Shown: positions 1-61,308 of the stretch, piece after piece | Layout of the letters: every line of letters begins with the position of its first letter | How positions within the stretch are numbered: position 1 is the first letter of the stretch | NCBI GenBank assembly: GCA_021324235.1 | Contig: JAJPJM010000050.1 | Coordinates: forward strand, 1-61,308 | DNA: 61,308 bases | Reading direction: 5' to 3' | DNA from: Verrucomicrobiota bacterium | GTDB taxonomy: Bacteria > Verrucomicrobiota > Verrucomicrobiia > Limisphaerales > UBA11358 | Program-made: the position numbers and the translations under genes | The notes under the pieces: generated by a model | What the model saw: the letters and a program-made list of their open reading frames with translations, nothing else | What the model was told of the DNA's origin: nothing | Databases searched by the model: none

Positions 1-19
1 AGAAAGGAAGTGAGTTGCG

Positions 20-217
20 TTGACCGAAATTAAATTAAAAAAAGGCGAGTCAGTGGATCGGGCGTTGCGCCGGCTGAAGAAAAAAGTGGACCGGGAAGGC
101 ACTTTAAAGGTCGTGCGCAATCACCGGCATTTCGAAAAGCCGAGTGAAAAACGCCGCCGCAAGGAAAAGGCCGCGCGGTTTTCCGCGATGCTGACCGCGC
201 GTTACGCGGATTTGTAA
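20..217 (+). CDS. rpsU: 30S ribosomal protein S21
   Basis: 65-aa very basic ORF (TTG start) MTEIKLKKGESVDRALRRLKKKVDREG...; collinear with bacterial bS21; purine-rich GAAAGGAAG upstream; hairpin plus T-tract downstream. Confidence 0.93.
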   Translation: MTEIKLKKGESVDRALRRLKKKVDREGTLKVVRNHRHFEKPSEKRRRKEKAARFSAMLTARYADL

Positions 218-236
218 TTTTTTCATTGCAACCCGA

Positions 237-274
237 CCGGGCACGGCAAGAATTCTGTCGTGTCCGGTTTTTTT
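237..274 (+). terminator. Rho-independent terminator after rpsU
   Basis: 9-bp stem CCGGGCACG (237-245) / CGTGTCCGG (259-267, one G:U pair) followed by TTTTTTT (268-274). Confidence 0.75.
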
Positions 275-282
275 GTTTTGCC

Positions 283-317
283 CGCCAATCCGCAATCGAA
301 AATCGGCAATCGGCAAT
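283..317 (+). repeat. Five tandem 7-bp units (CGNNAAT heptads) immediately upstream of a start codon
   Basis: CGCCAAT CCGCAAT CGAAAAT CGGCAAT CGGCAAT, ending 6 nt before ATG 324. Confidence 0.8.
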
Positions 318-323
318 TAAAAC

Positions 324-1238
324 ATGTATTCATTTTCCACCTGCTGGAATTCCCACCGTCATACCGACGGCCGCGCCATGTTGCGCGAAATCCGCGAGCT
401 GGGCTTTGAATACGCTGAACTCAGCCACGGGGTTTCCATCAGTCTCATGCCGGGCATTCTCGCTGCCGTGGGCGCGGGCGAGATCAAAATCTCCAGCCTC
501 CACAATTTTTGTCCGTTGCCGATGGGGGTGACCCACGCCGCACCGAACCTGTACGAGTTTTCCGCCGAAAAGGACTACGAACGCGACCTGGCCATCCGCT
601 GCACGCTCAAGACGTTTGAATTCGCCGAACGGGTCCAGGCGCCGGCCGTCGTCCTGCACCTCGGCAGCATGGAACTGAAGGATTACACCGGCCGGTTGTG
701 CGACCTGCTGGAACGCGACGGCAAACCGACGTCCCAGTTTGAAAAACTTCGCGGCGAAGCCCTGGCCAAACGCGAAGCGGCCAAGGGAAAATTTGTCGCG
801 CACATGTACGAAACCCTTCGCCAGCTTCTGCCTGAAGCCGAAAAGCGCGGCCTGAAACTTGGTTGCGAAAACCGCCAGGCGCTGGAGGAAATTCCACTCG
901 AAAGCGATTTCCTGTCATTCTTCAGCGAATTTCCGAGTCCTAACGTGGCCTACTGGCACGACGTCGGCCACGCGCAGATCAAGGAGAACCTCGGTCTCAT
1001 CCGGCACGTGGCGCACCTGGAATCGCTCGCGGCCCGGCTGGTTGGCTTTCACATTCATGACGTGCAATTTCCCGACCGCGACCATTCCGCGCCCGGCACC
1101 GGCATGATTGATTATGCCGCGCTCAAGCCGTTCGTGAAACCGGAACACATCCGGGTGTTTGAGCTCAGCCCGGCGCTGCCGGTGGAAGCCGTCAAATCCG
1201 GCATTGCGCATGTCAAAAAGATCTGGGGCGACGGCTGA
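324..1238 (+). CDS. Sugar phosphate isomerase/epimerase (xylose isomerase-like TIM barrel family)
   Basis: 304-aa ORF; FEYAELSHG, VVLHLGS, LKLGCEN and HIHD motifs are typical of the AP-endonuclease-2/xylose-isomerase-like TIM barrel. Confidence 0.8.
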   Translation: MYSFSTCWNSHRHTDGRAMLREIRELGFEYAELSHGVSISLMPGILAAVGAGEIKISSLHNFCPLPMGVTHAAPNLYEFSAEKDYERDLAIRCTLKTFEFAERVQAPAVVLHLGSMELKDYTGRLCDLLERDGKPTSQFEKLRGEALAKREAAKGKFVAHMYETLRQLLPEAEKRGLKLGCENRQALEEIPLESDFLSFFSEFPSPNVAYWHDVGHAQIKENLGLIRHVAHLESLAARLVGFHIHDVQFPDRDHSAPGTGMIDYAALKPFVKPEHIRVFELSPALPVEAVKSGIAHVKKIWGDG

Positions 1239-1309
1239 TTTGCGATTTACGATATACGATTGACGTGTTGATTGGCAAACCGGCGCGTAAATCGTATATC
1301 GTAAATCGC
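1238..1309. repeat. Inverted heptad arrays forming a 20-bp perfect inverted repeat (hairpin) directly after a stop codon
   Basis: (ATTTNCG)x4 at 1238-1265 and (CGTAAAT-type)x3 at 1286-1306; arms GCGATTTACGATATACGATT (1242-1261) and AATCGTATATCGTAAATCGC (1290-1309) are exact reverse complements; 28-nt loop. Confidence 0.85.
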
Positions 1310-1345
1310 AGAACGGTCGCTGCACTTTTAAGTTCGGACTGACAA

Positions 1346-1726
1346 ATGAACATGATCAAATCAATGACACCGTGGATCTTGGCAATATCCTTTATGTGGA
1401 TTGTTGTGAGTTGTACCACGCAGCCTGACGAAAGAGCCTCTTTTGAAGTTCCAGTGGTGGACTATCCAATTTCAAAATTTGCCAATTTCCAGACCTTCCG
1501 AGCAGAATTAGTGACCAAACAAACTGATAGCTATCTTGAAAAATCTTCAGGGAAGACAAACTATTTTTTTGTAATCCTCTTGAAAAAAACAAACGGTGAA
1601 CAGTTCACAGTTTCAGAAAACCCTACTTCGCAACATATGGTCCAGGTCATCAACTCACTTGAAAAGGATCGCAGCTATACCTTCCCGGATGTGCTAATGA
1701 GTGGAAATCAATCTGGCGCAAAGTGA
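1346..1726 (+). CDS. Small putative lipoprotein of unknown function in a low-GC island
   Basis: 126-aa ORF; signal peptide with lipobox-like WIVVSC; visibly AT-rich (about 40% GC by eye) compared with neighbours; bracketed by direct repeats. Confidence 0.65.
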   Translation: MNMIKSMTPWILAISFMWIVVSCTTQPDERASFEVPVVDYPISKFANFQTFRAELVTKQTDSYLEKSSGKTNYFFVILLKKTNGEQFTVSENPTSQHMVQVINSLEKDRSYTFPDVLMSGNQSGAK

Positions 1727-1731
1727 ACGTG

Positions 1732-1789
1732 CGATTGATGTGATCGCTGGCAAACCGGCGCGTAAATCGTATATCGTAAATCGTAAATG
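1732..1789 (+). repeat. Second copy of the ~52-bp direct repeat, plus four CGTAAAT-type heptads running into the cca start codon
   Basis: 1749-1783 is identical to 1274-1308 (35/35); extends to 52 nt (1732-1783 vs 1257-1308) with 5 mismatches; heptads at 1761-1788; ATG 1787 is built from the last heptad. Confidence 0.9.
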
Positions 1790-3139
1790 ACCACCACGGC
1801 TGGCATTTCATCGCGCGAACTGGCTGCAAGCATTGTCCAGCGCTTGCAACGGGCCGGCTTCGCCGCGTTCTGGGTCGGCGGCTGCGTGCGCGATTTTCTG
1901 CTCGGCCGCGAACCGCAGGATTACGACATCGCCACGGACGCGCGACCGGAACAAATCGAAAAACTGTTCAAGCGCACTCTGGCCGTCGGACGCAAATTCG
2001 GCGTGATGATTGTCGTCGAGGGCAAACAGCAATTCCAGGTCGCCACCTTTCGCGCCGAGGCGGATTACCAGGATGGCCGTCGGCCGGGGAAGGTCGTTTT
2101 CAGCAATGCCGAGGCGGATGCGCAGCGTCGCGATTTCACCGTCAACGGACTTTTTTACGATCCCATCGCGGAAAAACTTCATGATTGGGTCGGTGGGGAA
2201 AAGGATTTGCGCGTAAAAATCATTCGCACCATCGGCGCGCCCGAGGAACGGTTTGCCGAGGACCATTTGCGGCTGTTGCGCGCGATACGGTTTGCCGCGC
2301 AACTGGGATTTGAAATCGAACCACAGACATTTGCTGCCGTCAAAAAACTGGCGCCCAAGATTGAACTCATCAGTGCGGAACGGGTCCGCGACGAACTCAT
2401 CAAGTTGTTTTCTCCGCCGCACGCCGGGCACGGGCTGGTGCTGCTGCGCGACAGCCGGTTGCTGCCCGGCATTTTGCCCGAATTGATTGCCACGCTCCTC
2501 TGCGAGCAATCGCCGGATTATCACCCGGAGGGCACCGTGTTCGAACACATCCGGTTGATGCTCGAAAAACTGCCGCCAGAAGCACATCCCTCTCTGCCTT
2601 GGGCGGTGATTTTGCATGACATCGCCAAGCCGGCCACGGCCGAGCGCGATGCGGCAAGCGGCGCCATTCATTTTTACGGCCACGAGAAGGTCGGCGCAGA
2701 ACTGGCAGACCGGATTTTGCAGCGGCTTCGGTTTCCCAAAAAACAAATCGCGGAAATTGTCACGTGCGTTCGAAACCACATGCAGTTCAAGGATGTGAAA
2801 CAGATGCGGAAGGCGACGCTGCGGCGGTTGTTGTTGCGCGACACGTTTCCGCTGGAACTCGAGTTGCACCGGCTCGATTGCCTCGGTTCGCACGGGAATC
2901 TGGAGCATTACGGGTTTCTGGTGGCGCAGGCGGAGGAATTGAAAAAGCAACCGGCCATCCGGCCGCCGCTGCTTACCGGCATGGATTTAATCAAACTGGG
3001 TATGAAACCCGGCCCCGCGCTGGGCGCGTTGCTGGGTGAAATCCGCGAGCAGCAATTGCAGGACGAATTGAAAACCCCGCGCGAAGCGAAGGCGTGGGTA
3101 AAAAAACGGCTGATGGCGCATGGCGGACGAACCGATTGA
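1787..3139 (+). CDS. cca: CCA tRNA nucleotidyltransferase (class II, poly(A) polymerase family) with HD domain
   Basis: 450 aa; FWVGGCVRDFLLGREPQDYDIATDARP nucleotidyltransferase head, RDFTVNGLFYD motif, VILHDIAKP HD motif. Confidence 0.9.
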   Translation: MTTTAGISSRELAASIVQRLQRAGFAAFWVGGCVRDFLLGREPQDYDIATDARPEQIEKLFKRTLAVGRKFGVMIVVEGKQQFQVATFRAEADYQDGRRPGKVVFSNAEADAQRRDFTVNGLFYDPIAEKLHDWVGGEKDLRVKIIRTIGAPEERFAEDHLRLLRAIRFAAQLGFEIEPQTFAAVKKLAPKIELISAERVRDELIKLFSPPHAGHGLVLLRDSRLLPGILPELIATLLCEQSPDYHPEGTVFEHIRLMLEKLPPEAHPSLPWAVILHDIAKPATAERDAASGAIHFYGHEKVGAELADRILQRLRFPKKQIAEIVTCVRNHMQFKDVKQMRKATLRRLLLRDTFPLELELHRLDCLGSHGNLEHYGFLVAQAEELKKQPAIRPPLLTGMDLIKLGMKPGPALGALLGEIREQQLQDELKTPREAKAWVKKRLMAHGGRTD

Positions 3140-3395
3140 ACTGCCGATTGACGGGGTGCTGGATTTACACACGTTCAAGCCGGGCGAGGTAAAGGACTTG
3201 GTGCCGGATTACCTGGCGGCGTGTCAGGCACGCGGAATCCTGGACGTGCGTATCATTCATGGCAAAGGCATCGGTAATCTGCGGCGCACGGTGCACGCGA
3301 TTCTTGCCAAACATCCGGCGGTGATTTCTTTCACACTCGACCATCCGCAATTCGGCGGCTGGGGCGCGACCCTGGTCAGGTTGCGGCCGACCTAG
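3120..3395 (+). CDS. Smr domain protein
   Basis: 91 aa; LDLH...RIIHGKGIGNLRRTV pattern of Smr/MutS2 C-terminal domain; overlaps the cca end by 20 nt. Confidence 0.8.
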   Translation: MADEPIELPIDGVLDLHTFKPGEVKDLVPDYLAACQARGILDVRIIHGKGIGNLRRTVHAILAKHPAVISFTLDHPQFGGWGATLVRLRPT

Positions 3396-3442
3396 CGGTG
3401 GTTCAAACCGCCACCAATGTTTGCGGCTTTTTCCGAAGGCCG

Positions 3443-4138
3443 TTACGGGGAATTAGCCAAGGGTTCCAGGAACATTTTGCAGATTTCGATGTCGCCGCCT
3501 TCACTCTGGATGCCGATGAAACCGGAGGAAACGGTGCAATCGGTAATTTCGTTCTCCAATTTGCCGTTGATGACGGCTTTGACGTCGTTGTCGGCGCAGA
3601 CCGTCACGTTGGTATTCCATTCGCCGATTGGATTCTCATTGGGCGGCCCGCGCATCGGGACGGGCGAGTTCCGGTCCATGCCTTTGTGTTCTTTGGCTTC
3701 CGCGCCTTCCATTAAAAACAGGTCGCCCTGCCGTCCAGACCTGCCCTGATTCTGGATGCACCCCGGCCAGACTTTGTCTGGCAATTGCATGTGAACAAGG
3801 ACGCCGGTGTTGTCCGCCTTGGGCGCGACTTTGACGAAACGCCAGACGACGGTGACGACGTAATTGCTGTAAGCTTGTTTCGTCCGCAAATAACCAACCG
3901 GCTTGCCGGTACAATGAATGACGCCGTTGGTGACGCCCCAGGTCTGGCCCGGGTCGGCGCCGTCTTTCATGCAAAACGTCCAGCCGGAAAAATCCTTGCC
4001 GTTGAAAAGTTCGGTCCGATTGGTCGGGATGCTGATTTCCTGGGCGGTGGCGATTCCGACGAACGCGAAGGCGAGGCAGAACAGAGTGGCGGCGTTTTTC
4101 ACGGACGCGAGAATTGTGACGCGCCGGCTGCAAGTCAA
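3443..4138 (-). CDS. Exported DUF1080 (3-keto-disaccharide hydrolase-like) protein
   Basis: 231 aa; signal peptide; LFNGKDFSGW..., WGVTNGVIHC, SNYVVTVVWRF and IGIQSEGGDIE are typical of DUF1080. Confidence 0.8.
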   Translation of the reverse strand: MTCSRRVTILASVKNAATLFCLAFAFVGIATAQEISIPTNRTELFNGKDFSGWTFCMKDGADPGQTWGVTNGVIHCTGKPVGYLRTKQAYSNYVVTVVWRFVKVAPKADNTGVLVHMQLPDKVWPGCIQNQGRSGRQGDLFLMEGAEAKEHKGMDRNSPVPMRGPPNENPIGEWNTNVTVCADNDVKAVINGKLENEITDCTVSSGFIGIQSEGGDIEICKMFLEPLANSP

Positions 4139-4172
4139 GCTCCAGCCGCCACGGTGGTGAAACGAATGAACG

Positions 4173-4676
4173 TCAGGCTGTTTTTGTGAAACGCCGGATG
4201 AAAACGATGCTCCAGGTTGTCGTCCCCGCCAAAAACGCGCCCAGCAACGGCAGAAACAGATTCACCGGCAGCCGCGCGGGTGTGGCACGGTTGGCCTGAA
4301 TGGTCAAATAATAAACTCCTGCCAGAAACAGGACCACCAGGCAGCCCATCCAGATCAACTGGCGGGAAATGATGCCGACCGTTTGCGCCCGGCGTTCCGG
4401 CGCCAGCCAGTAATCCCGGCGCGGCAGATTGAAAACACCGGCCGGAAACCAGCGCATTACCATCGCGAGTGCGACAAAAATCACGGGTACAACCGTCAGC
4501 GTTTCAAAGAACCAGATGGTTTGGGAGCGGTCGATCCATCGGTCGGCCGCGCCGCCGGGACCGAAATGGATGGCCACCTGCTCCGGCAACCACGCCGCCG
4601 AACCGCCCACCAGCACCAGGTAACCCGCGCTCAACAACGTGAGCACCAGAACGGGGACGAGATTCCGTTTCATCAA
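4173..4676 (-). CDS. Integral membrane protein (DUF1648-like N-terminus, tentative)
   Basis: 167 aa; 4 predicted TM helices; LPEQVAIHFGPGGAADRW resembles the DUF1648 signature. Confidence 0.65.
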   Translation of the reverse strand: MMKRNLVPVLVLTLLSAGYLVLVGGSAAWLPEQVAIHFGPGGAADRWIDRSQTIWFFETLTVVPVIFVALAMVMRWFPAGVFNLPRRDYWLAPERRAQTVGIISRQLIWMGCLVVLFLAGVYYLTIQANRATPARLPVNLFLPLLGAFLAGTTTWSIVFIRRFTKTA

Positions 4677-4691
4677 TGCGATGGCCGTTTT

Positions 4692-7600
4692 TTAATTTTT
4701 GACCGGCGGTGCCGGATCCGCAGGTTTGCCGGATCGAATGCCAATGCTGCCGTTGACGGTATTGATTTTAACGTGCGCACCGCCATGGCCCAGCGTGCCT
4801 TTGAGATGCCGGCCGATCGGGAAATCTTTTTTCACCGTCAGCGAGGGAAAATCGCTGCTCGTGCCGCCGCTGACGGTGTCGGCGGTGACTTCCGCGTTGG
4901 CGCTCGCGGGCAGGGTGGCTTCAATGGCCCCGTTGACCGTATCAAGCGACACGGATTGGCTGCCGCTGAGCGAAGCCAGTTCCGTTTCAATCCGACCGTT
5001 GACCGTCGACACTTTCAGGTTGCCGGCCGCGCCCCGGACTTGAACCTGGCCGTTGACTGCGGACGCTCCGATGTCGCCGGACACGTCCTCAATGATGATG
5101 CTACCGTTAACGTCGGAAATCTGCTTGAGATACGTGTTGAGGGGTACCTGGATGGCATAATCCACGGTGGCGTTGTTCCTTCTCCAATCGTTGGACCAGA
5201 ACCAACTCCAGGAGAAACCGGTCTCCCCGGGGGGCGTTTCCGTGTGGATGACAATCTCGTCCGGAGGCGAAGTCACATTGATTTTGACAGCTTCGACACT
5301 CTCCCGGGTTTTGCCGTGTTTGAGCGCCTTGATGACCACCTCGTTCCGGTCTCCGCCGACTATTCTGATTCGTCCGTTGACATTATCGAGCCGGAGCCGG
5401 CCATTGGCGGGAAGGGGGAGAGTCTGGTTGAAATTCTGCCAAAACGGATCCGTCGTCGAAAGATTGCCGATCATTATCTCCCGAGGCGGGGGAGGATCAC
5501 CCGGTGGTTTGGCGGCCTTCGGAGACGGCGGCATTGCTACCGCGGCGGCGGCAGGCAATACCGGTAGAATTTCAATCCCGTTAATTTGAGGATTTTGTTG
5601 CTGGGGGATGAAATTGATGTTCAGCGTGCCGTCGTCGACCTCCACATTAACGGTTTCGACACAGGCGCGTTGGGCGCCGCCGGCTTCGGTCCAGACATCG
5701 AAATCCTTGTATTCGTGCCCTTCGACCACGAACGTAAACACCCGCTTGCCCGGCCCGGTAATGGCGTCATAGGTTTCGGCGAAATGCAGTTTTACCACAT
5801 ATTTGCCGTTGGGAACGGGGTACGAAAACGCGGTCATACCGTAACGTTCGGCGCGGTAAAGTTCCGGGTCCCCGGTATTGACGATCGCCAGGTCGGGCCG
5901 CTCGGTGATTTCGCCGTCGGCAAAACCCTGATCCGGCAACCATAGATTACCGTCATGATCCACGAACGATTCGGACGAGCCGGCCCGGATTCGGACCGGC
6001 GGGAGCGCCGGTGCGGATGCATCACCGGTAGTGACTGAAGTCGCCGACGGGGGAACGGGAGGCATGGCCGGCGAGGCTGGTGCCTGGATTGAGCTTTCTA
6101 TGGGCGATGAACCATCGCTGGTTCCCACGCTCGCGGCGTTGGACCGGTACGTTTGGCCGGCGAAATTCACCGCGAGCGCAATGAGAATGAGCACGCCGGC
6201 CACCAACACCGTTCCTAAAACCCATGGCCACAGGCTTGGCTTTGGCGAGTCGGAACGGGCCGCCTGGGCAAATGTCTCCCGCACGTCCGGGCGCGCCAGC
6301 ACAATCAACGCCCAGATACCGACAGGCAGACCAATCAAGCTGCAAGATGCGATGGAGATAATGCCGGCGGCCATGGCCCAGGCGTAACTCCGGAGGCGCA
6401 ACATTTGAAAAGCGCCGAAGAAGATCAGCAGACCGGGAATGACCTTGACCAGAGCGCTGTAGGTGAGCAGCGAACCCAAGCCACCGAAAGGAATTGCATA
6501 ATTAACAAATTTGTCCAGCCAGCCACTGCCTCCGGAAAGCAGAAACACGATCGAAAGCGCCGATAACAATTTCCACAGTGCCACCACCATGAGACCCACG
6601 GCGGGCGCCACTATCATACCCGTGCTCGCGCCGGGCACTTTTCCGGGTGTCAAAGGTGCCGGTTGAGGACTGGCGCCGGCGGGAGGAACGGGTCCGCCCG
6701 GCGGCGGGCTTGATGGTGGGCCGGTCAGCGGGCTGGTACCGGTCTTTAAATTGCCGTTATGCGGATGAAGCCATTGGGTGATTCTTCTGCCCTGGCCATC
6801 GTTGAACGCCTTGCAGAGGATCAAAATCCAGTCAACCACAGCCCAAAAAAAGCATCCGCAAATCAAGAACCCCAGCAGGATTCCCAAGGTGGGTTGGAAG
6901 GTTCCGCCGGTGGTGGCACAGGCAATGATCATGAAGATACAACCAAAGAAGGCCCCCAATTGCAGGAAGGCAGTCCCGATTTTTCCCGCGTAGAACCGGT
7001 GCGCGCCGAACATCCCAAAGGGGAAGGCGAGTAGCAAAGCCGGAAGAATGGCCTTGTCACTGGTGACTTTGCCCGACGGGGTGGCCGGCAACGGGGCCGG
7101 GCCTCCTTGTGCCGCAAACCCCGCTGCCGGTGGCACCGTTCCCGCAATCGTTTCCAGGTCCGTTTTTACCTGGCTCGCGTGCTGGTAGCGCCGGGCCGGT
7201 TCCTTCTCCAGCGCGTGCAAGACCACCTCGTCCAGGCGCACGTCCACTTCCACCTTCTTCGACGGCGGCGCAAATTTTCCCAGCGGCAGTTCACCGGTCA
7301 GCATTTCGTAAAACACGACGCCGAGGGAATAAATGTCCGCGCGATGGTCCACCGTCTGGGGTTTCTCAATCTGTTCGGGCGCCATGTAATGCGGCGTGCC
7401 GACCACGTCCTTCGCGCCGGTGAGCGTTTGCGAGCCCAGGCCGAGGCCGATCATCTTGGCGATGCCGAAGTCGGTGATCTTCACCCGGCCTTTTTTGTCC
7501 ATCAGCAGATTTTCCGGTTTGATGTCGCGATGGACCACGCCTTCATTGTGGGCGAACTGGAGCGCCTCGCAAATTTGGGGAACAATGGCCAGCGCCTGTT

Positions 7601-8081
7601 CCGACGTCAGTTCCCCGGCCCTTTCCACCTCGCGCAGGTTTGCGCCATCGACAAATTCCATGAGCAGGTAATGCAAGGGGCCGGCCTGGCCGAAGTCATG
7701 CACCGCCACGATATTGGGATGGCTCAGGCGGGCGAGGGCCCGGGCTTCACGGTTGAAGCGTTCGGCGAAGCCGGGATCGCTGGCCACCGCTGGCGGCAGC
7801 ACTTTCAGGGCGACGAAGCGGTCCAGTGACGGTTGCCGCGCCTTGTAGACCGCCCCCATGCCACCCTGGCCAATCAGACGAAGGATTTCGAGTTGTGGAA
7901 AAAGTCGGGCGATTTCCCCGACCGACGGCGGCACAAACCTCGCGCCGGCCGCTTCACCCGATGCCCCGGTTCCGCTTTCGGTGGGAAAGCCGGACTTGAT
8001 GAGGCATTCCGGGCACAGCCCCAGCGGCACGTCCGGCGGCAGCGGCTTGCGACAATTCGGGCAAATTTTCTCGGTTTCCAT
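4692..8081 (-). CDS. Membrane Ser/Thr protein kinase with TM2, malectin-like and DUF4097-like (beta-helix) domains
   Basis: 1129 aa; N-terminal CPNC...CPEC zinc ribbon; kinase motifs [31 protein letters not shown]; TM2-like FGAHRFYAGK segment; malectin-like block IRAGSS..NGKYVVKLHFAE..INGIEILP; C-terminal VNG-repeat DUF4097-like region. Confidence 0.9.
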   Translation of the reverse strand: METEKICPNCRKPLPPDVPLGLCPECLIKSGFPTESGTGASGEAAGARFVPPSVGEIARLFPQLEILRLIGQGGMGAVYKARQPSLDRFVALKVLPPAVASDPGFAERFNREARALARLSHPNIVAVHDFGQAGPLHYLLMEFVDGANLREVERAGELTSEQALAIVPQICEALQFAHNEGVVHRDIKPENLLMDKKGRVKITDFGIAKMIGLGLGSQTLTGAKDVVGTPHYMAPEQIEKPQTVDHRADIYSLGVVFYEMLTGELPLGKFAPPSKKVEVDVRLDEVVLHALEKEPARRYQHASQVKTDLETIAGTVPPAAGFAAQGGPAPLPATPSGKVTSDKAILPALLLAFPFGMFGAHRFYAGKIGTAFLQLGAFFGCIFMIIACATTGGTFQPTLGILLGFLICGCFFWAVVDWILILCKAFNDGQGRRITQWLHPHNGNLKTGTSPLTGPPSSPPPGGPVPPAGASPQPAPLTPGKVPGASTGMIVAPAVGLMVVALWKLLSALSIVFLLSGGSGWLDKFVNYAIPFGGLGSLLTYSALVKVIPGLLIFFGAFQMLRLRSYAWAMAAGIISIASCSLIGLPVGIWALIVLARPDVRETFAQAARSDSPKPSLWPWVLGTVLVAGVLILIALAVNFAGQTYRSNAASVGTSDGSSPIESSIQAPASPAMPPVPPSATSVTTGDASAPALPPVRIRAGSSESFVDHDGNLWLPDQGFADGEITERPDLAIVNTGDPELYRAERYGMTAFSYPVPNGKYVVKLHFAETYDAITGPGKRVFTFVVEGHEYKDFDVWTEAGGAQRACVETVNVEVDDGTLNINFIPQQQNPQINGIEILPVLPAAAAVAMPPSPKAAKPPGDPPPPREIMIGNLSTTDPFWQNFNQTLPLPANGRLRLDNVNGRIRIVGGDRNEVVIKALKHGKTRESVEAVKINVTSPPDEIVIHTETPPGETGFSWSWFWSNDWRRNNATVDYAIQVPLNTYLKQISDVNGSIIIEDVSGDIGASAVNGQVQVRGAAGNLKVSTVNGRIETELASLSGSQSVSLDTVNGAIEATLPASANAEVTADTVSGGTSSDFPSLTVKKDFPIGRHLKGTLGHGGAHVKINTVNGSIGIRSGKPADPAPPVKN

Positions 8082-8209
8082 ATCAGTATCCTTTCACCCA
8101 TTCCTTAGGAAACGGCGGCAAAAGGTTGCGTCTAAAAGTCGTCCAATCGCAAATGGTTGAATCATGAAACTGGAACGGCGGCCCGTAACCGGTTCTCAGT
8201 TCAACACTT

Positions 8210-8983
8210 TTACGTTGCCAGCGCGGCGAACAGGTGGTGCAACTCTTCGTTCACCTCGCCGGGATTGGCCACCGTCTGGGCGATTTCGTCGCGTAACAAC
8301 TGGCGATAGCGCTGGCGCAGGCGATGCACGGCGGACTTCACCGTGCCTTCGTTGACCCCGAGTTTCACCGCGAGTTCCGCATAAGGTTGGGCGGTGCGGT
8401 CGCCCACGAGACACGGGTGCAGCGCGGTGAAAAGTTCCGACTTTCCGTCCTGCTCATATTCTGAACGCAGCCGTTGCAGGACCCGATCGAGCAGCGTCAA
8501 CGCCCAGCGCCGTTCGTAATTTTGTTCCGGGGTGGTTTTGTCAACGGGCTCATGACCGTAACGGGTTTCCGCCGTGTCGAACTGCAAGGGCACGGGCGGC
8601 ACGCCGCCGCCGCGTTTTTGCGCCCGCGCCTTGTCCCATTCGTCGGCAAGAAAATGATTCATGGCCGACAACAGGAAGGAACGGAACCGTCCCTTTTGCT
8701 GGTCGGCCCGGCCGACCCAGTTGTGCTCCAGCAGGCGCGCGAAAAATTCCTGGGTGAGGTCCTGGGCGTCCTCCGGCGAATGGCCGCGCCGGCGCACGTA
8801 GGCATACAGGGGATACCAATAAGTCTGGCACAGGTTCGCCAGTGCCGCCTGTGCGCGGGGGGTGTCGTTGTGTCCCGCCGTCAGCACGACGGACCAGTGG
8901 GTGGTGACAAACGCGGGTCGTGGCGGCGCATCATTCCCGGTCAAAGCCGTGCCCGAGGTCTCGGCGGGGGAGGGCGTGCTCAC
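8210..8983 (-). CDS. ECF-type RNA polymerase sigma factor (Ser/Thr-kinase-associated type)
   Basis: 257 aa; FVTTHWSVVL, region 2 SPEDAQDLTQEFFARLLE, region 4 EGTVKSAVHRLRQRYRQLL; lies directly upstream of the kinase on the same strand; no anti-sigma gene. Confidence 0.88.
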   Translation of the reverse strand: MSTPSPAETSGTALTGNDAPPRPAFVTTHWSVVLTAGHNDTPRAQAALANLCQTYWYPLYAYVRRRGHSPEDAQDLTQEFFARLLEHNWVGRADQQKGRFRSFLLSAMNHFLADEWDKARAQKRGGGVPPVPLQFDTAETRYGHEPVDKTTPEQNYERRWALTLLDRVLQRLRSEYEQDGKSELFTALHPCLVGDRTAQPYAELAVKLGVNEGTVKSAVHRLRQRYRQLLRDEIAQTVANPGEVNEELHHLFAALAT

Positions 8984-9034
8984 GCCGCCAGATTAGCGGC
9001 TGGCGCCGAAAGCGCAAGCGAGAGTCGGGCGGCC

Positions 9035-9259
9035 TTATGGATGCGGCGATGCGGTTTGCCCACGGCCTCTTTGGAAGAACACGATGTAAAGAATGGGCAA
9101 AATGCCGACGGTGTTGAAGATGGCCAGACAGATGAACCACGCCAACTGGTCGTGGCGCGCGCTCTTCCACAGGGCAATCAACTTCCAGACGCCGTCCCAG
9201 ATGGTCAAAAGGATGATGGCGATGACAAACGCGATGAGCAGTGGACCTTTCATATTCAT
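9035..9259 (-). CDS. Small two-TM membrane protein (DUF5652-like, tentative)
   Basis: 74 aa starting at ATG 9259 (MNMKGPLLIAFVIAIILL...WKSARHDQLAWFICLAIFNTVGILPILY); the longer ORF to 9421 would overlap the upstream kinase. Confidence 0.6.
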   Translation of the reverse strand: MNMKGPLLIAFVIAIILLTIWDGVWKLIALWKSARHDQLAWFICLAIFNTVGILPILYIVFFQRGRGQTASPHP

Positions 9260-9287
9260 TCGTGGGTTGATATCAGGGTTGACCGAA

Positions 9288-12200
9288 TCATTTGATGAAA
9301 TAGCCGGCAGATTTCCACTGTCCATCTTTTTCCCGCATGAACGTGACAGTTTCAATTGTGGTTTTTTTATTGGCGAATGAAGTCGCAAATTGCATGACGA
9401 CATATTGACCATCGGGCGCACCGGGCAGTTCTGTCATCAGTTGTGCGGATTTGACTTCACGCGAAACCAGATTGCCCAGCGGTTTGCGGAAAGTGGTCGT
9501 CGCATTTTCCCAGGCGGTTTCGGTGACGGCACCCTGGACAATGGCTGAAGCTTCTTTCCAGCTTTCGGAATAATTGCCGCGGTCAATCAGCGCCAGCCAT
9601 TTCCCGGCAATGACGACGGCGTTCGTTGCGGCTTTCGGCACGGCGGGTGTTACCGGGAGTCCGGTAACCGGATCAATGGTTCCGGTTTCGCCGGGTGACA
9701 TTGGCAGACCGGTGGTGGGATCGATGGAGGTGTTGGTCACAGCCGCGGGAAGCGGGAGTCCGGTGGTGGGATCAATGGTCGTGCCGGGTGCCGCGGGTCG
9801 TACCAGCTTATAACGGACCTTCACGCCACGCGAGTCGCCGGCAAAACCGGGAATTTGCAAAACACCTTTCCCACCTTCCCGGGTTTGAAAGATAAACGTA
9901 TCGGTCTGGCCGGGGATGGCGCTGAAGACTTTCTGTTGCTGAGGCTCCGCTTGCAGCAGCGGCCAATCGTGAATCACGTCGGCGGGAGTAACCATGTCCC
10001 AGCCATTGGTCGGTGCCGGTGCGATGATCATGTCAATGCCCAGCAGCGTCGGGAAATGTTTGGCGGATGGGGTTGTGACCACATCCAGGCCATGGGCGCG
10101 GATCCAGTCGTAACTGCTGCGGCTCTGCCAATCCAACGTCGAATTGGTCAGGACCCTTCCGGAATCCAGATCCAGCCAGCCGAACAAGGCGTTGGGTTGA
10201 GGGTTGAAAGGGAGCATGCGCTCCTGAACGGGAGAAAAATTCCAGGCCTCGGACGTTGGCGTCGTCGTCCGGTTCAGGCAATCGACAATTTGATCAATCT
10301 CGCTGGCATCCATTGAGCCATTCACCTGGCATTCGCCGCCGGGAATAACCGACTGAATTACCGGGGCGGACAGCACCCGGCCACGAAAGACGATAGCCAG
10401 TTGGCGGCCGATGTTGGCTGCCGTGATGGCTTCAAATTTCCTGGCGCCGGTGTCGGTGAAACGAATTTCAATCATCCGCCTTCCGAAGGGGTCAAAATCC
10501 ACACCGGCCTGGGCGATGGCGGTGTCATCGAGCAAAACCTGGCGCGCGAGTTGAAACCGCTCGCGGCCGGAAACCGCCGGCAGATCGTCCGCCGGTTCGG
10601 TTGAATCTTTTGGCAGGACCAGTCGAAATTGGAGTGTGGAAGCCGGCGCATTTCTTTCCCGCCGGATCACAACATCAAAACGCTCGCTGAATTGTGCAGC
10701 AGGAGTGGTGTTGGTAATCCAGCCCGCTTTGCTCTCTTCCAACGCCTCGGCCATGGTCCCAAAATAAATCGAGGCGAAGGGGTGGCCGTCAGCATACATC
10801 GAGACGTGCGGCAGGCCGGGAACGAGATAGGGATGAATCAGTTCAAAATCACCGCGGCCTTTGGAAATTTGCATCTGCTCTTTGAGACCGACGGGAACGG
10901 CGATGTTGTTGGTGGTGGTGATGTAAAGTGCCAACAATGCTTGATTGTGACTGACCAGGTGGTAATGGCCTCTGACCGTCATCTGATTTTCGGTTCGTTC
11001 GACCGAGGTGATTTCAATCAAGTCGTCCCCGGGGAACCAGGTCTGGCCGATGTAATCGGATTTAATCGGATGAAAATGACCGGCAATCAGATGCGAAAAG
11101 ACGGTCCGCGTCAACTCGTAGGACAGAATCAGGACAAAAATGAATGCCGCAAACTTCCACGCGGAACCGAAGCGCGCCGGCCGGCGGTATTCCGGATTCC
11201 TGTCTTGTTGATTCGCCTCAAAGGCCGCACGCACCTCGCGACGGAACAAAAGGATCAACGCCCAGATGCCAAAAGGCAGGCCAAGGATTGCGCCCGGCCC
11301 GGTGACGGCGGCCACAATGCCCGCCGCGATGCTGAACGGATAATTTCGCAGTTTCATCATCCTGGCGGCGCCGAGCAGAACGATGACACCGGCGATCGAG
11401 AGCAAGGCGGCTCCAAAACCGACCGCCGCATAACCGGCGGGATCACCTCCTTCGTGGGCGATGGCCGGCATGGCGAAGATCAGTAATCCCAGGCTGAAAA
11501 GCAATTGCAGTGCGCCGGCAGCAACCAATCCCCGGGCCGGGATTTTCAATTGGTTCCGGGCTGCTTCGATTTGCGCCGCCGTGATTGGTTCCGCGGAACC
11601 GGCGCCGGCGGGCGTTGTCGCAATCGTTTCGACTGCGGTCTTCACCTGGCTCACGTGCTGATAGCGGCGGCCGGGTTCCTTTTCCAGGGCATGCAGAACC
11701 ACTTCATCCAGTCGTACGTCGATTTGTACTTTGGCCGACGGCGGCTGAAATTTTCCCAACGGCAGTTCGCCGGTGAGCATTTCGTAGAAAACCACGCCGA
11801 GGGAATAAATGTCCGCGCGATGGTCCACCGTCAACGGTTTCTCGATCTGCTCCGGCGCCATGTAATGTGGCGTGCCCACCGCGTCCTTCGCGCCGGTGAG
11901 CGTTTGTTGCCCGGGCTCGTCGCCCATCATCTTCGCAATGCCAAAATCGGCAATTTTCACCCGGCCGGATTTGTCGAGCAGGATGTTTTCGGGCTTGATG
12001 TCGCGGTGGACGATGCCTTGTTCGTGAGCGTATTGGAGCGCCTCGCAAATCTTCGGCACAATCGTCAACGCCTGATCCGGTTTCATTTTTCCGGTCTGCA
12101 GCAACTGCCGCAGGTTCAGGCCGTCCACAAATTCCATCACCAGATAACAAATGCCCGCCCGCTTCGCCGAAGTCGTGGACGGTGACGATATTAGGATGGT

Positions 12201-12759
12201 TCAGCCGCGCCAGGGCCTGGGCTTCGCGTGTGAACCGCCCGGCGAACTGCGCATCCTGCTCCTTTTCCCGGGCCAGGATTTTGAGCGCGACGAAGCGGTT
12301 CAAGCGCGGTTGCCGCGCCTTATAGACAACGCCCATGCCACCCCGGCCGAGGCATTCGAGAATTTCCAGTTGCGGAAACAGCGCGGCGATTTCGGCCGTC
12401 GAGGGCGGCGGATGAACGACCTTGGTTCCGTGCGGGCCGGATGTGCGCGGTCCCTCCGTTTGAGTGGCGAGGCCGGCCTTCAGCATGCATTCGGGGCAAA
12501 TCCCGCCCAGTGCCGTTGGCGGCACTGGCTTTCCGCAATGCGGACAATTACTCTGAGGTGCTTGGGCGGTTTGGGCGGGTGCTGAGGGCGTTGGCACCAC
12601 CGGCGGATTGGGCGGAGGCGGTTGGCGCCGTCGGAGCAGCAGGTAAATAATGCCGCAGATCACTGCGACCATCGTTAGCGGCAGCACGAAACCGACGAGG
12701 ATGAAAATCATCGTCTCCCATCCGCCAAAGAATGCAGCAAACAAAGGATGTGGCGTCAT
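9288..12759 (-). pseudogene. Membrane Ser/Thr protein kinase interrupted by a 1-nt frameshift (pseudogene or sequence error)
   Basis: ORF 11704-12759 gives TM + CPHC..CPEC + kinase N-lobe up to [14 protein letters not shown] 9288-12140 continues [12 protein letters not shown]...[14 protein letters not shown] in another frame. Removing one T in TTGTTAT (12144-12150) restores [11 protein letters not shown], matching the paralog at 4692-8081. Confidence 0.85.
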
Positions 12760-12915
12760 AATCGTTCTCCTGATTTAAGGATTTTCACGTTTCAGGTTGT
12801 TCATTCACCACATACAAAGGGAGAATCAGCCAAAGGTTACAGGGCTGTACCCGAAAATCGAAGGCCGAATGCTGAAAGCAGCCTGAACAATGACCGCAAT
12901 AAATCGCTTTTTCGC

Positions 12916-13722
12916 TTATTCCCCTGCCAGCGTGCGGAACAAATACCGCAGTTCATCCTCGACTTCGTCCGGGCCCGACACGGTGTCGGCGATGGTGTCG
13001 CGCAGCAGCGCGCGGTAGCGCTGGCGCAACCGGTGCACGGCCACTTTGATCGCGCCTTCGCTCATGTCCAGTTGCCGGGCCAGTTCGACGTAGGGCGCGG
13101 CGTCACTTTTTCCGGCCAGTGTGACCCGCAACGTTTCGAACAGCGCCGCTTTACCCTGCTCGCGATATTCCTTCCCGAGGTGCTGGTAAACCTGTTCGAG
13201 CAGGGTGATGGCCCAGCGATGTTCGAAGGCCTTTTCCGGCGTGAACTTTTCCACCGGGATTTCGCCCAGTCGCGTCTCGGCGCTTTGCAGGTCGAGGGAG
13301 ATTACCTTTCCGCCGCCCCGTTTCCGGGCGCGCACCTTGTCCCATTCGTCGGCGAGAAAATGGTTCAAGCTGGCCAGGAGGAAGGAACGGAACCGGCCTT
13401 TTTCCGGCGCGACCGTGGCGACGGCGTTGCGTTCCAGCAATCGCGCGAAAAATTCCTGCGTGAGGTCCTGGGCGTCCTCAGGCGAATACCCGCGCCGCCG
13501 CACGTAGGCGTAGAGCGGAGGCCAGTAGGCCTGGCAAAGGCTTTCGAGCGCGGCCCGGGCGCGGGTCGTGTCACTGCGTCCCGCGGTCAGTACCACCGAC
13601 CAGTGCGTGGTGACAAATACGGACTGCGGCGGCGGATTTCCGGGCGCGGTCGTTCCCGGCGGGGTTGCTGGGGTGGCAGTGCTCACCGGCGGCGAGCCTA
13701 ACGCGAACCGGCCAAAGCGCAA
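12916..13722 (-). CDS. ECF-type RNA polymerase sigma factor, paralog of 8210-8983
   Basis: 268 aa; the same FVTTHWSVVLTAG, SPEDAQDLTQEFFARLLE and VAVHRLRQRYRALL blocks; upstream of the second kinase. Confidence 0.88.
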   Translation of the reverse strand: MRFGRFALGSPPVSTATPATPPGTTAPGNPPPQSVFVTTHWSVVLTAGRSDTTRARAALESLCQAYWPPLYAYVRRRGYSPEDAQDLTQEFFARLLERNAVATVAPEKGRFRSFLLASLNHFLADEWDKVRARKRGGGKVISLDLQSAETRLGEIPVEKFTPEKAFEHRWAITLLEQVYQHLGKEYREQGKAALFETLRVTLAGKSDAAPYVELARQLDMSEGAIKVAVHRLRQRYRALLRDTIADTVSGPDEVEDELRYLFRTLAGE

Positions 13723-13728
13723 GCCCGC

Positions 13729-14745
13729 TCAACCCCGGAGCTTTTTGCACGCGAACTCAAAAACCGCCGTGGGGGAAAGCGCGTTCAGACACTCGTTCGG
13801 TTTTACGTAAGTGCAATGCGATTTGAGGCAGGGCGAGCAGGGCAGGTCAATCCGCAATACATCGTCCAAATGACCGTAAGGGCCGGTGCGGCGCGGTTCG
13901 GTCGGGCCGAAAAGGGCGACCAGCGGTTTGCCGAGTGCCGCTGCCACGTGCATCGGGCCGGTGTCGTTGGTAATCATCAAATCGCATAGCCGCACCCACT
14001 CGACCATTTCCGGCAGCGACGTCTGGCCGCACAAGTTGAAACAACGTTCCGGGTCGGCGTCCTCGATGAATCCGCCTGCCGGCTTGTCCTCTTGGCTGCC
14101 CAGAATGGCGAAGCGCGTGGCGGGAAATTTCTCCATCAGGAGCCGGACCAGCCGGGCAAAGGATTCGACCGGCCAGCGCTTGTTGGGCCAGCGCGCGCCG
14201 GGTTGAATCGCAATCCAGCGGGCGTTGCCGGTCTGCCATTTGGATTTGATCGCATCGGCGACTTGCGGTCGTTCGGGCAGCCATTGGAAATGGTCATGGA
14301 CGGGCACGCCCAGGTGCGGCAGCACGGCCAGATACCAATCCACGGCGTGGGTGTGGAACGACGCGCGGCGGACCGCCAGATCGTAAAAGCCGCGCGCGCC
14401 TTCGCGGACTTCGTCGAGGCCGATGAGAAATTTGCCGTTGGCGAGCCATGCGAACGTGCCGCTGCGTGCCAGGCATTGCAGGTCAATCACCCAATCGAAG
14501 TGTTGTTCGCGCAACCAGCGGAGGCTGCGGAACATTTCCGGCCAGTGCCGGGGGGCGGCCCAGCGTCGGCGTTCAAAGCGGACGACCCCGGTCAGGTCCG
14601 GATCGTCTTCGAGCAGCGGCGCGAAAAGGGAATCAATCCACCAGAAAATTTCAGCTTCGGGTCGATGGCGTTTGAGCAGCCGCAGGACGGGCAACGCCTG
14701 GACCACGTCGCCCAGCGAACTGGGCTTGAGAATGAGAATTTTCAA
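13729..14745 (-). CDS. Glycosyltransferase family 9 (LPS heptosyltransferase-like)
   Basis: 338 aa; MKILILKPSSLGDVVQALPVL N-terminus and TNDTGPMHVAAALGKPLVALFGPT C-terminal signature of GT9. Confidence 0.88.
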   Translation of the reverse strand: MKILILKPSSLGDVVQALPVLRLLKRHRPEAEIFWWIDSLFAPLLEDDPDLTGVVRFERRRWAAPRHWPEMFRSLRWLREQHFDWVIDLQCLARSGTFAWLANGKFLIGLDEVREGARGFYDLAVRRASFHTHAVDWYLAVLPHLGVPVHDHFQWLPERPQVADAIKSKWQTGNARWIAIQPGARWPNKRWPVESFARLVRLLMEKFPATRFAILGSQEDKPAGGFIEDADPERCFNLCGQTSLPEMVEWVRLCDLMITNDTGPMHVAAALGKPLVALFGPTEPRRTGPYGHLDDVLRIDLPCSPCLKSHCTYVKPNECLNALSPTAVFEFACKKLRG

Positions 14746-14756
14746 TTTTTACCGGC

Positions 14757-14809
14757 CACAGATTGACACAGATGAACACGGATAAAAAACCAAAACGGAA
14801 TCATCTGTG
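14757..14809. repeat. Phased CAC[A/G]GAT octamer array with hairpin (REP-like intergenic element)
   Basis: CACAGAT at 14757, CACAGAT at 14767 and CACGGAT at 14777 (exact 10-bp spacing), with inverted ATCTGTG at 14803-14809; 9-bp stem CACAGATGA (14767-14775) / TCATCTGTG (14801-14809). Confidence 0.8.
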
Positions 14810-14844
14810 CCACGCCGTGTTTGGCTGCAGCCCTGATTGAAAAA

Positions 14845-15567
14845 TCACCGTCCCAATTCCAGCCGTTCGGCGAGGCGCTCGGGCAGGCCGGCGGCGCGGA
14901 TTTTTTTCTGGGCGGTGGCGATGTCGTATTCGAGCCGGCGCAGTTCGATGGTGCCGGCGTCCGCGTCATAAATGACGTAGGCCGCCTTGGGATTATTATC
15001 GCGCGGCTGGCCGACGGCGCCGACGTTGATGAAATATTTTTTGGCCGGGTCAATTTTGAATTTGGAATAGGTGCCGCCGCGCACGACGGTATCGCGCATG
15101 AAGGCCACGGGCACGTGCGTGTGGCCGAAGAAACAGAGCTGGGTGTTCTGGTAGGGGAAACTGGCGGCCGCCGCGAGTTTGTCAAAAACGTAGCCCCAGC
15201 GTTGAGGGGCGTCGAGCGTGGCGTGGACGATGGTAAAATTGTGGACCAGTTTGGTATATTTTAGTTCGCGGAGCCACAGGCGTTCCTCGGCGGAAAGCTG
15301 GGCGCGCGTCCAGCGGACGGCTTCGGCGGCATTGGGGTTGAACCCTTCCAGATGGTCGTCGGTGGAGCAGTATTCGTCGTGGTTGCCCTTCACGCACGGG
15401 ATGTCCATGTCACGGACGATCTTGAGGCATTCCTTGGGATTGGCGTTGTACCCGACGACATCGCCGAGGCAGACGTAGTGCGTGGGCTTCTGTTGTTCGG
15501 CGTCCGCCAGGACGGTGTGGAACGCCTCCAGGTTGCCGTGAATATCTGCGATGATGGCGAATTTCAT
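14845..15567 (-). CDS. Metallophosphoesterase family protein
   Basis: 240 aa; MKFAIIADIHGN, GDVVGY, GNHD and GHTH motifs of the calcineurin-like phosphoesterase fold. Confidence 0.88.
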   Translation of the reverse strand: MKFAIIADIHGNLEAFHTVLADAEQQKPTHYVCLGDVVGYNANPKECLKIVRDMDIPCVKGNHDEYCSTDDHLEGFNPNAAEAVRWTRAQLSAEERLWLRELKYTKLVHNFTIVHATLDAPQRWGYVFDKLAAAASFPYQNTQLCFFGHTHVPVAFMRDTVVRGGTYSKFKIDPAKKYFINVGAVGQPRDNNPKAAYVIYDADAGTIELRRLEYDIATAQKKIRAAGLPERLAERLELGR

Positions 15568-15573
15568 TTGGGT

Positions 15574-15852
15574 CTATCGAACAATCTCAAATCCATGTAA
15601 TGTGTTTTGCGCGTCGCTCCACGCGACCTGTTCGTCGCGGATCAGTCCGGAAACTCCGGCGTCACGGATCGCCATACGAAAGGCTTCCAGTTCCGCGCGC
15701 GCGCCTTCGGCGATCAATTCCACGCGACCATCCGGCAGGTTGCGTACCGTGCCGGTCACTTCAAACCCGGCGGCCACGGTCTTCGTCGTATAACGAAACC
15801 CGACACCTTGCACGTGGCCTGAGTAAAAAATGTGCATGCGACAACGCTTCAT
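15574..15852 (-). CDS. acyP: Acylphosphatase
   Basis: About 92 aa from ATG 15852 (alternative ATG 15837); SGHVQGVGFRY...GTVRNLPDGRVE signature; the longer ORF to 15921 is probably an over-extension. Confidence 0.85.
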   Translation of the reverse strand: MKRCRMHIFYSGHVQGVGFRYTTKTVAAGFEVTGTVRNLPDGRVELIAEGARAELEAFRMAIRDAGVSGLIRDEQVAWSDAQNTLHGFEIVR

Positions 15853-16069
15853 GCCGGGTGTGGTCCACCACCGCTGGTCCAGACACGGTGGGATAAAGCC
15901 AAAGCTGGCGGCGCGGCGCAATATTTTATTGCAAGATTTACCACGGACATTTTTCCAAGTTTTGTATTTGACCGTCCAGAAAATTTACAGTAAGCAACAC
16001 GGGCTGCACATGTAAGAATGATACGGGCTCAGGCGTCTATGGTCGGCAGCGCACGGCGCAAACACTGCA

Positions 16070-17869
16070 ATGCTGAATGCAAAGTCATTTTTGGCGGTCG
16101 ATTTTGGGGCGGGCAGCCTCAAGTTGGCGACTTTTGAAATCAATGAAGTCGGCGGTCTGTGCCTGAAAGGCTTCACCCTGAAATCGCTGGGACCGGAAGG
16201 TGCGGCCGAAGCCACGCGCGAAGCCGTCCTGCTCAAGGTCCTGCGGGAGACCCTGGCGGAAACCGGCGTGTCGGCCCGGAACATCAATGTCTGCGCACCG
16301 GGTTTTCAGGTATTTTCCAAATTCGTCAAACTCCCGCCGGTGGACGCGGGCAAGGTGACGCAAATCATCCAGTACGAGGCCCAACAAAACGTGCCGTTCC
16401 CGCTGGCCGAAGTCGTGTGGGACTATCAGATTCTCGGTTCCAGTTCGACGGGCGAACTGGAGGTATTGTTGGTGGCAATCAAGTCGGAGATCGTCGAGGG
16501 ACTGTTCCGCATTGCGGAGGAGGCGAAGTTGCGGTTGCAATTGTGCGATGTTTCACCGGCGGCCCTGTGCAATGCGTTTCGCTTCAATTACGGGGATTTG
16601 GAGGACTGCACGATGTTGCTGGACATCGGGGCCAAGACCAGCAACCTGCTCTTCTTTGAAAAAGGCAAGGTTTTTTCCCGCAGCATCAGCCTCGGCGCCA
16701 ATTCCATCACCCAGGATTTTGCCAACGAGGCGAAGTTGAAATTTGAAATCGCCGAGCAGATCAAAGTCGCCGAGGGTTTCGTCAGCCTGGGCGGCGCGTA
16801 TGAAGAGCCGGAGAATCCGAATCAGGCGGCCATTTCCAAGATCGCCCGGCAGTTCATGACGAAGCTGCACATTCAAGTCAACCAGACCATCCAATTTTAC
16901 CGCGGCCAGATGGGGGGAGCGGCGCCCCAGCGGCTTTTTCTGGCCGGCGGCGCCGCCATCATGCCTTACACGGCGCAATTCTTCGCCGAAAAACTCAACG
17001 CGCCGGTCGAATACTTCAATCCGTTCCGCAATGTGCAGATTGATCCGTCGGTAAACCTGGAAGAATTGGCGCGCGTGGCGCATGCTTTGGGTGAAGTGGT
17101 CGGCCTGGGCCTGCGTAATCTGGCGAATTGTCCGGTGGAGATGAATTTGATGCCGGAAAGCACACTGCGCTGGCGGACGTTCAACGAAAAGAAACCGTAT
17201 TTCATCGCCACCGTTTTCAGTCTCGTGGCGGTGGCGTTTGCGGTCGGGTTCCTCTTTGAAAAACTGGCCATCTCGAAAGAAGCGGAACTGGACAAACTCC
17301 AACCGGAGGTGCAGCAACTCCAGGAGCGGGCGGATGCGTTCAACCGGATTTACTCGCAAGTCGGCGCCACGCGGAAGGAAGCCGATCAAATCGCGGCCTG
17401 GATGGGGGATCGGTATTATTGGGGCGACGTGCTGGCTGAATTGCGGCGGGTGTTGGTTCGTGCCGAAAACGGCGTGCAGAAGAAGCTGTCGGCCCAGCGG
17501 GCCGGCGTGCAGGCCGGCATCTGGATCGAACAGTTGATCACCACGGCCCCCGCGGGGTCGGGTCCGAATTCTTTAGCGGGTTTTAACGGCGGAGCGCCGG
17601 CCAACACGGAGAACCCGATAACGAGCCCGGCCCAGCCGCAACCCAATCAAAGCGGCGCCATCACTCTCATTTGCCGGGCGGTGAGCTTGTCCAAGGTGGA
17701 TCCGGCGGCGAACAGCGACATTGCCTACACTGTGGAAAATGAATTGCAGGCCAGCCCCGATTTTGATCCCAAAGCGACGCAACTCACCGGCCAGATTAAT
17801 GCGGAGGATGCCTCCGGCACGTTCACCTTCGGGATTTCGGCCGTGCTTAAAAACCCACTGAATTTTTAG
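16070..17869 (+). CDS. PilM-like actin-fold ATPase fused to a PilN-like TM/coiled-coil segment (Amuc_1101-like)
   Basis: 599 aa; FLAVDFGAGSLKLA phosphate-1 motif and DIGAKTSNL; TM helix KKPYFIATVFSLVAVAFAVGFLF followed by a coiled coil; first gene of the pilus-like locus. Confidence 0.8.
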   Translation: MLNAKSFLAVDFGAGSLKLATFEINEVGGLCLKGFTLKSLGPEGAAEATREAVLLKVLRETLAETGVSARNINVCAPGFQVFSKFVKLPPVDAGKVTQIIQYEAQQNVPFPLAEVVWDYQILGSSSTGELEVLLVAIKSEIVEGLFRIAEEAKLRLQLCDVSPAALCNAFRFNYGDLEDCTMLLDIGAKTSNLLFFEKGKVFSRSISLGANSITQDFANEAKLKFEIAEQIKVAEGFVSLGGAYEEPENPNQAAISKIARQFMTKLHIQVNQTIQFYRGQMGGAAPQRLFLAGGAAIMPYTAQFFAEKLNAPVEYFNPFRNVQIDPSVNLEELARVAHALGEVVGLGLRNLANCPVEMNLMPESTLRWRTFNEKKPYFIATVFSLVAVAFAVGFLFEKLAISKEAELDKLQPEVQQLQERADAFNRIYSQVGATRKEADQIAAWMGDRYYWGDVLAELRRVLVRAENGVQKKLSAQRAGVQAGIWIEQLITTAPAGSGPNSLAGFNGGAPANTENPITSPAQPQPNQSGAITLICRAVSLSKVDPAANSDIAYTVENELQASPDFDPKATQLTGQINAEDASGTFTFGISAVLKNPLNF

Positions 17870-17870
17870 C

Positions 17871-18806
17871 ATGGCCTGGATCAAGAGAAATTTGCTTTTT
17901 GTCGTCGGCGCGGTGATTGCCATCGGATTGCTGGCCGCCGCCGGCTTCTACGATTTTAAAAATTGGCAGCGCAACAACGCGGCGTTGGACGCGTTGAATC
18001 AGGCCTACGTCAAACTACAGGGCCTCTACAGTCAAAACCCATCGCCCGGCAACGATACCATCGACAACACCAAAACCGCCGGCGAACAAGAACGACAACT
18101 GCGCCAATGGATCCAGGAAACGGAGCAATACTTTCAGCCGATTTCCCCCATACCTGACCCCGCCAAAGGGGCGATCACGGATGCCAGATTTGCCGGCGCG
18201 CGCGACCATACCCTGAATCAGTTGCAGTTGGAAGCCGCCAGCGCCAGTGTCACCGTGCCGCCTCAGTACGAGTTCTCCTTTGAAGCGGAACGGACGCTGG
18301 TGAAATTTTCGCCGGGCGGTCTGGATGCGCTGGCCCAGCAGCTCGGTGAGGTGAAGGTGATATCTGAAATTCTTTATGCCGCCAAAATCAATTCCCTGGA
18401 TGGCGTCCGCCGTGTGCGGGTGTCGAACGATGATGCCAGCGGGCCACAGTCGGATTATCTCGATCAGACGATCACGACCAATGATCTCGCCGTCTTTACA
18501 CCGTATGAAGTGACTTTCCGCTGTTTCAGCCAGGACCTGGCCGGCGTGCTGTCGAGTTTTGCATCATCGCCGCATGGATTCATTGTGAAAAGCATCAACG
18601 TGCAACCGGCGGCGGGGGTGACGGCGGCGTCACCGGCGGGTGCCCCCGGAGGAGAAATGGGTGGATTCGCGCCACCGCCGTCTTTTGCCCAACCGGCCGC
18701 GCCGGTTGCGCCCATGGGCCGCGGGGGGTTGCAAACGGTGCTCAACGAGCAGCTGCTGAGCATCACCCTGGATGTTGAAATCGTCAAACTGTTGCCGGGA
18801 AATTAA
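17871..18806 (+). CDS. Amuc_1100-family pilus-like protein (tentative)
   Basis: 311 aa; N-terminal TM helix, central helical region, Pro/Ala-rich segment, conserved C-terminal strand LSITLDVEIVKL; size, architecture and position after the PilM-like gene match my recollection of Akkermansia Amuc_1100. Confidence 0.6.
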   Translation: MAWIKRNLLFVVGAVIAIGLLAAAGFYDFKNWQRNNAALDALNQAYVKLQGLYSQNPSPGNDTIDNTKTAGEQERQLRQWIQETEQYFQPISPIPDPAKGAITDARFAGARDHTLNQLQLEAASASVTVPPQYEFSFEAERTLVKFSPGGLDALAQQLGEVKVISEILYAAKINSLDGVRRVRVSNDDASGPQSDYLDQTITTNDLAVFTPYEVTFRCFSQDLAGVLSSFASSPHGFIVKSINVQPAAGVTAASPAGAPGGEMGGFAPPPSFAQPAAPVAPMGRGGLQTVLNEQLLSITLDVEIVKLLPGN

Positions 18807-18809
18807 TCC

Positions 18810-19604
18810 ATGGATTTCCTTAAAAAACATTACGAAAAGATTTTGCTCGGCGTGGTCTTGCTGGGTCTGGTGGGGGCAATGGTTTTTTTGCCCTTCATGA
18901 TTTTGCATGACCGCTCCATACTGGAGGACACCCGCACCCAGATCATTTCCCGTCCCGTCAAGCCGCTCCCGCCGCTGGATTTGACGACCGAGAGCAACGC
19001 CGCCGAACGCCTGCGATTGCCCTACCAGCTTGATTTTGAGACGACCAATAAGCTGTTTAATCCCGTCGAATGGGAAAGGGCTGTGGACGGGACCCTCATC
19101 AAGATCGCCAGCGGCAATGAGGTGGGACCGGGGGCGGTGATGATCGCCCGCATCCTGCCATTGTACTTCACGTTGACATTGGATTCGGTGCAAACCAATG
19201 AATTCGGTGTGCGTTACATCATTGGCGTCGAGCGTCAAGCCGCGCCGGTGGCGTGGCAGCGCGCCAAGCGACAGCATTATGCTTCGGTCGGTGAGAAAAA
19301 CGAAGCCTTTACCATCACGGATGTGCAGGGACCACCGTCTGACCCCACGCAATTGGTTGTGCAATTAACCGATTCGGGCGAGACGGCGACCATATCCAGG
19401 ACCCAGCCGTTTCGCCGCGTGGACGCCTTCATGGCGGATTTAAAATATCGTCCCGAAGGGAAAAGTTGGGATGGCCAGCGCGTGGGCGACGACCTGAAAT
19501 TTGCGGGCAGCGATTACATTATCGTTGCCATCAACCGGAACGAGGTGGTATTATCTGCCGCATCGAACCAGAAAAAAACAACGTTAACTTATAATCCTAA
19601 ATGA
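18810..19604 (+). CDS. Membrane-anchored pilus-locus protein (Amuc_1099-like position; function unknown)
   Basis: 264 aa; N-terminal TM helix; 3-nt gap from the upstream gene; located between the Amuc_1100-like gene and the secretin. Confidence 0.6.
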   Translation: MDFLKKHYEKILLGVVLLGLVGAMVFLPFMILHDRSILEDTRTQIISRPVKPLPPLDLTTESNAAERLRLPYQLDFETTNKLFNPVEWERAVDGTLIKIASGNEVGPGAVMIARILPLYFTLTLDSVQTNEFGVRYIIGVERQAAPVAWQRAKRQHYASVGEKNEAFTITDVQGPPSDPTQLVVQLTDSGETATISRTQPFRRVDAFMADLKYRPEGKSWDGQRVGDDLKFAGSDYIIVAINRNEVVLSAASNQKKTTLTYNPK

Positions 19605-19625
19605 CGCCTGCCCGCAACCATCCCA

Positions 19626-21917
19626 GTGTCCAGCGACGCTGACACCGAAAACCTGAATTCAGCCATGACAAAAGCAGTTTCCGTCCCACTCGGTTTCATT
19701 TTCATATTGGCAGGCGCCTTGATGTTGCCGGCCCAAACCAACAGCCCGGCCGACATGGCCGTCAGTGAAGCCGTGTTGCGGCAGGCCAATACCGTGGTTC
19801 TGCGCCAGAAGCTGGTGCAAGCCCAGGACGCCGCCGCGCACAACGATTTGGGGCTCGCTTCCAAATTGTACGAGGATGCTTACCAGCTCGTACAAAACAT
19901 CGGTTCCGGCATTGACGCCGAGTCCGCCCAGACCATTTCGGGGTTGGTGTCCGTAAGGCTTGAATTGGCGCGGGAGGCGCAGCGTCAGGGTGATTATCGG
20001 GAGGCCGACACGCAGGTTAACCGGGTGCTGAAGGTGGACCCTCAAAATCCCGCCGCGCTGGCGTTCAAGAAACAAAATGACCGATTGATAGCCGCCCTGC
20101 GCGGCAAGGTGCCCGACGATGCGACGCTTCAACAAGTTCCAACCATTGCCGCCGATAAAACGGATGCGAACACACTGGTGCGTGACGGCAAACTGCTTTA
20201 CGAGATGGGAAAATTTGAAGATGCCGAAGCCAAGTTGCAACAGGCGCTGAAACTGGATCCGATGAACGAGGGCGCCTATTATTATATGACCCTGGTCAAA
20301 CAGGCTGTCGATGCCCGTGAAGAGCGGATGCACACGACGGACAATCAAACCCGCATCGTGGAAGTGACCAAGGCATGGGAATCCCCCACGAGAAACAGCG
20401 CACAGTTGCCCGTGCCCAATCCGTACGCTACCAATGACCTCGTTCACACCGGTCCGGGACGTGAGGCCATCATGAGTAAACTCAACCGCATACGGCTCGA
20501 CCAGGTGTTTTATGATGGCTTGCCGTTGAGCGAAGTCGTTCGCAACCTGAGCGAACAAGCCAAGGTGCGCGACCCGGACAAGGTGGGCATCAATTTTTTG
20601 ATTAATCCCAACGCGGATAATTCCGCGTCCGTCACGACTGTCACCCCCACGATTGGTGCGGGCTCTCCGTTCGGCGGCGCCGGTGCGGGCGGTATTCCGG
20701 GTGCTGCCGGTGGTGGTCAGCAGATCGATCCCACAACGGGTTTGCCCATCAACGCGGCACCGACCACCGGTGGGGAATCCGTGGATATCAATTCGGTCAT
20801 TGTCAGGATCAATCCGCCGCTCAGCAATGTGCGCATGGCGGACGCGTTGGATGCGATTGTGGAGGTTGCGGATCACCCCATTGAATATTCCATCAGTGAT
20901 TATGCCGTCGTTTTCTCGGCCAAAGGGCCGCGTTCACCGCAACTTTTTTCACGGACGTTCAAAGTGGATCCCAACACCTTTGTTCAGGGGCTGGAAAGCG
21001 TTGGTTCGCTCGTCTTTGTCAATAATAACAGCAGCGGCTCCAGTGGTTCCGGTGGCAGCTCCGGCGGCGGCGGCAGCAGCAGTGGCGGCGGGAGTGGCCA
21101 AAACAGCAGTGTGGGCCTTCTGGCAATTGTTAATGCCGCGCCGGGCGAATCGGGCAACCGCTCCAGCGGGACTGGCGGTGGCGGTGGTGGCGGCGGTGGC
21201 GGTGGCGCTGGCGGCGCTGGCGGTCAAACCGGCAATGGCGGATTGGATTTCGTGACCACCACAAACAATATGGTGGACGTAAGCACGTCGGCACGGGACT
21301 TCTTCACGACCTTGGGAGTGAATTTATATCCACCGAAAAGCATTTTCTTTAACGACCGGTTGGGATTGCTGTTTGTGCGCGCGACGATGCAGGACTTGGA
21401 CACCATCGAGAGCGCCATTCAGGCGTTGAATCAGGTGGCGCCCCAGGTCCACATCAAGTCGCGATTTGTTCAAGTGGAACAGGACGACAATGCCGGCCTG
21501 GGTTTTGACTGGTACTTGGGACAGTTCAACATCGGCAATTCGGTTTCCGCCCAGGGCGGTAGCGCGCCGTCGCTCAACGTCCCGGGTCCGGGGGGCACGG
21601 CGGTGCCCTTCCCCGGTCCCACCGCCGCCAATCAAATTCCCTCTTCACAGTTCGATCAACAAATAACGGCGGGGCTTAACAACTCGGCTCTCCCCGCCAT
21701 CGGGACCCTCACCGGCATCCTGACCAATCCCAACTTCCGGGTGGTCCTCCATGCCTTGGAACAGCGCCAGGGCGTCGAAGAACTGGCCGAACCGGAGGTG
21801 ACCACCACCAGCGGACGGCAGACCGAGATGCGGGCAACGGAGATCATAACCGTCATCACGGGTTTCAGCTTCCAGCAAGGCACGGCCGCCACGACCACCA
21901 CCGCCGGTACACCGTAA
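19626..21917 (+). CDS. Secretin, N-terminal part (TPR-like region, secretin N-domains, Gly/Ser linkers, first segment of the secretin C-domain)
   Basis: 763 aa (GTG 19626; a more likely ATG at 19665 gives the signal peptide MTKAVSVPLGFIFILAGALMLPAQ); ends NFRVVLHALEQRQGVEELAEPEVTTTSGRQTEMRATEII..., i.e. inside the conserved secretin domain, then TAA 21915-21917. Confidence 0.8.
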   Translation: MSSDADTENLNSAMTKAVSVPLGFIFILAGALMLPAQTNSPADMAVSEAVLRQANTVVLRQKLVQAQDAAAHNDLGLASKLYEDAYQLVQNIGSGIDAESAQTISGLVSVRLELAREAQRQGDYREADTQVNRVLKVDPQNPAALAFKKQNDRLIAALRGKVPDDATLQQVPTIAADKTDANTLVRDGKLLYEMGKFEDAEAKLQQALKLDPMNEGAYYYMTLVKQAVDAREERMHTTDNQTRIVEVTKAWESPTRNSAQLPVPNPYATNDLVHTGPGREAIMSKLNRIRLDQVFYDGLPLSEVVRNLSEQAKVRDPDKVGINFLINPNADNSASVTTVTPTIGAGSPFGGAGAGGIPGAAGGGQQIDPTTGLPINAAPTTGGESVDINSVIVRINPPLSNVRMADALDAIVEVADHPIEYSISDYAVVFSAKGPRSPQLFSRTFKVDPNTFVQGLESVGSLVFVNNNSSGSSGSGGSSGGGGSSSGGGSGQNSSVGLLAIVNAAPGESGNRSSGTGGGGGGGGGGGAGGAGGQTGNGGLDFVTTTNNMVDVSTSARDFFTTLGVNLYPPKSIFFNDRLGLLFVRATMQDLDTIESAIQALNQVAPQVHIKSRFVQVEQDDNAGLGFDWYLGQFNIGNSVSAQGGSAPSLNVPGPGGTAVPFPGPTAANQIPSSQFDQQITAGLNNSALPAIGTLTGILTNPNFRVVLHALEQRQGVEELAEPEVTTTSGRQTEMRATEIITVITGFSFQQGTAATTTTAGTP
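21021..21242 (+). repeat. Coding GGN/AGC triplet-repeat tracts (poly-Gly/Ser linkers) inside the secretin gene
   Basis: Encodes NNNSSGSSGSGGSSGGGGSSSGGGSG and GTGGGGGGGGGGGAGGAGG; long runs of GGC/GGT codons at the DNA level. Confidence 0.85.
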
Positions 21918-21941
21918 GAATATTTTTGAGCAACGAAACAA

Positions 21942-22589
21942 ATGAAAACGCATCGTAAGGATAACATTTTCAAGCTGGCGGTGGGAATCCTCGTCGCCGT
22001 CGGCTTCATTCAACGGGTCAGCGCCCAGAACAACACCTTTGCTCCAGGCGTCTCCGCCATCACGCCGACAACCCAAGCCATTGAGACCGGCCCGATACTG
22101 GATGTGGTGCCGTACGTTTTGTCCGATGGTTATACGATCAACCTGACGCTGATTCCGTCGCTGACTGAATTCGCCGGTTATGCCACGCCGCCCAACGTTG
22201 CCAATGTCACCGGCGGCCTGAACGTGGTGCAATTGCCCGTGATTCTGCCTGATTTTACCGTGCGGCAGGTCATTACCACCGTAAACGTCTGGGATGGCCA
22301 GACCGTGGTGCTTGGTGGATTGATTAATTCCCAGACCCAGACCGAAAAGGACAAAGTGCCGGTCATTGGCGATTTGCCGATTCTCGGCCGCCTTTTTCAA
22401 AGTCAGACCAAGACAGCCGTAAAAAAGAATCTGATGATTTTTGTCACCGCGACAATCGTGGATCCGGCCGGCAACCGTGTTCATTCAGACGATGAGCTGC
22501 CGTTTGCGCAAAGCGCCATTCCGCCACAGCCGCCGGGGGCGGGACACGCGACTGAAACCGACCGAACGGTGACACTGCCTCCGCAGTAA
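21942..22589 (+). CDS. Secretin, C-terminal part with its own signal peptide
   Basis: 215 aa; MKTHRKDNIFKLAVGILVAVGFIQRVSA|QNN, then secretin C-domain blocks GPILDVVPYV, VWDGQTVVLGGL, KVPVIGDLPILGRLF and LMIFVTATIV; same reading frame as 19626-21917. Confidence 0.8.
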   Translation: MKTHRKDNIFKLAVGILVAVGFIQRVSAQNNTFAPGVSAITPTTQAIETGPILDVVPYVLSDGYTINLTLIPSLTEFAGYATPPNVANVTGGLNVVQLPVILPDFTVRQVITTVNVWDGQTVVLGGLINSQTQTEKDKVPVIGDLPILGRLFQSQTKTAVKKNLMIFVTATIVDPAGNRVHSDDELPFAQSAIPPQPPGAGHATETDRTVTLPPQ

Positions 22590-22666
22590 CCATTTTAACC
22601 GCCGTGCCATCTGTTCGTAGAGTGTCATCGAAATGCAAGGGGTGAATGTTCCATCCTGGATGATTT

Positions 22667-23551
22667 ATGGATCGACTGCTGATTGTTGACGGACACGCTT
22701 ACGCGTATCGCGCCTTCCACGCCATACGGAGTTTGCGTTCGCCGGAGGGTCGGCCCACCAATGCGATTTACGGCTTCGTCAAAATGCTGGCAAAAATGCG
22801 CATGGTCCTTGAGCCGACGCATTTGATGGTTGTCTGGGACGGCGGATTGAGCGCGGAGCGCATCGCGGCGCTGCCGGAATACAAGGCCCAGCGTCCGGAG
22901 ATGCCGGACGATTTGAAACCACAGTTCGATGAAATGGCCGATTATTTGAAAGCGGCGGGGGTGGCTTCATTTTGCCGCGAGGGCGTGGAAGCCGACGATT
23001 ACATCGCCTGCCTGGCGCGTCGGGCGGCGGATGCCGGCATGGCGGTGGTCATTGCCAGTTCCGACAAGGATTTCATGCAGTTGGTGTCAAAACGGATTGG
23101 CTTGTTGAATGCCAATGATAAAACCGAAACCATTTGGACGGACGAACAGGTGCGGGCGAAAACGGGCGTGGATCCGTCGCAAATCGTGGATTGGTTGAGC
23201 CTGACCGGTGACACCGTGGATAACATTCCCGGTGTGCCCGGGGTGGGTCCGAAAACCGCGGCTGAATTGCTGAGCCAGTTCGGCTCGGTTCGCGCCCTGT
23301 ATGAACGGCTGGACGAGGTGCGATCGGAAAAACTTCGCGCCAATTTGCGTGCGGCGGAGCAAATCGTGCGGCGCAACCGCGACCTGGTGCGGCTGAGGGA
23401 GGATCTACCGTGCGAATTTTCGCCGGATGAACTGGCGGAAAAGCCGGCGAAAGCCGGCCCGTTGCGCGAACTGTACCGGCGCTGGGGCTTCAAGTCGCTG
23501 CTGGCGGCGCTGGAGGAACCCGCGCGCGAGTGTCAGGCGGTTTTGATTTAG
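22667..23551 (+). CDS. Stand-alone 5'-3' exonuclease (Pol I N-terminal / FEN family)
   Basis: 294 aa; MDRLLIVDGHAYAYRAFHA, EADDYIA, SSDKDFMQL and DNIPGVPGVGPKTA (H3TH) motifs; no polymerase domain. Confidence 0.88.
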   Translation: MDRLLIVDGHAYAYRAFHAIRSLRSPEGRPTNAIYGFVKMLAKMRMVLEPTHLMVVWDGGLSAERIAALPEYKAQRPEMPDDLKPQFDEMADYLKAAGVASFCREGVEADDYIACLARRAADAGMAVVIASSDKDFMQLVSKRIGLLNANDKTETIWTDEQVRAKTGVDPSQIVDWLSLTGDTVDNIPGVPGVGPKTAAELLSQFGSVRALYERLDEVRSEKLRANLRAAEQIVRRNRDLVRLREDLPCEFSPDELAEKPAKAGPLRELYRRWGFKSLLAALEEPARECQAVLI

Positions 23552-23639
23552 AAAAATGAATTTGCCGGATTCGATGCCAGTATGGTTCGCGGCCAATCGC
23601 CCGGCGCGTTTTGGCCAAACTAATTTTGGACAAAATGCG

Positions 23640-25652
23640 ATGAAGCGGGTACACTCGGACAAATCAATTATGTTGCCGTCGTTCGCTCGTAAAATTGTGT
23701 GGTTTGGTATTTTGCTCGCCGGAATTCCCGCTGCGGTTTTCGGGCAGACGAACTATTACGCCACCAATGGAACCGAATACGCCATCGTCGGTTCCCTGCC
23801 GGGCGATCAGGTTCATCCCGACGCCGCGGTGAACACGAATGGCGGTTTTGTGGTCTGGCAGGACAACATCACCGACGGCAGCGGCTGGGGTGTGAGTGCG
23901 ATGCAGTTGAACAGCACGCTTTCCGGTTCCGGCAGTTCTTTCCGGGTCAATGTGCAGGGGACCGCTGATCAGGAAAACCCGCGGGTGGCCTTGTTGCAGG
24001 GCGGCGGCGCAGTGTTCGCCTGGCAGGGCGGCGTGGAAGGATTGAACCAGCATATCTACGCGCGATTTCTTTCCGCCGGTGGCACTTGGTTAACGTCAAC
24101 TGATGTGTTGGTCAGTACCTTCACCAATAATTTTCAACAAAACCCGGCCGTGGCCACCCTTGCCAACGGAAATGTCATCTTCATTTGGGCCAGTTTTGAT
24201 GAGGTGAGTTCCAATAGCATGCAGGATGTCTATGGCCGGATTTTTTCGCCGACCGGTGTGCCGGTTACCGGTGAATTTCTCGTCAACCAATATACTGCCT
24301 ACAATCAGCGCACGCCAACGGTGGCCGCGCTGGCCAACGGCGGATTCGTTGCCGCCTGGGTGTCTGAACAGGAACGAACGACTGCGCCCAATCCCGGAGC
24401 GGGTGTTCTCGTGATCACAAACACCGCCGCGACTCCCAATCCCAGCGTGGACATCTACGCCCGGCTCTATGATGGCAGTGGCAACGCCCAAGGCGGCGAA
24501 TTTCTGGTCAACACGGATTTCAATCCCTGCGCCGATCCCAATGCGGCGGGCGGCTCGGATGGCGGTTTCGTGGTGACTTGGGACGCGCGGGACATGACCA
24601 GCCCGCTGACCAACAGCCTGGACATTTATGCCCGGTCGTTTACCAGCGCTGGCGCTGGCAGCGGCGGCACGGTTCTCCGGGTGAACACTTATCTTTATGG
24701 CGACCAATATGCGCCGCGCATCAGTTCATTGCAGACGGATTATCTGATTGTGTGGACGAGTCTGGCGCAGGACGGTTCGCGTGAGGGCGTTTATGGACAG
24801 TTTCTGCAAGGCACCGGCTCGAAGGTCGGCGGAGAATTCCGCGTCAACACCACGACACTCAATTCGCAAATCCAGCCGGTGGTCGCGTCCGACGGGGCCA
24901 GTCAATTTCTGGCCATCTGGAGCAGTTTCACCGGTCTGCCGTATAGTTTTGATTTGTATGCACAGCGTTATCTCAACTCCCTGCAGCCATTGGAGCCGTT
25001 GCCCGCCCCGTTTGTTTATGTGCCGTTTGTGACCAGTAATGGTGTTTACCAGCCTCAATTGCAGGTGTCCTGGCCGCCGGTGACCGGTCTGTCGATCTCC
25101 AATTATGAAATTTATGTAAATGGCGCGGGCACGCCGACGGTGGTGACCACGAGCAATGTATGGACCATGACGGCGGCAAACGGTTTGACGGTGAACAGCA
25201 GTAATTACTTCCGGGTGGATTATGTAGCGACGGATGGCCGCCGCTCGCCCTTGTCGCCCGCGGCCGGCGGCACGACGTGGAGCGGCGCCAATTATTACGG
25301 CATTCCCTTTGAATGGATGGAACAATACTACGGTTACAATTTTGCCAACTGGCCAACCAATGTGAACGCGCCTTTGGCGCGGGGTGGCTTGAGCCTGCTG
25401 CAGGTATTCTCGAGTGGGGGTAATCCGTTGGATTCCAGCACGTGGCTGCGGACGGCGCTGGCCAATACGCCGCAGGGCCTGTTCCTGAACTGGAACACCC
25501 AGCCGGGATTCACATATCAGGTGCAAATGACGACCAACTTTGGCGTTTGGAACAATGTGGGTGAGCCGCGGTTTGCGGCGGGCACCAGTGATTCCATTTT
25601 TGTCGGCAGCAGTACCGCCGGCTTTTACCGCGTTTTGCTGCTGCACCAGTGA
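23640..25652 (+). CDS. Large exported protein: 7 internal ~55-aa repeats (beta-propeller-like), Fn3-like domain, C-terminal FYRV domain
   Basis: ORF opens at 23556, but the signal peptide (MLPSFARKIVWFGILLAGIPAAVFG) favours ATG 23640 or 23670; repeat pattern F.VN...Q..P.VA.L..GGFVV.W...D.Y(A/G)(R/Q)(F/Y). Confidence 0.75.
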   Translation: MKRVHSDKSIMLPSFARKIVWFGILLAGIPAAVFGQTNYYATNGTEYAIVGSLPGDQVHPDAAVNTNGGFVVWQDNITDGSGWGVSAMQLNSTLSGSGSSFRVNVQGTADQENPRVALLQGGGAVFAWQGGVEGLNQHIYARFLSAGGTWLTSTDVLVSTFTNNFQQNPAVATLANGNVIFIWASFDEVSSNSMQDVYGRIFSPTGVPVTGEFLVNQYTAYNQRTPTVAALANGGFVAAWVSEQERTTAPNPGAGVLVITNTAATPNPSVDIYARLYDGSGNAQGGEFLVNTDFNPCADPNAAGGSDGGFVVTWDARDMTSPLTNSLDIYARSFTSAGAGSGGTVLRVNTYLYGDQYAPRISSLQTDYLIVWTSLAQDGSREGVYGQFLQGTGSKVGGEFRVNTTTLNSQIQPVVASDGASQFLAIWSSFTGLPYSFDLYAQRYLNSLQPLEPLPAPFVYVPFVTSNGVYQPQLQVSWPPVTGLSISNYEIYVNGAGTPTVVTTSNVWTMTAANGLTVNSSNYFRVDYVATDGRRSPLSPAAGGTTWSGANYYGIPFEWMEQYYGYNFANWPTNVNAPLARGGLSLLQVFSSGGNPLDSSTWLRTALANTPQGLFLNWNTQPGFTYQVQMTTNFGVWNNVGEPRFAAGTSDSIFVGSSTAGFYRVLLLHQ

Positions 25653-27946
25653 AAATGTCTATGAGGCAATTGACAAAATATTTCCTATTAACCGGTTTTC
25701 TGGCCTTGGGTCTCCAATCGGCTTGGGCGTTTTCATTGTTGGGACCGGAAGCCAATGGCGGGGATGCCTGGCAGGTAAATGCAAATGGGTATAATCCCAT
25801 ATTAAATTCCGGCGCGCCGCCGTTCTTCCTCGATTCCCTTTCCGCAGCGCCCAAAAACCTGGGCGAGGGCTACCGCCGCAATACGCCGTTAATTTATTAT
25901 ACGTTCGATGCGAGTTTTAGCGACTACTTTGGTTCAAACGGTGAGGCAGCCGTGCAATCGGCGTTTGATATTCTGAATGGCCTGACGAATATGGACAGAT
26001 ACAGCACAAGCCTGTCGGAATTTCCCTTGAATTCGGAAAGCGAGAATTATCTGGCGAATGCTCTGGGTTTGGTCGATTTGAAATCCACCACCCTGGCTTT
26101 GTTGATGGAACAGTTGGGATTGGCCGACCCGGTCCGTTACATGTGGGTGTTGCACGACCGTCTCCAGTTGCCGGGATGTACGGTCGCTTGTCCGGCTTGC
26201 ATGGAATACCTGGTCACCATAAGAAATTTTGATTATTTTCCAACTCCGCTCGACCAGATTCAATATTCGGACTACATCAATAACGAACTTTATTCCTATG
26301 TCATCAGCGAGATTTGCGGCTCGCCCGTCGCACCGCCCAATGCGGATGCCATTGAATTGCCCGCTGACCCTTTGAACCTCAATCCGCCGGTGGCTTCCGG
26401 GAATGGCGAAGAAGCCTTGCCGATGGGCTTTTTTTACACCGGGTTGACGCGGGACGACGTGGGCGGCTTGCGCTGGCTTTATAGTACCAACAATTGGGAT
26501 ACCACCAGCCCGCAGTATCGGGAATCGGCGGCGGCCGGAAGTCTTCTTTTCAGCACCAATTTTACTCTCACGCCCCCTCCATTGCTGGCCACATCCAATC
26601 TCAATGTCCTGGTGTTGGCGGCAATGACCAACTCTCCCGCTGCGCTGCAGGCGTTGTTTCCCGGATTGTCAGTCGACTCCACCTTCCTCTATTACACCAA
26701 CATGGTTTCAGTCGGGAGTGTGACGTTCGTTACCGTTTTCCCATACGGTTATCCGGGGGGAATTGTTGAGGCCGTGACCAATTATGTGACCAACAATGCC
26801 GTGCCGATTTACAATTTTTCATTCGACAATGTGGTCACCAATAAGTCTTATGCGAAAACCTCGTATGCCATCCAAACCGTCACGTTTGGACCGCCCATTG
26901 GCCAGCCGGCGGACAGTCCGTTTATACTCGTGACCAATACCTCCCCGGTGCTTCAATCCAATGTGGTATCGGGAGACTTCTTCATCATCACCAATGGCAC
27001 TTGTGGTCCCAACATCATTCAGACCATTCAGACCAATGTGAATGTCTTTACCAATAATTCCGTGACGGTGGTAAACCCGGACGGCTCATTTTTCATTCAA
27101 AACCTGATTTCTTATTTCACGAATTACGTCTTTGCGGTGAATCCCTGCACCTTGGTGACCAATGGCGTGGGTGACTATCAAGGGGTTGGCCGGCTGCAAT
27201 TTGTGCGCGTGCGCGATGATAATTACGATTACTTGAACGGGCAATTCTTTGTGCCCATCACCAACCAGTACACCATGGTGGTGATTACGAATGGCCAGCT
27301 GGTGACCCAAACCTTCCAGCGCGTGCTGGCGGGTCCCGATTTGGTGTTTGGGGCGGCCGATTTGGCAGCTGGCCCGAGTTCGGGCAACGCCGTTTCCGAG
27401 TTCACCCGGGGTGTTAATTTCAATCAGGCCAACATCCAACCTGGGCTTGCCGGTCCCGGCACCATTGACCCTGGCAGCTCCAATGCCGTTGTGTTCGATA
27501 AGGTCGGCCCGGTTTTTGACAATCAATCTCTATCCCAATTGAATGGGCCGAATGGTGCCAACCATGGTTTCTTTGTCTGGGGTTCGTTCGATGGTACCAC
27601 CAATCCCCCGGTGATTTATCCGAACGGCGCCAGCCTCGCGAATCTGGCTGCGTCGTCGTTGGTTCAGATATCTCCGCCCCCGCCGGCCCTGCCCAACGGT
27701 ACCAATCGAGTGGCTTACAATGTTGCGTTTACCGTTACGAATGCCACACCGCCTTACACTTGGACGTTGGCGCCCAATTCGGCGGGATTGCCGTATGGAT
27801 CGCCCAATCTGACCCTGTCTCCCGGCGGCCTCATTTCCGGCACGCCGACCAACAGCGCGACGTATAATAACATTCTCATCCAGATGACGGATTCCGGCGT
27901 GCCGCCGCGCACCGTGCAGATGATTTATTCATTAACCATCAATTAA
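25649..27946 (+). CDS. Large exported protein of unknown function with a C-terminal Ig-like (He_PIG-type) domain
   Basis: 765 aa; GTG 25649 overlaps the upstream stop (alternative ATG 25655); signal peptide ...LALGLQSAWA; C-terminus PPYTWTLAPNSAGLPYG..LISGTPT..TDSG fits the putative-Ig motif. Confidence 0.75.
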   Translation: MKMSMRQLTKYFLLTGFLALGLQSAWAFSLLGPEANGGDAWQVNANGYNPILNSGAPPFFLDSLSAAPKNLGEGYRRNTPLIYYTFDASFSDYFGSNGEAAVQSAFDILNGLTNMDRYSTSLSEFPLNSESENYLANALGLVDLKSTTLALLMEQLGLADPVRYMWVLHDRLQLPGCTVACPACMEYLVTIRNFDYFPTPLDQIQYSDYINNELYSYVISEICGSPVAPPNADAIELPADPLNLNPPVASGNGEEALPMGFFYTGLTRDDVGGLRWLYSTNNWDTTSPQYRESAAAGSLLFSTNFTLTPPPLLATSNLNVLVLAAMTNSPAALQALFPGLSVDSTFLYYTNMVSVGSVTFVTVFPYGYPGGIVEAVTNYVTNNAVPIYNFSFDNVVTNKSYAKTSYAIQTVTFGPPIGQPADSPFILVTNTSPVLQSNVVSGDFFIITNGTCGPNIIQTIQTNVNVFTNNSVTVVNPDGSFFIQNLISYFTNYVFAVNPCTLVTNGVGDYQGVGRLQFVRVRDDNYDYLNGQFFVPITNQYTMVVITNGQLVTQTFQRVLAGPDLVFGAADLAAGPSSGNAVSEFTRGVNFNQANIQPGLAGPGTIDPGSSNAVVFDKVGPVFDNQSLSQLNGPNGANHGFFVWGSFDGTTNPPVIYPNGASLANLAASSLVQISPPPPALPNGTNRVAYNVAFTVTNATPPYTWTLAPNSAGLPYGSPNLTLSPGGLISGTPTNSATYNNILIQMTDSGVPPRTVQMIYSLTIN

Positions 27947-27960
27947 CCGGCGAGCGTCAA

Positions 27961-30732
27961 ATGAAGTTAATTTTTTCCAAATCCATCGGACGGTTCCGGG
28001 TAAAATCGCTGCTGCTCTGGGCTGGTTGGTTGTTATGTCCGCTGATGGTGATGGGCACGGATCCCATTTTTATCAACACCGGCTCCATCAACGGAACTCC
28101 GCCCAACGTGGACGCGACGAATTTTTATAATTCCGGCACCTGGAATATTTTCACCAGTGCTGCTTATGAAACCGCCAATACCCAGAATTACACCAATGTG
28201 GGCACGATGACCGGCGCCGTGGGCTGGGAATTTGATTTTGGGACATCCACCAGTGGCGGTCCGCGCAGTATGTCGGCCAGTTTCTTTAATGACAGTTCGG
28301 GAACCATTCAGGGGGTGGACGGCATGATTAACCCAATCGGAAACCAGATTTTTACCGTGAGTTATTTGTTGGTATCGGCCACGAACATTGTCAACAAGGG
28401 GACATTGGCAGCCGGCCCCAACGGAGTACTCGCGTTAAATGGCGGAACGGTTAATCTGGCGCTCAGCCAGGTGATGATTACCAGCCCTTCGCTGGGTGGT
28501 GGTGGCTTTTCCGGAACGAATTTCACGCTGGATACGGGTCTTTATGCCGAAACCTGGGCGCAGACCAATATGCCGGCTAATCTGCCCGGAGGGGTAAACA
28601 TGCCGCTGATGAACATCTCGTCGCTATGGAATGGAACCATTGTATCCACACCTTTTTACGGAGTGCTGAATAACTGCACAACCAATTATTCGGGCACGTC
28701 TCAATCATTTGCGCCGACCGTTTCCGACTCGTTGGATAATTTGACGAGCCCCTCGAACGAAGTCCGGCAGGCGGTTTTTGTCATAACCGGTGACTCCAAC
28801 ATAACCGCGCAGATAAGATTTACGCCCAGTTCAACCCCGACGAATTATTTCCAAACGGCTGCCATTCGATTGGCCGCCACGTTGACCAATGCGTTTACCC
28901 TGGCGGTGGAGACCAATTCCGTTTATCTGGTGGATCGGTTGGGCTCGGAGACCAATCTCGGGCTCTATGTGAATTCCAATGTCAGTTCCTTCTATTCCTG
29001 TAGCGGGCCCCTTTACCAGCCGCAGAATTATATTGTGTCCCGCACCGATCCGACCGTCCCCCAAACCGGTCTGGCTGCGTTCGGTAACGGGACCCCCGGC
29101 CTTGGACCCCCGGCGGCCACCTTTTTTAACGACCCGAGTTTGCATTTGACGATGACCAGTGTATCCAACACTTACAGCGCCTATTCCGTCTTCGTTGACG
29201 ATCTGGCGGCGGATCCGTCGGGCACGTTGGTGACCAACCTGCCGGGCAGAATACAGATTAACGCGAATAATTTGAACCTGAGCCGGACGTTTCTCGGCTC
29301 CCAAGGATCCATCTCGGTCCAGGCCAGCAACCTGGTCACCAGCGCCGGCGCCGTTGTGGATTGTCAAAACTTGACCTTTAACCTCGGTTCGACCAACGGT
29401 TTTTTGACTTTCACCAATCTGGCCAAATTGAACGTCTCCCGGCTGAAAGGGACGATTAATGCCTGGAGCGGTCTGTGGACCAATTCCGTGGTGGTGGGAT
29501 CCGGCACCAATGCAGTAACCAATTTCATCGATTTTTCAATCCTGGTGGTGGATGCGAGCGGGCTTACCACGCGAGTGCCGGTGACGGTTCAAAATCTGAT
29601 TTTGCACAGCACCAATATGACCGTCGGCGATTCCATGGACGTTGATCAATCGTTGCTGCTGGATGGCCAGAGTTTTACCCTTTCCGGGGAAATTGTCCTT
29701 TCGGGCTCCATCCAAAATTGGGATAGCAGCGTGGCTCCAACCCTCCGCAACTTTACCAACAACGGTTATCTCTTTATCCCCAATAACGCGCATTTCGGGG
29801 ACGACACGGCGACCAATTACGCCACGTTTGTCAACCATGGAACCATCAGCGCGGGCAGTCAGACCATTAACAGCTCCGATCTCGAGCTTTACGGAACCAG
29901 CCAGACGACGGTCGGCGATTTCACGGCCACCATGCAAACCGGCAAGGTGGTAAACGCCGTGATTTCTTCCGCGGCGGGCATTAAATTATTCGCCAATACG
30001 CTGCAAGTTAATCAATCTTTGCTGGCCGCGGCCGGCGCTCTGAATTTGTCGGTGACCAATTTGCTGACGGACAATGGGGCGGCCAATGTGTTCAGCTGTA
30101 ACGGCGGATTCAATTTGCTCATCAAGCCGGCGGCCGGCGATTTGTTGGGAACCACTTTCCAGACCATTGCCGCTTCCCGGTCGAGTGTGACCCATACCTG
30201 GGCCGGCCAGGACCTGGGGCCAACGGCGGCCGGTTTCTCCAATAATGCCGCCATCGGGAGTCTGGTGTTGGAAGCCGGTGGCAATGGCACTCCCTTCCAG
30301 GAACCGGAATTCACCTTCAGCGGCACCGGTGCTTCCAACGGCCTTTATGTGGCATACCTCGATATTTCCAAATTGACCAATTACAATTTTCTGGACGGCT
30401 TGCTGGTGAGCATCAGCCCCAACCTGACCATTTACTTTGGCAGCGCCAGCACGAACCCGGCAGCCCTGAATGGACAATTTGGCGGCCATTTGGTTTATGT
30501 GCCGGGGTTTGCCGGCCAGAACACCAAACTGTCCGGCAGCAGCTACAATCATGGCACCGGCGCTTTCCAATTTTCAGTTGCCAGCGCGTCCGGGCAGACC
30601 AATGTCGTTCAAGCGTCCACCAATTTCGTGAATTGGATTCCGATTGGTACGAACATTGGTCCTTTGCTGTTTAGTGACCCCAACGCGAAGAACTTCCCTT
30701 ACCGTTTCTACCGTATCAAGATTGGGCCGTAA
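27961..30732 (+). CDS. Large exported Asn/Thr/Ser-rich protein (beta-helix-like), C-terminal FYRI domain
   Basis: 923 aa; starts 14 nt after the upstream stop; signal peptide; low-complexity beta-rich composition; ends ...TNFVNWIPIGTN...YRFYRIKIGP. Confidence 0.75.
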   Translation: MKLIFSKSIGRFRVKSLLLWAGWLLCPLMVMGTDPIFINTGSINGTPPNVDATNFYNSGTWNIFTSAAYETANTQNYTNVGTMTGAVGWEFDFGTSTSGGPRSMSASFFNDSSGTIQGVDGMINPIGNQIFTVSYLLVSATNIVNKGTLAAGPNGVLALNGGTVNLALSQVMITSPSLGGGGFSGTNFTLDTGLYAETWAQTNMPANLPGGVNMPLMNISSLWNGTIVSTPFYGVLNNCTTNYSGTSQSFAPTVSDSLDNLTSPSNEVRQAVFVITGDSNITAQIRFTPSSTPTNYFQTAAIRLAATLTNAFTLAVETNSVYLVDRLGSETNLGLYVNSNVSSFYSCSGPLYQPQNYIVSRTDPTVPQTGLAAFGNGTPGLGPPAATFFNDPSLHLTMTSVSNTYSAYSVFVDDLAADPSGTLVTNLPGRIQINANNLNLSRTFLGSQGSISVQASNLVTSAGAVVDCQNLTFNLGSTNGFLTFTNLAKLNVSRLKGTINAWSGLWTNSVVVGSGTNAVTNFIDFSILVVDASGLTTRVPVTVQNLILHSTNMTVGDSMDVDQSLLLDGQSFTLSGEIVLSGSIQNWDSSVAPTLRNFTNNGYLFIPNNAHFGDDTATNYATFVNHGTISAGSQTINSSDLELYGTSQTTVGDFTATMQTGKVVNAVISSAAGIKLFANTLQVNQSLLAAAGALNLSVTNLLTDNGAANVFSCNGGFNLLIKPAAGDLLGTTFQTIAASRSSVTHTWAGQDLGPTAAGFSNNAAIGSLVLEAGGNGTPFQEPEFTFSGTGASNGLYVAYLDISKLTNYNFLDGLLVSISPNLTIYFGSASTNPAALNGQFGGHLVYVPGFAGQNTKLSGSSYNHGTGAFQFSVASASGQTNVVQASTNFVNWIPIGTNIGPLLFSDPNAKNFPYRFYRIKIGP

Positions 30733-30746
30733 CCGGCTGCCAACTG

Positions 30747-31331
30747 ATGAAAGTCTTCGGACTGACCGGGGGCATGGGCATGGGCAAATCCATGGCCGCC
30801 CGTTTTTTCCGCGAGCACGGCGTCCCGGTGGTGGACACCGACGAACTGGCTCGCCAATTGGTTGAACCGGGCCGGCCGGCGCTGGCGGAAATCCAGGAGG
30901 TCTTTGGCGAAAGTGTGGTTGCACCCGGCGGCCAATTGCGACGCGACGCGCTGGCACAGATCGTTTTCACCGATCCTGCCGCCCGCCAGAGGCTGGAGAC
31001 GATTCTCCATCCGCGCATTCGTGAATCCTGGCTTGCACAAATTGAAGCGTGGCGCGGGGAAAATCATGCGCTGGCCGTGGTCGTCATTCCGTTGCTGTTT
31101 GAAACCAAGGCGGAACCGTATTTCGACAAGACCATTTGCATCGCCTGTTCGGCTGCCAACCAGCGTCATCGGCTTTTGGAACGTGGCTGGACACCGGATC
31201 AGATCCAACGGCGCATGGCTGCCCAATCGCCAGTCGGGCAAAAAATGGCCCGCGCCGATTTCGTCGTCTGGACCGACGGCTTGCCGGAGGTCCACGCGCA
31301 ACAGATCGAACGGATTCTTGCGCAAGGGTAG
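30747..31331 (+). CDS. coaE: Dephospho-CoA kinase
   Basis: 194 aa; MKVFGLTGGMGMGKS P-loop, VVDTDELAR, IPLLFE. Confidence 0.9.
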   Translation: MKVFGLTGGMGMGKSMAARFFREHGVPVVDTDELARQLVEPGRPALAEIQEVFGESVVAPGGQLRRDALAQIVFTDPAARQRLETILHPRIRESWLAQIEAWRGENHALAVVVIPLLFETKAEPYFDKTICIACSAANQRHRLLERGWTPDQIQRRMAAQSPVGQKMARADFVVWTDGLPEVHAQQIERILAQG

Positions 31332-31388
31332 CCACCCGCCCGGAAGAACATTTCCTTTTGCCGCCGGGTTCTGTTAGGTTGGGCCGGC

Positions 31389-33593
31389 ATGATTCTCACG
31401 CCCGACGAATTGCACAGCCTGGTGGAGTTGACCCATCAGTCACCGCACACGCTCCTCGGCATGCACCCGCTCGGTGAGCATTTGGGATTGGTTGCCCGCG
31501 CCTTTCGGCCCGATGCCGCCCGGGTCGAAATTCAGCCCGTTCACGAAAAGAACAAACCGAAGTTCGAATTGAAACGGGTTCACGCCACCGGCCTTTTTGA
31601 AGGCGTTACCCGGACGGTGAACGAGGTTTATGCCTATGATCTGGTCGTCACCACGCACCAGGGGCAGACGCACCGGACGCGCGATGCGTTCTCCTTTCTG
31701 CCGACCCTGGGCGAATCGGATCTGTTCCTGTTCGGCAAGGGGGACGAGCGGCGCATTTACGAGAAGCTCGGGGCGCAATTGCGCACCATCGACGGGGTTC
31801 CCGGCGTCAGTTTTGCCGTCTGGGCTCCGAATGCCCAGCGCCTCAGCGTGGTCGGCGATTTCAATCATTGGGATGGTCGCTTTCATCCCATGCGATTGCT
31901 CGGGGCGTCCGGCGTCTGGGAAATCTTCGTTCCCGGTGTGGCGGAAGGCGCGCATTACAAATTTGAAATCCGCGACGCTCACGGGAAGATTTCACTCAAA
32001 ACCGACCCTTATGGGTTTTTCTTCGAGGTGCCTCCGAAAAACGCCGCCATCGTCTGGAACAATGAAAAATTCGAATGGACGGACGATGTCTGGATGAACC
32101 GCCGCCGCGAATCCCGCGATGCGGGACTCCGCTCGCCGATCAGTATTTATGAAGTGCATCCCGGTTCCTGGCGGAAAAAAAGCGTCGGGGAATCGTTCAG
32201 CTATCGCGAACTCGCCGCGCCGCTCGTGGAATATGTCCGGCGCATGGGATTTACCCACGTCGAATTGTTGCCGCCGGCGGAACACGCTTTTTATCCGTCG
32301 TGGGGTTACCAGGTGACCGGCTTTTACGCGCCGACCAGCCGCTTTGGCACGCCGGACGATTTTCAGTTTCTCGTCAACGCGCTGCACGAATCCGGCATTG
32401 GCATCATCATCGATTGGGTGCCGGCGCATTTTCCGCGCGACGACTGGGCGTTGGCACGGTTTGACGGCACCGCCCTTTACGAGCACGAAGACCCGCGCAA
32501 GGGCGCGCATCAGGATTGGGGTACGCTGATCTTTAATTACGGCCGGCATGAGGTGAATAATTTTCTGGTCGCCAACGCGCTGTTCTGGTGCCACCGCTTT
32601 CACGTGGACGGTCTGCGCGTGGACGCCGTGGCTTCCATGCTTTATCTCGATTATTCGCGCAAGGCCGGGGAATGGATTCCCAATCAATTCGGCGGACGCG
32701 AAAACATTGAAGCGATCGAGTTCCTGAAAAAATTCAATCATATTGCGCACACGGAATTTCCCGGGCTGATGACCATTGCCGAGGAATCCACCGCCTGGCC
32801 GCTCGTCACCCGGCCGCCGTATCTGGGCGGCCTCGGTTTCTCCTTCAAGTGGAACATGGGCTGGATGCACGACACACTGGGCTACTTCGGCCGCGAACCG
32901 ATCCACCGCAAATATCATCAAAACGATCTCACCTTCGCGATGTTGTATCACCATCACGAGAACTTCATCCTGCCCCTGTCACACGATGAGGTGGTGCATG
33001 GCAAAGGTTCGTTGATTGGCCGGATGCCGGGCGATGACTGGCAAAAATTCGCCAACCTCCGCGCCCTGCTCGCGTATCAATGGCTGTTTCCCGGTAAAAA
33101 ACTCCTGTTCATGGGCGGCGAATTCGGCCAGCGCGCCGAATGGAATGAAAACAGCCAGCTCGATTGGTGGCTGCTCAACGCCGGTCCGTATCATCGCGGC
33201 TTGCAACAGTTTGTTGCCGATTTGAACAAGCTTTACCTGGCTGCGCCCGGGCTTTGGCAGGCCGATTACGATCCGGGCGGCTTTTACTGGATCGATTGCA
33301 CGGATCGCGACAACAGCGTTCTTTCCTTCGTCCGCCAGACGGCGGACGGCTCCAACCCGTTGGCCGTCATTTTGAACCTGACGCCGGTGCTGCGGGAGCA
33401 ATACCGCGTCGGACTGCCGCGCGGCGGCAAATGGCGCGAACTCTTGAACAGCGATGCGGCGGTTTACGGGGGAAGCAACCAGGGAAATCTTGGCGTCGTC
33501 ATGGCGGAAAATATTCCGTGCCACAATCAACTTTGCTCGGCGGAATTCCGCCTGCCGCCCCTGGGCGTTTTGGTTTTAAAGCCGGAAGATTAA
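31389..33593 (+). CDS. glgB: 1,4-alpha-glucan branching enzyme
   Basis: 734 aa; GVSFAVWAPNA, IYEVHPGSW, DWVPAHF, GLRVDAVASMLY and SHDEVVHGK GH13 branching-enzyme motifs. Confidence 0.95.
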   Translation: MILTPDELHSLVELTHQSPHTLLGMHPLGEHLGLVARAFRPDAARVEIQPVHEKNKPKFELKRVHATGLFEGVTRTVNEVYAYDLVVTTHQGQTHRTRDAFSFLPTLGESDLFLFGKGDERRIYEKLGAQLRTIDGVPGVSFAVWAPNAQRLSVVGDFNHWDGRFHPMRLLGASGVWEIFVPGVAEGAHYKFEIRDAHGKISLKTDPYGFFFEVPPKNAAIVWNNEKFEWTDDVWMNRRRESRDAGLRSPISIYEVHPGSWRKKSVGESFSYRELAAPLVEYVRRMGFTHVELLPPAEHAFYPSWGYQVTGFYAPTSRFGTPDDFQFLVNALHESGIGIIIDWVPAHFPRDDWALARFDGTALYEHEDPRKGAHQDWGTLIFNYGRHEVNNFLVANALFWCHRFHVDGLRVDAVASMLYLDYSRKAGEWIPNQFGGRENIEAIEFLKKFNHIAHTEFPGLMTIAEESTAWPLVTRPPYLGGLGFSFKWNMGWMHDTLGYFGREPIHRKYHQNDLTFAMLYHHHENFILPLSHDEVVHGKGSLIGRMPGDDWQKFANLRALLAYQWLFPGKKLLFMGGEFGQRAEWNENSQLDWWLLNAGPYHRGLQQFVADLNKLYLAAPGLWQADYDPGGFYWIDCTDRDNSVLSFVRQTADGSNPLAVILNLTPVLREQYRVGLPRGGKWRELLNSDAAVYGGSNQGNLGVVMAENIPCHNQLCSAEFRLPPLGVLVLKPED

Positions 33594-34303
33594 GGCGCGC
33601 TGAGCTTGTCGACTTCCGGTACAACGCCGCTGCGCCGGTCCAGTTCGAAATCCGCCGTCAGCCAGTGCACGGAAAATTTCGTTTTGTCCGTCAAGGCAAT
33701 GGCTTCAAGCATTTCCCACCCGGTGGCGCCGCCGGCGGCAAAATTGTGGCGGAAAAAATGCCACGAATCCGGTGCGTTCGCGAACGGGCGCAACCCGACG
33801 CTCAATTTTTTGTTCAAGACCCCCCGGACCGTGTCCCAGTCCGCGTCAATAAAAACGATCCGGTCCGGAACGGCTTCGCTATGCAGTCTGGCTGCCGTGG
33901 ATTTATTTTTAATGATCGCAATGACATCCAGCGGGTCCTCGGTTGTATGCAACAACAGCAGGGGCGGCCGAAAGGTGGCTTGAATGTAGGTTTGATTGGT
34001 CAACGCCACGATCGCGTCGAGCAACGACGGATTGGCATTGGTCAGCTTCGCGTTCGCCCGGCGGAAAAAATACAGTTCATCCGTTGCGCCCGGCATGAAA
34101 ATCAACGCCTTGACGACGGCGTTTGACCGGAAAGCGTTCAGCATCAACGGTACACAATTTGTCCGGTTCAATTCCGTTATCCTGCTTTGCGGGACGCCCA
34201 GCGGCATCCCGCCCAACACGCCTTGCCAGGTTTCCTGGGCCAAAACGGTTGCAATCGCGGTCGTCAGCCACGCGCAGACAACAAGGCGCACCATTGTTTT
34301 CAT
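33590..34303 (-). CDS. Exported hypothetical protein
   Basis: About 237 aa from ATG 34303 (MKTMVRLVVCAWLTTAIATVLAQ signal peptide); ATGA overlap with the hscB stop; no recognisable domain. Confidence 0.6.
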   Translation of the reverse strand: MKTMVRLVVCAWLTTAIATVLAQETWQGVLGGMPLGVPQSRITELNRTNCVPLMLNAFRSNAVVKALIFMPGATDELYFFRRANAKLTNANPSLLDAIVALTNQTYIQATFRPPLLLLHTTEDPLDVIAIIKNKSTAARLHSEAVPDRIVFIDADWDTVRGVLNKKLSVGLRPFANAPDSWHFFRHNFAAGGATGWEMLEAIALTDKTKFSVHWLTADFELDRRSGVVPEVDKLSAP

Positions 34304-34905
34304 AGTGACAATTGAACGATTCGTTCCTGAATCTGGCTGTTCCAGCGGTTGAAATAGCCGAACAAACGATAAAGTTCCTCCAGCCGGTTCAACAAGGCGG
34401 TGCGTTCGGCGGATTGGGATTTCGATGTCCACACGGCGTCGAGCGATTTCAACTCTTCCACCAGCCGGTCGTAAAGTCTGGTCAGCCGGGTCTGTAATGC
34501 ACGCAATCGCTCAACCCATTCCTGCGCCCGTTCAAACAGTTGGACTTGCAACAATGGTGAAGTCACCTGATTTTTTTCAGCAAGAAACTGGTCAGTGCTC
34601 CGGCAAACCGCCGCCACTTCGGCGAATAAGTCGGCCAGCGCGGTCGGAATTTGTTGAACCTCCCCGGGTTTCGCGCCGAGCTCCAGCTCCAGCAAATGTA
34701 ACACCCGCAATTTGGGTTCGGTGAGGCAATGGTAGGCGGTATTCAATTCCGCATAATGCCGGTTGGCCTTGCGTTTTTCCGTCTCGCCCGCCTCACGTTG
34801 TTTGTCGGGATGCGCCTCCGCCGCCAACGCCAAAAATTTTGCTTTTAAAGCTTCCGGTTCCAGCCAGGGCCGGCGCGGCTCATTGAGCAGGGCAAAATAG
34901 TCCAT
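34300..34905 (-). CDS. hscB: Fe-S cluster co-chaperone HscB (J-domain)
   Basis: 201 aa from ATG 34905: MDYFALLNEPRRPWLEPEALKAKFLALAAEAHPDK parallels the HscB N-terminus; helical C-terminal domain; the TTG at 34956 is probably an over-extension. Confidence 0.75.
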   Translation of the reverse strand: MDYFALLNEPRRPWLEPEALKAKFLALAAEAHPDKQREAGETEKRKANRHYAELNTAYHCLTEPKLRVLHLLELELGAKPGEVQQIPTALADLFAEVAAVCRSTDQFLAEKNQVTSPLLQVQLFERAQEWVERLRALQTRLTRLYDRLVEELKSLDAVWTSKSQSAERTALLNRLEELYRLFGYFNRWNSQIQERIVQLSL

Positions 34906-34992
34906 CCGTTTCCAAAATGTTGAGTGTCCAGTTTTCCCAGAGCCACGCTTCTCCAATCGAACATTTAGAATTCAGAACTGAAAACTGAAAAA

Positions 34993-35376
34993 TCACGCGC
35001 TGAAGCTTTCGCCACAGGAGCAGGTGGTCGCCGCGTTCGGATTTTTCACCTTGAACCCGCCGTCGAGGGCATCGAGGTAATCCAGTTCGCTGCCGGTCAC
35101 GTACAACGCGCTCTTGGGGTCCACCACCACGCGTACGCCGCCGGATTCGACCAGGATGTCCCGGCTGGCCGGCGCGTCCTGCAGATCCATCTTGTATTGC
35201 AACCCGGAGCAGCCGCCGCCCAGGACCGCCACGCGCAGGACGCCGTTCGGCCGGCCTTGTTTCGTCAGCAGGGTCGACACTTTTTGCGCGGCGCTCGGTG
35301 TCAGCCTGACCAGCCGTTCGTCACCGACGCGGAAGGTCGGCGTGGCGGCGGTCGGGTTGGCGGTGTTGGCAATCAT
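34993..35376 (-). CDS. iscA: Iron-sulfur cluster insertion protein (IscA/ErpA/HesB family)
   Basis: 127 aa; GGGCSG...and C-terminal CSCGESF cysteine signature. Confidence 0.88.
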   Translation of the reverse strand: MIANTANPTAATPTFRVGDERLVRLTPSAAQKVSTLLTKQGRPNGVLRVAVLGGGCSGLQYKMDLQDAPASRDILVESGGVRVVVDPKSALYVTGSELDYLDALDGGFKVKNPNAATTCSCGESFSA

Positions 35377-35429
35377 TCGACGTGCAACAAATTAGCCGTG
35401 TTTGCCGCGAGCGTCAACGTGCCTTGCCG

Positions 35430-35460
35430 CTTAATCCTGCCCTTAATCATGATCTTAACC
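35430..35460 (+). promoter_or_regulatory. Three 12-bp-phased direct repeats CTTAA(T/C)C in the divergent iscA/xth intergenic region (possible operator)
   Basis: CTTAATC at 35430-35436, CTTAATC at 35442-35448, CTTAACC at 35454-35460. Confidence 0.3.
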
Positions 35461-35510
35461 TCCTCGCCACTGGCTTTACGCCGCGGCCATCGGTGGTTTA
35501 TGCTCCCCGC

Positions 35511-36272
35511 GTGAAACTGATTTCCTGGAACGTGAACGGCCTGCGCGCGGTGCTGAGGAAAAATTTTCTCGATTATCTTGAAGCGGAAAAGCCGGACGTG
35601 TTGTGTCTGCAGGAAACCAAATGCACCCCGAACGACGTGGAGCAGCTCTGGCCGGCCCGCTACACCACGTTCTGGAACAGCGCGGAGAAGAAAGGGTATT
35701 CGGGCACGGCCATCTTTACCCGGACGCGTCCGCTCCAGGTGGTGCCACACATGGATATCGCGGAACACGACCGGGAAGGCCGCGTGCTCGCCGCCGAGTT
35801 CGACAGGTTCGTTCTGGTTAACGTTTATGTCCCCAACTCCAAGCGTGACCTCTCCCGATTGACCTATCGTCAACGCTGGGACGCCGATTTTCTCCGTCAT
35901 CTCAAAAAACTGGAAAAGAAAAAGCCCGTGATATTTTGCGGCGACCTCAACGTGGCGCACACGGAAATCGATCTGGCCAATCCGAAAGCGAATGTCCACA
36001 ACCACGGTTTTACTCCCGAGGAACGCGCCGGGTTCGGCGCCTTCGTAAAGGCCGGTTTCCTTGATACCTTCCGTGAATTTGAAAAGGGCGGGGGACATTA
36101 CTCGTGGTGGAGCCCGATGGGCGGAGCGCGTTCCCGGAATGTCGGCTGGCGCATTGATTATTTCCTCATCTCCCAATCCCTGCGACCGCATCTCCAGCGT
36201 GCCTTCATCCGGCCCGAAATTGAGGGTTCGGACCACTGTCCGGTCGGCGTTGAGTTGGATTTTAAAAAATAA
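35511..36272 (+). CDS. xth: Exodeoxyribonuclease III
   Basis: 253 aa from GTG 35511: VKLISWNVNGLRA..., CLQETK, GDLNVAH, SDHCPV; the upstream part of ORF 35382 has no similarity and would reach the iscA gene. Confidence 0.9.
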   Translation: MKLISWNVNGLRAVLRKNFLDYLEAEKPDVLCLQETKCTPNDVEQLWPARYTTFWNSAEKKGYSGTAIFTRTRPLQVVPHMDIAEHDREGRVLAAEFDRFVLVNVYVPNSKRDLSRLTYRQRWDADFLRHLKKLEKKKPVIFCGDLNVAHTEIDLANPKANVHNHGFTPEERAGFGAFVKAGFLDTFREFEKGGGHYSWWSPMGGARSRNVGWRIDYFLISQSLRPHLQRAFIRPEIEGSDHCPVGVELDFKK

Positions 36273-36334
36273 TTTATCTCGTATATTTATGCGGTCTGGC
36301 TTATGCTCACAATGGCATTGAGCCAATTTCGTCC

Positions 36335-37834
36335 ATGAAAATACTTCTCGTCAGTCCGAAAACGCCCGACACGTTCTGGAGTTTCAAGCATGCCCTGCGC
36401 TTTGTTTCCCGAAGGGCGGCCATGGCGCCGCTGGGGTTGCTGACGGTCGCAGCCATGCTGCCGTCGGAATGGGAACTCAAGTTGGTGGACCTGAACGTGA
36501 AACGGCTCCGGGACGAGGATCTGGTTTGGGCCGATTATGTGATGATCGGCGCCATGATTGTGCAGAAGGATTCAGTACACGAAATCGTTGCGCGATGCGC
36601 CGCCCTGGGGAAAACCGTCATTGCGGGCGGACCGCTGTTCACCACCGGACACGAAACGTTTCCGGCGATTCAGCACTTCGTTCTGGGCGAGGCCGAAGAA
36701 GTGATGCCGCAGGTGGTGGCCGACCTGCAAAGCGGCCGGTTGCAATCCATTTATCGCGCCACAAACCGTCCGGACATCACCCGGACGCCCGCGCCCCGCT
36801 GGGATCTCATCCAGCTGCGGCATTACGTGACGATGTCCGTGCAGTTCTCGCGCGGCTGCCCGTTTGATTGCGAGTTTTGCGACATCATCGTGATGAATGG
36901 GCGCGTGCCCCGTATGAAAACGCCGGCGCAATTGATCGCCGAGCTGGACGGACTGTGCCGGCGCGGATGGAAAGACATGGTTTTCATCGTGGACGACAAT
37001 TTCATCGGCAACAAACCGCGGACCAAAGCGCTGTTGCGCGAGTTGATCGAATGGCGGCGGCGCACGCGGACCCGCATCGGATTTCTCACCGAGGCGTCCA
37101 TGAATCTGGCCGATGACCCGGAATTGTGCGCGCTGATGGTGGAGGCCGGCTTCAAAAAAGTTTTCGTCGGCATTGAAACGCCGTCCGTCGAGTCGCTGGA
37201 GGAATGCCACAAGCTCCAGAACCGCAACCGCGACCTGGTGGATTCGGTGCAGACACTGCAACGCGCCGGACTGGAAGTCATGGGTGGATTCATCGTTGGT
37301 TTCGACAGTGACCAGAACGACATCTTCAAGCGGCAGTTCGAGTTCATCCAGCGTTCCGGCGTGGCGACGGCCATGGTGGGATTGCTGAACGCATTGCCGC
37401 AGACGCGGTTATGGCAGCGGCTGAAACGCGAGGGCCGTCTGGAAACCGATAGCACCGGCAACAACACCGATGCGGCGCTGAACTTCAAACCCAAATTGAA
37501 CCGCGACTTCCTGCAATCGGGTTACCGTGAACTGGTCAAGAAGCTGTATGAGCCGCGAAACTACTACCAGCGCATACGGACGTTTCTCAAGAGCCACCGC
37601 CCGACCGGGCCGCGCCTGCGCCTGTCCCGTGCCGATCTCATTGCGTTTCTGAAATCCTTCTGGGTGCTGGGCGTCTGGCACCGGGGACGCGTGGGGTATT
37701 GGCGGCTGTTCTGGGGCACGCTCCTCCGGCATCCACGCCAGTTTCCGCACGCCATCGAACTCGCCATTCTCGGCTACCACTTCCGCCGTGTGGCCAACTC
37801 GCTGCGGGCGCCTTCCTCCCGCAAACGACGATGA
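36335..37834 (+). CDS. B12-binding radical SAM protein (DUF4070-type C-terminus)
   Basis: 499 aa; N-terminal B12-binding-like MKILLVSPK...APLGLLTVAAML; radical SAM CPFDCEFC motif; long helical C-terminal extension. Confidence 0.82.
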   Translation: MKILLVSPKTPDTFWSFKHALRFVSRRAAMAPLGLLTVAAMLPSEWELKLVDLNVKRLRDEDLVWADYVMIGAMIVQKDSVHEIVARCAALGKTVIAGGPLFTTGHETFPAIQHFVLGEAEEVMPQVVADLQSGRLQSIYRATNRPDITRTPAPRWDLIQLRHYVTMSVQFSRGCPFDCEFCDIIVMNGRVPRMKTPAQLIAELDGLCRRGWKDMVFIVDDNFIGNKPRTKALLRELIEWRRRTRTRIGFLTEASMNLADDPELCALMVEAGFKKVFVGIETPSVESLEECHKLQNRNRDLVDSVQTLQRAGLEVMGGFIVGFDSDQNDIFKRQFEFIQRSGVATAMVGLLNALPQTRLWQRLKREGRLETDSTGNNTDAALNFKPKLNRDFLQSGYRELVKKLYEPRNYYQRIRTFLKSHRPTGPRLRLSRADLIAFLKSFWVLGVWHRGRVGYWRLFWGTLLRHPRQFPHAIELAILGYHFRRVANSLRAPSSRKRR

Positions 37835-37861
37835 CAGGTGGTTGTCCGGCGGGGGTGTGAA

Positions 37862-39307
37862 TTATTTCACATTCAACTCGCGCTGGATGCCAAATTTTTC
37901 AATGCGCTTGCGCAACGTCGCCCGCGTGATGCCCAGCAGTTTGGCCGCGTGGACCTGATTGTTGTTCGTTTCCTTGAGCGCCTGGATGACGAGTTCGCGC
38001 TCCACGACCGGGATGACCTTCAGTTTGGGGTCCCGCTTGGCCCATTGAAACAATTGCCGGGCCAGGGCCGAGGCATCGGTCATGGCTTCGTCCCCTGCCT
38101 TGCCGACCGACGGCGGCAGGGAGGCGCCCCCCGAACTTTGACCGTGGATTTCCGGCGGCAGGTCGCTTTGCAGAATCGCATCGCTCTTGGCCATGACGTG
38201 CGCGCGGCGGAGGGCGTTTTCCAATTCCCGCACATTGCCCGGCCAGTGATATTTTTCGAGTGTCCGGATGACACTGGTGGCGATGGACTTCGGCGGACGC
38301 TGGTGTTCGCGCGCAATTTTTTCCAGGAAATAGTTCACCAGCAGCGGGATGTCGTCCCGCCGGTCCCGCAGCGGGGCAATGTGAATGCGCACGACGTTCA
38401 GCCGGTAGAACAGGTCTTCGCGGAATTGTTTGTTGGCGACGGCGGCTTCGAGCGGCTTGTTGGTCGCGGCGATGACGCGTACGTCCACCTGGATGGGCTG
38501 GTTGCCGCCCACGCGCTCGAACGTGCCGGATTGCAAGACCCGCAGGATTTTTGTCTGCGTGGCCGGCGTCATGTCGCCGATTTCGTCTAGGAAAATCGTG
38601 CCCTTGTTGCATTGCTCGAATTTGCCGATGCGTTGCAGGGTGGCGCCGGTGAAGGCGCCGCGTTCGTGGCCGAAAAGTTCACTTTCCAGCAATTGCTCCG
38701 GGATCGCGGCGCAATTCACGGCCAGAAACGGCTGCTGGCTGCGGTTGCTGTGATGATAAATCGCGCGGGCAACGAGTTCCTTGCCGGTGCCGCTCTCGCC
38801 GGTAATGAGCGCGGTGGCGTCGCTGGCGGCGACCTGGCCGATGAGTTTGAAGACCTGCTGCATGGCCTCGCTGCGGCCGACGATGCCGAGTTCGTAATCC
38901 TCGGATTCGAGCAGGGGCTCGTAGGAAACGACCTGCTTCATGTCGCGTGCCGCTTTCAAAGCGTTGCCCACAATTTCCTTGAGCTTCGGCACGTCGAACG
39001 GCTTGAGCAGATAATCATAGGCCCCGAGCTTCATCGCCTCGATGGCGGTTTGCGTCGTGCCATAAGCGGTCATCAAAATGACCAACTGTTTGGGGTTGGC
39101 GGCGCGGATACGACGAAGGGTCTCCAGGCCGTTCATGCCGCCCATGCGCACATCCATGAGCACGAGGTCGGGTTTGAATTTGGGGATGACTTTCAACCCT
39201 TCCTCGCCGCTCGACGCTACGGTCACTTCGACCTCCGGCGAATCAAAAATCCGCTGGAACGAATACCGCACGTCCTCTTCATCGTCGATCAGCAGCAACT
39301 TGCTCAT
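37862..39307 (-). CDS. Sigma-54-dependent response regulator (NtrC family)
   Basis: 481 aa; receiver [11 protein letters not shown]; AAA+ [23 protein letters not shown] (GAFTGA); C-terminal Fis-type [19 protein letters not shown]. Confidence 0.92.
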
Positions 39308-39413
39308 TTTGCTGTAGGATAACCGGTTTTTGGCGGACGAACAGCGAATTTTGTTTGCGATTCGTCATTTGACCTCGCCGCGGGCATGACCTAGACTGGC
39401 GTTCCTTTTTAAC

Positions 39414-41012
39414 ATGAAAATTGTCGTTTGCGACCCAATCTCGCCCAAAGGCATTGCGCTGCTCCAGCAGCGACCTGAATTTGAAGTCGTTGTTCTGCCC
39501 AAACGGCTGCCTGAGCCCGAATTGCTGCCGGTCGTGGCGGATGCCGTGGCGCTGCTGGTTCGCTCCGAAACCAAGGTGACCCGCAAGCTCATCGAAGCCG
39601 CTCCGAAGTTGCGCGTGGTCGGCCGCGCCGGTGTCGGGATCGACAACGTGGATGTGGAGGCAGCCACGCAACACGGTGTGGTGGTGATGAACACGCCCGG
39701 CGGCAACACGGTAACCACCGCCGAACTCAGTTTTGCCATGCTGCTGGCGCTCGCCCGCAAGGTGCCGCAGGCGTACACGTCCATGACCGCCGGCAAATGG
39801 GACCGCAAATTGTTTCAGGGCACGGAACTGCTGGGCAAAACCCTCGGCATTCTGGGCATGGGCCGCATCGGCTCGGAAGTCGCCAAACGCGCGCTGATCT
39901 TCGGGATGCGTGTCATCGCCTATGATCCCTACCTGACGGCGGACCGGGCGCGGGCCCTCGGTGTGGAATTTGCCGACAGCGTGGACGACGTTTATCGCGT
40001 GGCCGATTTCATTACGGTTCACATGCCGGTGACGCCGGAAACCAAACACATGCTGAACGCCGCCGCGTTTACCAAAATGAAACCCGGGGTGCGTCTGGTG
40101 AATTGTGCGCGCGGTGAAATCATTTCCGAAACCGACCTGTTGGCGGCGCTTGAATCCGGCAAAGTGGCCGGCGCGGCGCTGGATGTTTTTGCCGTGGAAC
40201 CGCTGCCCGCTGACCATCCGTATCGCCGGCAGGCGAATGTGATTTTGACACCGCACCTCGGCGCCAGCACGCAGGAGGCGCAGGAAAAATGCGGCATTGA
40301 GGTCGCCGAGGTCGTCACGGCTTATCTGCTGACCGGCGAGGTGCGCAACGCGGTGAATCTGCCGTATCTCGACGCCAAAACCTATGAGCAGGTGAAACCT
40401 TATCTGCCGCTGGGCGAGGCGCTCGGCAAATTGCTGGCGCAACTTTCACCTGCCAGTGCCGACCGTATTTACGTGACTTATGGCGGCCACGCGCGGGAAT
40501 TGCCGAACACGGACCCGGTCACCCGGGCGGTGTTGCAGGGCTTTCTGGCCAGCAGTGCGATCAAGGACGTGAACAACGTCAATGTCCGGGCCGCCGCCGC
40601 CAGCATCGGCATCACCGTCGAGGAAAAAAAATCCGATGAGCCGGTCACCTTCAACGAATGGTTGCACGTGCAGGTTTTCAGCAACGGGCAAAAATTAATC
40701 TCGGCGGGTGGAACCTTTTTCGGTTCCCCCAACAACCCGCGCATTGTGCGGCTTTACAGCACGCCGGTGGAGATACCGACCAGCGGCACCTTGTTGCTTC
40801 TCAACAACAAGGACCGGCCGGGCATCGTCGGTTATCTCGGCACGTTGCTGGGAAAACATAAAGTGAATATTGCCAACATGAGCCTGACGCGCGACACTGC
40901 GGGCGGGCTCGCGTTGACGGTCTTGAACCGCGACAGCGCGCCGCCGCCGGCGATGCTGGAAGAACTTCAGAAAGACACTGACATCAGCAACGTCAAAGTG
41001 GTAAAATTGTAG
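39414..41012 (+). CDS. serA: D-3-phosphoglycerate dehydrogenase
   Basis: 532 aa; GLGRIG-like GILGMGRIGSEVA NAD site, catalytic RG..../HLGAST, ASB and C-terminal ACT domain (LLLLNNKDRPGIVG). Confidence 0.92.
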   Translation: MKIVVCDPISPKGIALLQQRPEFEVVVLPKRLPEPELLPVVADAVALLVRSETKVTRKLIEAAPKLRVVGRAGVGIDNVDVEAATQHGVVVMNTPGGNTVTTAELSFAMLLALARKVPQAYTSMTAGKWDRKLFQGTELLGKTLGILGMGRIGSEVAKRALIFGMRVIAYDPYLTADRARALGVEFADSVDDVYRVADFITVHMPVTPETKHMLNAAAFTKMKPGVRLVNCARGEIISETDLLAALESGKVAGAALDVFAVEPLPADHPYRRQANVILTPHLGASTQEAQEKCGIEVAEVVTAYLLTGEVRNAVNLPYLDAKTYEQVKPYLPLGEALGKLLAQLSPASADRIYVTYGGHARELPNTDPVTRAVLQGFLASSAIKDVNNVNVRAAAASIGITVEEKKSDEPVTFNEWLHVQVFSNGQKLISAGGTFFGSPNNPRIVRLYSTPVEIPTSGTLLLLNNKDRPGIVGYLGTLLGKHKVNIANMSLTRDTAGGLALTVLNRDSAPPPAMLEELQKDTDISNVKVVKL

Positions 41013-41037
41013 CCGTTGATAGGAAAAACCAGGAAAT

Positions 41038-42162
41038 ATGAAGATCAAAGACAAAATAATTTTTTTCACTGCGCTCGGCACGTTATTGCTGGCGTTCCCG
41101 TCCACCCCGGCAGCCGCGGCCAGCGCCTCCACGGAGGCCGCGCCGACCGGTGCGAACACCAATGTCAACCTCAATGCCACCATGACGGCGTTGTTTGGCA
41201 ATCCGGTGGTCGCCCGGGGCAAGGGCTTTGAGATCAAGCAGAGTGATTTGGACGAGGTGATGACCGGCATTAAGGCCGCCGCCGCCATGCGCAACCAGTC
41301 CATTCCCCCGGAACAGGTGAAAATGGTTGAAAATGAAATGCTCAGCCGGCTCATTCAAGTTCAGCTTTTGCTGCAGAAAACCACCGATGCCGACCGCGTG
41401 GAAGGGAAAAGGCTGGCGGATTTGCAAATGCAGACGCTTTTGGAGCGCGCCGGCTCGCAGGAAGCATTAAACCGCCAGTTCATGGCTCTGGGCATGTCAA
41501 TGGACCAGTTGCGGGCACGCCTGGTGCAGGAGGGCACCGCACAGGCGGCGCTCGTGCGCGAACTGAAAGTCACTGTGACGGATGCCGAAGCCAGACAATT
41601 TTACGACGACCATCCGGCGGAGTTTGAACAGCCGGAAATGGTTCATATTCAGCAGATCTTTTTAAGCATACACGATCCGATTACCGGTACGGAATTGTCG
41701 GATGACAACAAGGCCGCCAAGAAAAAGGAACTCGAGGACATCCTGAAGCGCGCCCGGGCCGGCGAGGATTTCAAACAATTGGTGGAGCAATATTCCGAAG
41801 ACCCCACCTCCAAGGACAAGGGTGGGGAATACTCCATTGCTCGCGGCCAGACGCTGCCGGAATTTGAGGCGGCGGCATTTTCATTGAACACCAATCAAAT
41901 CAGCGACGTGGTGACCACCTCCGGCGGCTATCACCTGATTAAATTGCTGGACAAAATCCCGGCCAAAAAGCTGGATTTTGCCTCGGTGGCCGACAACCTC
42001 AAGAAGGCGCTCATCCAACAAAAATCGGCCAAGCTGGCGCCGGCCTATCTGGCGGCTTTGAGAAAGCAGGCCGACGTGGAAATTCTTGACCCGGATTTAA
42101 AGGCGCTGGAGCAGGCCAGTGAGTCTGAGAGCGATACCAATGCGCCGGATGTTGGAAAATAG
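41038..42162 (+). CDS. Periplasmic peptidyl-prolyl isomerase (SurA-N plus parvulin domain)
   Basis: 374 aa; signal peptide; parvulin block VHIQQIF...DFKQLVEQYSEDPTSKDKGGEY...FSLNTNQISDVVTTSGGYHLIKL. Confidence 0.85.
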   Translation: MKIKDKIIFFTALGTLLLAFPSTPAAAASASTEAAPTGANTNVNLNATMTALFGNPVVARGKGFEIKQSDLDEVMTGIKAAAAMRNQSIPPEQVKMVENEMLSRLIQVQLLLQKTTDADRVEGKRLADLQMQTLLERAGSQEALNRQFMALGMSMDQLRARLVQEGTAQAALVRELKVTVTDAEARQFYDDHPAEFEQPEMVHIQQIFLSIHDPITGTELSDDNKAAKKKELEDILKRARAGEDFKQLVEQYSEDPTSKDKGGEYSIARGQTLPEFEAAAFSLNTNQISDVVTTSGGYHLIKLLDKIPAKKLDFASVADNLKKALIQQKSAKLAPAYLAALRKQADVEILDPDLKALEQASESESDTNAPDVGK

Positions 42163-42219
42163 GGGGATGTTGAACCGCGCTTGCCAAATCGTTTGAGCCG
42201 TCACATTTTGGTGGGCATT

Positions 42220-42981
42220 ATGAGAACACAGTTAGGTATAATCATTCTCGTTGTGGTTTGTGTGGGGATGGTCGCGGCTTTGATGATGGAGAAAAAGCGT
42301 GCCGATACCCAGCAGAAAACGGACATCGACACGATCCTCGATTTTTCCAACCAGTTGACGACGGCCAATCTAAACCTGGACGATTTGCGTCAGGTCAACC
42401 TCACGCTGACCAATGATTTGGAAACCACCCGGCAGACGTTGACCATACTCAGCAACCAGTACGTCACCACCTCCGCTTCCCTCTCGAAAACCACCGTCGC
42501 CCTCAAAACTGCTCAGGATCAAATTGCCGATTTGGAAGCGCAGAATCAGGCGCTGGATCAGCAAGTCGCGGCCGCCACCAACATCATAGCCAATCTGTCC
42601 ACGCAAATCGCCGACACCCAGATGAAACTGGTCGAATCGGAAACGAATGACGCGTTTCTCGAAGGCGAATTGAAGCGGCAGGTGGCCGAAAAGGCCGATC
42701 TGGAGCGCAAATTTAACAACCTGAGCCAGGTCCGGACCCAGGTCCGGAAATTGCGGGACGATTTGCTCATTGCGCAACGGTTGAAATGGATGCGTGATGG
42801 CACTGATCCCAGCCAGCAACGCAAGGGCGCGCAGTTGCTGATGGCCCGCGGACCGGTGACCAACCGGGTCGTGGGACCGGCACACTACGATTTGAACGTC
42901 GAAGTCAGCTCGGATGGCTCGGTCCAGGTTGTTCCGGCGATGACCAACGCGCCGGCGACGACCAATCTATCGTCGCCCTGA
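42220..42981 (+). CDS. Membrane-anchored coiled-coil protein
   Basis: 253 aa from ATG 42220 (ORF opens at TTG 42181); one TM helix, then Q/L/T-rich heptad-like sequence. Confidence 0.6.
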   Translation: MRTQLGIIILVVVCVGMVAALMMEKKRADTQQKTDIDTILDFSNQLTTANLNLDDLRQVNLTLTNDLETTRQTLTILSNQYVTTSASLSKTTVALKTAQDQIADLEAQNQALDQQVAAATNIIANLSTQIADTQMKLVESETNDAFLEGELKRQVAEKADLERKFNNLSQVRTQVRKLRDDLLIAQRLKWMRDGTDPSQQRKGAQLLMARGPVTNRVVGPAHYDLNVEVSSDGSVQVVPAMTNAPATTNLSSP

Positions 42982-43021
42982 GGGGCTTGGGAACAGCGGA
43001 TTCGGTGGTTTGTTAAAGTCC

Positions 43022-43345
43022 ATGCCGACGTACGAATATCTCTGCGAAAAATGCAGGCACGAGTTTGAAACGCTTCAGCCCATGTCCGCCAGGCCATTGG
43101 AAGTGTGCCCGAAGGATCTTTGCCCGCAAAAAAAATGGGGCCGTGGCCGGGTAAAACGCAAAATCAGCGCCGGAGGCGGTCTCCTGTTCAAAGGCAGCGG
43201 CTTTTATATCACCGACTATCGCAGCGAGAAGTATAAACAGGCGGCTAAAAAGGATTCCCCGGCGGCCAAACCGGCTGGGGCCGATGCCAAACCTTCCGCC
43301 AAGCCCGACAGCAAACCTGCCAAGCCGACCCCGGCGAAAGCCTGA
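43022..43345 (+). CDS. FmdB-family zinc-ribbon protein
   Basis: MPTYEYLCEKCRHEFE...CP..LCP CxxC/CxxC signature; Lys/Ala/Pro-rich tail. Confidence 0.8.
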   Translation: MPTYEYLCEKCRHEFETLQPMSARPLEVCPKDLCPQKKWGRGRVKRKISAGGGLLFKGSGFYITDYRSEKYKQAAKKDSPAAKPAGADAKPSAKPDSKPAKPTPAKA

Positions 43346-43347
43346 CC

Positions 43348-44715
43348 ATGCCCCCCAAGCGTTGCCTGCGCAACCTCGGTTGTGCCGCCGTTTTGTTCAG
43401 CGTTTTCTGCGGAAACGCATCCGCCCAACTGTCGTTGCCGGATAGGAATGTGACGCGCAGTGTTTCCGGCCAGTTTATTGTGGCCGGCGGCCGGCCGGTA
43501 TCGTCGCTGGCGACCGCGCCGGCCGTTGCGGCCAATGCCGATTTGGTCCAGCTTGAGCCGGCGCTGTTGGCGGTTTCCGCCGAACGCATCAAACAAACGC
43601 TTTGGCGCACGCTCGGCATCGATTCAACGGTGCCGTGGCGCGGGAAAATCTTTCTGGAGTTGCATCCCGCCCGGTCGCTGGATGAAGCCGTCACCGTCCT
43701 TTCCGAACACTTCGCCGACGGCTGGGATTATCGCGTCGCGTTGCCGGATGCTTTGCCCCGCGCCCGGTTCCTGCGTGCCCTGACGGGCGTCACGTTGCTC
43801 GAATTTGCCAACCGCGGCGCCGGTGCGCGTTCGGCGGGGATCCCCCCCTGGTTGACCGATGGTTTGTCGCAAGCGTTGCTCGCGACGGGCACGGTCGACG
43901 TGGTTTTATCCTCGCCGGGCAAGGCGGTAAACGGTGTCTGGGCGAGTTGGACTGACACGAGTCAGCACGGCATTGATCCGCTGGCCGACGCGCGGCGCGT
44001 GTTGCGCGATCATCCCGCACTGACCTTTGAGCAATTAAGCTGGCCGACGGATTCGCAAGTGTCCGGCGCCGATGGCGGTGTGTATCGTGCCAGCGCGCAA
44101 TTATTCGTAAGCGATTTGTTGGGATTGAACGATGGTCCGGCGCATTTGCGCGCGATGTTGCAGGCATCGCCGAATTATTTAAATTGGCAAACGGCCTTTC
44201 AAAAGGCCTTTCACGCTGATTTTGCGCAGCCGCTCGACGTGGAAAAGTGGTGGTCGTTGCAGGTGATTGGTTTCGTTGCGCACAGCCCCGGTCCGGCGTG
44301 GACGCCGGCGGTCAGCCGCGAAAAACTTGACCAGATTCTGAGCGTGGCGGTGGACTTTCGTACCACGTCGAACGCCCTGCCTGTGCCCGCCGAAGTTTCA
44401 CTGCAGGCCGTGATCCGTAATTTCGATTCCGCGCGACAAACGGCAATTCTCCAGACCAAGTTACGCGACCTTGAACTGGCGCAATTCCGCATGGCCCAGC
44501 CTTTGGTTTATCTGGCCGCCGCCTACCGCGCCACCCTGGCGGATTACCTCGGCCAGCCCCGTGGCGCTGCACCCACGCCGCCGTCGGGCAGGCAGTCATG
44601 GGCCACGGCTCCTTCCAAAGTCAGCGCCAGCGATACCCTGGAAAAACTGGATGCCCTCGACGCACAAAGACGCACTGTCGAATCCTCCATCAAACCGGAT
44701 ATCTGGCGGCCGTAA
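43348..44715 (+). CDS. Exported hypothetical protein
   Basis: 455 aa; signal peptide ...VFCGNASAQ; begins 2 nt after the FmdB-like stop; no recognisable domain. Confidence 0.65.
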   Translation: MPPKRCLRNLGCAAVLFSVFCGNASAQLSLPDRNVTRSVSGQFIVAGGRPVSSLATAPAVAANADLVQLEPALLAVSAERIKQTLWRTLGIDSTVPWRGKIFLELHPARSLDEAVTVLSEHFADGWDYRVALPDALPRARFLRALTGVTLLEFANRGAGARSAGIPPWLTDGLSQALLATGTVDVVLSSPGKAVNGVWASWTDTSQHGIDPLADARRVLRDHPALTFEQLSWPTDSQVSGADGGVYRASAQLFVSDLLGLNDGPAHLRAMLQASPNYLNWQTAFQKAFHADFAQPLDVEKWWSLQVIGFVAHSPGPAWTPAVSREKLDQILSVAVDFRTTSNALPVPAEVSLQAVIRNFDSARQTAILQTKLRDLELAQFRMAQPLVYLAAAYRATLADYLGQPRGAAPTPPSGRQSWATAPSKVSASDTLEKLDALDAQRRTVESSIKPDIWRP

Positions 44716-44754
44716 CCCGCCCGGCTTGAACGCGGGGGCAGGGAAATGGTCAAC

Positions 44755-44782
44755 TTGACAGGGCGCGATTCCAACTTATAGT
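44755..44782 (+). promoter_or_regulatory. Sigma-70-like promoter upstream of the KamA-family gene
   Basis: TTGACA (44755-44760), 16-nt spacer, TATAGT (44777-44782), 12 nt before ATG 44795. Confidence 0.4.
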
Positions 44783-44794
44783 TCGCATTGAAAA

Positions 44795-46039
44795 ATGAAG
44801 GATACCAGTTTATCGGCGAATGGCGAGGAGCCGCCATCGGGCCACCGTTTACAGGCTTTGAAAGCATTTCACTCCGCCGGCCGTGGTTTCTGGCGTGACG
44901 TTTCGGACGCCGATTGGAACGACTGGCACTGGCAGCTCAAACATCGTGTCACCACGCCGGAACAGTTGCAGCGGCTGATGCCCACGCTGACGCCGGAGGA
45001 ATTTGCCGGGGCAAAGCTCGCGAACCACAAACTCGCGCTGGCCATCACACCGTATTTTTTTAACCTCATTGACCCGGCGGACGAGCATTGTCCCATCCGG
45101 CGACAGGTTATTCCGCGCGTTGAAGAAACCTACACTGCGGCGTGGGAGATGAGTGATCCGTGCGGCGAAGATTCGCATTCGCCCGTCCCCGGGCTGGTGC
45201 ACCGTTATCCCGACCGCGTGCTGTTTCTGGTGACCGACCGGTGCGCGGCGTATTGCCGCTACTGCACGCGCTCGCGGTTGGTCAGCAACGCCAGCGGCTA
45301 CGATTTTCATCCGGAATTTGACCGGCAAATCGCCTACATCGGGCAGCACCCCGAAATTCGCGACGTATTGTTGAGTGGCGGTGACCCGTTGTTGTTGAGC
45401 GATGAAAAACTGGAAAATCTTTTGGGCCGGTTGCGGGCGATTCCGCACGTGGAATTCCTGCGGATCGGTTCGCGCATTCCCACGTTCCTGCCCCAGCGCA
45501 TCACGCCGGAACTCTGCGCCATGCTGAAAAAGTTCCATCCGCTGTTTGTCAGCATTCACTCGAACCACCCGCGGGAATTGACGACCGAGGTCCGCGACGC
45601 CGTCGGCCGCCTGGCGGACGCCGGCATTCCGCTCGGCAACCAGTCCGTGCTGCTCAAACGCGTCAACGACGATGCGACGGTGATGACCGCGCTCGTTCAA
45701 AAACTGCTCATGTGCCGGGTGAAACCGTATTACCTTTATCAGTGCGATTTGATTGCCGGCTCGGCGCACCTGCGGGCCGGCGTCAGCAAAGGTTTGGAAA
45801 TCATGGAGCAACTGCGCGGTCACACGACGGGTTATGCCGTGCCGCAATACGTGATTGACGCGCCCGGTGGCGGCGGCAAGGTGCCCATCAATCCGGAATA
45901 CGTCCTTTGCCGCAACGCGGGCCGCGTGCTCATTCGTAATTATGAAGGGAAAGTTTTCGAATATCCCGAAGCGGAAGACGGCACGCCCTTGTCCACGCCG
46001 CCAAAAGAAATTGAAGAGCCGCAGTTGTGCAAATGCTGA
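44795..46039 (+). CDS. kamA: Lysine 2,3-aminomutase family radical SAM enzyme (KamA family)
   Basis: 414 aa; CAAYCRYCTRS radical-SAM motif, SGGDPL, YLYQCD blocks typical of KamA. Confidence 0.88.
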   Translation: MKDTSLSANGEEPPSGHRLQALKAFHSAGRGFWRDVSDADWNDWHWQLKHRVTTPEQLQRLMPTLTPEEFAGAKLANHKLALAITPYFFNLIDPADEHCPIRRQVIPRVEETYTAAWEMSDPCGEDSHSPVPGLVHRYPDRVLFLVTDRCAAYCRYCTRSRLVSNASGYDFHPEFDRQIAYIGQHPEIRDVLLSGGDPLLLSDEKLENLLGRLRAIPHVEFLRIGSRIPTFLPQRITPELCAMLKKFHPLFVSIHSNHPRELTTEVRDAVGRLADAGIPLGNQSVLLKRVNDDATVMTALVQKLLMCRVKPYYLYQCDLIAGSAHLRAGVSKGLEIMEQLRGHTTGYAVPQYVIDAPGGGGKVPINPEYVLCRNAGRVLIRNYEGKVFEYPEAEDGTPLSTPPKEIEEPQLCKC

Positions 46040-46044
46040 GACTG

Positions 46045-46095
46045 CCCGGGCACGAAGCCGGAAACTTTTCTTCGCGCCCGGGTTTCTTTGTTGTT
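46045..46095 (+). terminator. Rho-independent terminator
   Basis: 10-bp stem CCCGGGCACG (46045-46054) / CGCGCCCGGG (46073-46082), one mismatch, followed by TTTCTTTGTTGTT. Confidence 0.65.
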
Positions 46096-46110
46096 AATCT
46101 TTGGCGATAG

Positions 46111-46794
46111 ATGCGTCGTGAGTCGCCACCAGCCAAAATCGCGCGCCTGAGGAAGATTATCGCGGCGCTCGATCGGGCTTATCCCGGGGCGCACTGCGAG
46201 CTGAACCACGCCGACCCGCTCCAGTTGCTTGTCGCCACCATTCTTTCGGCGCAATGTACCGACAAACGCGTCAATATTGTCACGACGGAACTGTTCAAAA
46301 AATACCGCTCGGCGGCTGACTATGCGAACGCGCCGCTAATTGAGCTGGAGCAGGCCATCAAAACCACGGGGTTTTTTCGGAACAAGGCCAAAAACATCCA
46401 GGCGTGCTGCTGCAAGCTGGTCGAACACCATGGCGGGAAGGTTCCCCGGACCATGGAAGAGTTGACGCAATTGGATGGTGTCGGGCGCAAAACGGCCAAT
46501 GTCGTTTTGGGGAACGCCTTTGGCACCAACATTGGCGTGGTCGTGGACACGCATGTCGCGCGATTATCCTGTCGACTCGGACTGACGAAGCAGAAGACGC
46601 CGGAGAAGATCGAGCAGGATTTGATGGCGCTTGTGCCGCAGAAGCAATGGACGCTGTTCAGTCATTGGCTCATCTGGCATGGCCGTCGCCGCTGCGACGC
46701 GCGCCGGCCGGATTGTGCGAATTGCGAGATTCAAAAATTTTGCCCGCAGATTGGGGTGAAAATTAACAGCAAAGAAACGAAGGAACAAAGGTGA
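46111..46794 (+). CDS. nth: Endonuclease III
   Basis: 227 aa; LVATILSAQCTDKRVN, HhH LDGVGRKTANVVL, catalytic VDTH, Fe-S CxxxxxxCxxCxxxxxC (CDARRPDCANCEIQKFC). Confidence 0.93.
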   Translation: MRRESPPAKIARLRKIIAALDRAYPGAHCELNHADPLQLLVATILSAQCTDKRVNIVTTELFKKYRSAADYANAPLIELEQAIKTTGFFRNKAKNIQACCCKLVEHHGGKVPRTMEELTQLDGVGRKTANVVLGNAFGTNIGVVVDTHVARLSCRLGLTKQKTPEKIEQDLMALVPQKQWTLFSHWLIWHGRRRCDARRPDCANCEIQKFCPQIGVKINSKETKEQR

Positions 46795-46834
46795 GATTCC
46801 TGCAAAACTCCGTTGCTTTGTTTCCTGGCTGTTC

Positions 46835-47515
46835 ATGAATTCCTGGTTTTTACTGCAATCCGGCAATTGCGACCCGGCGTACAACATGGCCCTGGACGAA
46901 GCGTTGCTGGAGGCGGTGGCACGCTTGCGCAGCCCGGTTTTGCGGTTTTACGGTTGGACGGGGCCGGCAGCGACGTTCGGTTATTTCCAGAGATATGCCG
47001 AGGTGGAATGCGCAACGTCGCTGCGACCGCTTATCCGCCGTCCCACCGGAGGCGGTATCGTGCCGCACGACGTGGATTGGACGTACAGCCTTGTGTTTCC
47101 GCCCGGCCATGAGTGGCATGCGCTCAAGGCCGAAGACAGCTACCGACGTGTTCACGAATGGATCCGGTCCGCGTTTGCAAGATTGGATGTTGCCGCTGAA
47201 CTCGCGCCGAAATCCCACCCGGCCGGGCCGGGCCAGTGCTTTGTCGGTTATGAAAAATCCGACCTGCTCTGGCGTGGAAAAAAAATTGCCGGTGCGGCGC
47301 AGCGGCGCAATAAATTGGGGTTGTTGATCCAGGGTTCCGTGCAACCACCGCGGCCGCTGGCCCGGGCCGCCTGGCAGCAGGCCATGTGCGATGTCGGCCA
47401 GATGGCCCCGGAGACCAAATGGTCGGATTTCGAGCCCGACCAGCCATTATGCCGGCGCGCGGATGTATTAGTCTGCCAGAAATATTCTCAACGGGAATTT
47501 ATAACTAAACGCTGA
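46835..47515 (+). CDS. Lipoate/biotin protein ligase family (BPL/LPL catalytic domain) protein
   Basis: 226 aa; NMALDEALLE..., VLRFYGW..PAATFGYFQ, RRPTGGGIV, GKKIAGAAQRR motifs. Confidence 0.8.
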   Translation: MNSWFLLQSGNCDPAYNMALDEALLEAVARLRSPVLRFYGWTGPAATFGYFQRYAEVECATSLRPLIRRPTGGGIVPHDVDWTYSLVFPPGHEWHALKAEDSYRRVHEWIRSAFARLDVAAELAPKSHPAGPGQCFVGYEKSDLLWRGKKIAGAAQRRNKLGLLIQGSVQPPRPLARAAWQQAMCDVGQMAPETKWSDFEPDQPLCRRADVLVCQKYSQREFITKR

Positions 47516-47560
47516 CCGTTTACATCGGCTCACGATCTGGGATGATGGTTCGCAATCATC

Positions 47561-49633
47561 GTGAAGAACGCAGTGTGGGGACTGGCTGGATTCATGTTAT
47601 TCGCCATTACGGCGAGGGCGGCCCTGCTTTTGAACGATTCCTTCGATTATCCCGATGGTGCGTTGGTGACAGTGAGCACCAATTTATGGATACACCACAG
47701 TGGTTCAGTCACCGGCGAGGTGGTGGTGGCATCGGGCCGCGTGTGGTTGAGCGAGGCCAACACCGAGGATGTCCACGCGCTGCTGGCCGGGCAACCGTAT
47801 CCCGCTTCCGGCGCTACCAATGTATTTTATGCGGGCTTCATGGTTAAATTCACCACGCTGCCAGATGCGGGAGGCGCTTATTTCGCCCATTTCAAAGATG
47901 CGAGCACCGGTTTTCGGGCGCGCATCTGGGCATTGGCGGGAGGAGCGACACCCGACAAATTCCGGTTGGGAATTTCCTCCACCAGTGGCTCGGTCATCAG
48001 TGTTACCAACCCCGTGGATTTGAGTCTCAATACGGATTACCTCGTGGTAACCCGCCTGGTGAACAGCAATTCGGTCAGCACGCTTTGGGTTAATCCGGTG
48101 GCGGAAACGGATGACAGTATATCGACGGGTGAAGGAGTTTCGACGTTTGCCGTGGCCGGCTATGCGTTTCGGGAAAACGCCGGGGAAGGAGCTTTAAGCG
48201 TGGATGGTTTGAAAATCGGTACCACCTTCGCCGAGGTCACCGGCGGCGAGTCGGCCCCCCGGCCGCCGGCCATCGTCTCCGGACCGCAGCATCAAACCAT
48301 CACCAACGGTGCCGATGCTGTTTTCCGCGTGACAGCCACCGGCACGCCGCCGTTGGCGTATCAGTGGCAGTTCACGCCGACATCGGATGTCGGGGTTCAT
48401 GGCACCAACCTGCCCGGGGAGGTGAATTCCAATCTTACCCTGACCGGAGTGACTTTCGCGCAGGCCGGTTTTTATACTGTCTCCGTGACCAACACCGCCG
48501 GTTCGGCCCTCAGCGGCCCGGCGGCCTTGAGCGTCTGGCGCGCCGCTACGCCGCTGTTTTCGTATCTGACCTACAACGTGCATGGCAATGGCCTGACCAA
48601 CCGGAGTACCAATATGTGGCACGTCCAGGCCATCGGCCGCCAGATGCAATACCTCGACCCGGACATCATCACCTTTAACGAAATCCCGGTCACCAACAAC
48701 TGCACGGCGCGGATGGCGGATTTCGTCACGGCCTTCCGGCCGGGTTACTATCTGGTCACCAATTCCATGGACGACGGTTTTATCCACAGCGTCATCCTCA
48801 GCCGTTATCCCATTATCGCGTCGCGCAGTTGGCTGCATGGCGCCGAACTGGCCCCGTTTGGCTACACCAACACCAACCCGGCCCCCTATTTTACCCGTGA
48901 TTTGTTCGAGGCGGAGATTTCCGTGCCCGGTTTACCACAGCCGTTGCACGTGTTTACGGTCCATTTAAAATCGAGTCAGGATGCCGGTTCGGCGGCCAAA
49001 CGTGCGGCCGAGGCTGGTGCCGTTTCCAACTTTTTTGCCACCGTTTATCTGCCAGTCCACGGTCAGGAACCCTATGTGTTGAGCGGAGACATGAACGAAG
49101 ACATGCTCCGGCCGCCCGCGGGTGACCCGCACTCCCTTCAGCGCCTGGTCGGCGCGCCGACCGGATTACAGATGACGACGCCCGTCAATCCGCTCACCGA
49201 CAGCGAACTGACCTGGTCCATTCAGGACACCAACGCCGGTCCCAGCATGCGTTATGATTATATCCTGCCCTGCGCGGCGCTGGGCTCGAACATCGTCGGC
49301 AGCCAGGTGTTCCGCACGGATCGATTGATCCCGCCGCCCTCCAATCTGTACAGTGACGACGACCAGATTGCTTCCGACCATTTGCCGGTGTTCATGATCT
49401 TTGCCAATCCGTTTAACATGCCGTTCCGGCTGCTTGCCATCAGCGTGGCGCCTCCTTCCGTCTCGCTCAAATGGGAATCCATCAGCAACTGCAGCTATAA
49501 CATTGAAATCTCGTCAAATCTAGCGGCCTGGACGCCTTGGGCCGTCAACCTGGTCGCGAACAGTGACAGGTTCAGCTTCACCACGAATTTGCCGGACGGC
49601 ATGAAATTCTTCCGGGTTCAGCGCCAGCCCTGA
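47561..49633 (+). CDS. Exported multidomain endonuclease/exonuclease/phosphatase (EEP) protein with LamG-like and Ig-like domains and C-terminal FFRV domain
   Basis: 690 aa; signal peptide; Ig I-set-like PPLAYQWQF...AGFYTVSVTN; EEP motifs LTYNVHGNG, ITFNEI, SDHLPV; ends ...SSNLAAWTPW...MKFFRVQRQP. Confidence 0.8.
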   Translation: MKNAVWGLAGFMLFAITARAALLLNDSFDYPDGALVTVSTNLWIHHSGSVTGEVVVASGRVWLSEANTEDVHALLAGQPYPASGATNVFYAGFMVKFTTLPDAGGAYFAHFKDASTGFRARIWALAGGATPDKFRLGISSTSGSVISVTNPVDLSLNTDYLVVTRLVNSNSVSTLWVNPVAETDDSISTGEGVSTFAVAGYAFRENAGEGALSVDGLKIGTTFAEVTGGESAPRPPAIVSGPQHQTITNGADAVFRVTATGTPPLAYQWQFTPTSDVGVHGTNLPGEVNSNLTLTGVTFAQAGFYTVSVTNTAGSALSGPAALSVWRAATPLFSYLTYNVHGNGLTNRSTNMWHVQAIGRQMQYLDPDIITFNEIPVTNNCTARMADFVTAFRPGYYLVTNSMDDGFIHSVILSRYPIIASRSWLHGAELAPFGYTNTNPAPYFTRDLFEAEISVPGLPQPLHVFTVHLKSSQDAGSAAKRAAEAGAVSNFFATVYLPVHGQEPYVLSGDMNEDMLRPPAGDPHSLQRLVGAPTGLQMTTPVNPLTDSELTWSIQDTNAGPSMRYDYILPCAALGSNIVGSQVFRTDRLIPPPSNLYSDDDQIASDHLPVFMIFANPFNMPFRLLAISVAPPSVSLKWESISNCSYNIEISSNLAAWTPWAVNLVANSDRFSFTTNLPDGMKFFRVQRQP

Positions 49634-49640
49634 GCACACT

Positions 49641-50291
49641 TCATGGAATCCAAACCAGCCGCGGATTATTGGTGAGGCCTTGTTTGGTTTGGGGATTCCA
49701 ATACTCCGTGTTTTTGAACCACGCGGCGTGGCCGTCGAGAAAGGTAAACTGCGCGCCGTGACTGTGCAGATTGGAGTGGACGTTGTTCCACTGGGCCACC
49801 GCCGCAACCCCTCCGTTGTCAAACAGCCAGACGGTAATCGAAGGGCTGGGAATGGAGACCAGCCTGATTTTATTGCCCGTACCGTTGCCGTTTATGTTTT
49901 TATTGAGGCAATAATGAAATAACTCATTGCTGTTGCTGCGCCGCGGATTTGCAGGACAAATCCAAATGGAACGGCCGGGATCAATGCGGGCATTGGTGCG
50001 CCACGGCATTTCTGAATAAGGCGGCAAACCCAGCGTGCGGGGCAAATCAATATACCAGCCTTCCTTGGTGGAAGTGCCGCTGAAGGAACCATCCTTGGGG
50101 AGGTAATCACTATTGTCGGCGGCGTAAAGTTGGGTTGCCGTTCCCCATTGCCGGAGATTGTTCCGGCAGGTGATCGCCTGCGCCGAGGCTTTGGCGTGGC
50201 TGATGGCGGACAATAACAGCGCGGCCAGGATGGCGATAATTGCCATCACCACCAGCAGTTCGATGAGTGTGAATGCCCGGTCTTGCGACAT
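49641..50291 (-). CDS. Prepilin-type N-terminal domain protein with H-X9-DG motif (DUF1559-like pseudopilin)
   Basis: 216 aa; [27 protein letters not shown]; C-terminal [13 protein letters not shown] fits H-X9-DG. Confidence 0.88.
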
Positions 50292-50419
50292 AATCCATCA
50301 TTCAACGCTTCCGAATCAATTAGTTTTATAAAAAAAATAATATTTACAGTCTATAAAAACTTATTCACAACCGACAACCGCGTTGCCTGCCGTCCCGGCA
50401 ACGGTTAACGTTCCCGCGC

Positions 50420-51100
50420 ATGGCGCAACTCATATTGTTCGACATTGACGGCACGCTCGTCCACACCGGCGGCGCGGGCATCAAGGCGTTTGCCAAAACG
50501 TTCGCCACCGAATTCAACGCCCACGATGGCGTCGAAAAGATCAATTTCGCCGGGCGAACGGACGTGAACCTGGTGCGTGAATTTTTCGGCCTGCACCGGA
50601 TTGCCGCCACGCCCGAGAATTTCCGGCGATTCTTCGATCGTTATGTTTTCTGGCTGGATCAAACCGTGGCGCAAAACCACGGCGGCGCCTGTCACGGGGT
50701 GGAAAGGTTTATCGCCGATTTGCGGGCCCTGCCCAATCCACCGGCGCTCGGCCTGCTCACCGGTAATATCCGCCTCGGGGCGGAAATCAAATTACGCCGC
50801 TACGGTCTTTGGGATGTTTTTATGACCGGTGCCTTTGCCGACGATCATGAAGACCGCGATCACATTGCCGCGGCTGCGCTGGCGCGTGGCGGTCGCGTGC
50901 TCGGCCGGCCGTTGCGCGGTGACGACGTCGTCGTGGTCGGCGACACGCCGCACGACATCCGTTGCGGGCGATTTATAGGCGCAAAAGTACTGGCCGTGGC
51001 CACCGGCGGCGCCAAACTGGACGAACTCAAGAAACATCAACCTGATTGGGCGGTGGAAGATTTGACCCGGATCAGCGCGCGGGAAATTTGTTCAAGGTAG
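50420..51100 (+). CDS. HAD-superfamily hydrolase (phosphoglycolate phosphatase-like)
   Basis: 226 aa; LILFDIDGTL motif I, LLTGN motif II, VVVGDTPHD motif IV. Confidence 0.85.
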   Translation: MAQLILFDIDGTLVHTGGAGIKAFAKTFATEFNAHDGVEKINFAGRTDVNLVREFFGLHRIAATPENFRRFFDRYVFWLDQTVAQNHGGACHGVERFIADLRALPNPPALGLLTGNIRLGAEIKLRRYGLWDVFMTGAFADDHEDRDHIAAAALARGGRVLGRPLRGDDVVVVGDTPHDIRCGRFIGAKVLAVATGGAKLDELKKHQPDWAVEDLTRISAREICSR

Positions 51101-51143
51101 GGACATCCCGCCGGGATGTCCGCGGACGCCGCGGCGCGGCGTT
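51101..51143. terminator. Two tandem GC-rich hairpins between convergent genes (possible bidirectional terminator; no U-tract)
   Basis: GGACATCCC (51101-51109) / GGGATGTCC (51113-51121) and GACGCCGC (51125-51132) / GCGGCGTT (51136-51143). Confidence 0.4.
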
Positions 51144-51152
51144 CCTGCCAAT

Positions 51153-51377
51153 CTAATGTCCGTGGCAATGTCCGCCGCAACAGCCACCCCCGCCGTTCCC
51201 GTTCCTGAATGACGGCGTGGAACGATCACTGGCGCCGGCTGCGGCGAAAGTGGAAAATTTCTTGGACAATTTTTGGGAACCGCAATGCGGACAGGTGGTG
51301 CCCTGCCAATCGCTGGAACGAACCAGAATTTCGCTGTCGCGCTCGCACTTTTCGCAATGAAATTCGTAAATCGGCAT
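51153..51377 (-). CDS. FmdB-family zinc-ribbon protein with Cys/His-rich tail
   Basis: 74 aa; MPIYEFHCEKCE...CPHCGS; C-terminus GGGGCCGGHCHGH. Confidence 0.8.
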   Translation of the reverse strand: MPIYEFHCEKCERDSEILVRSSDWQGTTCPHCGSQKLSKKFSTFAAAGASDRSTPSFRNGNGGGGCCGGHCHGH

Positions 51378-51465
51378 GACAACAAAGTATTCCAGCGCGC
51401 AAAAAATTCAAGCGCAGAGCGTAGGGGTCGAGGGCACGAGACTCCTTACGTCGTCTCCTGCACAA

Positions 51466-52296
51466 TTATGGTGACAATTTTTCGCGGTGCGGCAGATGAT
51501 CACGGTTCCAGCGGACCAGGGCGGCATCGCTGGTGTCGGCAAAGAGAAATTGGAGTGTCGGCGATTCGACGTGGCCGTCGCAAAACACCACGTTGGCGCT
51601 GCCTTGATGGCGGGCATAAGCTCTTTGGGTGCTCCCCAAATCATCTGTTACTTCATAGGTCCGCTCGAAAATCCAGACTCCATCTTTAATAATGTCGTTG
51701 CCTCCTATGAAACCGTCGCCAATTGCCATCATCTCGCTTGGATTGACAACCTCTGACTCACTTACCGGCGGTGCTGGCACGCGCGGTGGATCCCAAACAT
51801 AATGTCCACCAAGCCCAAGTGAATTGGTGTCAGTCCGTGCACTCATACCATAAGCGTTGTAACCATAACCCTCATATCCTAGATCTTGGGGCCAGTCAGG
51901 TGGCTTGTTTCCAGCGGGACATTTCCAAACGCCCTCACTCGACCATGTGTGGAAGAGAACATGGTTCGCGGAATTTCCCGGCACCGAAAGTTCGGTGTAC
52001 TGCAAGGCAGTCATCCACATCACTTTGTACTCAGGATAGGCACCGTGATAATAATTAGGATTGGAATACAAAGGATAAGCGCCATTGTCCCCAACGAATG
52101 CCTGTAATCCAATTCCCAACTGATGCAAGTTGTTGGCGCATTGGGTTTGTTGTGCTCTCACTTTGGCTTGGGAAATTGCCAAAAGCAGAAGCGCGGCTAG
52201 AATTCCAATGATGGCGATGGCCGTTAGAAGTTCGACCAGGGTGAACGCCAATCTGTCACGATGGCTTTGGTCAGGCATACCCAAGCCATACTTCAT
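51466..52296 (-). CDS. Prepilin-type N-terminal domain protein with H-X9-DG motif (DUF1559-like pseudopilin)
   Basis: ORF opens at 52323; likely ATG at 52296 or 52278; ...RDRLAFTLVELLTAIAIIGILAALLL; C-terminal HQGSANVVFCDGH fits H-X9-DG. Confidence 0.88.
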   Translation of the reverse strand: MKYGLGMPDQSHRDRLAFTLVELLTAIAIIGILAALLLLAISQAKVRAQQTQCANNLHQLGIGLQAFVGDNGAYPLYSNPNYYHGAYPEYKVMWMTALQYTELSVPGNSANHVLFHTWSSEGVWKCPAGNKPPDWPQDLGYEGYGYNAYGMSARTDTNSLGLGGHYVWDPPRVPAPPVSESEVVNPSEMMAIGDGFIGGNDIIKDGVWIFERTYEVTDDLGSTQRAYARHQGSANVVFCDGHVESPTLQFLFADTSDAALVRWNRDHLPHREKLSP

Positions 52297-52336
52297 TTCG
52301 CCTTTTCTTTCAACGGCCAACAATTAGTCTTCCCCC

Positions 52337-52903
52337 ATGACACAATTGCAACGCGCCATTGAAGAATCCGCCGCAACCCTGCGCGGGCTGTCCGCGCTCG
52401 AAGAGCCGCTGAACCGAGCGGCGCAGATGGTATTGCGTTGCCTGACCTCCGGCCACAAGGTGCTCACCTGCGGCAACGGCGGCAGCGCCTCGGACGCCAC
52501 GCATCTGGCCACGGAATTTCTCTGCCGTTTTGTGGAAGACCGCCGGCCGTATCCGGCCATTTCCCTTACCGCCGACGGCGGGTTCCTGACCGCCGTTTGC
52601 AACGATTACGGCATCGACGAAATGTTCGCGCGCCAGGTCCGCGGTCTGGCCCAAAAAGGCGACGTGTTGATAGCGTTGACAACCAGCGGCAAATCCAAAA
52701 ACGTGCTGCGCGCACTGGAAGAGGCCAAACGCAGCGGCATTGAAAGCATTTGTTTTCTGGGCCGTGACGGTGGTTTTACCAAAGACGTGGCGACCCTGGA
52801 ACTGCTCGTGCCGGGCGACAAAACGGCGCGGATTCAGGAAGCGCACAAGCTGCTCATGCATGTGCTCTGCGAGATCGTGGAAGAAAAGTTGCCAAAGAAA
52901 TAA
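52337..52903 (+). CDS. gmhA: D-sedoheptulose-7-phosphate isomerase (SIS domain)
   Basis: 188 aa; CGNGGSASDATHLATEF, ALTTSGKSKNV, QEAHKLLMHVLCE. Confidence 0.9.
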   Translation: MTQLQRAIEESAATLRGLSALEEPLNRAAQMVLRCLTSGHKVLTCGNGGSASDATHLATEFLCRFVEDRRPYPAISLTADGGFLTAVCNDYGIDEMFARQVRGLAQKGDVLIALTTSGKSKNVLRALEEAKRSGIESICFLGRDGGFTKDVATLELLVPGDKTARIQEAHKLLMHVLCEIVEEKLPKK

Positions 52904-52976
52904 GACACGGATTTCACGAATTAACACGGAACAATCTCCCTTTTTAAATCTGTGGAAATCCGTGCAATCCGTGTCT
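52904..52976. repeat. Symmetric 3+3 array of CAC[G/A]GA(A/T) octamers, 9-10 bp phasing (REP-like element between convergent genes)
   Basis: Forward CACGGAT 52906, CACGAAT 52915, CACGGAA 52925; reverse ATCTGTG 52948, ATCCGTG 52958, ATCCGTG 52967; outer arms AGACACGGATT (52903-52913) / AATCCGTGTCT (52966-52976) are exact complements. Confidence 0.85.
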
Positions 52977-53000
52977 AAAAATAGTCCGGTTCGTACCGGT

Positions 53001-53282
53001 TCAATCGTTGGATGAGTCGGGATTAAGCGCGTGAAAGAGAATTATGATCCAAACGGCGCCCCACAAAAGAATTCCCAGGGAGCTAAACACAATTCCCCAA
53101 ATCCAGTAAGGCCTGGCCGCATTCCAGGAATTTTTCTGCCGGACGCGAACCTTTCCCGAAATCATCAATGCGGCAACCGCAAAGGGGAACCCAACGAGCG
53201 GCAATAATCCCAACAGCCCGCATACAAAACATTCGAGCGAATTTTTTAGCGTCCGGATCCTGGCTTCGGTATCGGCGTTCAT
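53001..53282 (-). CDS. Small membrane protein, last gene of the type-IV-filament-like operon
   Basis: 93 aa; 2-3 TM helices; 4-nt overlap with the upstream gene. Confidence 0.55.
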   Translation of the reverse strand: MNADTEARIRTLKNSLECFVCGLLGLLPLVGFPFAVAALMISGKVRVRQKNSWNAARPYWIWGIVFSSLGILLWGAVWIIILFHALNPDSSND

Positions 53283-53515
53283 TTCGCTTCCGGTTTCACC
53301 GGCGATTCCACTATGGAAACAGTATTGGTCTGTGAAGCGTTCAGGCGCTCAATTTGCCGCTGCTCCACAAGCTTGATGTTCCGGTGCAAATAGAAAAGCG
53401 CTTTGCTGTTGGCGGTGGCCAGAATCACCATGATCGCCAGCAGTGTGATGAAAACCAAAACAACCGACCCCTTCTGTCGGTTGCGTTTGTGGAAATGAGA
53501 GGAAAGGATTTTCAT
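53279..53515 (-). CDS. Small protein with GspK-like N-terminal hydrophobic segment
   Basis: 78 aa; HKRNRQKG|SVVLVFITLLAIMVILA (basic leader, Gly, hydrophobic helix, no Glu+5); 4-nt overlaps on both sides. Confidence 0.55.
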   Translation of the reverse strand: MKILSSHFHKRNRQKGSVVLVFITLLAIMVILATANSKALFYLHRNIKLVEQRQIERLNASQTNTVSIVESPVKPEAK

Positions 53516-54015
53516 GGCGCGGTTCGGGCCGCTTCAAATGTGAACTGCAGCGGCAAACGAGCTTCATGGCGGCGCGGTTTTAATTGCAGCTCCCAGCGCC
53601 ACGCGTTGACCGATCCGCGCTTGTCCATCACCATTTGCGACGCCTTCACGGCGGTCAGCATTGGCTCCGCAAAGCCCGATGGCGCCGATTGGCGGCGGAT
53701 TTCGCCGGCATTGAATTGGTAAAGGATTTCAGTGGTTCCGTGAGGGATTCGCAGAAGCTCGCCGGCAACCGTGGTCTCGACGGTGATTTCCCCCGTGGCA
53801 CTGTGGATGTCCGCGCGCCAGCGTTCACCAGTGCGCAAGGCGGCGGTGATATCGTCCGTGGCATGGCGCAGGGCCTTTGAGTTATCCCAGTAAAGGTAGA
53901 ATGTCGCCATGCCCAGTCCAACGATGACAGTGAACAAGGCAATGTACACCAGGCATTCCATCAGCATAATGCCAACTATGGCGCGGGCATGGGGGATGGA
54001 TGGCGGCAGTTTCAT
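53512..54015 (-). CDS. Pseudopilin-like protein with degenerate class III signal peptide
   Basis: 167 aa; ...HARAIVG|IMLMECLVYIALFTVIVGL (Glu at +5); 4-nt overlaps. Confidence 0.65.
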   Translation of the reverse strand: MKLPPSIPHARAIVGIMLMECLVYIALFTVIVGLGMATFYLYWDNSKALRHATDDITAALRTGERWRADIHSATGEITVETTVAGELLRIPHGTTEILYQFNAGEIRRQSAPSGFAEPMLTAVKASQMVMDKRGSVNAWRWELQLKPRRHEARLPLQFTFEAARTAP

Positions 54016-54404
54016 TTAACGGTGATTTCGCGGATGACGGTCCCGATACCGCGCGGTTTGTCGGATTTCCATTCAAGTCGCAAATGTTTCCCGGTCTTGG
54101 TCAGCTGAAAATGACCGGGTGGCAGGCAAGCAGCAGCTTGGGCGTGAACCGTGTAAATCTGCGGGCCATCCGGGAAATTCCGCCATTCGCCGCCGGCCAG
54201 AATCTCCATTTCCCCGTCGACGATTTCCACGGCGACAGCGCGAGAATACTCAATCCGCAGCATTTGCCGTTCGCGAATGAATGAAAATGTCAGCGGCATG
54301 ATGGCCACCGTGAAAATCGCCATGCCGACGATCAAGTCCATCATCAGAAAACCATGATCGCGTTTGAATGCTGACCGCAACGATTTTGAAGTTCCCGGGT
54401 TCAT
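54012..54404 (-). CDS. Pseudopilin-like protein with degenerate class III signal peptide
   Basis: 130 aa; ...SAFKRDHG|FLMMDLIVGMAIFTVAIM (Phe +1, Asp at +5); 4-nt overlaps. Confidence 0.65.
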   Translation of the reverse strand: MNPGTSKSLRSAFKRDHGFLMMDLIVGMAIFTVAIMPLTFSFIRERQMLRIEYSRAVAVEIVDGEMEILAGGEWRNFPDGPQIYTVHAQAAACLPPGHFQLTKTGKHLRLEWKSDKPRGIGTVIREITVK

Positions 54405-55543
54405 AGTGCCATTGCCGCCCGTAATATTGCGATCAGTGAGCCGAACACAGTTACCGCGACCAGACCCACCACCAATCCATTCAGTATGACCAGGCCGCTG
54501 GTGATCGCGTGAGCGGTGGCTTCCTCCTGCTGGAAGGCCTTGGCGTCGAGTGCTTCATGCCAGCCGCGCAGTGCCTCCAAAAAACCACCACGAGTGTGCG
54601 TTGCATTGGTCAACCGCCAGTGAAATTCACCGCCGTCGTCGAACGCGCGGACGGCGTTATCGAGTTTCGCACCTTGTTGAAGTGCGGCAGCGACAGTTTC
54701 TGCGCGATGACGGCAGACTTCGTTGGCCGTGCAATCGCCTGCCAACCGCACCGCCTCGACTTCCGGCACGCCGCCATCCAGCAGCACGGCCAACATGGCG
54801 GAAAACGTTCGCTGCAAATATTTCTGTTTCCAGGGAATGTTCCACGCAATCCAATCTACGAAGGGCAACTGCCGGGGTTGGAACCAACGGATAAATCGTG
54901 GTCCGCCAACGTAAGTCAACGCGGCCAAGACCAGCAACACGAACAGAATGGTTTCAATCCCGATCAGCCACGTCGTGTGGGAGAGGATAAATTGCGTCAG
55001 CGGCCACGGCTTGCTGTTCATCCCGTCTGCGACCCCCAGGAATCTGGGAAAAACGAATATTGACAGCGTATACATCATCCAGACGGCCATTGGCGAAAAG
55101 ACCAGCAGCAACACAATCATATAATGCACAGCGCTGCGAACGGTGGCCGGTGGATCTCGCAAAACTTCGCGGCACGCCGGCAGCACGCATTTCAGGTCTC
55201 CAAGTTTTTCTCCAACGCGGAGCATTGTTGAAATTTGTGTTGGCAGAAAGCGCGGAACTTGTCCCAGCGCATCTCCAAGTTGCAAGCCGCCTTCGATGTG
55301 GGCGGCGAGCAGGTAAAAACGCACGCCCATGACGCGGTCATGACTTTCGGCGGCGGAAACAACAGCCCGTTCCACGGACTGTCCCCGGTCAAGGGTGGTT
55401 TCGATGACGTCGAGAAAGAACCTTGCCCGCTCGCGGCGACGCATGGGCAGCGAATAAAGGGCATGAATCAGCACGGAAAAGGCCCCGAGCGGCAGCAGGC
55501 AAAAGAGTGCGTAGTAAAACAAGCTTACAATAAAATCCCACAT
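54401..55543 (-). CDS. GspF/PilC-family platform protein, paralog 2 (extra N-terminal TM helix)
   Basis: 380 aa; two T2SSF-like helical repeats separated by TM helices; divergent sequence. Confidence 0.7.
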   Translation of the reverse strand: MWDFIVSLFYYALFCLLPLGAFSVLIHALYSLPMRRRERARFFLDVIETTLDRGQSVERAVVSAAESHDRVMGVRFYLLAAHIEGGLQLGDALGQVPRFLPTQISTMLRVGEKLGDLKCVLPACREVLRDPPATVRSAVHYMIVLLLVFSPMAVWMMYTLSIFVFPRFLGVADGMNSKPWPLTQFILSHTTWLIGIETILFVLLVLAALTYVGGPRFIRWFQPRQLPFVDWIAWNIPWKQKYLQRTFSAMLAVLLDGGVPEVEAVRLAGDCTANEVCRHRAETVAAALQQGAKLDNAVRAFDDGGEFHWRLTNATHTRGGFLEALRGWHEALDAKAFQQEEATAHAITSGLVILNGLVVGLVAVTVFGSLIAILRAAMAL

Positions 55544-55579
55544 TCCAATGTTGAGCCATAGTTCATAACCATTGAGTCA

Positions 55580-56569
55580 CTACATAAACGGCAGAAACAT
55601 GCTAATGAGCAAATAGGCTTCGGATAAGACAATGACTCCCAGAAACAGTGCGGCGATTGGCAAGACCGAATAGAGCGCCATTTCCGTCCGATAGATTGCC
55701 CGTGATTGATATATGTCGGCGGCCCGATTGAAGCCCGATGCCAAATCCTCCCCGGCGTTTGCCACAATCCAGACAAACAATGGCGGAAACAAACGGTTCG
55801 TCGCGGCCACTTCGGAAAATTTTGTCACGCCCGAAGCGACATTTTTCCGCCATCGCTCCAAGTCCGAGGCTGCGCTGGCATTGTTTTCCAGTTTTTCCAA
55901 CAGGCCGACGGCCTCCGGAAAGCTGACGCCATTTTTTAGAAGTAAATTTAACGATGCGGCAACCCGGGAAATGCTTGCTTCCCTGAATGCAGGCAATCGC
56001 CAGCGAAATTTCTCGCGTAATACCGGGAGAAAAATAATCGCCAGTCCAAACAAGAATAAAGAGGCGAACGCAACAGGAAAAATCCAAATCCGTTCCAAAA
56101 TCGCAAGCGCTGACAGCGTCATTCTGGGAAGATGCATATACCAGCCGCCATACATGCCAAGTATGGATGGGCCGATGATGCGGAGCCAAAGAAACGAAAA
56201 CAGAGTGGAGATTAAAAAGGCGACGAATAAAACGATGAGGGGATAGACCATCAAGCCCTTCAACCGCGCCCACAGGCTGCTTTGGCGCTGAAAATAGTCC
56301 GCGAGCATGGTCAGCACACCGGGCAGATCGCCGCTCTTGACGCCGACGAGCATCATGCGTTTGTAGAGTTCAGGAAGTTGGCGGGCTTTCAGCGCCTCGG
56401 CGAGCGGCGTCCCTTTAGTGAGATCGGTTTCGAGCGCCTGCAACTCGTCACGGGTTGAGCCACGATGCATTTCCTCACAGAGCCGCCGTAACGCGCCTTC
56501 GAGTGGAATGCCGTCGCGCAACATCGCGGCGAGTTGCTGATTAAAGAAGGCAAATTCGTCGTATTTCAT
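55580..56569 (-). CDS. GspF/PilC-family platform protein, paralog 1 (compact, ComGB-sized)
   Basis: 329 aa; FFNQQLAAMLRDGIPLEGAL... and second repeat ASLNLLLKNGVSFPEAVGLL...; 3 TM segments; 4-nt overlap with the ATPase gene. Confidence 0.8.
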   Translation of the reverse strand: MKYDEFAFFNQQLAAMLRDGIPLEGALRRLCEEMHRGSTRDELQALETDLTKGTPLAEALKARQLPELYKRMMLVGVKSGDLPGVLTMLADYFQRQSSLWARLKGLMVYPLIVLFVAFLISTLFSFLWLRIIGPSILGMYGGWYMHLPRMTLSALAILERIWIFPVAFASLFLFGLAIIFLPVLREKFRWRLPAFREASISRVAASLNLLLKNGVSFPEAVGLLEKLENNASAASDLERWRKNVASGVTKFSEVAATNRLFPPLFVWIVANAGEDLASGFNRAADIYQSRAIYRTEMALYSVLPIAALFLGVIVLSEAYLLISMFLPFM

Positions 56570-57669
56570 AAGCCAAAAAGCCGTTGGAACTCCGCCTCGT
56601 TGGTCACCCCCTGTTCCACGAGTGCGCGGGCTGAGGCTTCCAAGGTTTGCATCGCAACCAGTGATGACGATTCGCGCCGCCGGACTTTTTCGCGGATGGT
56701 TTCATTCACGCGCAGCCATTCAACCAGTGGCACGCGGCCCTGGTAGCCGGTGTGCAAACAGGTTTCGCAACCCGTGCCGCCGCAGGCGGCGCAGAGTTTG
56801 CGAACGAGCCGCTGATTCAAAACCAATTCAATCGCACTCGCCACGGCGGAATGATCGGTGCACATGGTGAGCAGACGCTCGAAAACGCCACGACACGAAC
56901 CGGCGTGCAATGTTGAAATCACGAGATGCCCGGTCAGTCCGGCGCGGACCGCCAGTTGCGCGGTGGCCTCATCACGAATCTCGCCGATGATGAGGACTTG
57001 CGGGTCCTGTCGCAGCAAATGCCGCGCGGCGCGGGCAAAATCAAGGCCGATGGCCTCGTTGACCTCGGTTTGCATTGTACCGGGAACAAGCCGCTCGACC
57101 GGGTCCTCGACGGTGATGATGTGGCGTCCGCCGGGTTCGGCGAGGTGGCGAAGACAGGCATAAATCGTTGTCGTCTTGCCACTGCCGGCCGGGCCGGTGA
57201 GCAACAGCAAGCCGGCGGATAGCCGGAGAAAATGTTCGAGTTCGGAGCCGGCGGCGGCGGGCAGCGATAATTCACGGAGCGATTTCGCCGACGAGGAATT
57301 GAAAAGGCGGAGAACGATTTTTTCACCTGTTATAGTTGGATAAGTGGCGACGCGAATATCATTTTGGATTCCGAGTTCCCCGCGCGCAATGCGTCCATCC
57401 TGTGGCAACGATTCCTGATACGTTTTCAGCCGCGCCAGAAATTTAATCCGGCCAAAAACGCGTTCGGCGACGTCATGGGGAAGCTCGCTGCCAGGAACGA
57501 TGAGGCCATCAAGCCGAAAGCCGATTTCAGCGGATTTACCGCGCATTTGCAGGTGAATGTCGCTGGCTCCGGCGCGTTCGGCCTGGTGAACCATTTCCTC
57601 CAGAATCTGCGGCGCAGAGGGCACACCGTTTTTCTGCTCGTGCGACCTGCGTTGGTGAGTTTCAACCAT
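56566..57669 (-). CDS. GspE/PilB-family secretion ATPase, short form without N-terminal domains
   Basis: 367 aa; ASDIHL, Walker A GPAGSGKTT, Asp box ITVEDPVE, Walker B VLIIGEIRD, His box GHLVISTLHA, Cys cluster CAACGGTGCETC. Confidence 0.9.
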   Translation of the reverse strand: MVETHQRRSHEQKNGVPSAPQILEEMVHQAERAGASDIHLQMRGKSAEIGFRLDGLIVPGSELPHDVAERVFGRIKFLARLKTYQESLPQDGRIARGELGIQNDIRVATYPTITGEKIVLRLFNSSSAKSLRELSLPAAAGSELEHFLRLSAGLLLLTGPAGSGKTTTIYACLRHLAEPGGRHIITVEDPVERLVPGTMQTEVNEAIGLDFARAARHLLRQDPQVLIIGEIRDEATAQLAVRAGLTGHLVISTLHAGSCRGVFERLLTMCTDHSAVASAIELVLNQRLVRKLCAACGGTGCETCLHTGYQGRVPLVEWLRVNETIREKVRRRESSSLVAMQTLEASARALVEQGVTNEAEFQRLFGL

Positions 57670-57735
57670 GTCGCGGCAAGGCCAATCTAGCCACTGCCAG
57701 CTCCGAAAGCAATTCTAATCTTCAACCCGGTCAGT

Positions 57736-58344
57736 TTAGAAATAAGCCGGATTATTTCCAGCTTTCCACTTGATGTTGCAGCCGACACTGGCTTTTTGGT
57801 CTGGTAGCACCAGTTTGCCGGCCAGCACGGCATCGAGCGCAGCCCGCAAATCCTTTCCGGTCACCGGTATCCCGTTGCCCGGCCGGCTGTCGTCAAACTG
57901 GCCGCGATAAACCAGTTTGCGGTTATGGTCGAAAAGGTAAATGTCCGGCGTACAGGCGGCCCGGTAAGCCTTGGCGACGGCTTGCGATTCGTCGTAAAGA
58001 TAGGGAAAAGTGTAACCTGCGGATTTGGCTTCCAACTTCATTTTCGCGGGGCTGTCTTCGGGATAATTCGCCACATCGTTGGAGTTGATGCCCACGATGG
58101 CAACGTGCTTCGGCAGGTAGTCGCGCGCGAGCTGTGCCAGTCCGGCGCGGATGTGCTTCACATAGGGACAATGGTTGCAGATGAACAAAACCAACAATGC
58201 GGACTTGTCCTTGAAATCCGCCAGTGAAACGGCTTTCCCGTCCGGGTCCGGCAATTTGAAATCGGGTGCCGTCGTGCCGAGCGGCAGCATGGTTGAAGGG
58301 GTCAACGACATGGGCGGAATATAAGTCCAAAGTCCGAAGTTCAA
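57736..58344 (-). CDS. Thioredoxin-fold protein (AhpC/TSA-redoxin family)
   Basis: 202 aa (alternative ATG at 58311); GTTAPDFKLPDPDGKAVSL...LVLFICNHCPYVKH. Confidence 0.85.
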   Translation of the reverse strand: MNFGLWTYIPPMSLTPSTMLPLGTTAPDFKLPDPDGKAVSLADFKDKSALLVLFICNHCPYVKHIRAGLAQLARDYLPKHVAIVGINSNDVANYPEDSPAKMKLEAKSAGYTFPYLYDESQAVAKAYRAACTPDIYLFDHNRKLVYRGQFDDSRPGNGIPVTGKDLRAALDAVLAGKLVLPDQKASVGCNIKWKAGNNPAYF

Positions 58345-58407
58345 AGCCCAAATTTTTCGGGTTTATGGTTTTCGATCGGCACGGCTTGGACGAGTTGTGA
58401 AAAAGCT

Positions 58408-58435
58408 CGTAAATCGCAATTCGTAAATCGTAAAT
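58408..58435 (+). repeat. Four tandem heptads CGTAAAT CGCAATT CGTAAAT CGTAAAT upstream of a start codon
   Basis: Ends 9 nt before GTG 58445; same unit as at 1286-1306 and 1761-1788. Confidence 0.8.
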
Positions 58436-58444
58436 TCGAGGGCC

Positions 58445-58981
58445 GTGGCCAAGAACATTGTTTATTTTGATCTGGAAACGCAAAAGTCCGCCGATGAGGT
58501 GGGCGGCTGGAACCATATTTCCAAAATGGGCATGAGCATTGGCGTGACGTTCAGCACCACGCGCGGCGATTACACCATTTATGGCGAAAAACAGGTGAAC
58601 GACCTGATCACGGATCTGCAACGCGCCGACCTGGTGGTGGGGTTCAACATTTTGCGTTTCGATTACGAGGTGCTGCATGGCTACACGGCGTACGATCTGC
58701 GCCAGTTGCCGACGCTGGACATGATGGTGGAGCTGCAGAACCAATTGCAGCACCGGCTCTCCCTGGATTCGATTGCGACGGCGACGTTCGGCGTGGAGAA
58801 AACGGCGGAGGGCCTGCAGGCTATCCGCTGGTTCAAGGACGGCAAACTGGCCGAAATCGCGGAATACTGCTGCTATGATGTGAAGTTGACCAAGCTCGTT
58901 CACGAATATGGTCAACGGCACCGGCAACTTCATTACCAAAATCGTTTTGGCAAAAAAATGACCGTGCCGGTGAGCTGGTAG
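58445..58981 (+). CDS. RNase H-fold DEDD-type 3'-5' exonuclease-like protein
   Basis: 178 aa; Exo I YFDLET, Exo II GFNILRFDYEVL, Exo III YCCYDVKLT. Confidence 0.7.
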   Translation: MAKNIVYFDLETQKSADEVGGWNHISKMGMSIGVTFSTTRGDYTIYGEKQVNDLITDLQRADLVVGFNILRFDYEVLHGYTAYDLRQLPTLDMMVELQNQLQHRLSLDSIATATFGVEKTAEGLQAIRWFKDGKLAEIAEYCCYDVKLTKLVHEYGQRHRQLHYQNRFGKKMTVPVSW

Positions 58982-59116
58982 GGTGGAAATTCCGGCGACA
59001 AGTTCCCGTTGCTTTCGCGAGGACACGATTTAATCTAGGAGTGTGCTTAAGCAACGGTTCCAAATCTGCTTCGCTTTGAAGACGGAGCATGGATTTCGCC
59101 CGTTTCGCCGTGGCCG

Positions 59117-60970
59117 GTGGCGATGAGCTTTTTCTCCCCATCAGGAAACGCCGTCGGTGGCTGGCACTGGTCCCCACCCCGAATTCGTTTTCCATTTGTC
59201 AACGAACTGCGGGGCTATTCATGGGACAAGTTGCGACATGACTTGATCGCCGGCGCGACGTTGACGCTGGTTTCCATTCCCCAGGCGATTGGGTTCGCGC
59301 TGATCCTGGGGTTGCCCCCGACGCCGGTGATTCTTTCCGTGGTGGTGGGTGGCTTTGTCAGTGCGCTGTTTTTTTCATCACACCATCACGTGTTTGGGCC
59401 GACGACCTCGGTTTGTCTCATCACGGCGGCGACGCTGGTGGCCAACACCGATCTGGGTCTGCACCCGTTGCAATTGGCCGCTTACCTGGCGTTTATGATT
59501 GGCGTCGTCCAGTTTGTCGCCGGCATGTTCAATTTCGGCGAGGTGACGAAGTTCATCTCCCGGTCGGTGGTGGTGGGTTATACAACCGCCATAGGCGTGT
59601 TGTTGATTTTCAGCCAACTGCACAACGGCATGGGTTTTCAAAGCCCGGCGGGTGAAGATTTCCTGACCACACTCACCCATGTGGGCGTGGCCATCGGCCT
59701 GGGCAATTTTTCATGGTGGTCCATCGGCATTGTTGTGTTGACGCTGGCCATTTTTGAAGGCGTCAAACGCTGGCGGCCGGCCTGGCCGGAAGCGCTGCTG
59801 GGGCTGGCATTTTTGGCGATTGCCGCGCGAATTTTCGCTTATTTTCATCCCGAAATCCCATTCCATCTGGTCAAGGATGAGGGGGCATTGACCTCTGCTT
59901 TACCCACCCTCAAACATCTTCCCACCCTGCAGGATCAGTTGCCGATCGTTCGCCAGCTGGCCGGCAGTGCTGTCGCCATCGCCATCATCGGGATGCTGGA
60001 AGCCACCGCCATTACCAAAACGCTCGCCGCCCGAAGCGGCCAGCGTCTGGATCCCAACCAGGAACTCCTGGGTATGGGCGCGGGCAATATCGCGGCGGGC
60101 CTGTTTGGCGTGACACCCGGTTCCTCGTCCTTCACCCGTTCGGCGGTCAATTACCAGAGCGGCGCGGTTTCCCAGCTTTCGTCCATGCTGAGCAGCGGGG
60201 CCGTGCTGCTGATCCTGTTGTTCCTGACTCCGGTCTTCAACTATATCCCCGTGCCGGCGCTGGCCGCTCAGCTCATGCGGGTCGGTTACCGGTTGATCAA
60301 CCGTTCCCAAATCCGTGTCTCGACCCGTTCCACCCATTCGGATGCCGTGGTGTTTTTTGTGACCGTGGGGGCCGCACTTTTTCTAAAACTCGACACCGCG
60401 ATTTACGTGGGCATCGGTGTGGCGCTGGCGTTGTTTCTGCAAAAAACCAGCACGCCGTCACTCGCCGAATATACCTTCACGGAAAGCGGACAACTGGCCG
60501 AATTGCGCGATCGGAACCAGCGGACCAATCCCCAGATTTCCATCATTCACGTGGAAGGTGAACTGTTTTTCGGCGCCGCGGATTTGTTTCAGGATCAGGT
60601 CCGCCGCCAGGCCGAGGACGAAAACATCCGCGTGTTCATACTGCGCATGAAAAATGCGCGGCACCTGGACGCCACCACGGTCATGGCGCTGGAATCGCTG
60701 CATGATTACCTGCGCAAGACCGGTCGCTATCTGCTGATCAGCGGCAGCAGTCCGGACGTCACCCGCGTTCTGCGCAACAGCGGTCTGCTGAAACAAATCG
60801 GCGAAGAGAACATCTTTCCCGCCGAAATCAATCCGACGATGGCGACCAAGCGCGCCCTGGCCCGCGCCCGGGAGCTGCTGCCGCAAAAGGCCGAGGTCCG
60901 GCTGTTTTACGAACGTTCATCGGACGGTGGTTCCAGCGGCCCCAAAGATGCCGGCGATTATATGATTTAA
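59117..60970 (+). CDS. SulP-family anion transporter with C-terminal STAS domain
   Basis: 617 aa (GTG 59117 / ATG 59123); LRHDLIAGATLTLVSIPQAIGFALILG, multiple TM helices, STAS block IIHVEGELFFGAA...LRMKNARHLDATT. Confidence 0.9.
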   Translation: MAMSFFSPSGNAVGGWHWSPPRIRFPFVNELRGYSWDKLRHDLIAGATLTLVSIPQAIGFALILGLPPTPVILSVVVGGFVSALFFSSHHHVFGPTTSVCLITAATLVANTDLGLHPLQLAAYLAFMIGVVQFVAGMFNFGEVTKFISRSVVVGYTTAIGVLLIFSQLHNGMGFQSPAGEDFLTTLTHVGVAIGLGNFSWWSIGIVVLTLAIFEGVKRWRPAWPEALLGLAFLAIAARIFAYFHPEIPFHLVKDEGALTSALPTLKHLPTLQDQLPIVRQLAGSAVAIAIIGMLEATAITKTLAARSGQRLDPNQELLGMGAGNIAAGLFGVTPGSSSFTRSAVNYQSGAVSQLSSMLSSGAVLLILLFLTPVFNYIPVPALAAQLMRVGYRLINRSQIRVSTRSTHSDAVVFFVTVGAALFLKLDTAIYVGIGVALALFLQKTSTPSLAEYTFTESGQLAELRDRNQRTNPQISIIHVEGELFFGAADLFQDQVRRQAEDENIRVFILRMKNARHLDATTVMALESLHDYLRKTGRYLLISGSSPDVTRVLRNSGLLKQIGEENIFPAEINPTMATKRALARARELLPQKAEVRLFYERSSDGGSSGPKDAGDYMI

Positions 60971-61064
60971 AGCCGTTGTGTCCGGCGTTGGGCGGGGGCT
61001 TCAGTCCGCTGCCTTCAAAAATGGATTGTTCCCCGTTTCATTTCGCGGCAATCTGTGTGCTCCT

Positions 61065-61308
61065 ATGCAGCAGGTAAACCTTGGCATGATCGGCGGCGGC
61101 ACGGTGGGCAGCGGCGTTTTTCACGCCCTCCAGCTCAATGGCAGCCTGATGGCCTCGCGCATCGGGGTCAATGTGGCAGTGCGTCAAGTGGCGGTGAAGG
61201 CCTTTGACGAGGCGCGGCCTTATCCGATTCCGCGGTCGTTGATGACCACCGACTGGAAAGAAGCCGTCAATGATCCGGATGTTCACATCATCACGGAACT
61301 CGTCGGCG
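61065..61308 (+). CDS. hom: Homoserine dehydrogenase (5' part; runs off the window)
   Basis: Not in the ORF track because it has no stop; ATG 61065 gives MQQVNLGMIGGGTVGSGVFHAL...DPDVHIITELVG, the NAD-binding N-terminus typical of Hom. Confidence 0.75.
   Translation, partial: MQQVNLGMIGGGTVGSGVFHALQLNGSLMASRIGVNVAVRQVAVKAFDEARPYPIPRSLMTTDWKEAVNDPDVHIITELVG

Follow-up and report, generated by a model that had tools for sequence, protein, structure and literature searches.

A probable two-gene PilQ-like secretin of Limisphaerales, divided at the predicted tip of its periplasmic gate

Type II and type III secretion systems, type IV pili and the export of filamentous phages all use secretins as gates in the outer membrane. 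All solved secretins, among them GspD/PulD, PilQ, InvG and pIV, build barrel and gate from a single polypeptide. The periplasmic gate is closed by a hairpin known as GATE1, for which landmarks and a definition are available (PMC6155069) and which is continuous in these structures. Genes for "split secretins" have already been described in rhizobial-type type III secretion systems (T3SS), as RhcC1 (NolW)/RhcC2, and in T3SS-2 of Pseudomonas syringae, as HrcIIC1/HrcIIC2 (PMC3574062, PMC3973906); PMC3574062 also mentions one P. syringae pv. tabaci strain in which hrcIIC2 is divided again, perhaps by a lesion peculiar to that strain. The rhizobial division falls at a domain boundary and leaves barrel and gate in one chain: NolW of pNGR234a (234 aa) has N0 and Secretin_N domains only, and RhcC2 of NGR234 (475 aa) carries a complete PF00263 Secretin domain (positions 1-169) behind Tad-like T2SS-T3SS_pil_N and BON domains. 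The two genes are far apart in the T3SS cluster of pNGR234a (69-98 kb), nolW at 84.4-85.1 kb and rhcC2 at 96.7-98.1 kb, about 11.6 kb from each other. An initial annotation of the DNA described here held that every secretin barrel is made of one chain; this stands for the cases checked (the solved structures matched and RhcC2), but split secretin genes as such were already on record. Within the Verrucomicrobia, Amuc_1098 of Akkermansia muciniphila is a secretin of one polypeptide with 907 residues (PMC4960237).

The locus under study lies on a contig of a Verrucomicrobiota bacterium (JAJPJM010000050.1), of which positions 1 to 61,308 are called the window. It comprises the following features.

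16070-17869, plus strand: PilM-like gene, 599 aa, first of a conserved five-gene cluster (Pfam PilM_2, 2.9e-35)
17871-18806, plus strand: 311-aa ORF, weak relative of the Amuc_1100 family (NCBIfam Amuc_1100_fam)
18810-19604, plus strand: 264-aa ORF of no family
19626-21917, plus strand: ORF1 ("pilQ-N"), N-terminal secretin gene (ORF calls, Pfam, NCBIfam)
19665-19733, plus strand: predicted ORF1 signal peptide, MTKAVSVPLGFIFILAGALMLPA, followed by Q (sequence inspection)
19953-20288, plus strand: TPR region of ORF1, residues ~110-221 (Pfam TPR_11, TPR_2, TPR_16, TPR_1)
21021-21242, plus strand: two Gly/Ser-rich low-complexity linkers, ORF1 residues 466-495 and 513-539
21291-21914, plus strand: C-terminal 208 residues of ORF1, N3-like domain and start of the secretin domain (alignment with one-piece homologues)
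21840-21914, plus strand: first GATE1 strand and Thr-rich tail, EIITVITGFSFQQGTAATTTTAGTP (HMM alignment, GATE1 definition of PMC6155069)
21915-21941, plus strand: ORF1 stop codon TAA and 24-nt AT-rich spacer (sequence)
21942-22025, plus strand: predicted Sec signal peptide of ORF2, MKTHRKDNIFKLAVGILVAVGFIQRVSA, followed by QNN, with cleavage before Q29 (sequence features)
22026-22091, plus strand: second GATE1 strand, QNNTFAPGVSAITPTTQAIETG, up to the Gly aligned with InvG Gly407 (phmmer alignment)
22026-22589, plus strand: mature ORF2 ("pilQ-C"), 187 aa, plus stop, covering PF00263 positions 44-169, with a conserved extension at the C-terminus

ORF1 has a signal peptide of its own, TPRs, N domains, the Gly/Ser linkers, an N3-like domain and the beginning of the secretin domain, within which it ends as ITGFSFQQGTAATTTTAGTP followed by TAA (21915-21917). 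Its true start is probably ATG 19665 rather than GTG 19626; at the position matching its predicted signal peptide, the one-piece homologues L032 and L068 likewise carry a hydrophobic stretch that leads into PA and Q. ORF2 runs from ATG 21942 to the stop at 22587-22589 and encodes 215 aa. The division of the secretin C-domain between the two ORFs, first proposed in the initial annotation, is borne out by the coordinates and by the Pfam match: ORF1 holds about the first 43 positions of PF00263, and ORF2 matches positions 44-169 of 169 (6e-28). The C-terminal ~203-208 residues of ORF1 alone give no match to PF00263, whereas mature ORF2 preceded by the final 208 residues of ORF1 gives a single unbroken match over 1-169 (105.5 bits). 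The GspD model TIGR02517 behaves in the same way, being matched by ORF1 to position 468 and taken up by ORF2 residue 40 at position 472. The secretin domain thus has no missing part across the two ORFs, only together do they supply a complete one, and barrel and gate are not contained in one polypeptide as they are in all solved secretins. Like RhcC1/RhcC2, this is a secretin carried on more than one ORF and conserved in a lineage; unlike them, it is cut within the domain, and its two genes, separated by 24 nt, belong to a type IV pilus-like operon. Because RhcC2 carries the whole of PF00263, a cut inside barrel and gate looks new relative to the Rhc split; literature searches for an intra-barrel split secretin or a split PilQ in Verrucomicrobia gave nothing beyond the Rhc cases.

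Alignment places the cut at the GATE1 tip. In the PF00263 HMM comparison suggested in the initial annotation, it falls at positions 43/44. Gly453 of Vibrio cholerae GspD, the landmark equivalent to PulD G458 and InvG N386, aligns with ORF1 T738 in an HMM profile alignment (5wq9 (G453A) and 9k8v), and the 25 ORF1 residues past that position are EIITVITGFSFQQGTAATTTTAGTP. The second landmark, InvG G407, aligns by phmmer with ORF2 G50, the G of ETGP; single-sequence phmmer against the PDB aligned just the two ends of the domain, and VcGspD G453 was placed by the profile search. The kink-to-kink span of GATE1 is 46 residues here, compared with 20 in InvG. The locus therefore shares with the solved single-chain secretins the same domain, the predicted fold and the GATE1 landmarks, and differs in that its hairpin is interrupted at the tip by a chain break, with free C- and N-termini, and has about double the length. 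An AF2 model of the one-piece homologue P0121, a monomer standing in for the two chains of the window (pLDDT 71), shows the secretin protomer fold with long beta-hairpins. In it the first and second GATE1 strands would correspond to strands 210-222 and 242-263, and the site equivalent to the cut lies in a low-confidence loop joining these two long strands. The top 40 Foldseek hits of this model are all secretins (E 2e-18 to 7e-11), led by GspD, PulD, PilQ and InvG; they served to identify the fold and not to map the cut, as superpositions on solved secretins are poor (TM ~0.38, rmsd 11-13 Å) because the model is a monomer of a protomer taken from a 15-mer.

The gene cluster is of the same type as that of the Akkermansia PilQ. 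The PilM-like gene matches NCBIfam Amuc_1101_fam at 1.4e-141 (473 bits, under the 650-bit cutoff), and the 311-aa ORF aligns over its full length with Amuc_1100_fam (1.1e-16, 61 bits, cutoff 180), the family of the much-studied Amuc_1100. The 264-aa ORF has no match in Pfam or NCBIfam; judging by locus-tag order, we take it to sit where the Akkermansia cluster has Amuc_1099. These three genes lie upstream on the same strand, an order kept in 58 of 58 related loci, and the neighbourhood of ORF1 and ORF2 contains no T3SS genes. Taken end to end, ORF1 and ORF2 have the same architecture as Amuc_1098-family PilQ (NF042912), namely signal peptide, TPR, N domains and secretin. The TPR module, the C-terminal secretin and the cluster with Amuc_1101-like and Amuc_1100-like genes upstream are all present, with both neighbours scoring below their family cutoffs, and both organisms belong to the Verrucomicrobia. 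The cluster is, as far as gene order and family matches indicate, the counterpart of the Amuc_1098-1101 locus. The secretin itself is a distant relative of Amuc_1098 and not an equivalog: Amuc_1098_fam is matched by ORF1 over positions 4-379 (220 bits) and by ORF2 over positions 646-804 (133.4 bits), neither reaching the NF042912 equivalog cutoff of 750 bits, and Amuc_1098 is a single chain, in contrast to the cut inside the secretin domain seen here. Elsewhere in the window, a Ser/Thr kinase is spread over two overlapping ORFs at 9288-12759 and may be another disrupted gene.

A relative is present in 187 GTDB species representatives. The best 80 loci, in species-level genomes of Verrucomicrobia subdivision 3/Limisphaerales, were examined in detail, and about 74 of these show the same split at the same site. 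In them ORF1 encodes ~720-810 aa, ends in TP or TQ, and is followed by a stop, a spacer and ORF2. Two more distant metagenome contigs carry the identical split site, and distant lineages at 51-54% identity have the same architecture. As judged from these genomes, the split arrangement is kept in at least ~70 related species of a soil and peat Verrucomicrobia lineage. Proteins of the ORF2 type, ~215 aa long, fall into more than 120 database clusters at the 90% level, and they account for all of the top 120, with full-length coverage at 69-92% identity. One-piece database matches of ~400 aa raised the possibility of a second split type at the poly-Gly linker, but they have no signal peptides and begin at an internal Met or a non-Met residue just past the linker; they are presumed to be truncated gene calls.

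The junction itself is variable in detail. Across 55 related loci the spacer measures 14-32 nt (median 23) with no sequence conservation, ORF1 ends with TAA in 50 of them and with TGA in five, and the 30 nt preceding the ORF2 ATG have a mean GC of 37%. The AT-richness noted earlier for the window is confirmed, since GC is 0.33 at 21910-21969 compared with 0.58-0.63 in the flanks and 0.574 in the window overall, and only 0.4% of 60-nt segments have GC as low. The ribosome-binding signal is weak, with an SD-like motif ahead of ORF2 in only 13 of the 55 loci. A scan of the window found no promoter-like or terminator-like site at the junction, a weakly informative result given that the total of such sites was no higher than in shuffled controls. 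The shared frame of the two ORFs and the second in-frame stop (TGA 21927-21929, inside the spacer), both pointed out in the initial annotation, are present in the window; the former is a coincidence of this genome, as the offset from ORF1 to ORF2 is 0 in 22, 1 in seven and 2 in 26 of the 55 loci, and the latter is incidental, being unconserved in related loci.

The signal peptide proposed for ORF2 fares better. Simple feature counts, used in place of a dedicated predictor, give an MK start in 52 of the 55 loci, a net positive n-region in 54, an uncharged run of at least 10 in all 55 and a small-x-small motif before Q in 45, with a predicted length of 26-31 residues; depending on the feature, 45-55 of the 55 loci thus retain it. 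Residues A28, Q29 and G50 are invariant in 27 sequences, and the dN/dS of the signal-peptide segment is 0.3-1.0; its features are kept while its sequence drifts. One-piece homologues do not have the segment, and the flanks join directly there. A lipoprotein signal, considered for the Cys found in the h-region of some homologues, was dropped, as there is no conserved lipobox.

Both genes are maintained by selection. The dN/dS of ORF1 is 0.09-0.29, that of its C-terminal 208 residues 0.05-0.25, and that of mature ORF2 0.04-0.21 in 11 of 12 pairs, the exception being one close pair with 0.82 at a very low dS of 0.04. Purifying selection therefore acts on both ORF1 and mature ORF2, and related Verrucomicrobiota keep both the stop and the signal peptide, the outcome that the initial annotation had set as a check on orthologues. 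One-piece relatives (L032, L068, P0121 and others) are colinear with the pair and differ only by the absence of stop, spacer and signal peptide. In a neighbor-joining tree of ~390 columns the outgroups are one-piece, and some one-piece forms are nested within split lineages with 99-100% bootstrap, part of which recombination or paralogy could account for. This nesting indicates that the two forms have interconverted within the clade. Such repeated switching suggests that the cut is nearly neutral; an exposed and flexible loop at the tip of GATE1 would explain why it is tolerated.

Taken together, it is highly probable that the two genes encode a functional secretin and do not represent a broken gene; the two-polypeptide secretin raised in the initial annotation gains support from the conserved split, purifying selection and synteny. 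We consider it likely, with slightly less assurance, that the product is a natural two-chain secretin whose GATE1 is formed from the ORF1 C-terminus and the ORF2 N-terminus, each exported separately. An ancestral single-chain Amuc_1098-like PilQ would have been interrupted at the GATE1 tip, in a loop of low complexity rich in Thr and Gly, by ~110 inserted nt that comprise a stop codon, the short AT-rich spacer and the code for a signal peptide. ORF1 and ORF2 would be co-transcribed as the last two genes of an operon pilM / Amuc_1100-like / orf264 / pilQ-N / pilQ-C and translated separately, and Sec would export each product by its own signal peptide, both being cleaved before Gln. Mature ORF1 would contribute the TPR and N domains together with the beginning of the secretin domain, up to and including the first GATE1 strand; the second GATE1 strand, what remains of the barrel, the lip and GATE2 would come from mature ORF2, as would the C-terminal extension. 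The two would complement each other strand against strand, 1:1, as one protomer-equivalent, and these units would assemble into the double-walled channel typical of secretins, a 12-15-mer, in which the centre of the gate is occupied by the two free chain ends. We infer co-transcription, separate export of the two products, removal of their signal peptides and 1:1 co-assembly, and likewise any functional consequence of the split.

The split may have been selected for and not be neutral: the gate might be loosened for a particular substrate or fibre, or pore formation might be delayed to the periplasm, sparing the inner membrane. The long persistence and wide distribution of the split form, the conserved TP or TQ end of ORF1, the invariant Gln at the new N-terminus and the unusually long GATE1 are consistent with such a benefit, but reversion to one piece in several lineages argues against a strong advantage, and we regard an adaptive origin as possible though rather unlikely.

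A less probable reading, and a doubtful one, is that the halves have diverged and form no classical protomer, with ORF1 alone serving as a scaffold, periplasmic or pilotin-like, and ORF2 alone forming or capping a different, smaller structure, or with the hydrophobic N-terminus of ORF2 retained as an uncleaved anchor. The large N-terminal modules of ORF1 could indeed work alone, and the cleavage motif was scored in fewer than all loci. Each half, however, has an incomplete secretin domain that is made whole by joining, the GATE1 strands on both sides of the cut are conserved, the two genes adjoin in all related loci compared, and the invariant Ala-Gln at the predicted cleavage site speaks against an anchor. 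The forms also switch between one and two pieces with no other change, and ORF1 and ORF2 would therefore constitute one structural unit.

Recent inactivation or an assembly error, with the signal peptide as a chance resemblance, is very improbable. Two in-frame stops close together, a frame common to ORF2, the possibly disrupted kinase gene and broken ORF1s at a few related long-read MAG loci (L012, L020, L065, L075) would fit it; it is ruled out by conservation and dN/dS, as the identical cut recurs in distant lineages and, across many projects, in ~74 of 80 species-level genomes, dN/dS is far below 1 for both halves, signal-peptide features persist despite sequence drift, and the >120 clusters of ~215-aa proteins have no place in it. 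The sequencing error and the inactivated gene offered as alternatives in the initial annotation are thereby refuted: the split occurs in ~70 assemblies made independently of one another, from short-read and long-read data, with spacers and frames too variable for a shared systematic artefact to be plausible. Programmed recoding (readthrough or frameshifting) into a single continuous polypeptide, for which the common frame and the mere eight codons between the ORFs in the window might speak, is just as improbable, being ruled out by the varying frame offset and unconserved spacers of 14-32 nt, and it would have to cross two stops in the window and place at the gate tip a 28-residue hydrophobic segment that one-piece relatives entirely lack.

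For annotation, a two-chain secretin would mean that the ~215-aa "GspD" or "hypothetical" proteins and the ~760-aa proteins encoded upstream of them in Limisphaerales MAGs are the halves of one PilQ-like secretin and should not be labelled fragments or pseudogenes. The GATE1 tip would be a permissive engineering site for split reporters, insertions and gate probes, and the natural pairs of cut and uncut forms would serve the study of secretin folding, pilotin-independent assembly and gate mechanics. One-piece and two-piece relatives existing side by side would also offer material on how continuity of the gate relates to opening, leakiness and assembly. If the two-chain reading is true, neither assembly nor gating requires the gate and the secretin beta-sandwich to be covalently continuous, and conservation of a cut at the tip of GATE1 would demonstrate that two fragments, each exported on its own, can restore a secretin protomer.

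The secretin of the window is encoded by two adjacent genes, an N-terminal one (ORF1, pilQ-N) and a C-terminal one (ORF2, pilQ-C), whose junction contains the following features:

19626-21917, + strand: ORF1, 763 aa counted from GTG, with the C-terminal end EMRATEIITVITGFSFQQGTAATTTTAGTP, then TAA
21927-21929, + strand: second in-frame stop (TGA), read from the window sequence
21942-22589, + strand: ORF2, 215 aa, ATG 21942 in the same frame as ORF1, stop 22587-22589
From ATG 21942, + strand: predicted ORF2 signal peptide MKTHRKDNIFKLAVGILVAVGFIQRVSA, then QNN, read from the sequence
From predicted Gln29: N-terminal segment of mature ORF2, QNNTFAPGVSAITPTTQAIETGPILDVVPYVLSDGYTINLTLIPSLTEFAGYATPPNVANVTGGLNVVQLPVILPDFTVR

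ORF1 terminates in the residues TAGTP, and its true start is likely ATG 19665, which would provide the signal-peptide-like segment MTKAVSVPLGFIFILAGALMLPA before Q. Cleavage is predicted between LPA and Q in ORF1 (19731-19736) and between VSA and Q in ORF2 (22023-22028), leaving Gln at +1 in both, a feature that recalls the Gln(+1)/pyroglutamate rule of Bacteroidetes signal peptidase I substrates. The two stops, the same-frame ATG and the signal-peptide-like start of ORF2 described in the initial annotation are all present in the sequence. The AT-rich junction that it reported is likewise borne out, with a GC content of 0.33 (21910-21969) versus 0.574 for the whole window, a value equally low in only 0.4% of 60-nt windows.

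Pfam profiles detect TPR repeats in ORF1 and match ORF2 to positions 44-169 of the 169 in the Secretin domain (PF00263; 6e-28). Among NCBIfam models, ORF1 covers positions 4-379 of Amuc_1098_fam and the GspD model up to position 468; ORF2 covers positions 646-804 of the former and the latter from position 472 on. The C-terminal piece of ORF1 by itself gives no PF00263 match in a profile search; the last 208 ORF1 residues (~556-763) joined to mature ORF2 yield a single unbroken match to positions 1-169 at 105.5 bits. The secretin domain is cut without any missing part, and the break, which the initial annotation had proposed to locate by this profile and by alignment to known secretins, falls between profile positions 43 and 44 of the domain and at the tip of GATE1.

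GATE1, which physically closes the periplasmic gate, is in InvG the hairpin of strands 4-5, with one kink at Asn386 (the counterpart of PulD Gly458 and Vibrio cholerae GspD Gly453), another at the conserved Gly407, and the tip at ~395-400 (Hu et al. 2018, PMC6155069). In a profile alignment with PDB sequences, ORF1 Thr738 (the T of RAT in EMRA-T-EIITVITGFSF) is matched to V. cholerae GspD position 453, where the G453A mutant 5wq9 differs from wild-type 9k8v. InvG 407 aligns by phmmer with ORF2 Gly50 (the Gly of ETG-P.LDVVPY), which is invariant in the ORF2 family. The ORF1 C-terminus lies 25 residues past the first kink position, and 21 residues separate the mature ORF2 N-terminus from the second; as judged by alignment, this puts the cut at the GATE1 tip. 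Between the kink positions there are 46 residues in ORF1 plus mature ORF2 versus 20 in InvG, giving a hairpin about twice as long. In an AlphaFold2 model of the one-piece (single-chain) database homologue P0121 (50-sequence alignment, pLDDT 71), the site equivalent to the cut falls within a loop modelled at low confidence (223-241), which is flanked on either side by a long strand (210-222 and 242-263), and all 40 Foldseek matches of this model with E <0.001 are solved secretins.

A protein database search with ORF2 as the query returned 3000 matches, the best 120 clusters of which are all ~215 aa long, with full query coverage and 69-92% identity. These proteins originate from Verrucomicrobiota MAGs, where most are named either "general secretion pathway protein D" or "hypothetical protein". 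Across 27 aligned ORF2 homologues from this set the mature part is strongly conserved, and the first ~28 residues vary in sequence while keeping the form of a signal peptide, with Ala28-Gln29 invariant. When a single genome was scanned for each GTDB species, 187 loci were found, the best 80 of which were fetched; nearly all of these belong to bog, peat, soil and lake MAGs that carry the labels Verrucomicrobia subdivision 3, Limisphaerales or Verrucomicrobiia. An ORF1 homologue of ~720-810 aa terminates just 5' of ORF2 in ~74 of these best 80 of 187, two (L032 and L068) contain a single continuous ORF, and L012, L020, L065 and L075, plus short contigs, are broken or truncated assemblies. In these four loci, all from MFD-series MAGs, interruptions or frame shifts affect the ORF1 homologue at places other than the split, and they seem to be indels of the assembly, not biological features. 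Additionally, one MAG (DASXFM, SMAG_U5138) carries an ORF2-type gene on each of two contigs (L070 and L074), which could mean that the locus is duplicated or that the bin mixes strains. The same neighbouring genes surround the secretin genes in all 58 loci with full flanks: upstream lie a PilM-like gene and ORFs of 311 and 264 aa, downstream a 5'-3' exonuclease gene.

In the 55 loci with both ends cleanly placed, ORF1 and ORF2 are separated by a spacer of 14-32 nt (median 23). ORF1 stops at TAA in 50 of these loci and at TGA in 5, and its last amino acid is Pro in 38 and Gln in 16. By simple feature counts, ORF2 begins with MK in 52, its n-region is net positive in 54, all 55 have an uncharged stretch of at least 10 residues, and 45 have a small-x-small motif followed by Q. 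The frame offset from ORF1 to ORF2 is 0 in 22 loci, 1 in 7 and 2 in 26; the same-frame relation, true in the window, is therefore a coincidence of this genome, and readthrough or a fixed frameshift is ruled out. Across twelve close pairs, Nei-Gojobori dN/dS ranges from 0.09 to 0.29 in ORF1, with 0.05-0.25 in the final 210 codons alone; mature ORF2 falls at 0.04-0.21, except for one pair at 0.82 with a dS of only 0.04. Values of 0.3-1.0 for the ORF2 signal peptide are as expected of a segment constrained in character, not sequence. A recently inactivated gene, which the initial annotation had set beside a two-polypeptide secretin, is countered by this conservation and by the dN/dS of both halves; a sequencing error or fresh pseudogene is ruled out by the conserved split across related loci, where stop and signal peptide are retained. 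The two-polypeptide interpretation, with the split kept in most of the best-scoring loci and dN/dS mostly well below 1 on both sides, is the likely one.

One-piece relatives are colinear with ORF1 plus ORF2 and differ at the junction only by the absence of the stop, spacer and signal peptide. The junction of L032 reads TGFSFQSPPASTSTGGGG-TTINNPGPSAITVDDQQVETGPLLDVVPY, and that of the window TGFSFQQGTAATTTTAGTP, stop, 24 nt, the signal peptide, then QNNTFAPGVSAITPTTQAIETGPILDVVPY; once their signal peptides are removed, the ORF1 and ORF2 products would together correspond to a one-piece protein with a single break in a Thr/Gly-rich loop. Many further one-piece relatives (47-81% identity) were retrieved when the C-terminal region of the one-piece form served as the query. 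In a neighbor-joining tree (89 sequences, ~390 columns, 100 bootstraps), the outgroups are all one-piece and every split sequence falls inside one clade (100% support), within which one-piece L032 and P0121 group with split L021 and L027 (100% bootstrap), and one-piece P0125 with split L017-L019 (99%). Because the split site is constant and the leader recognisably related (MK...AQ), the simplest reading of these sequences is a single old fission followed by several in-frame re-fusions; with a tree of ~390 columns, repeated fission or recombination is also possible. In an exhaustive search over 50%-identity representatives for distant relatives, most are long single chains, and P0244, P0248, P0259 and P0268, only 51-57% identical, are short, resemble ORF2 and have signal peptides. 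The contigs of two of these proteins share the layout of the window, an upstream ORF ending in GFGTP or TVTP being followed after 19 or 36 nt by a signal peptide, which argues that the arrangement is old and widespread. Several other ORFs of ~400 aa (P0127, P0165, P0170, P0180, P0205 and P0208) begin just past a poly-Gly linker without a signal peptide, and many such one-piece calls lie on contigs even of 90-690 kb. Truncated calling of the genes, or frameshifts within the GGC-rich linker, probably account for them; the linker may also be a second natural break point.

The gene anatomy, conservation, selection on both halves, exact complementarity and GATE1 mapping are established. The feature is real and conserved and very probably functional, and there is good reason to expect a working two-chain secretin. 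ORF1 and ORF2 are presumably co-transcribed, because the spacer is short, their adjacency is invariant, and a sequence scan found no promoter- or terminator-like sites between them. Each would be translated separately and exported by Sec, with both signal peptides cleaved before Gln. The products may then pair via the two GATE1 strands and adjoining sheets into a rebuilt protomer, and such protomers would oligomerise into a channel with the free ORF1 C-terminus and ORF2 N-terminus at the gate centre. Because lineages shifted between one-piece and two-piece forms without other change, the cut is considered nearly neutral and tolerated in a loop that is exposed, flexible and of low complexity. 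The split may possibly be adaptive, for instance by loosening the gate or delaying pore formation, its persistence being the sole point in favour of this.

The cluster is the counterpart in soil Verrucomicrobia of the Akkermansia Amuc_1101/Amuc_1100/Amuc_1098 locus, in which the PilQ protein Amuc_1098 is one 907-residue outer-membrane protein (PMC4960237). The PilM-like gene (16070-17869) matches Amuc_1101_fam (1.4e-141, 473 bits, cutoff 650) and the 311-aa ORF (17871-18806) Amuc_1100_fam (1.1e-16, 61 bits, cutoff 180); all Amuc-family scores of the cluster are below the equivalog cutoffs, as of distant relatives of the Akkermansia genes. The 264-aa ORF (18810-19604) has no family match. Other genes in the window include:

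4692-8081, - strand: Ser/Thr kinase, 1129 aa, with TM2, Malectin and DUF4097 domains
8210-8983: ECF-type sigma factor gene, adjoining the 1129-aa kinase gene
11704-12759, - strand: ORF with Pkinase profile positions 2-70
9288-12140, - strand: ORF with Pkinase profile positions 76-202, a SecDF_P1_head-like domain and DUF4019
23556-25652, + strand: 698-aa ORF downstream of the secretin genes, no Pfam match
25649-27946, + strand: 765-aa ORF downstream of the secretin genes

The overlapping ORFs within 9288-12759 (- strand) together represent a Ser/Thr protein kinase gene, and their division could be a frameshift, real or an assembly error. The hydrophobic N-terminal segments of the 698-aa and 765-aa ORFs could be signal peptides.

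"Split secretin" genes have been described in rhizobial-type T3SS and P. syringae T3SS-2 as RhcC1/NolW and RhcC2 (PMC3574062, PMC3973906), with a further split of hrcIIC2 mentioned for one P. syringae strain (PMC3574062). On pNGR234a, NolW (234 aa) contains only N0 and Secretin_N domains, and RhcC2 (475 aa) contains T2SS-T3SS_pil_N, BON and a complete PF00263 (1-169). The rhizobial split therefore lies at a domain boundary, with genes ~11.6 kb apart and barrel and gate in one chain; that of the window, in contrast, interrupts the barrel/gate domain itself, its two genes are adjacent, and the second of them brings a new predicted signal peptide. RhcC2 (L083 2094-4097; pNGR234a 96093-98096) has a Tad/Cpa-type architecture (T2SS-T3SS_pil_N, BON and Secretin) and has as its neighbour a gene annotated for a pilus assembly protein of the CpaD family, and NolW (L082 39373-40077) has N0 and Secretin_N of T3SS type; the rhizobial "split secretin" may thus combine parts of different origins rather than result from simple fission. 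No description of an intra-barrel split secretin or of a split in Verrucomicrobia was found in the literature searched, mostly outside subscription journals. Secretins in two genes are already known, and what looks new here is a gate hairpin probably contributed by two chains. Such a secretin would represent a variant gate, not a new kind of machine, and would be surprising to secretin specialists; its natural one-piece/two-piece pairs make gate continuity and assembly directly testable.
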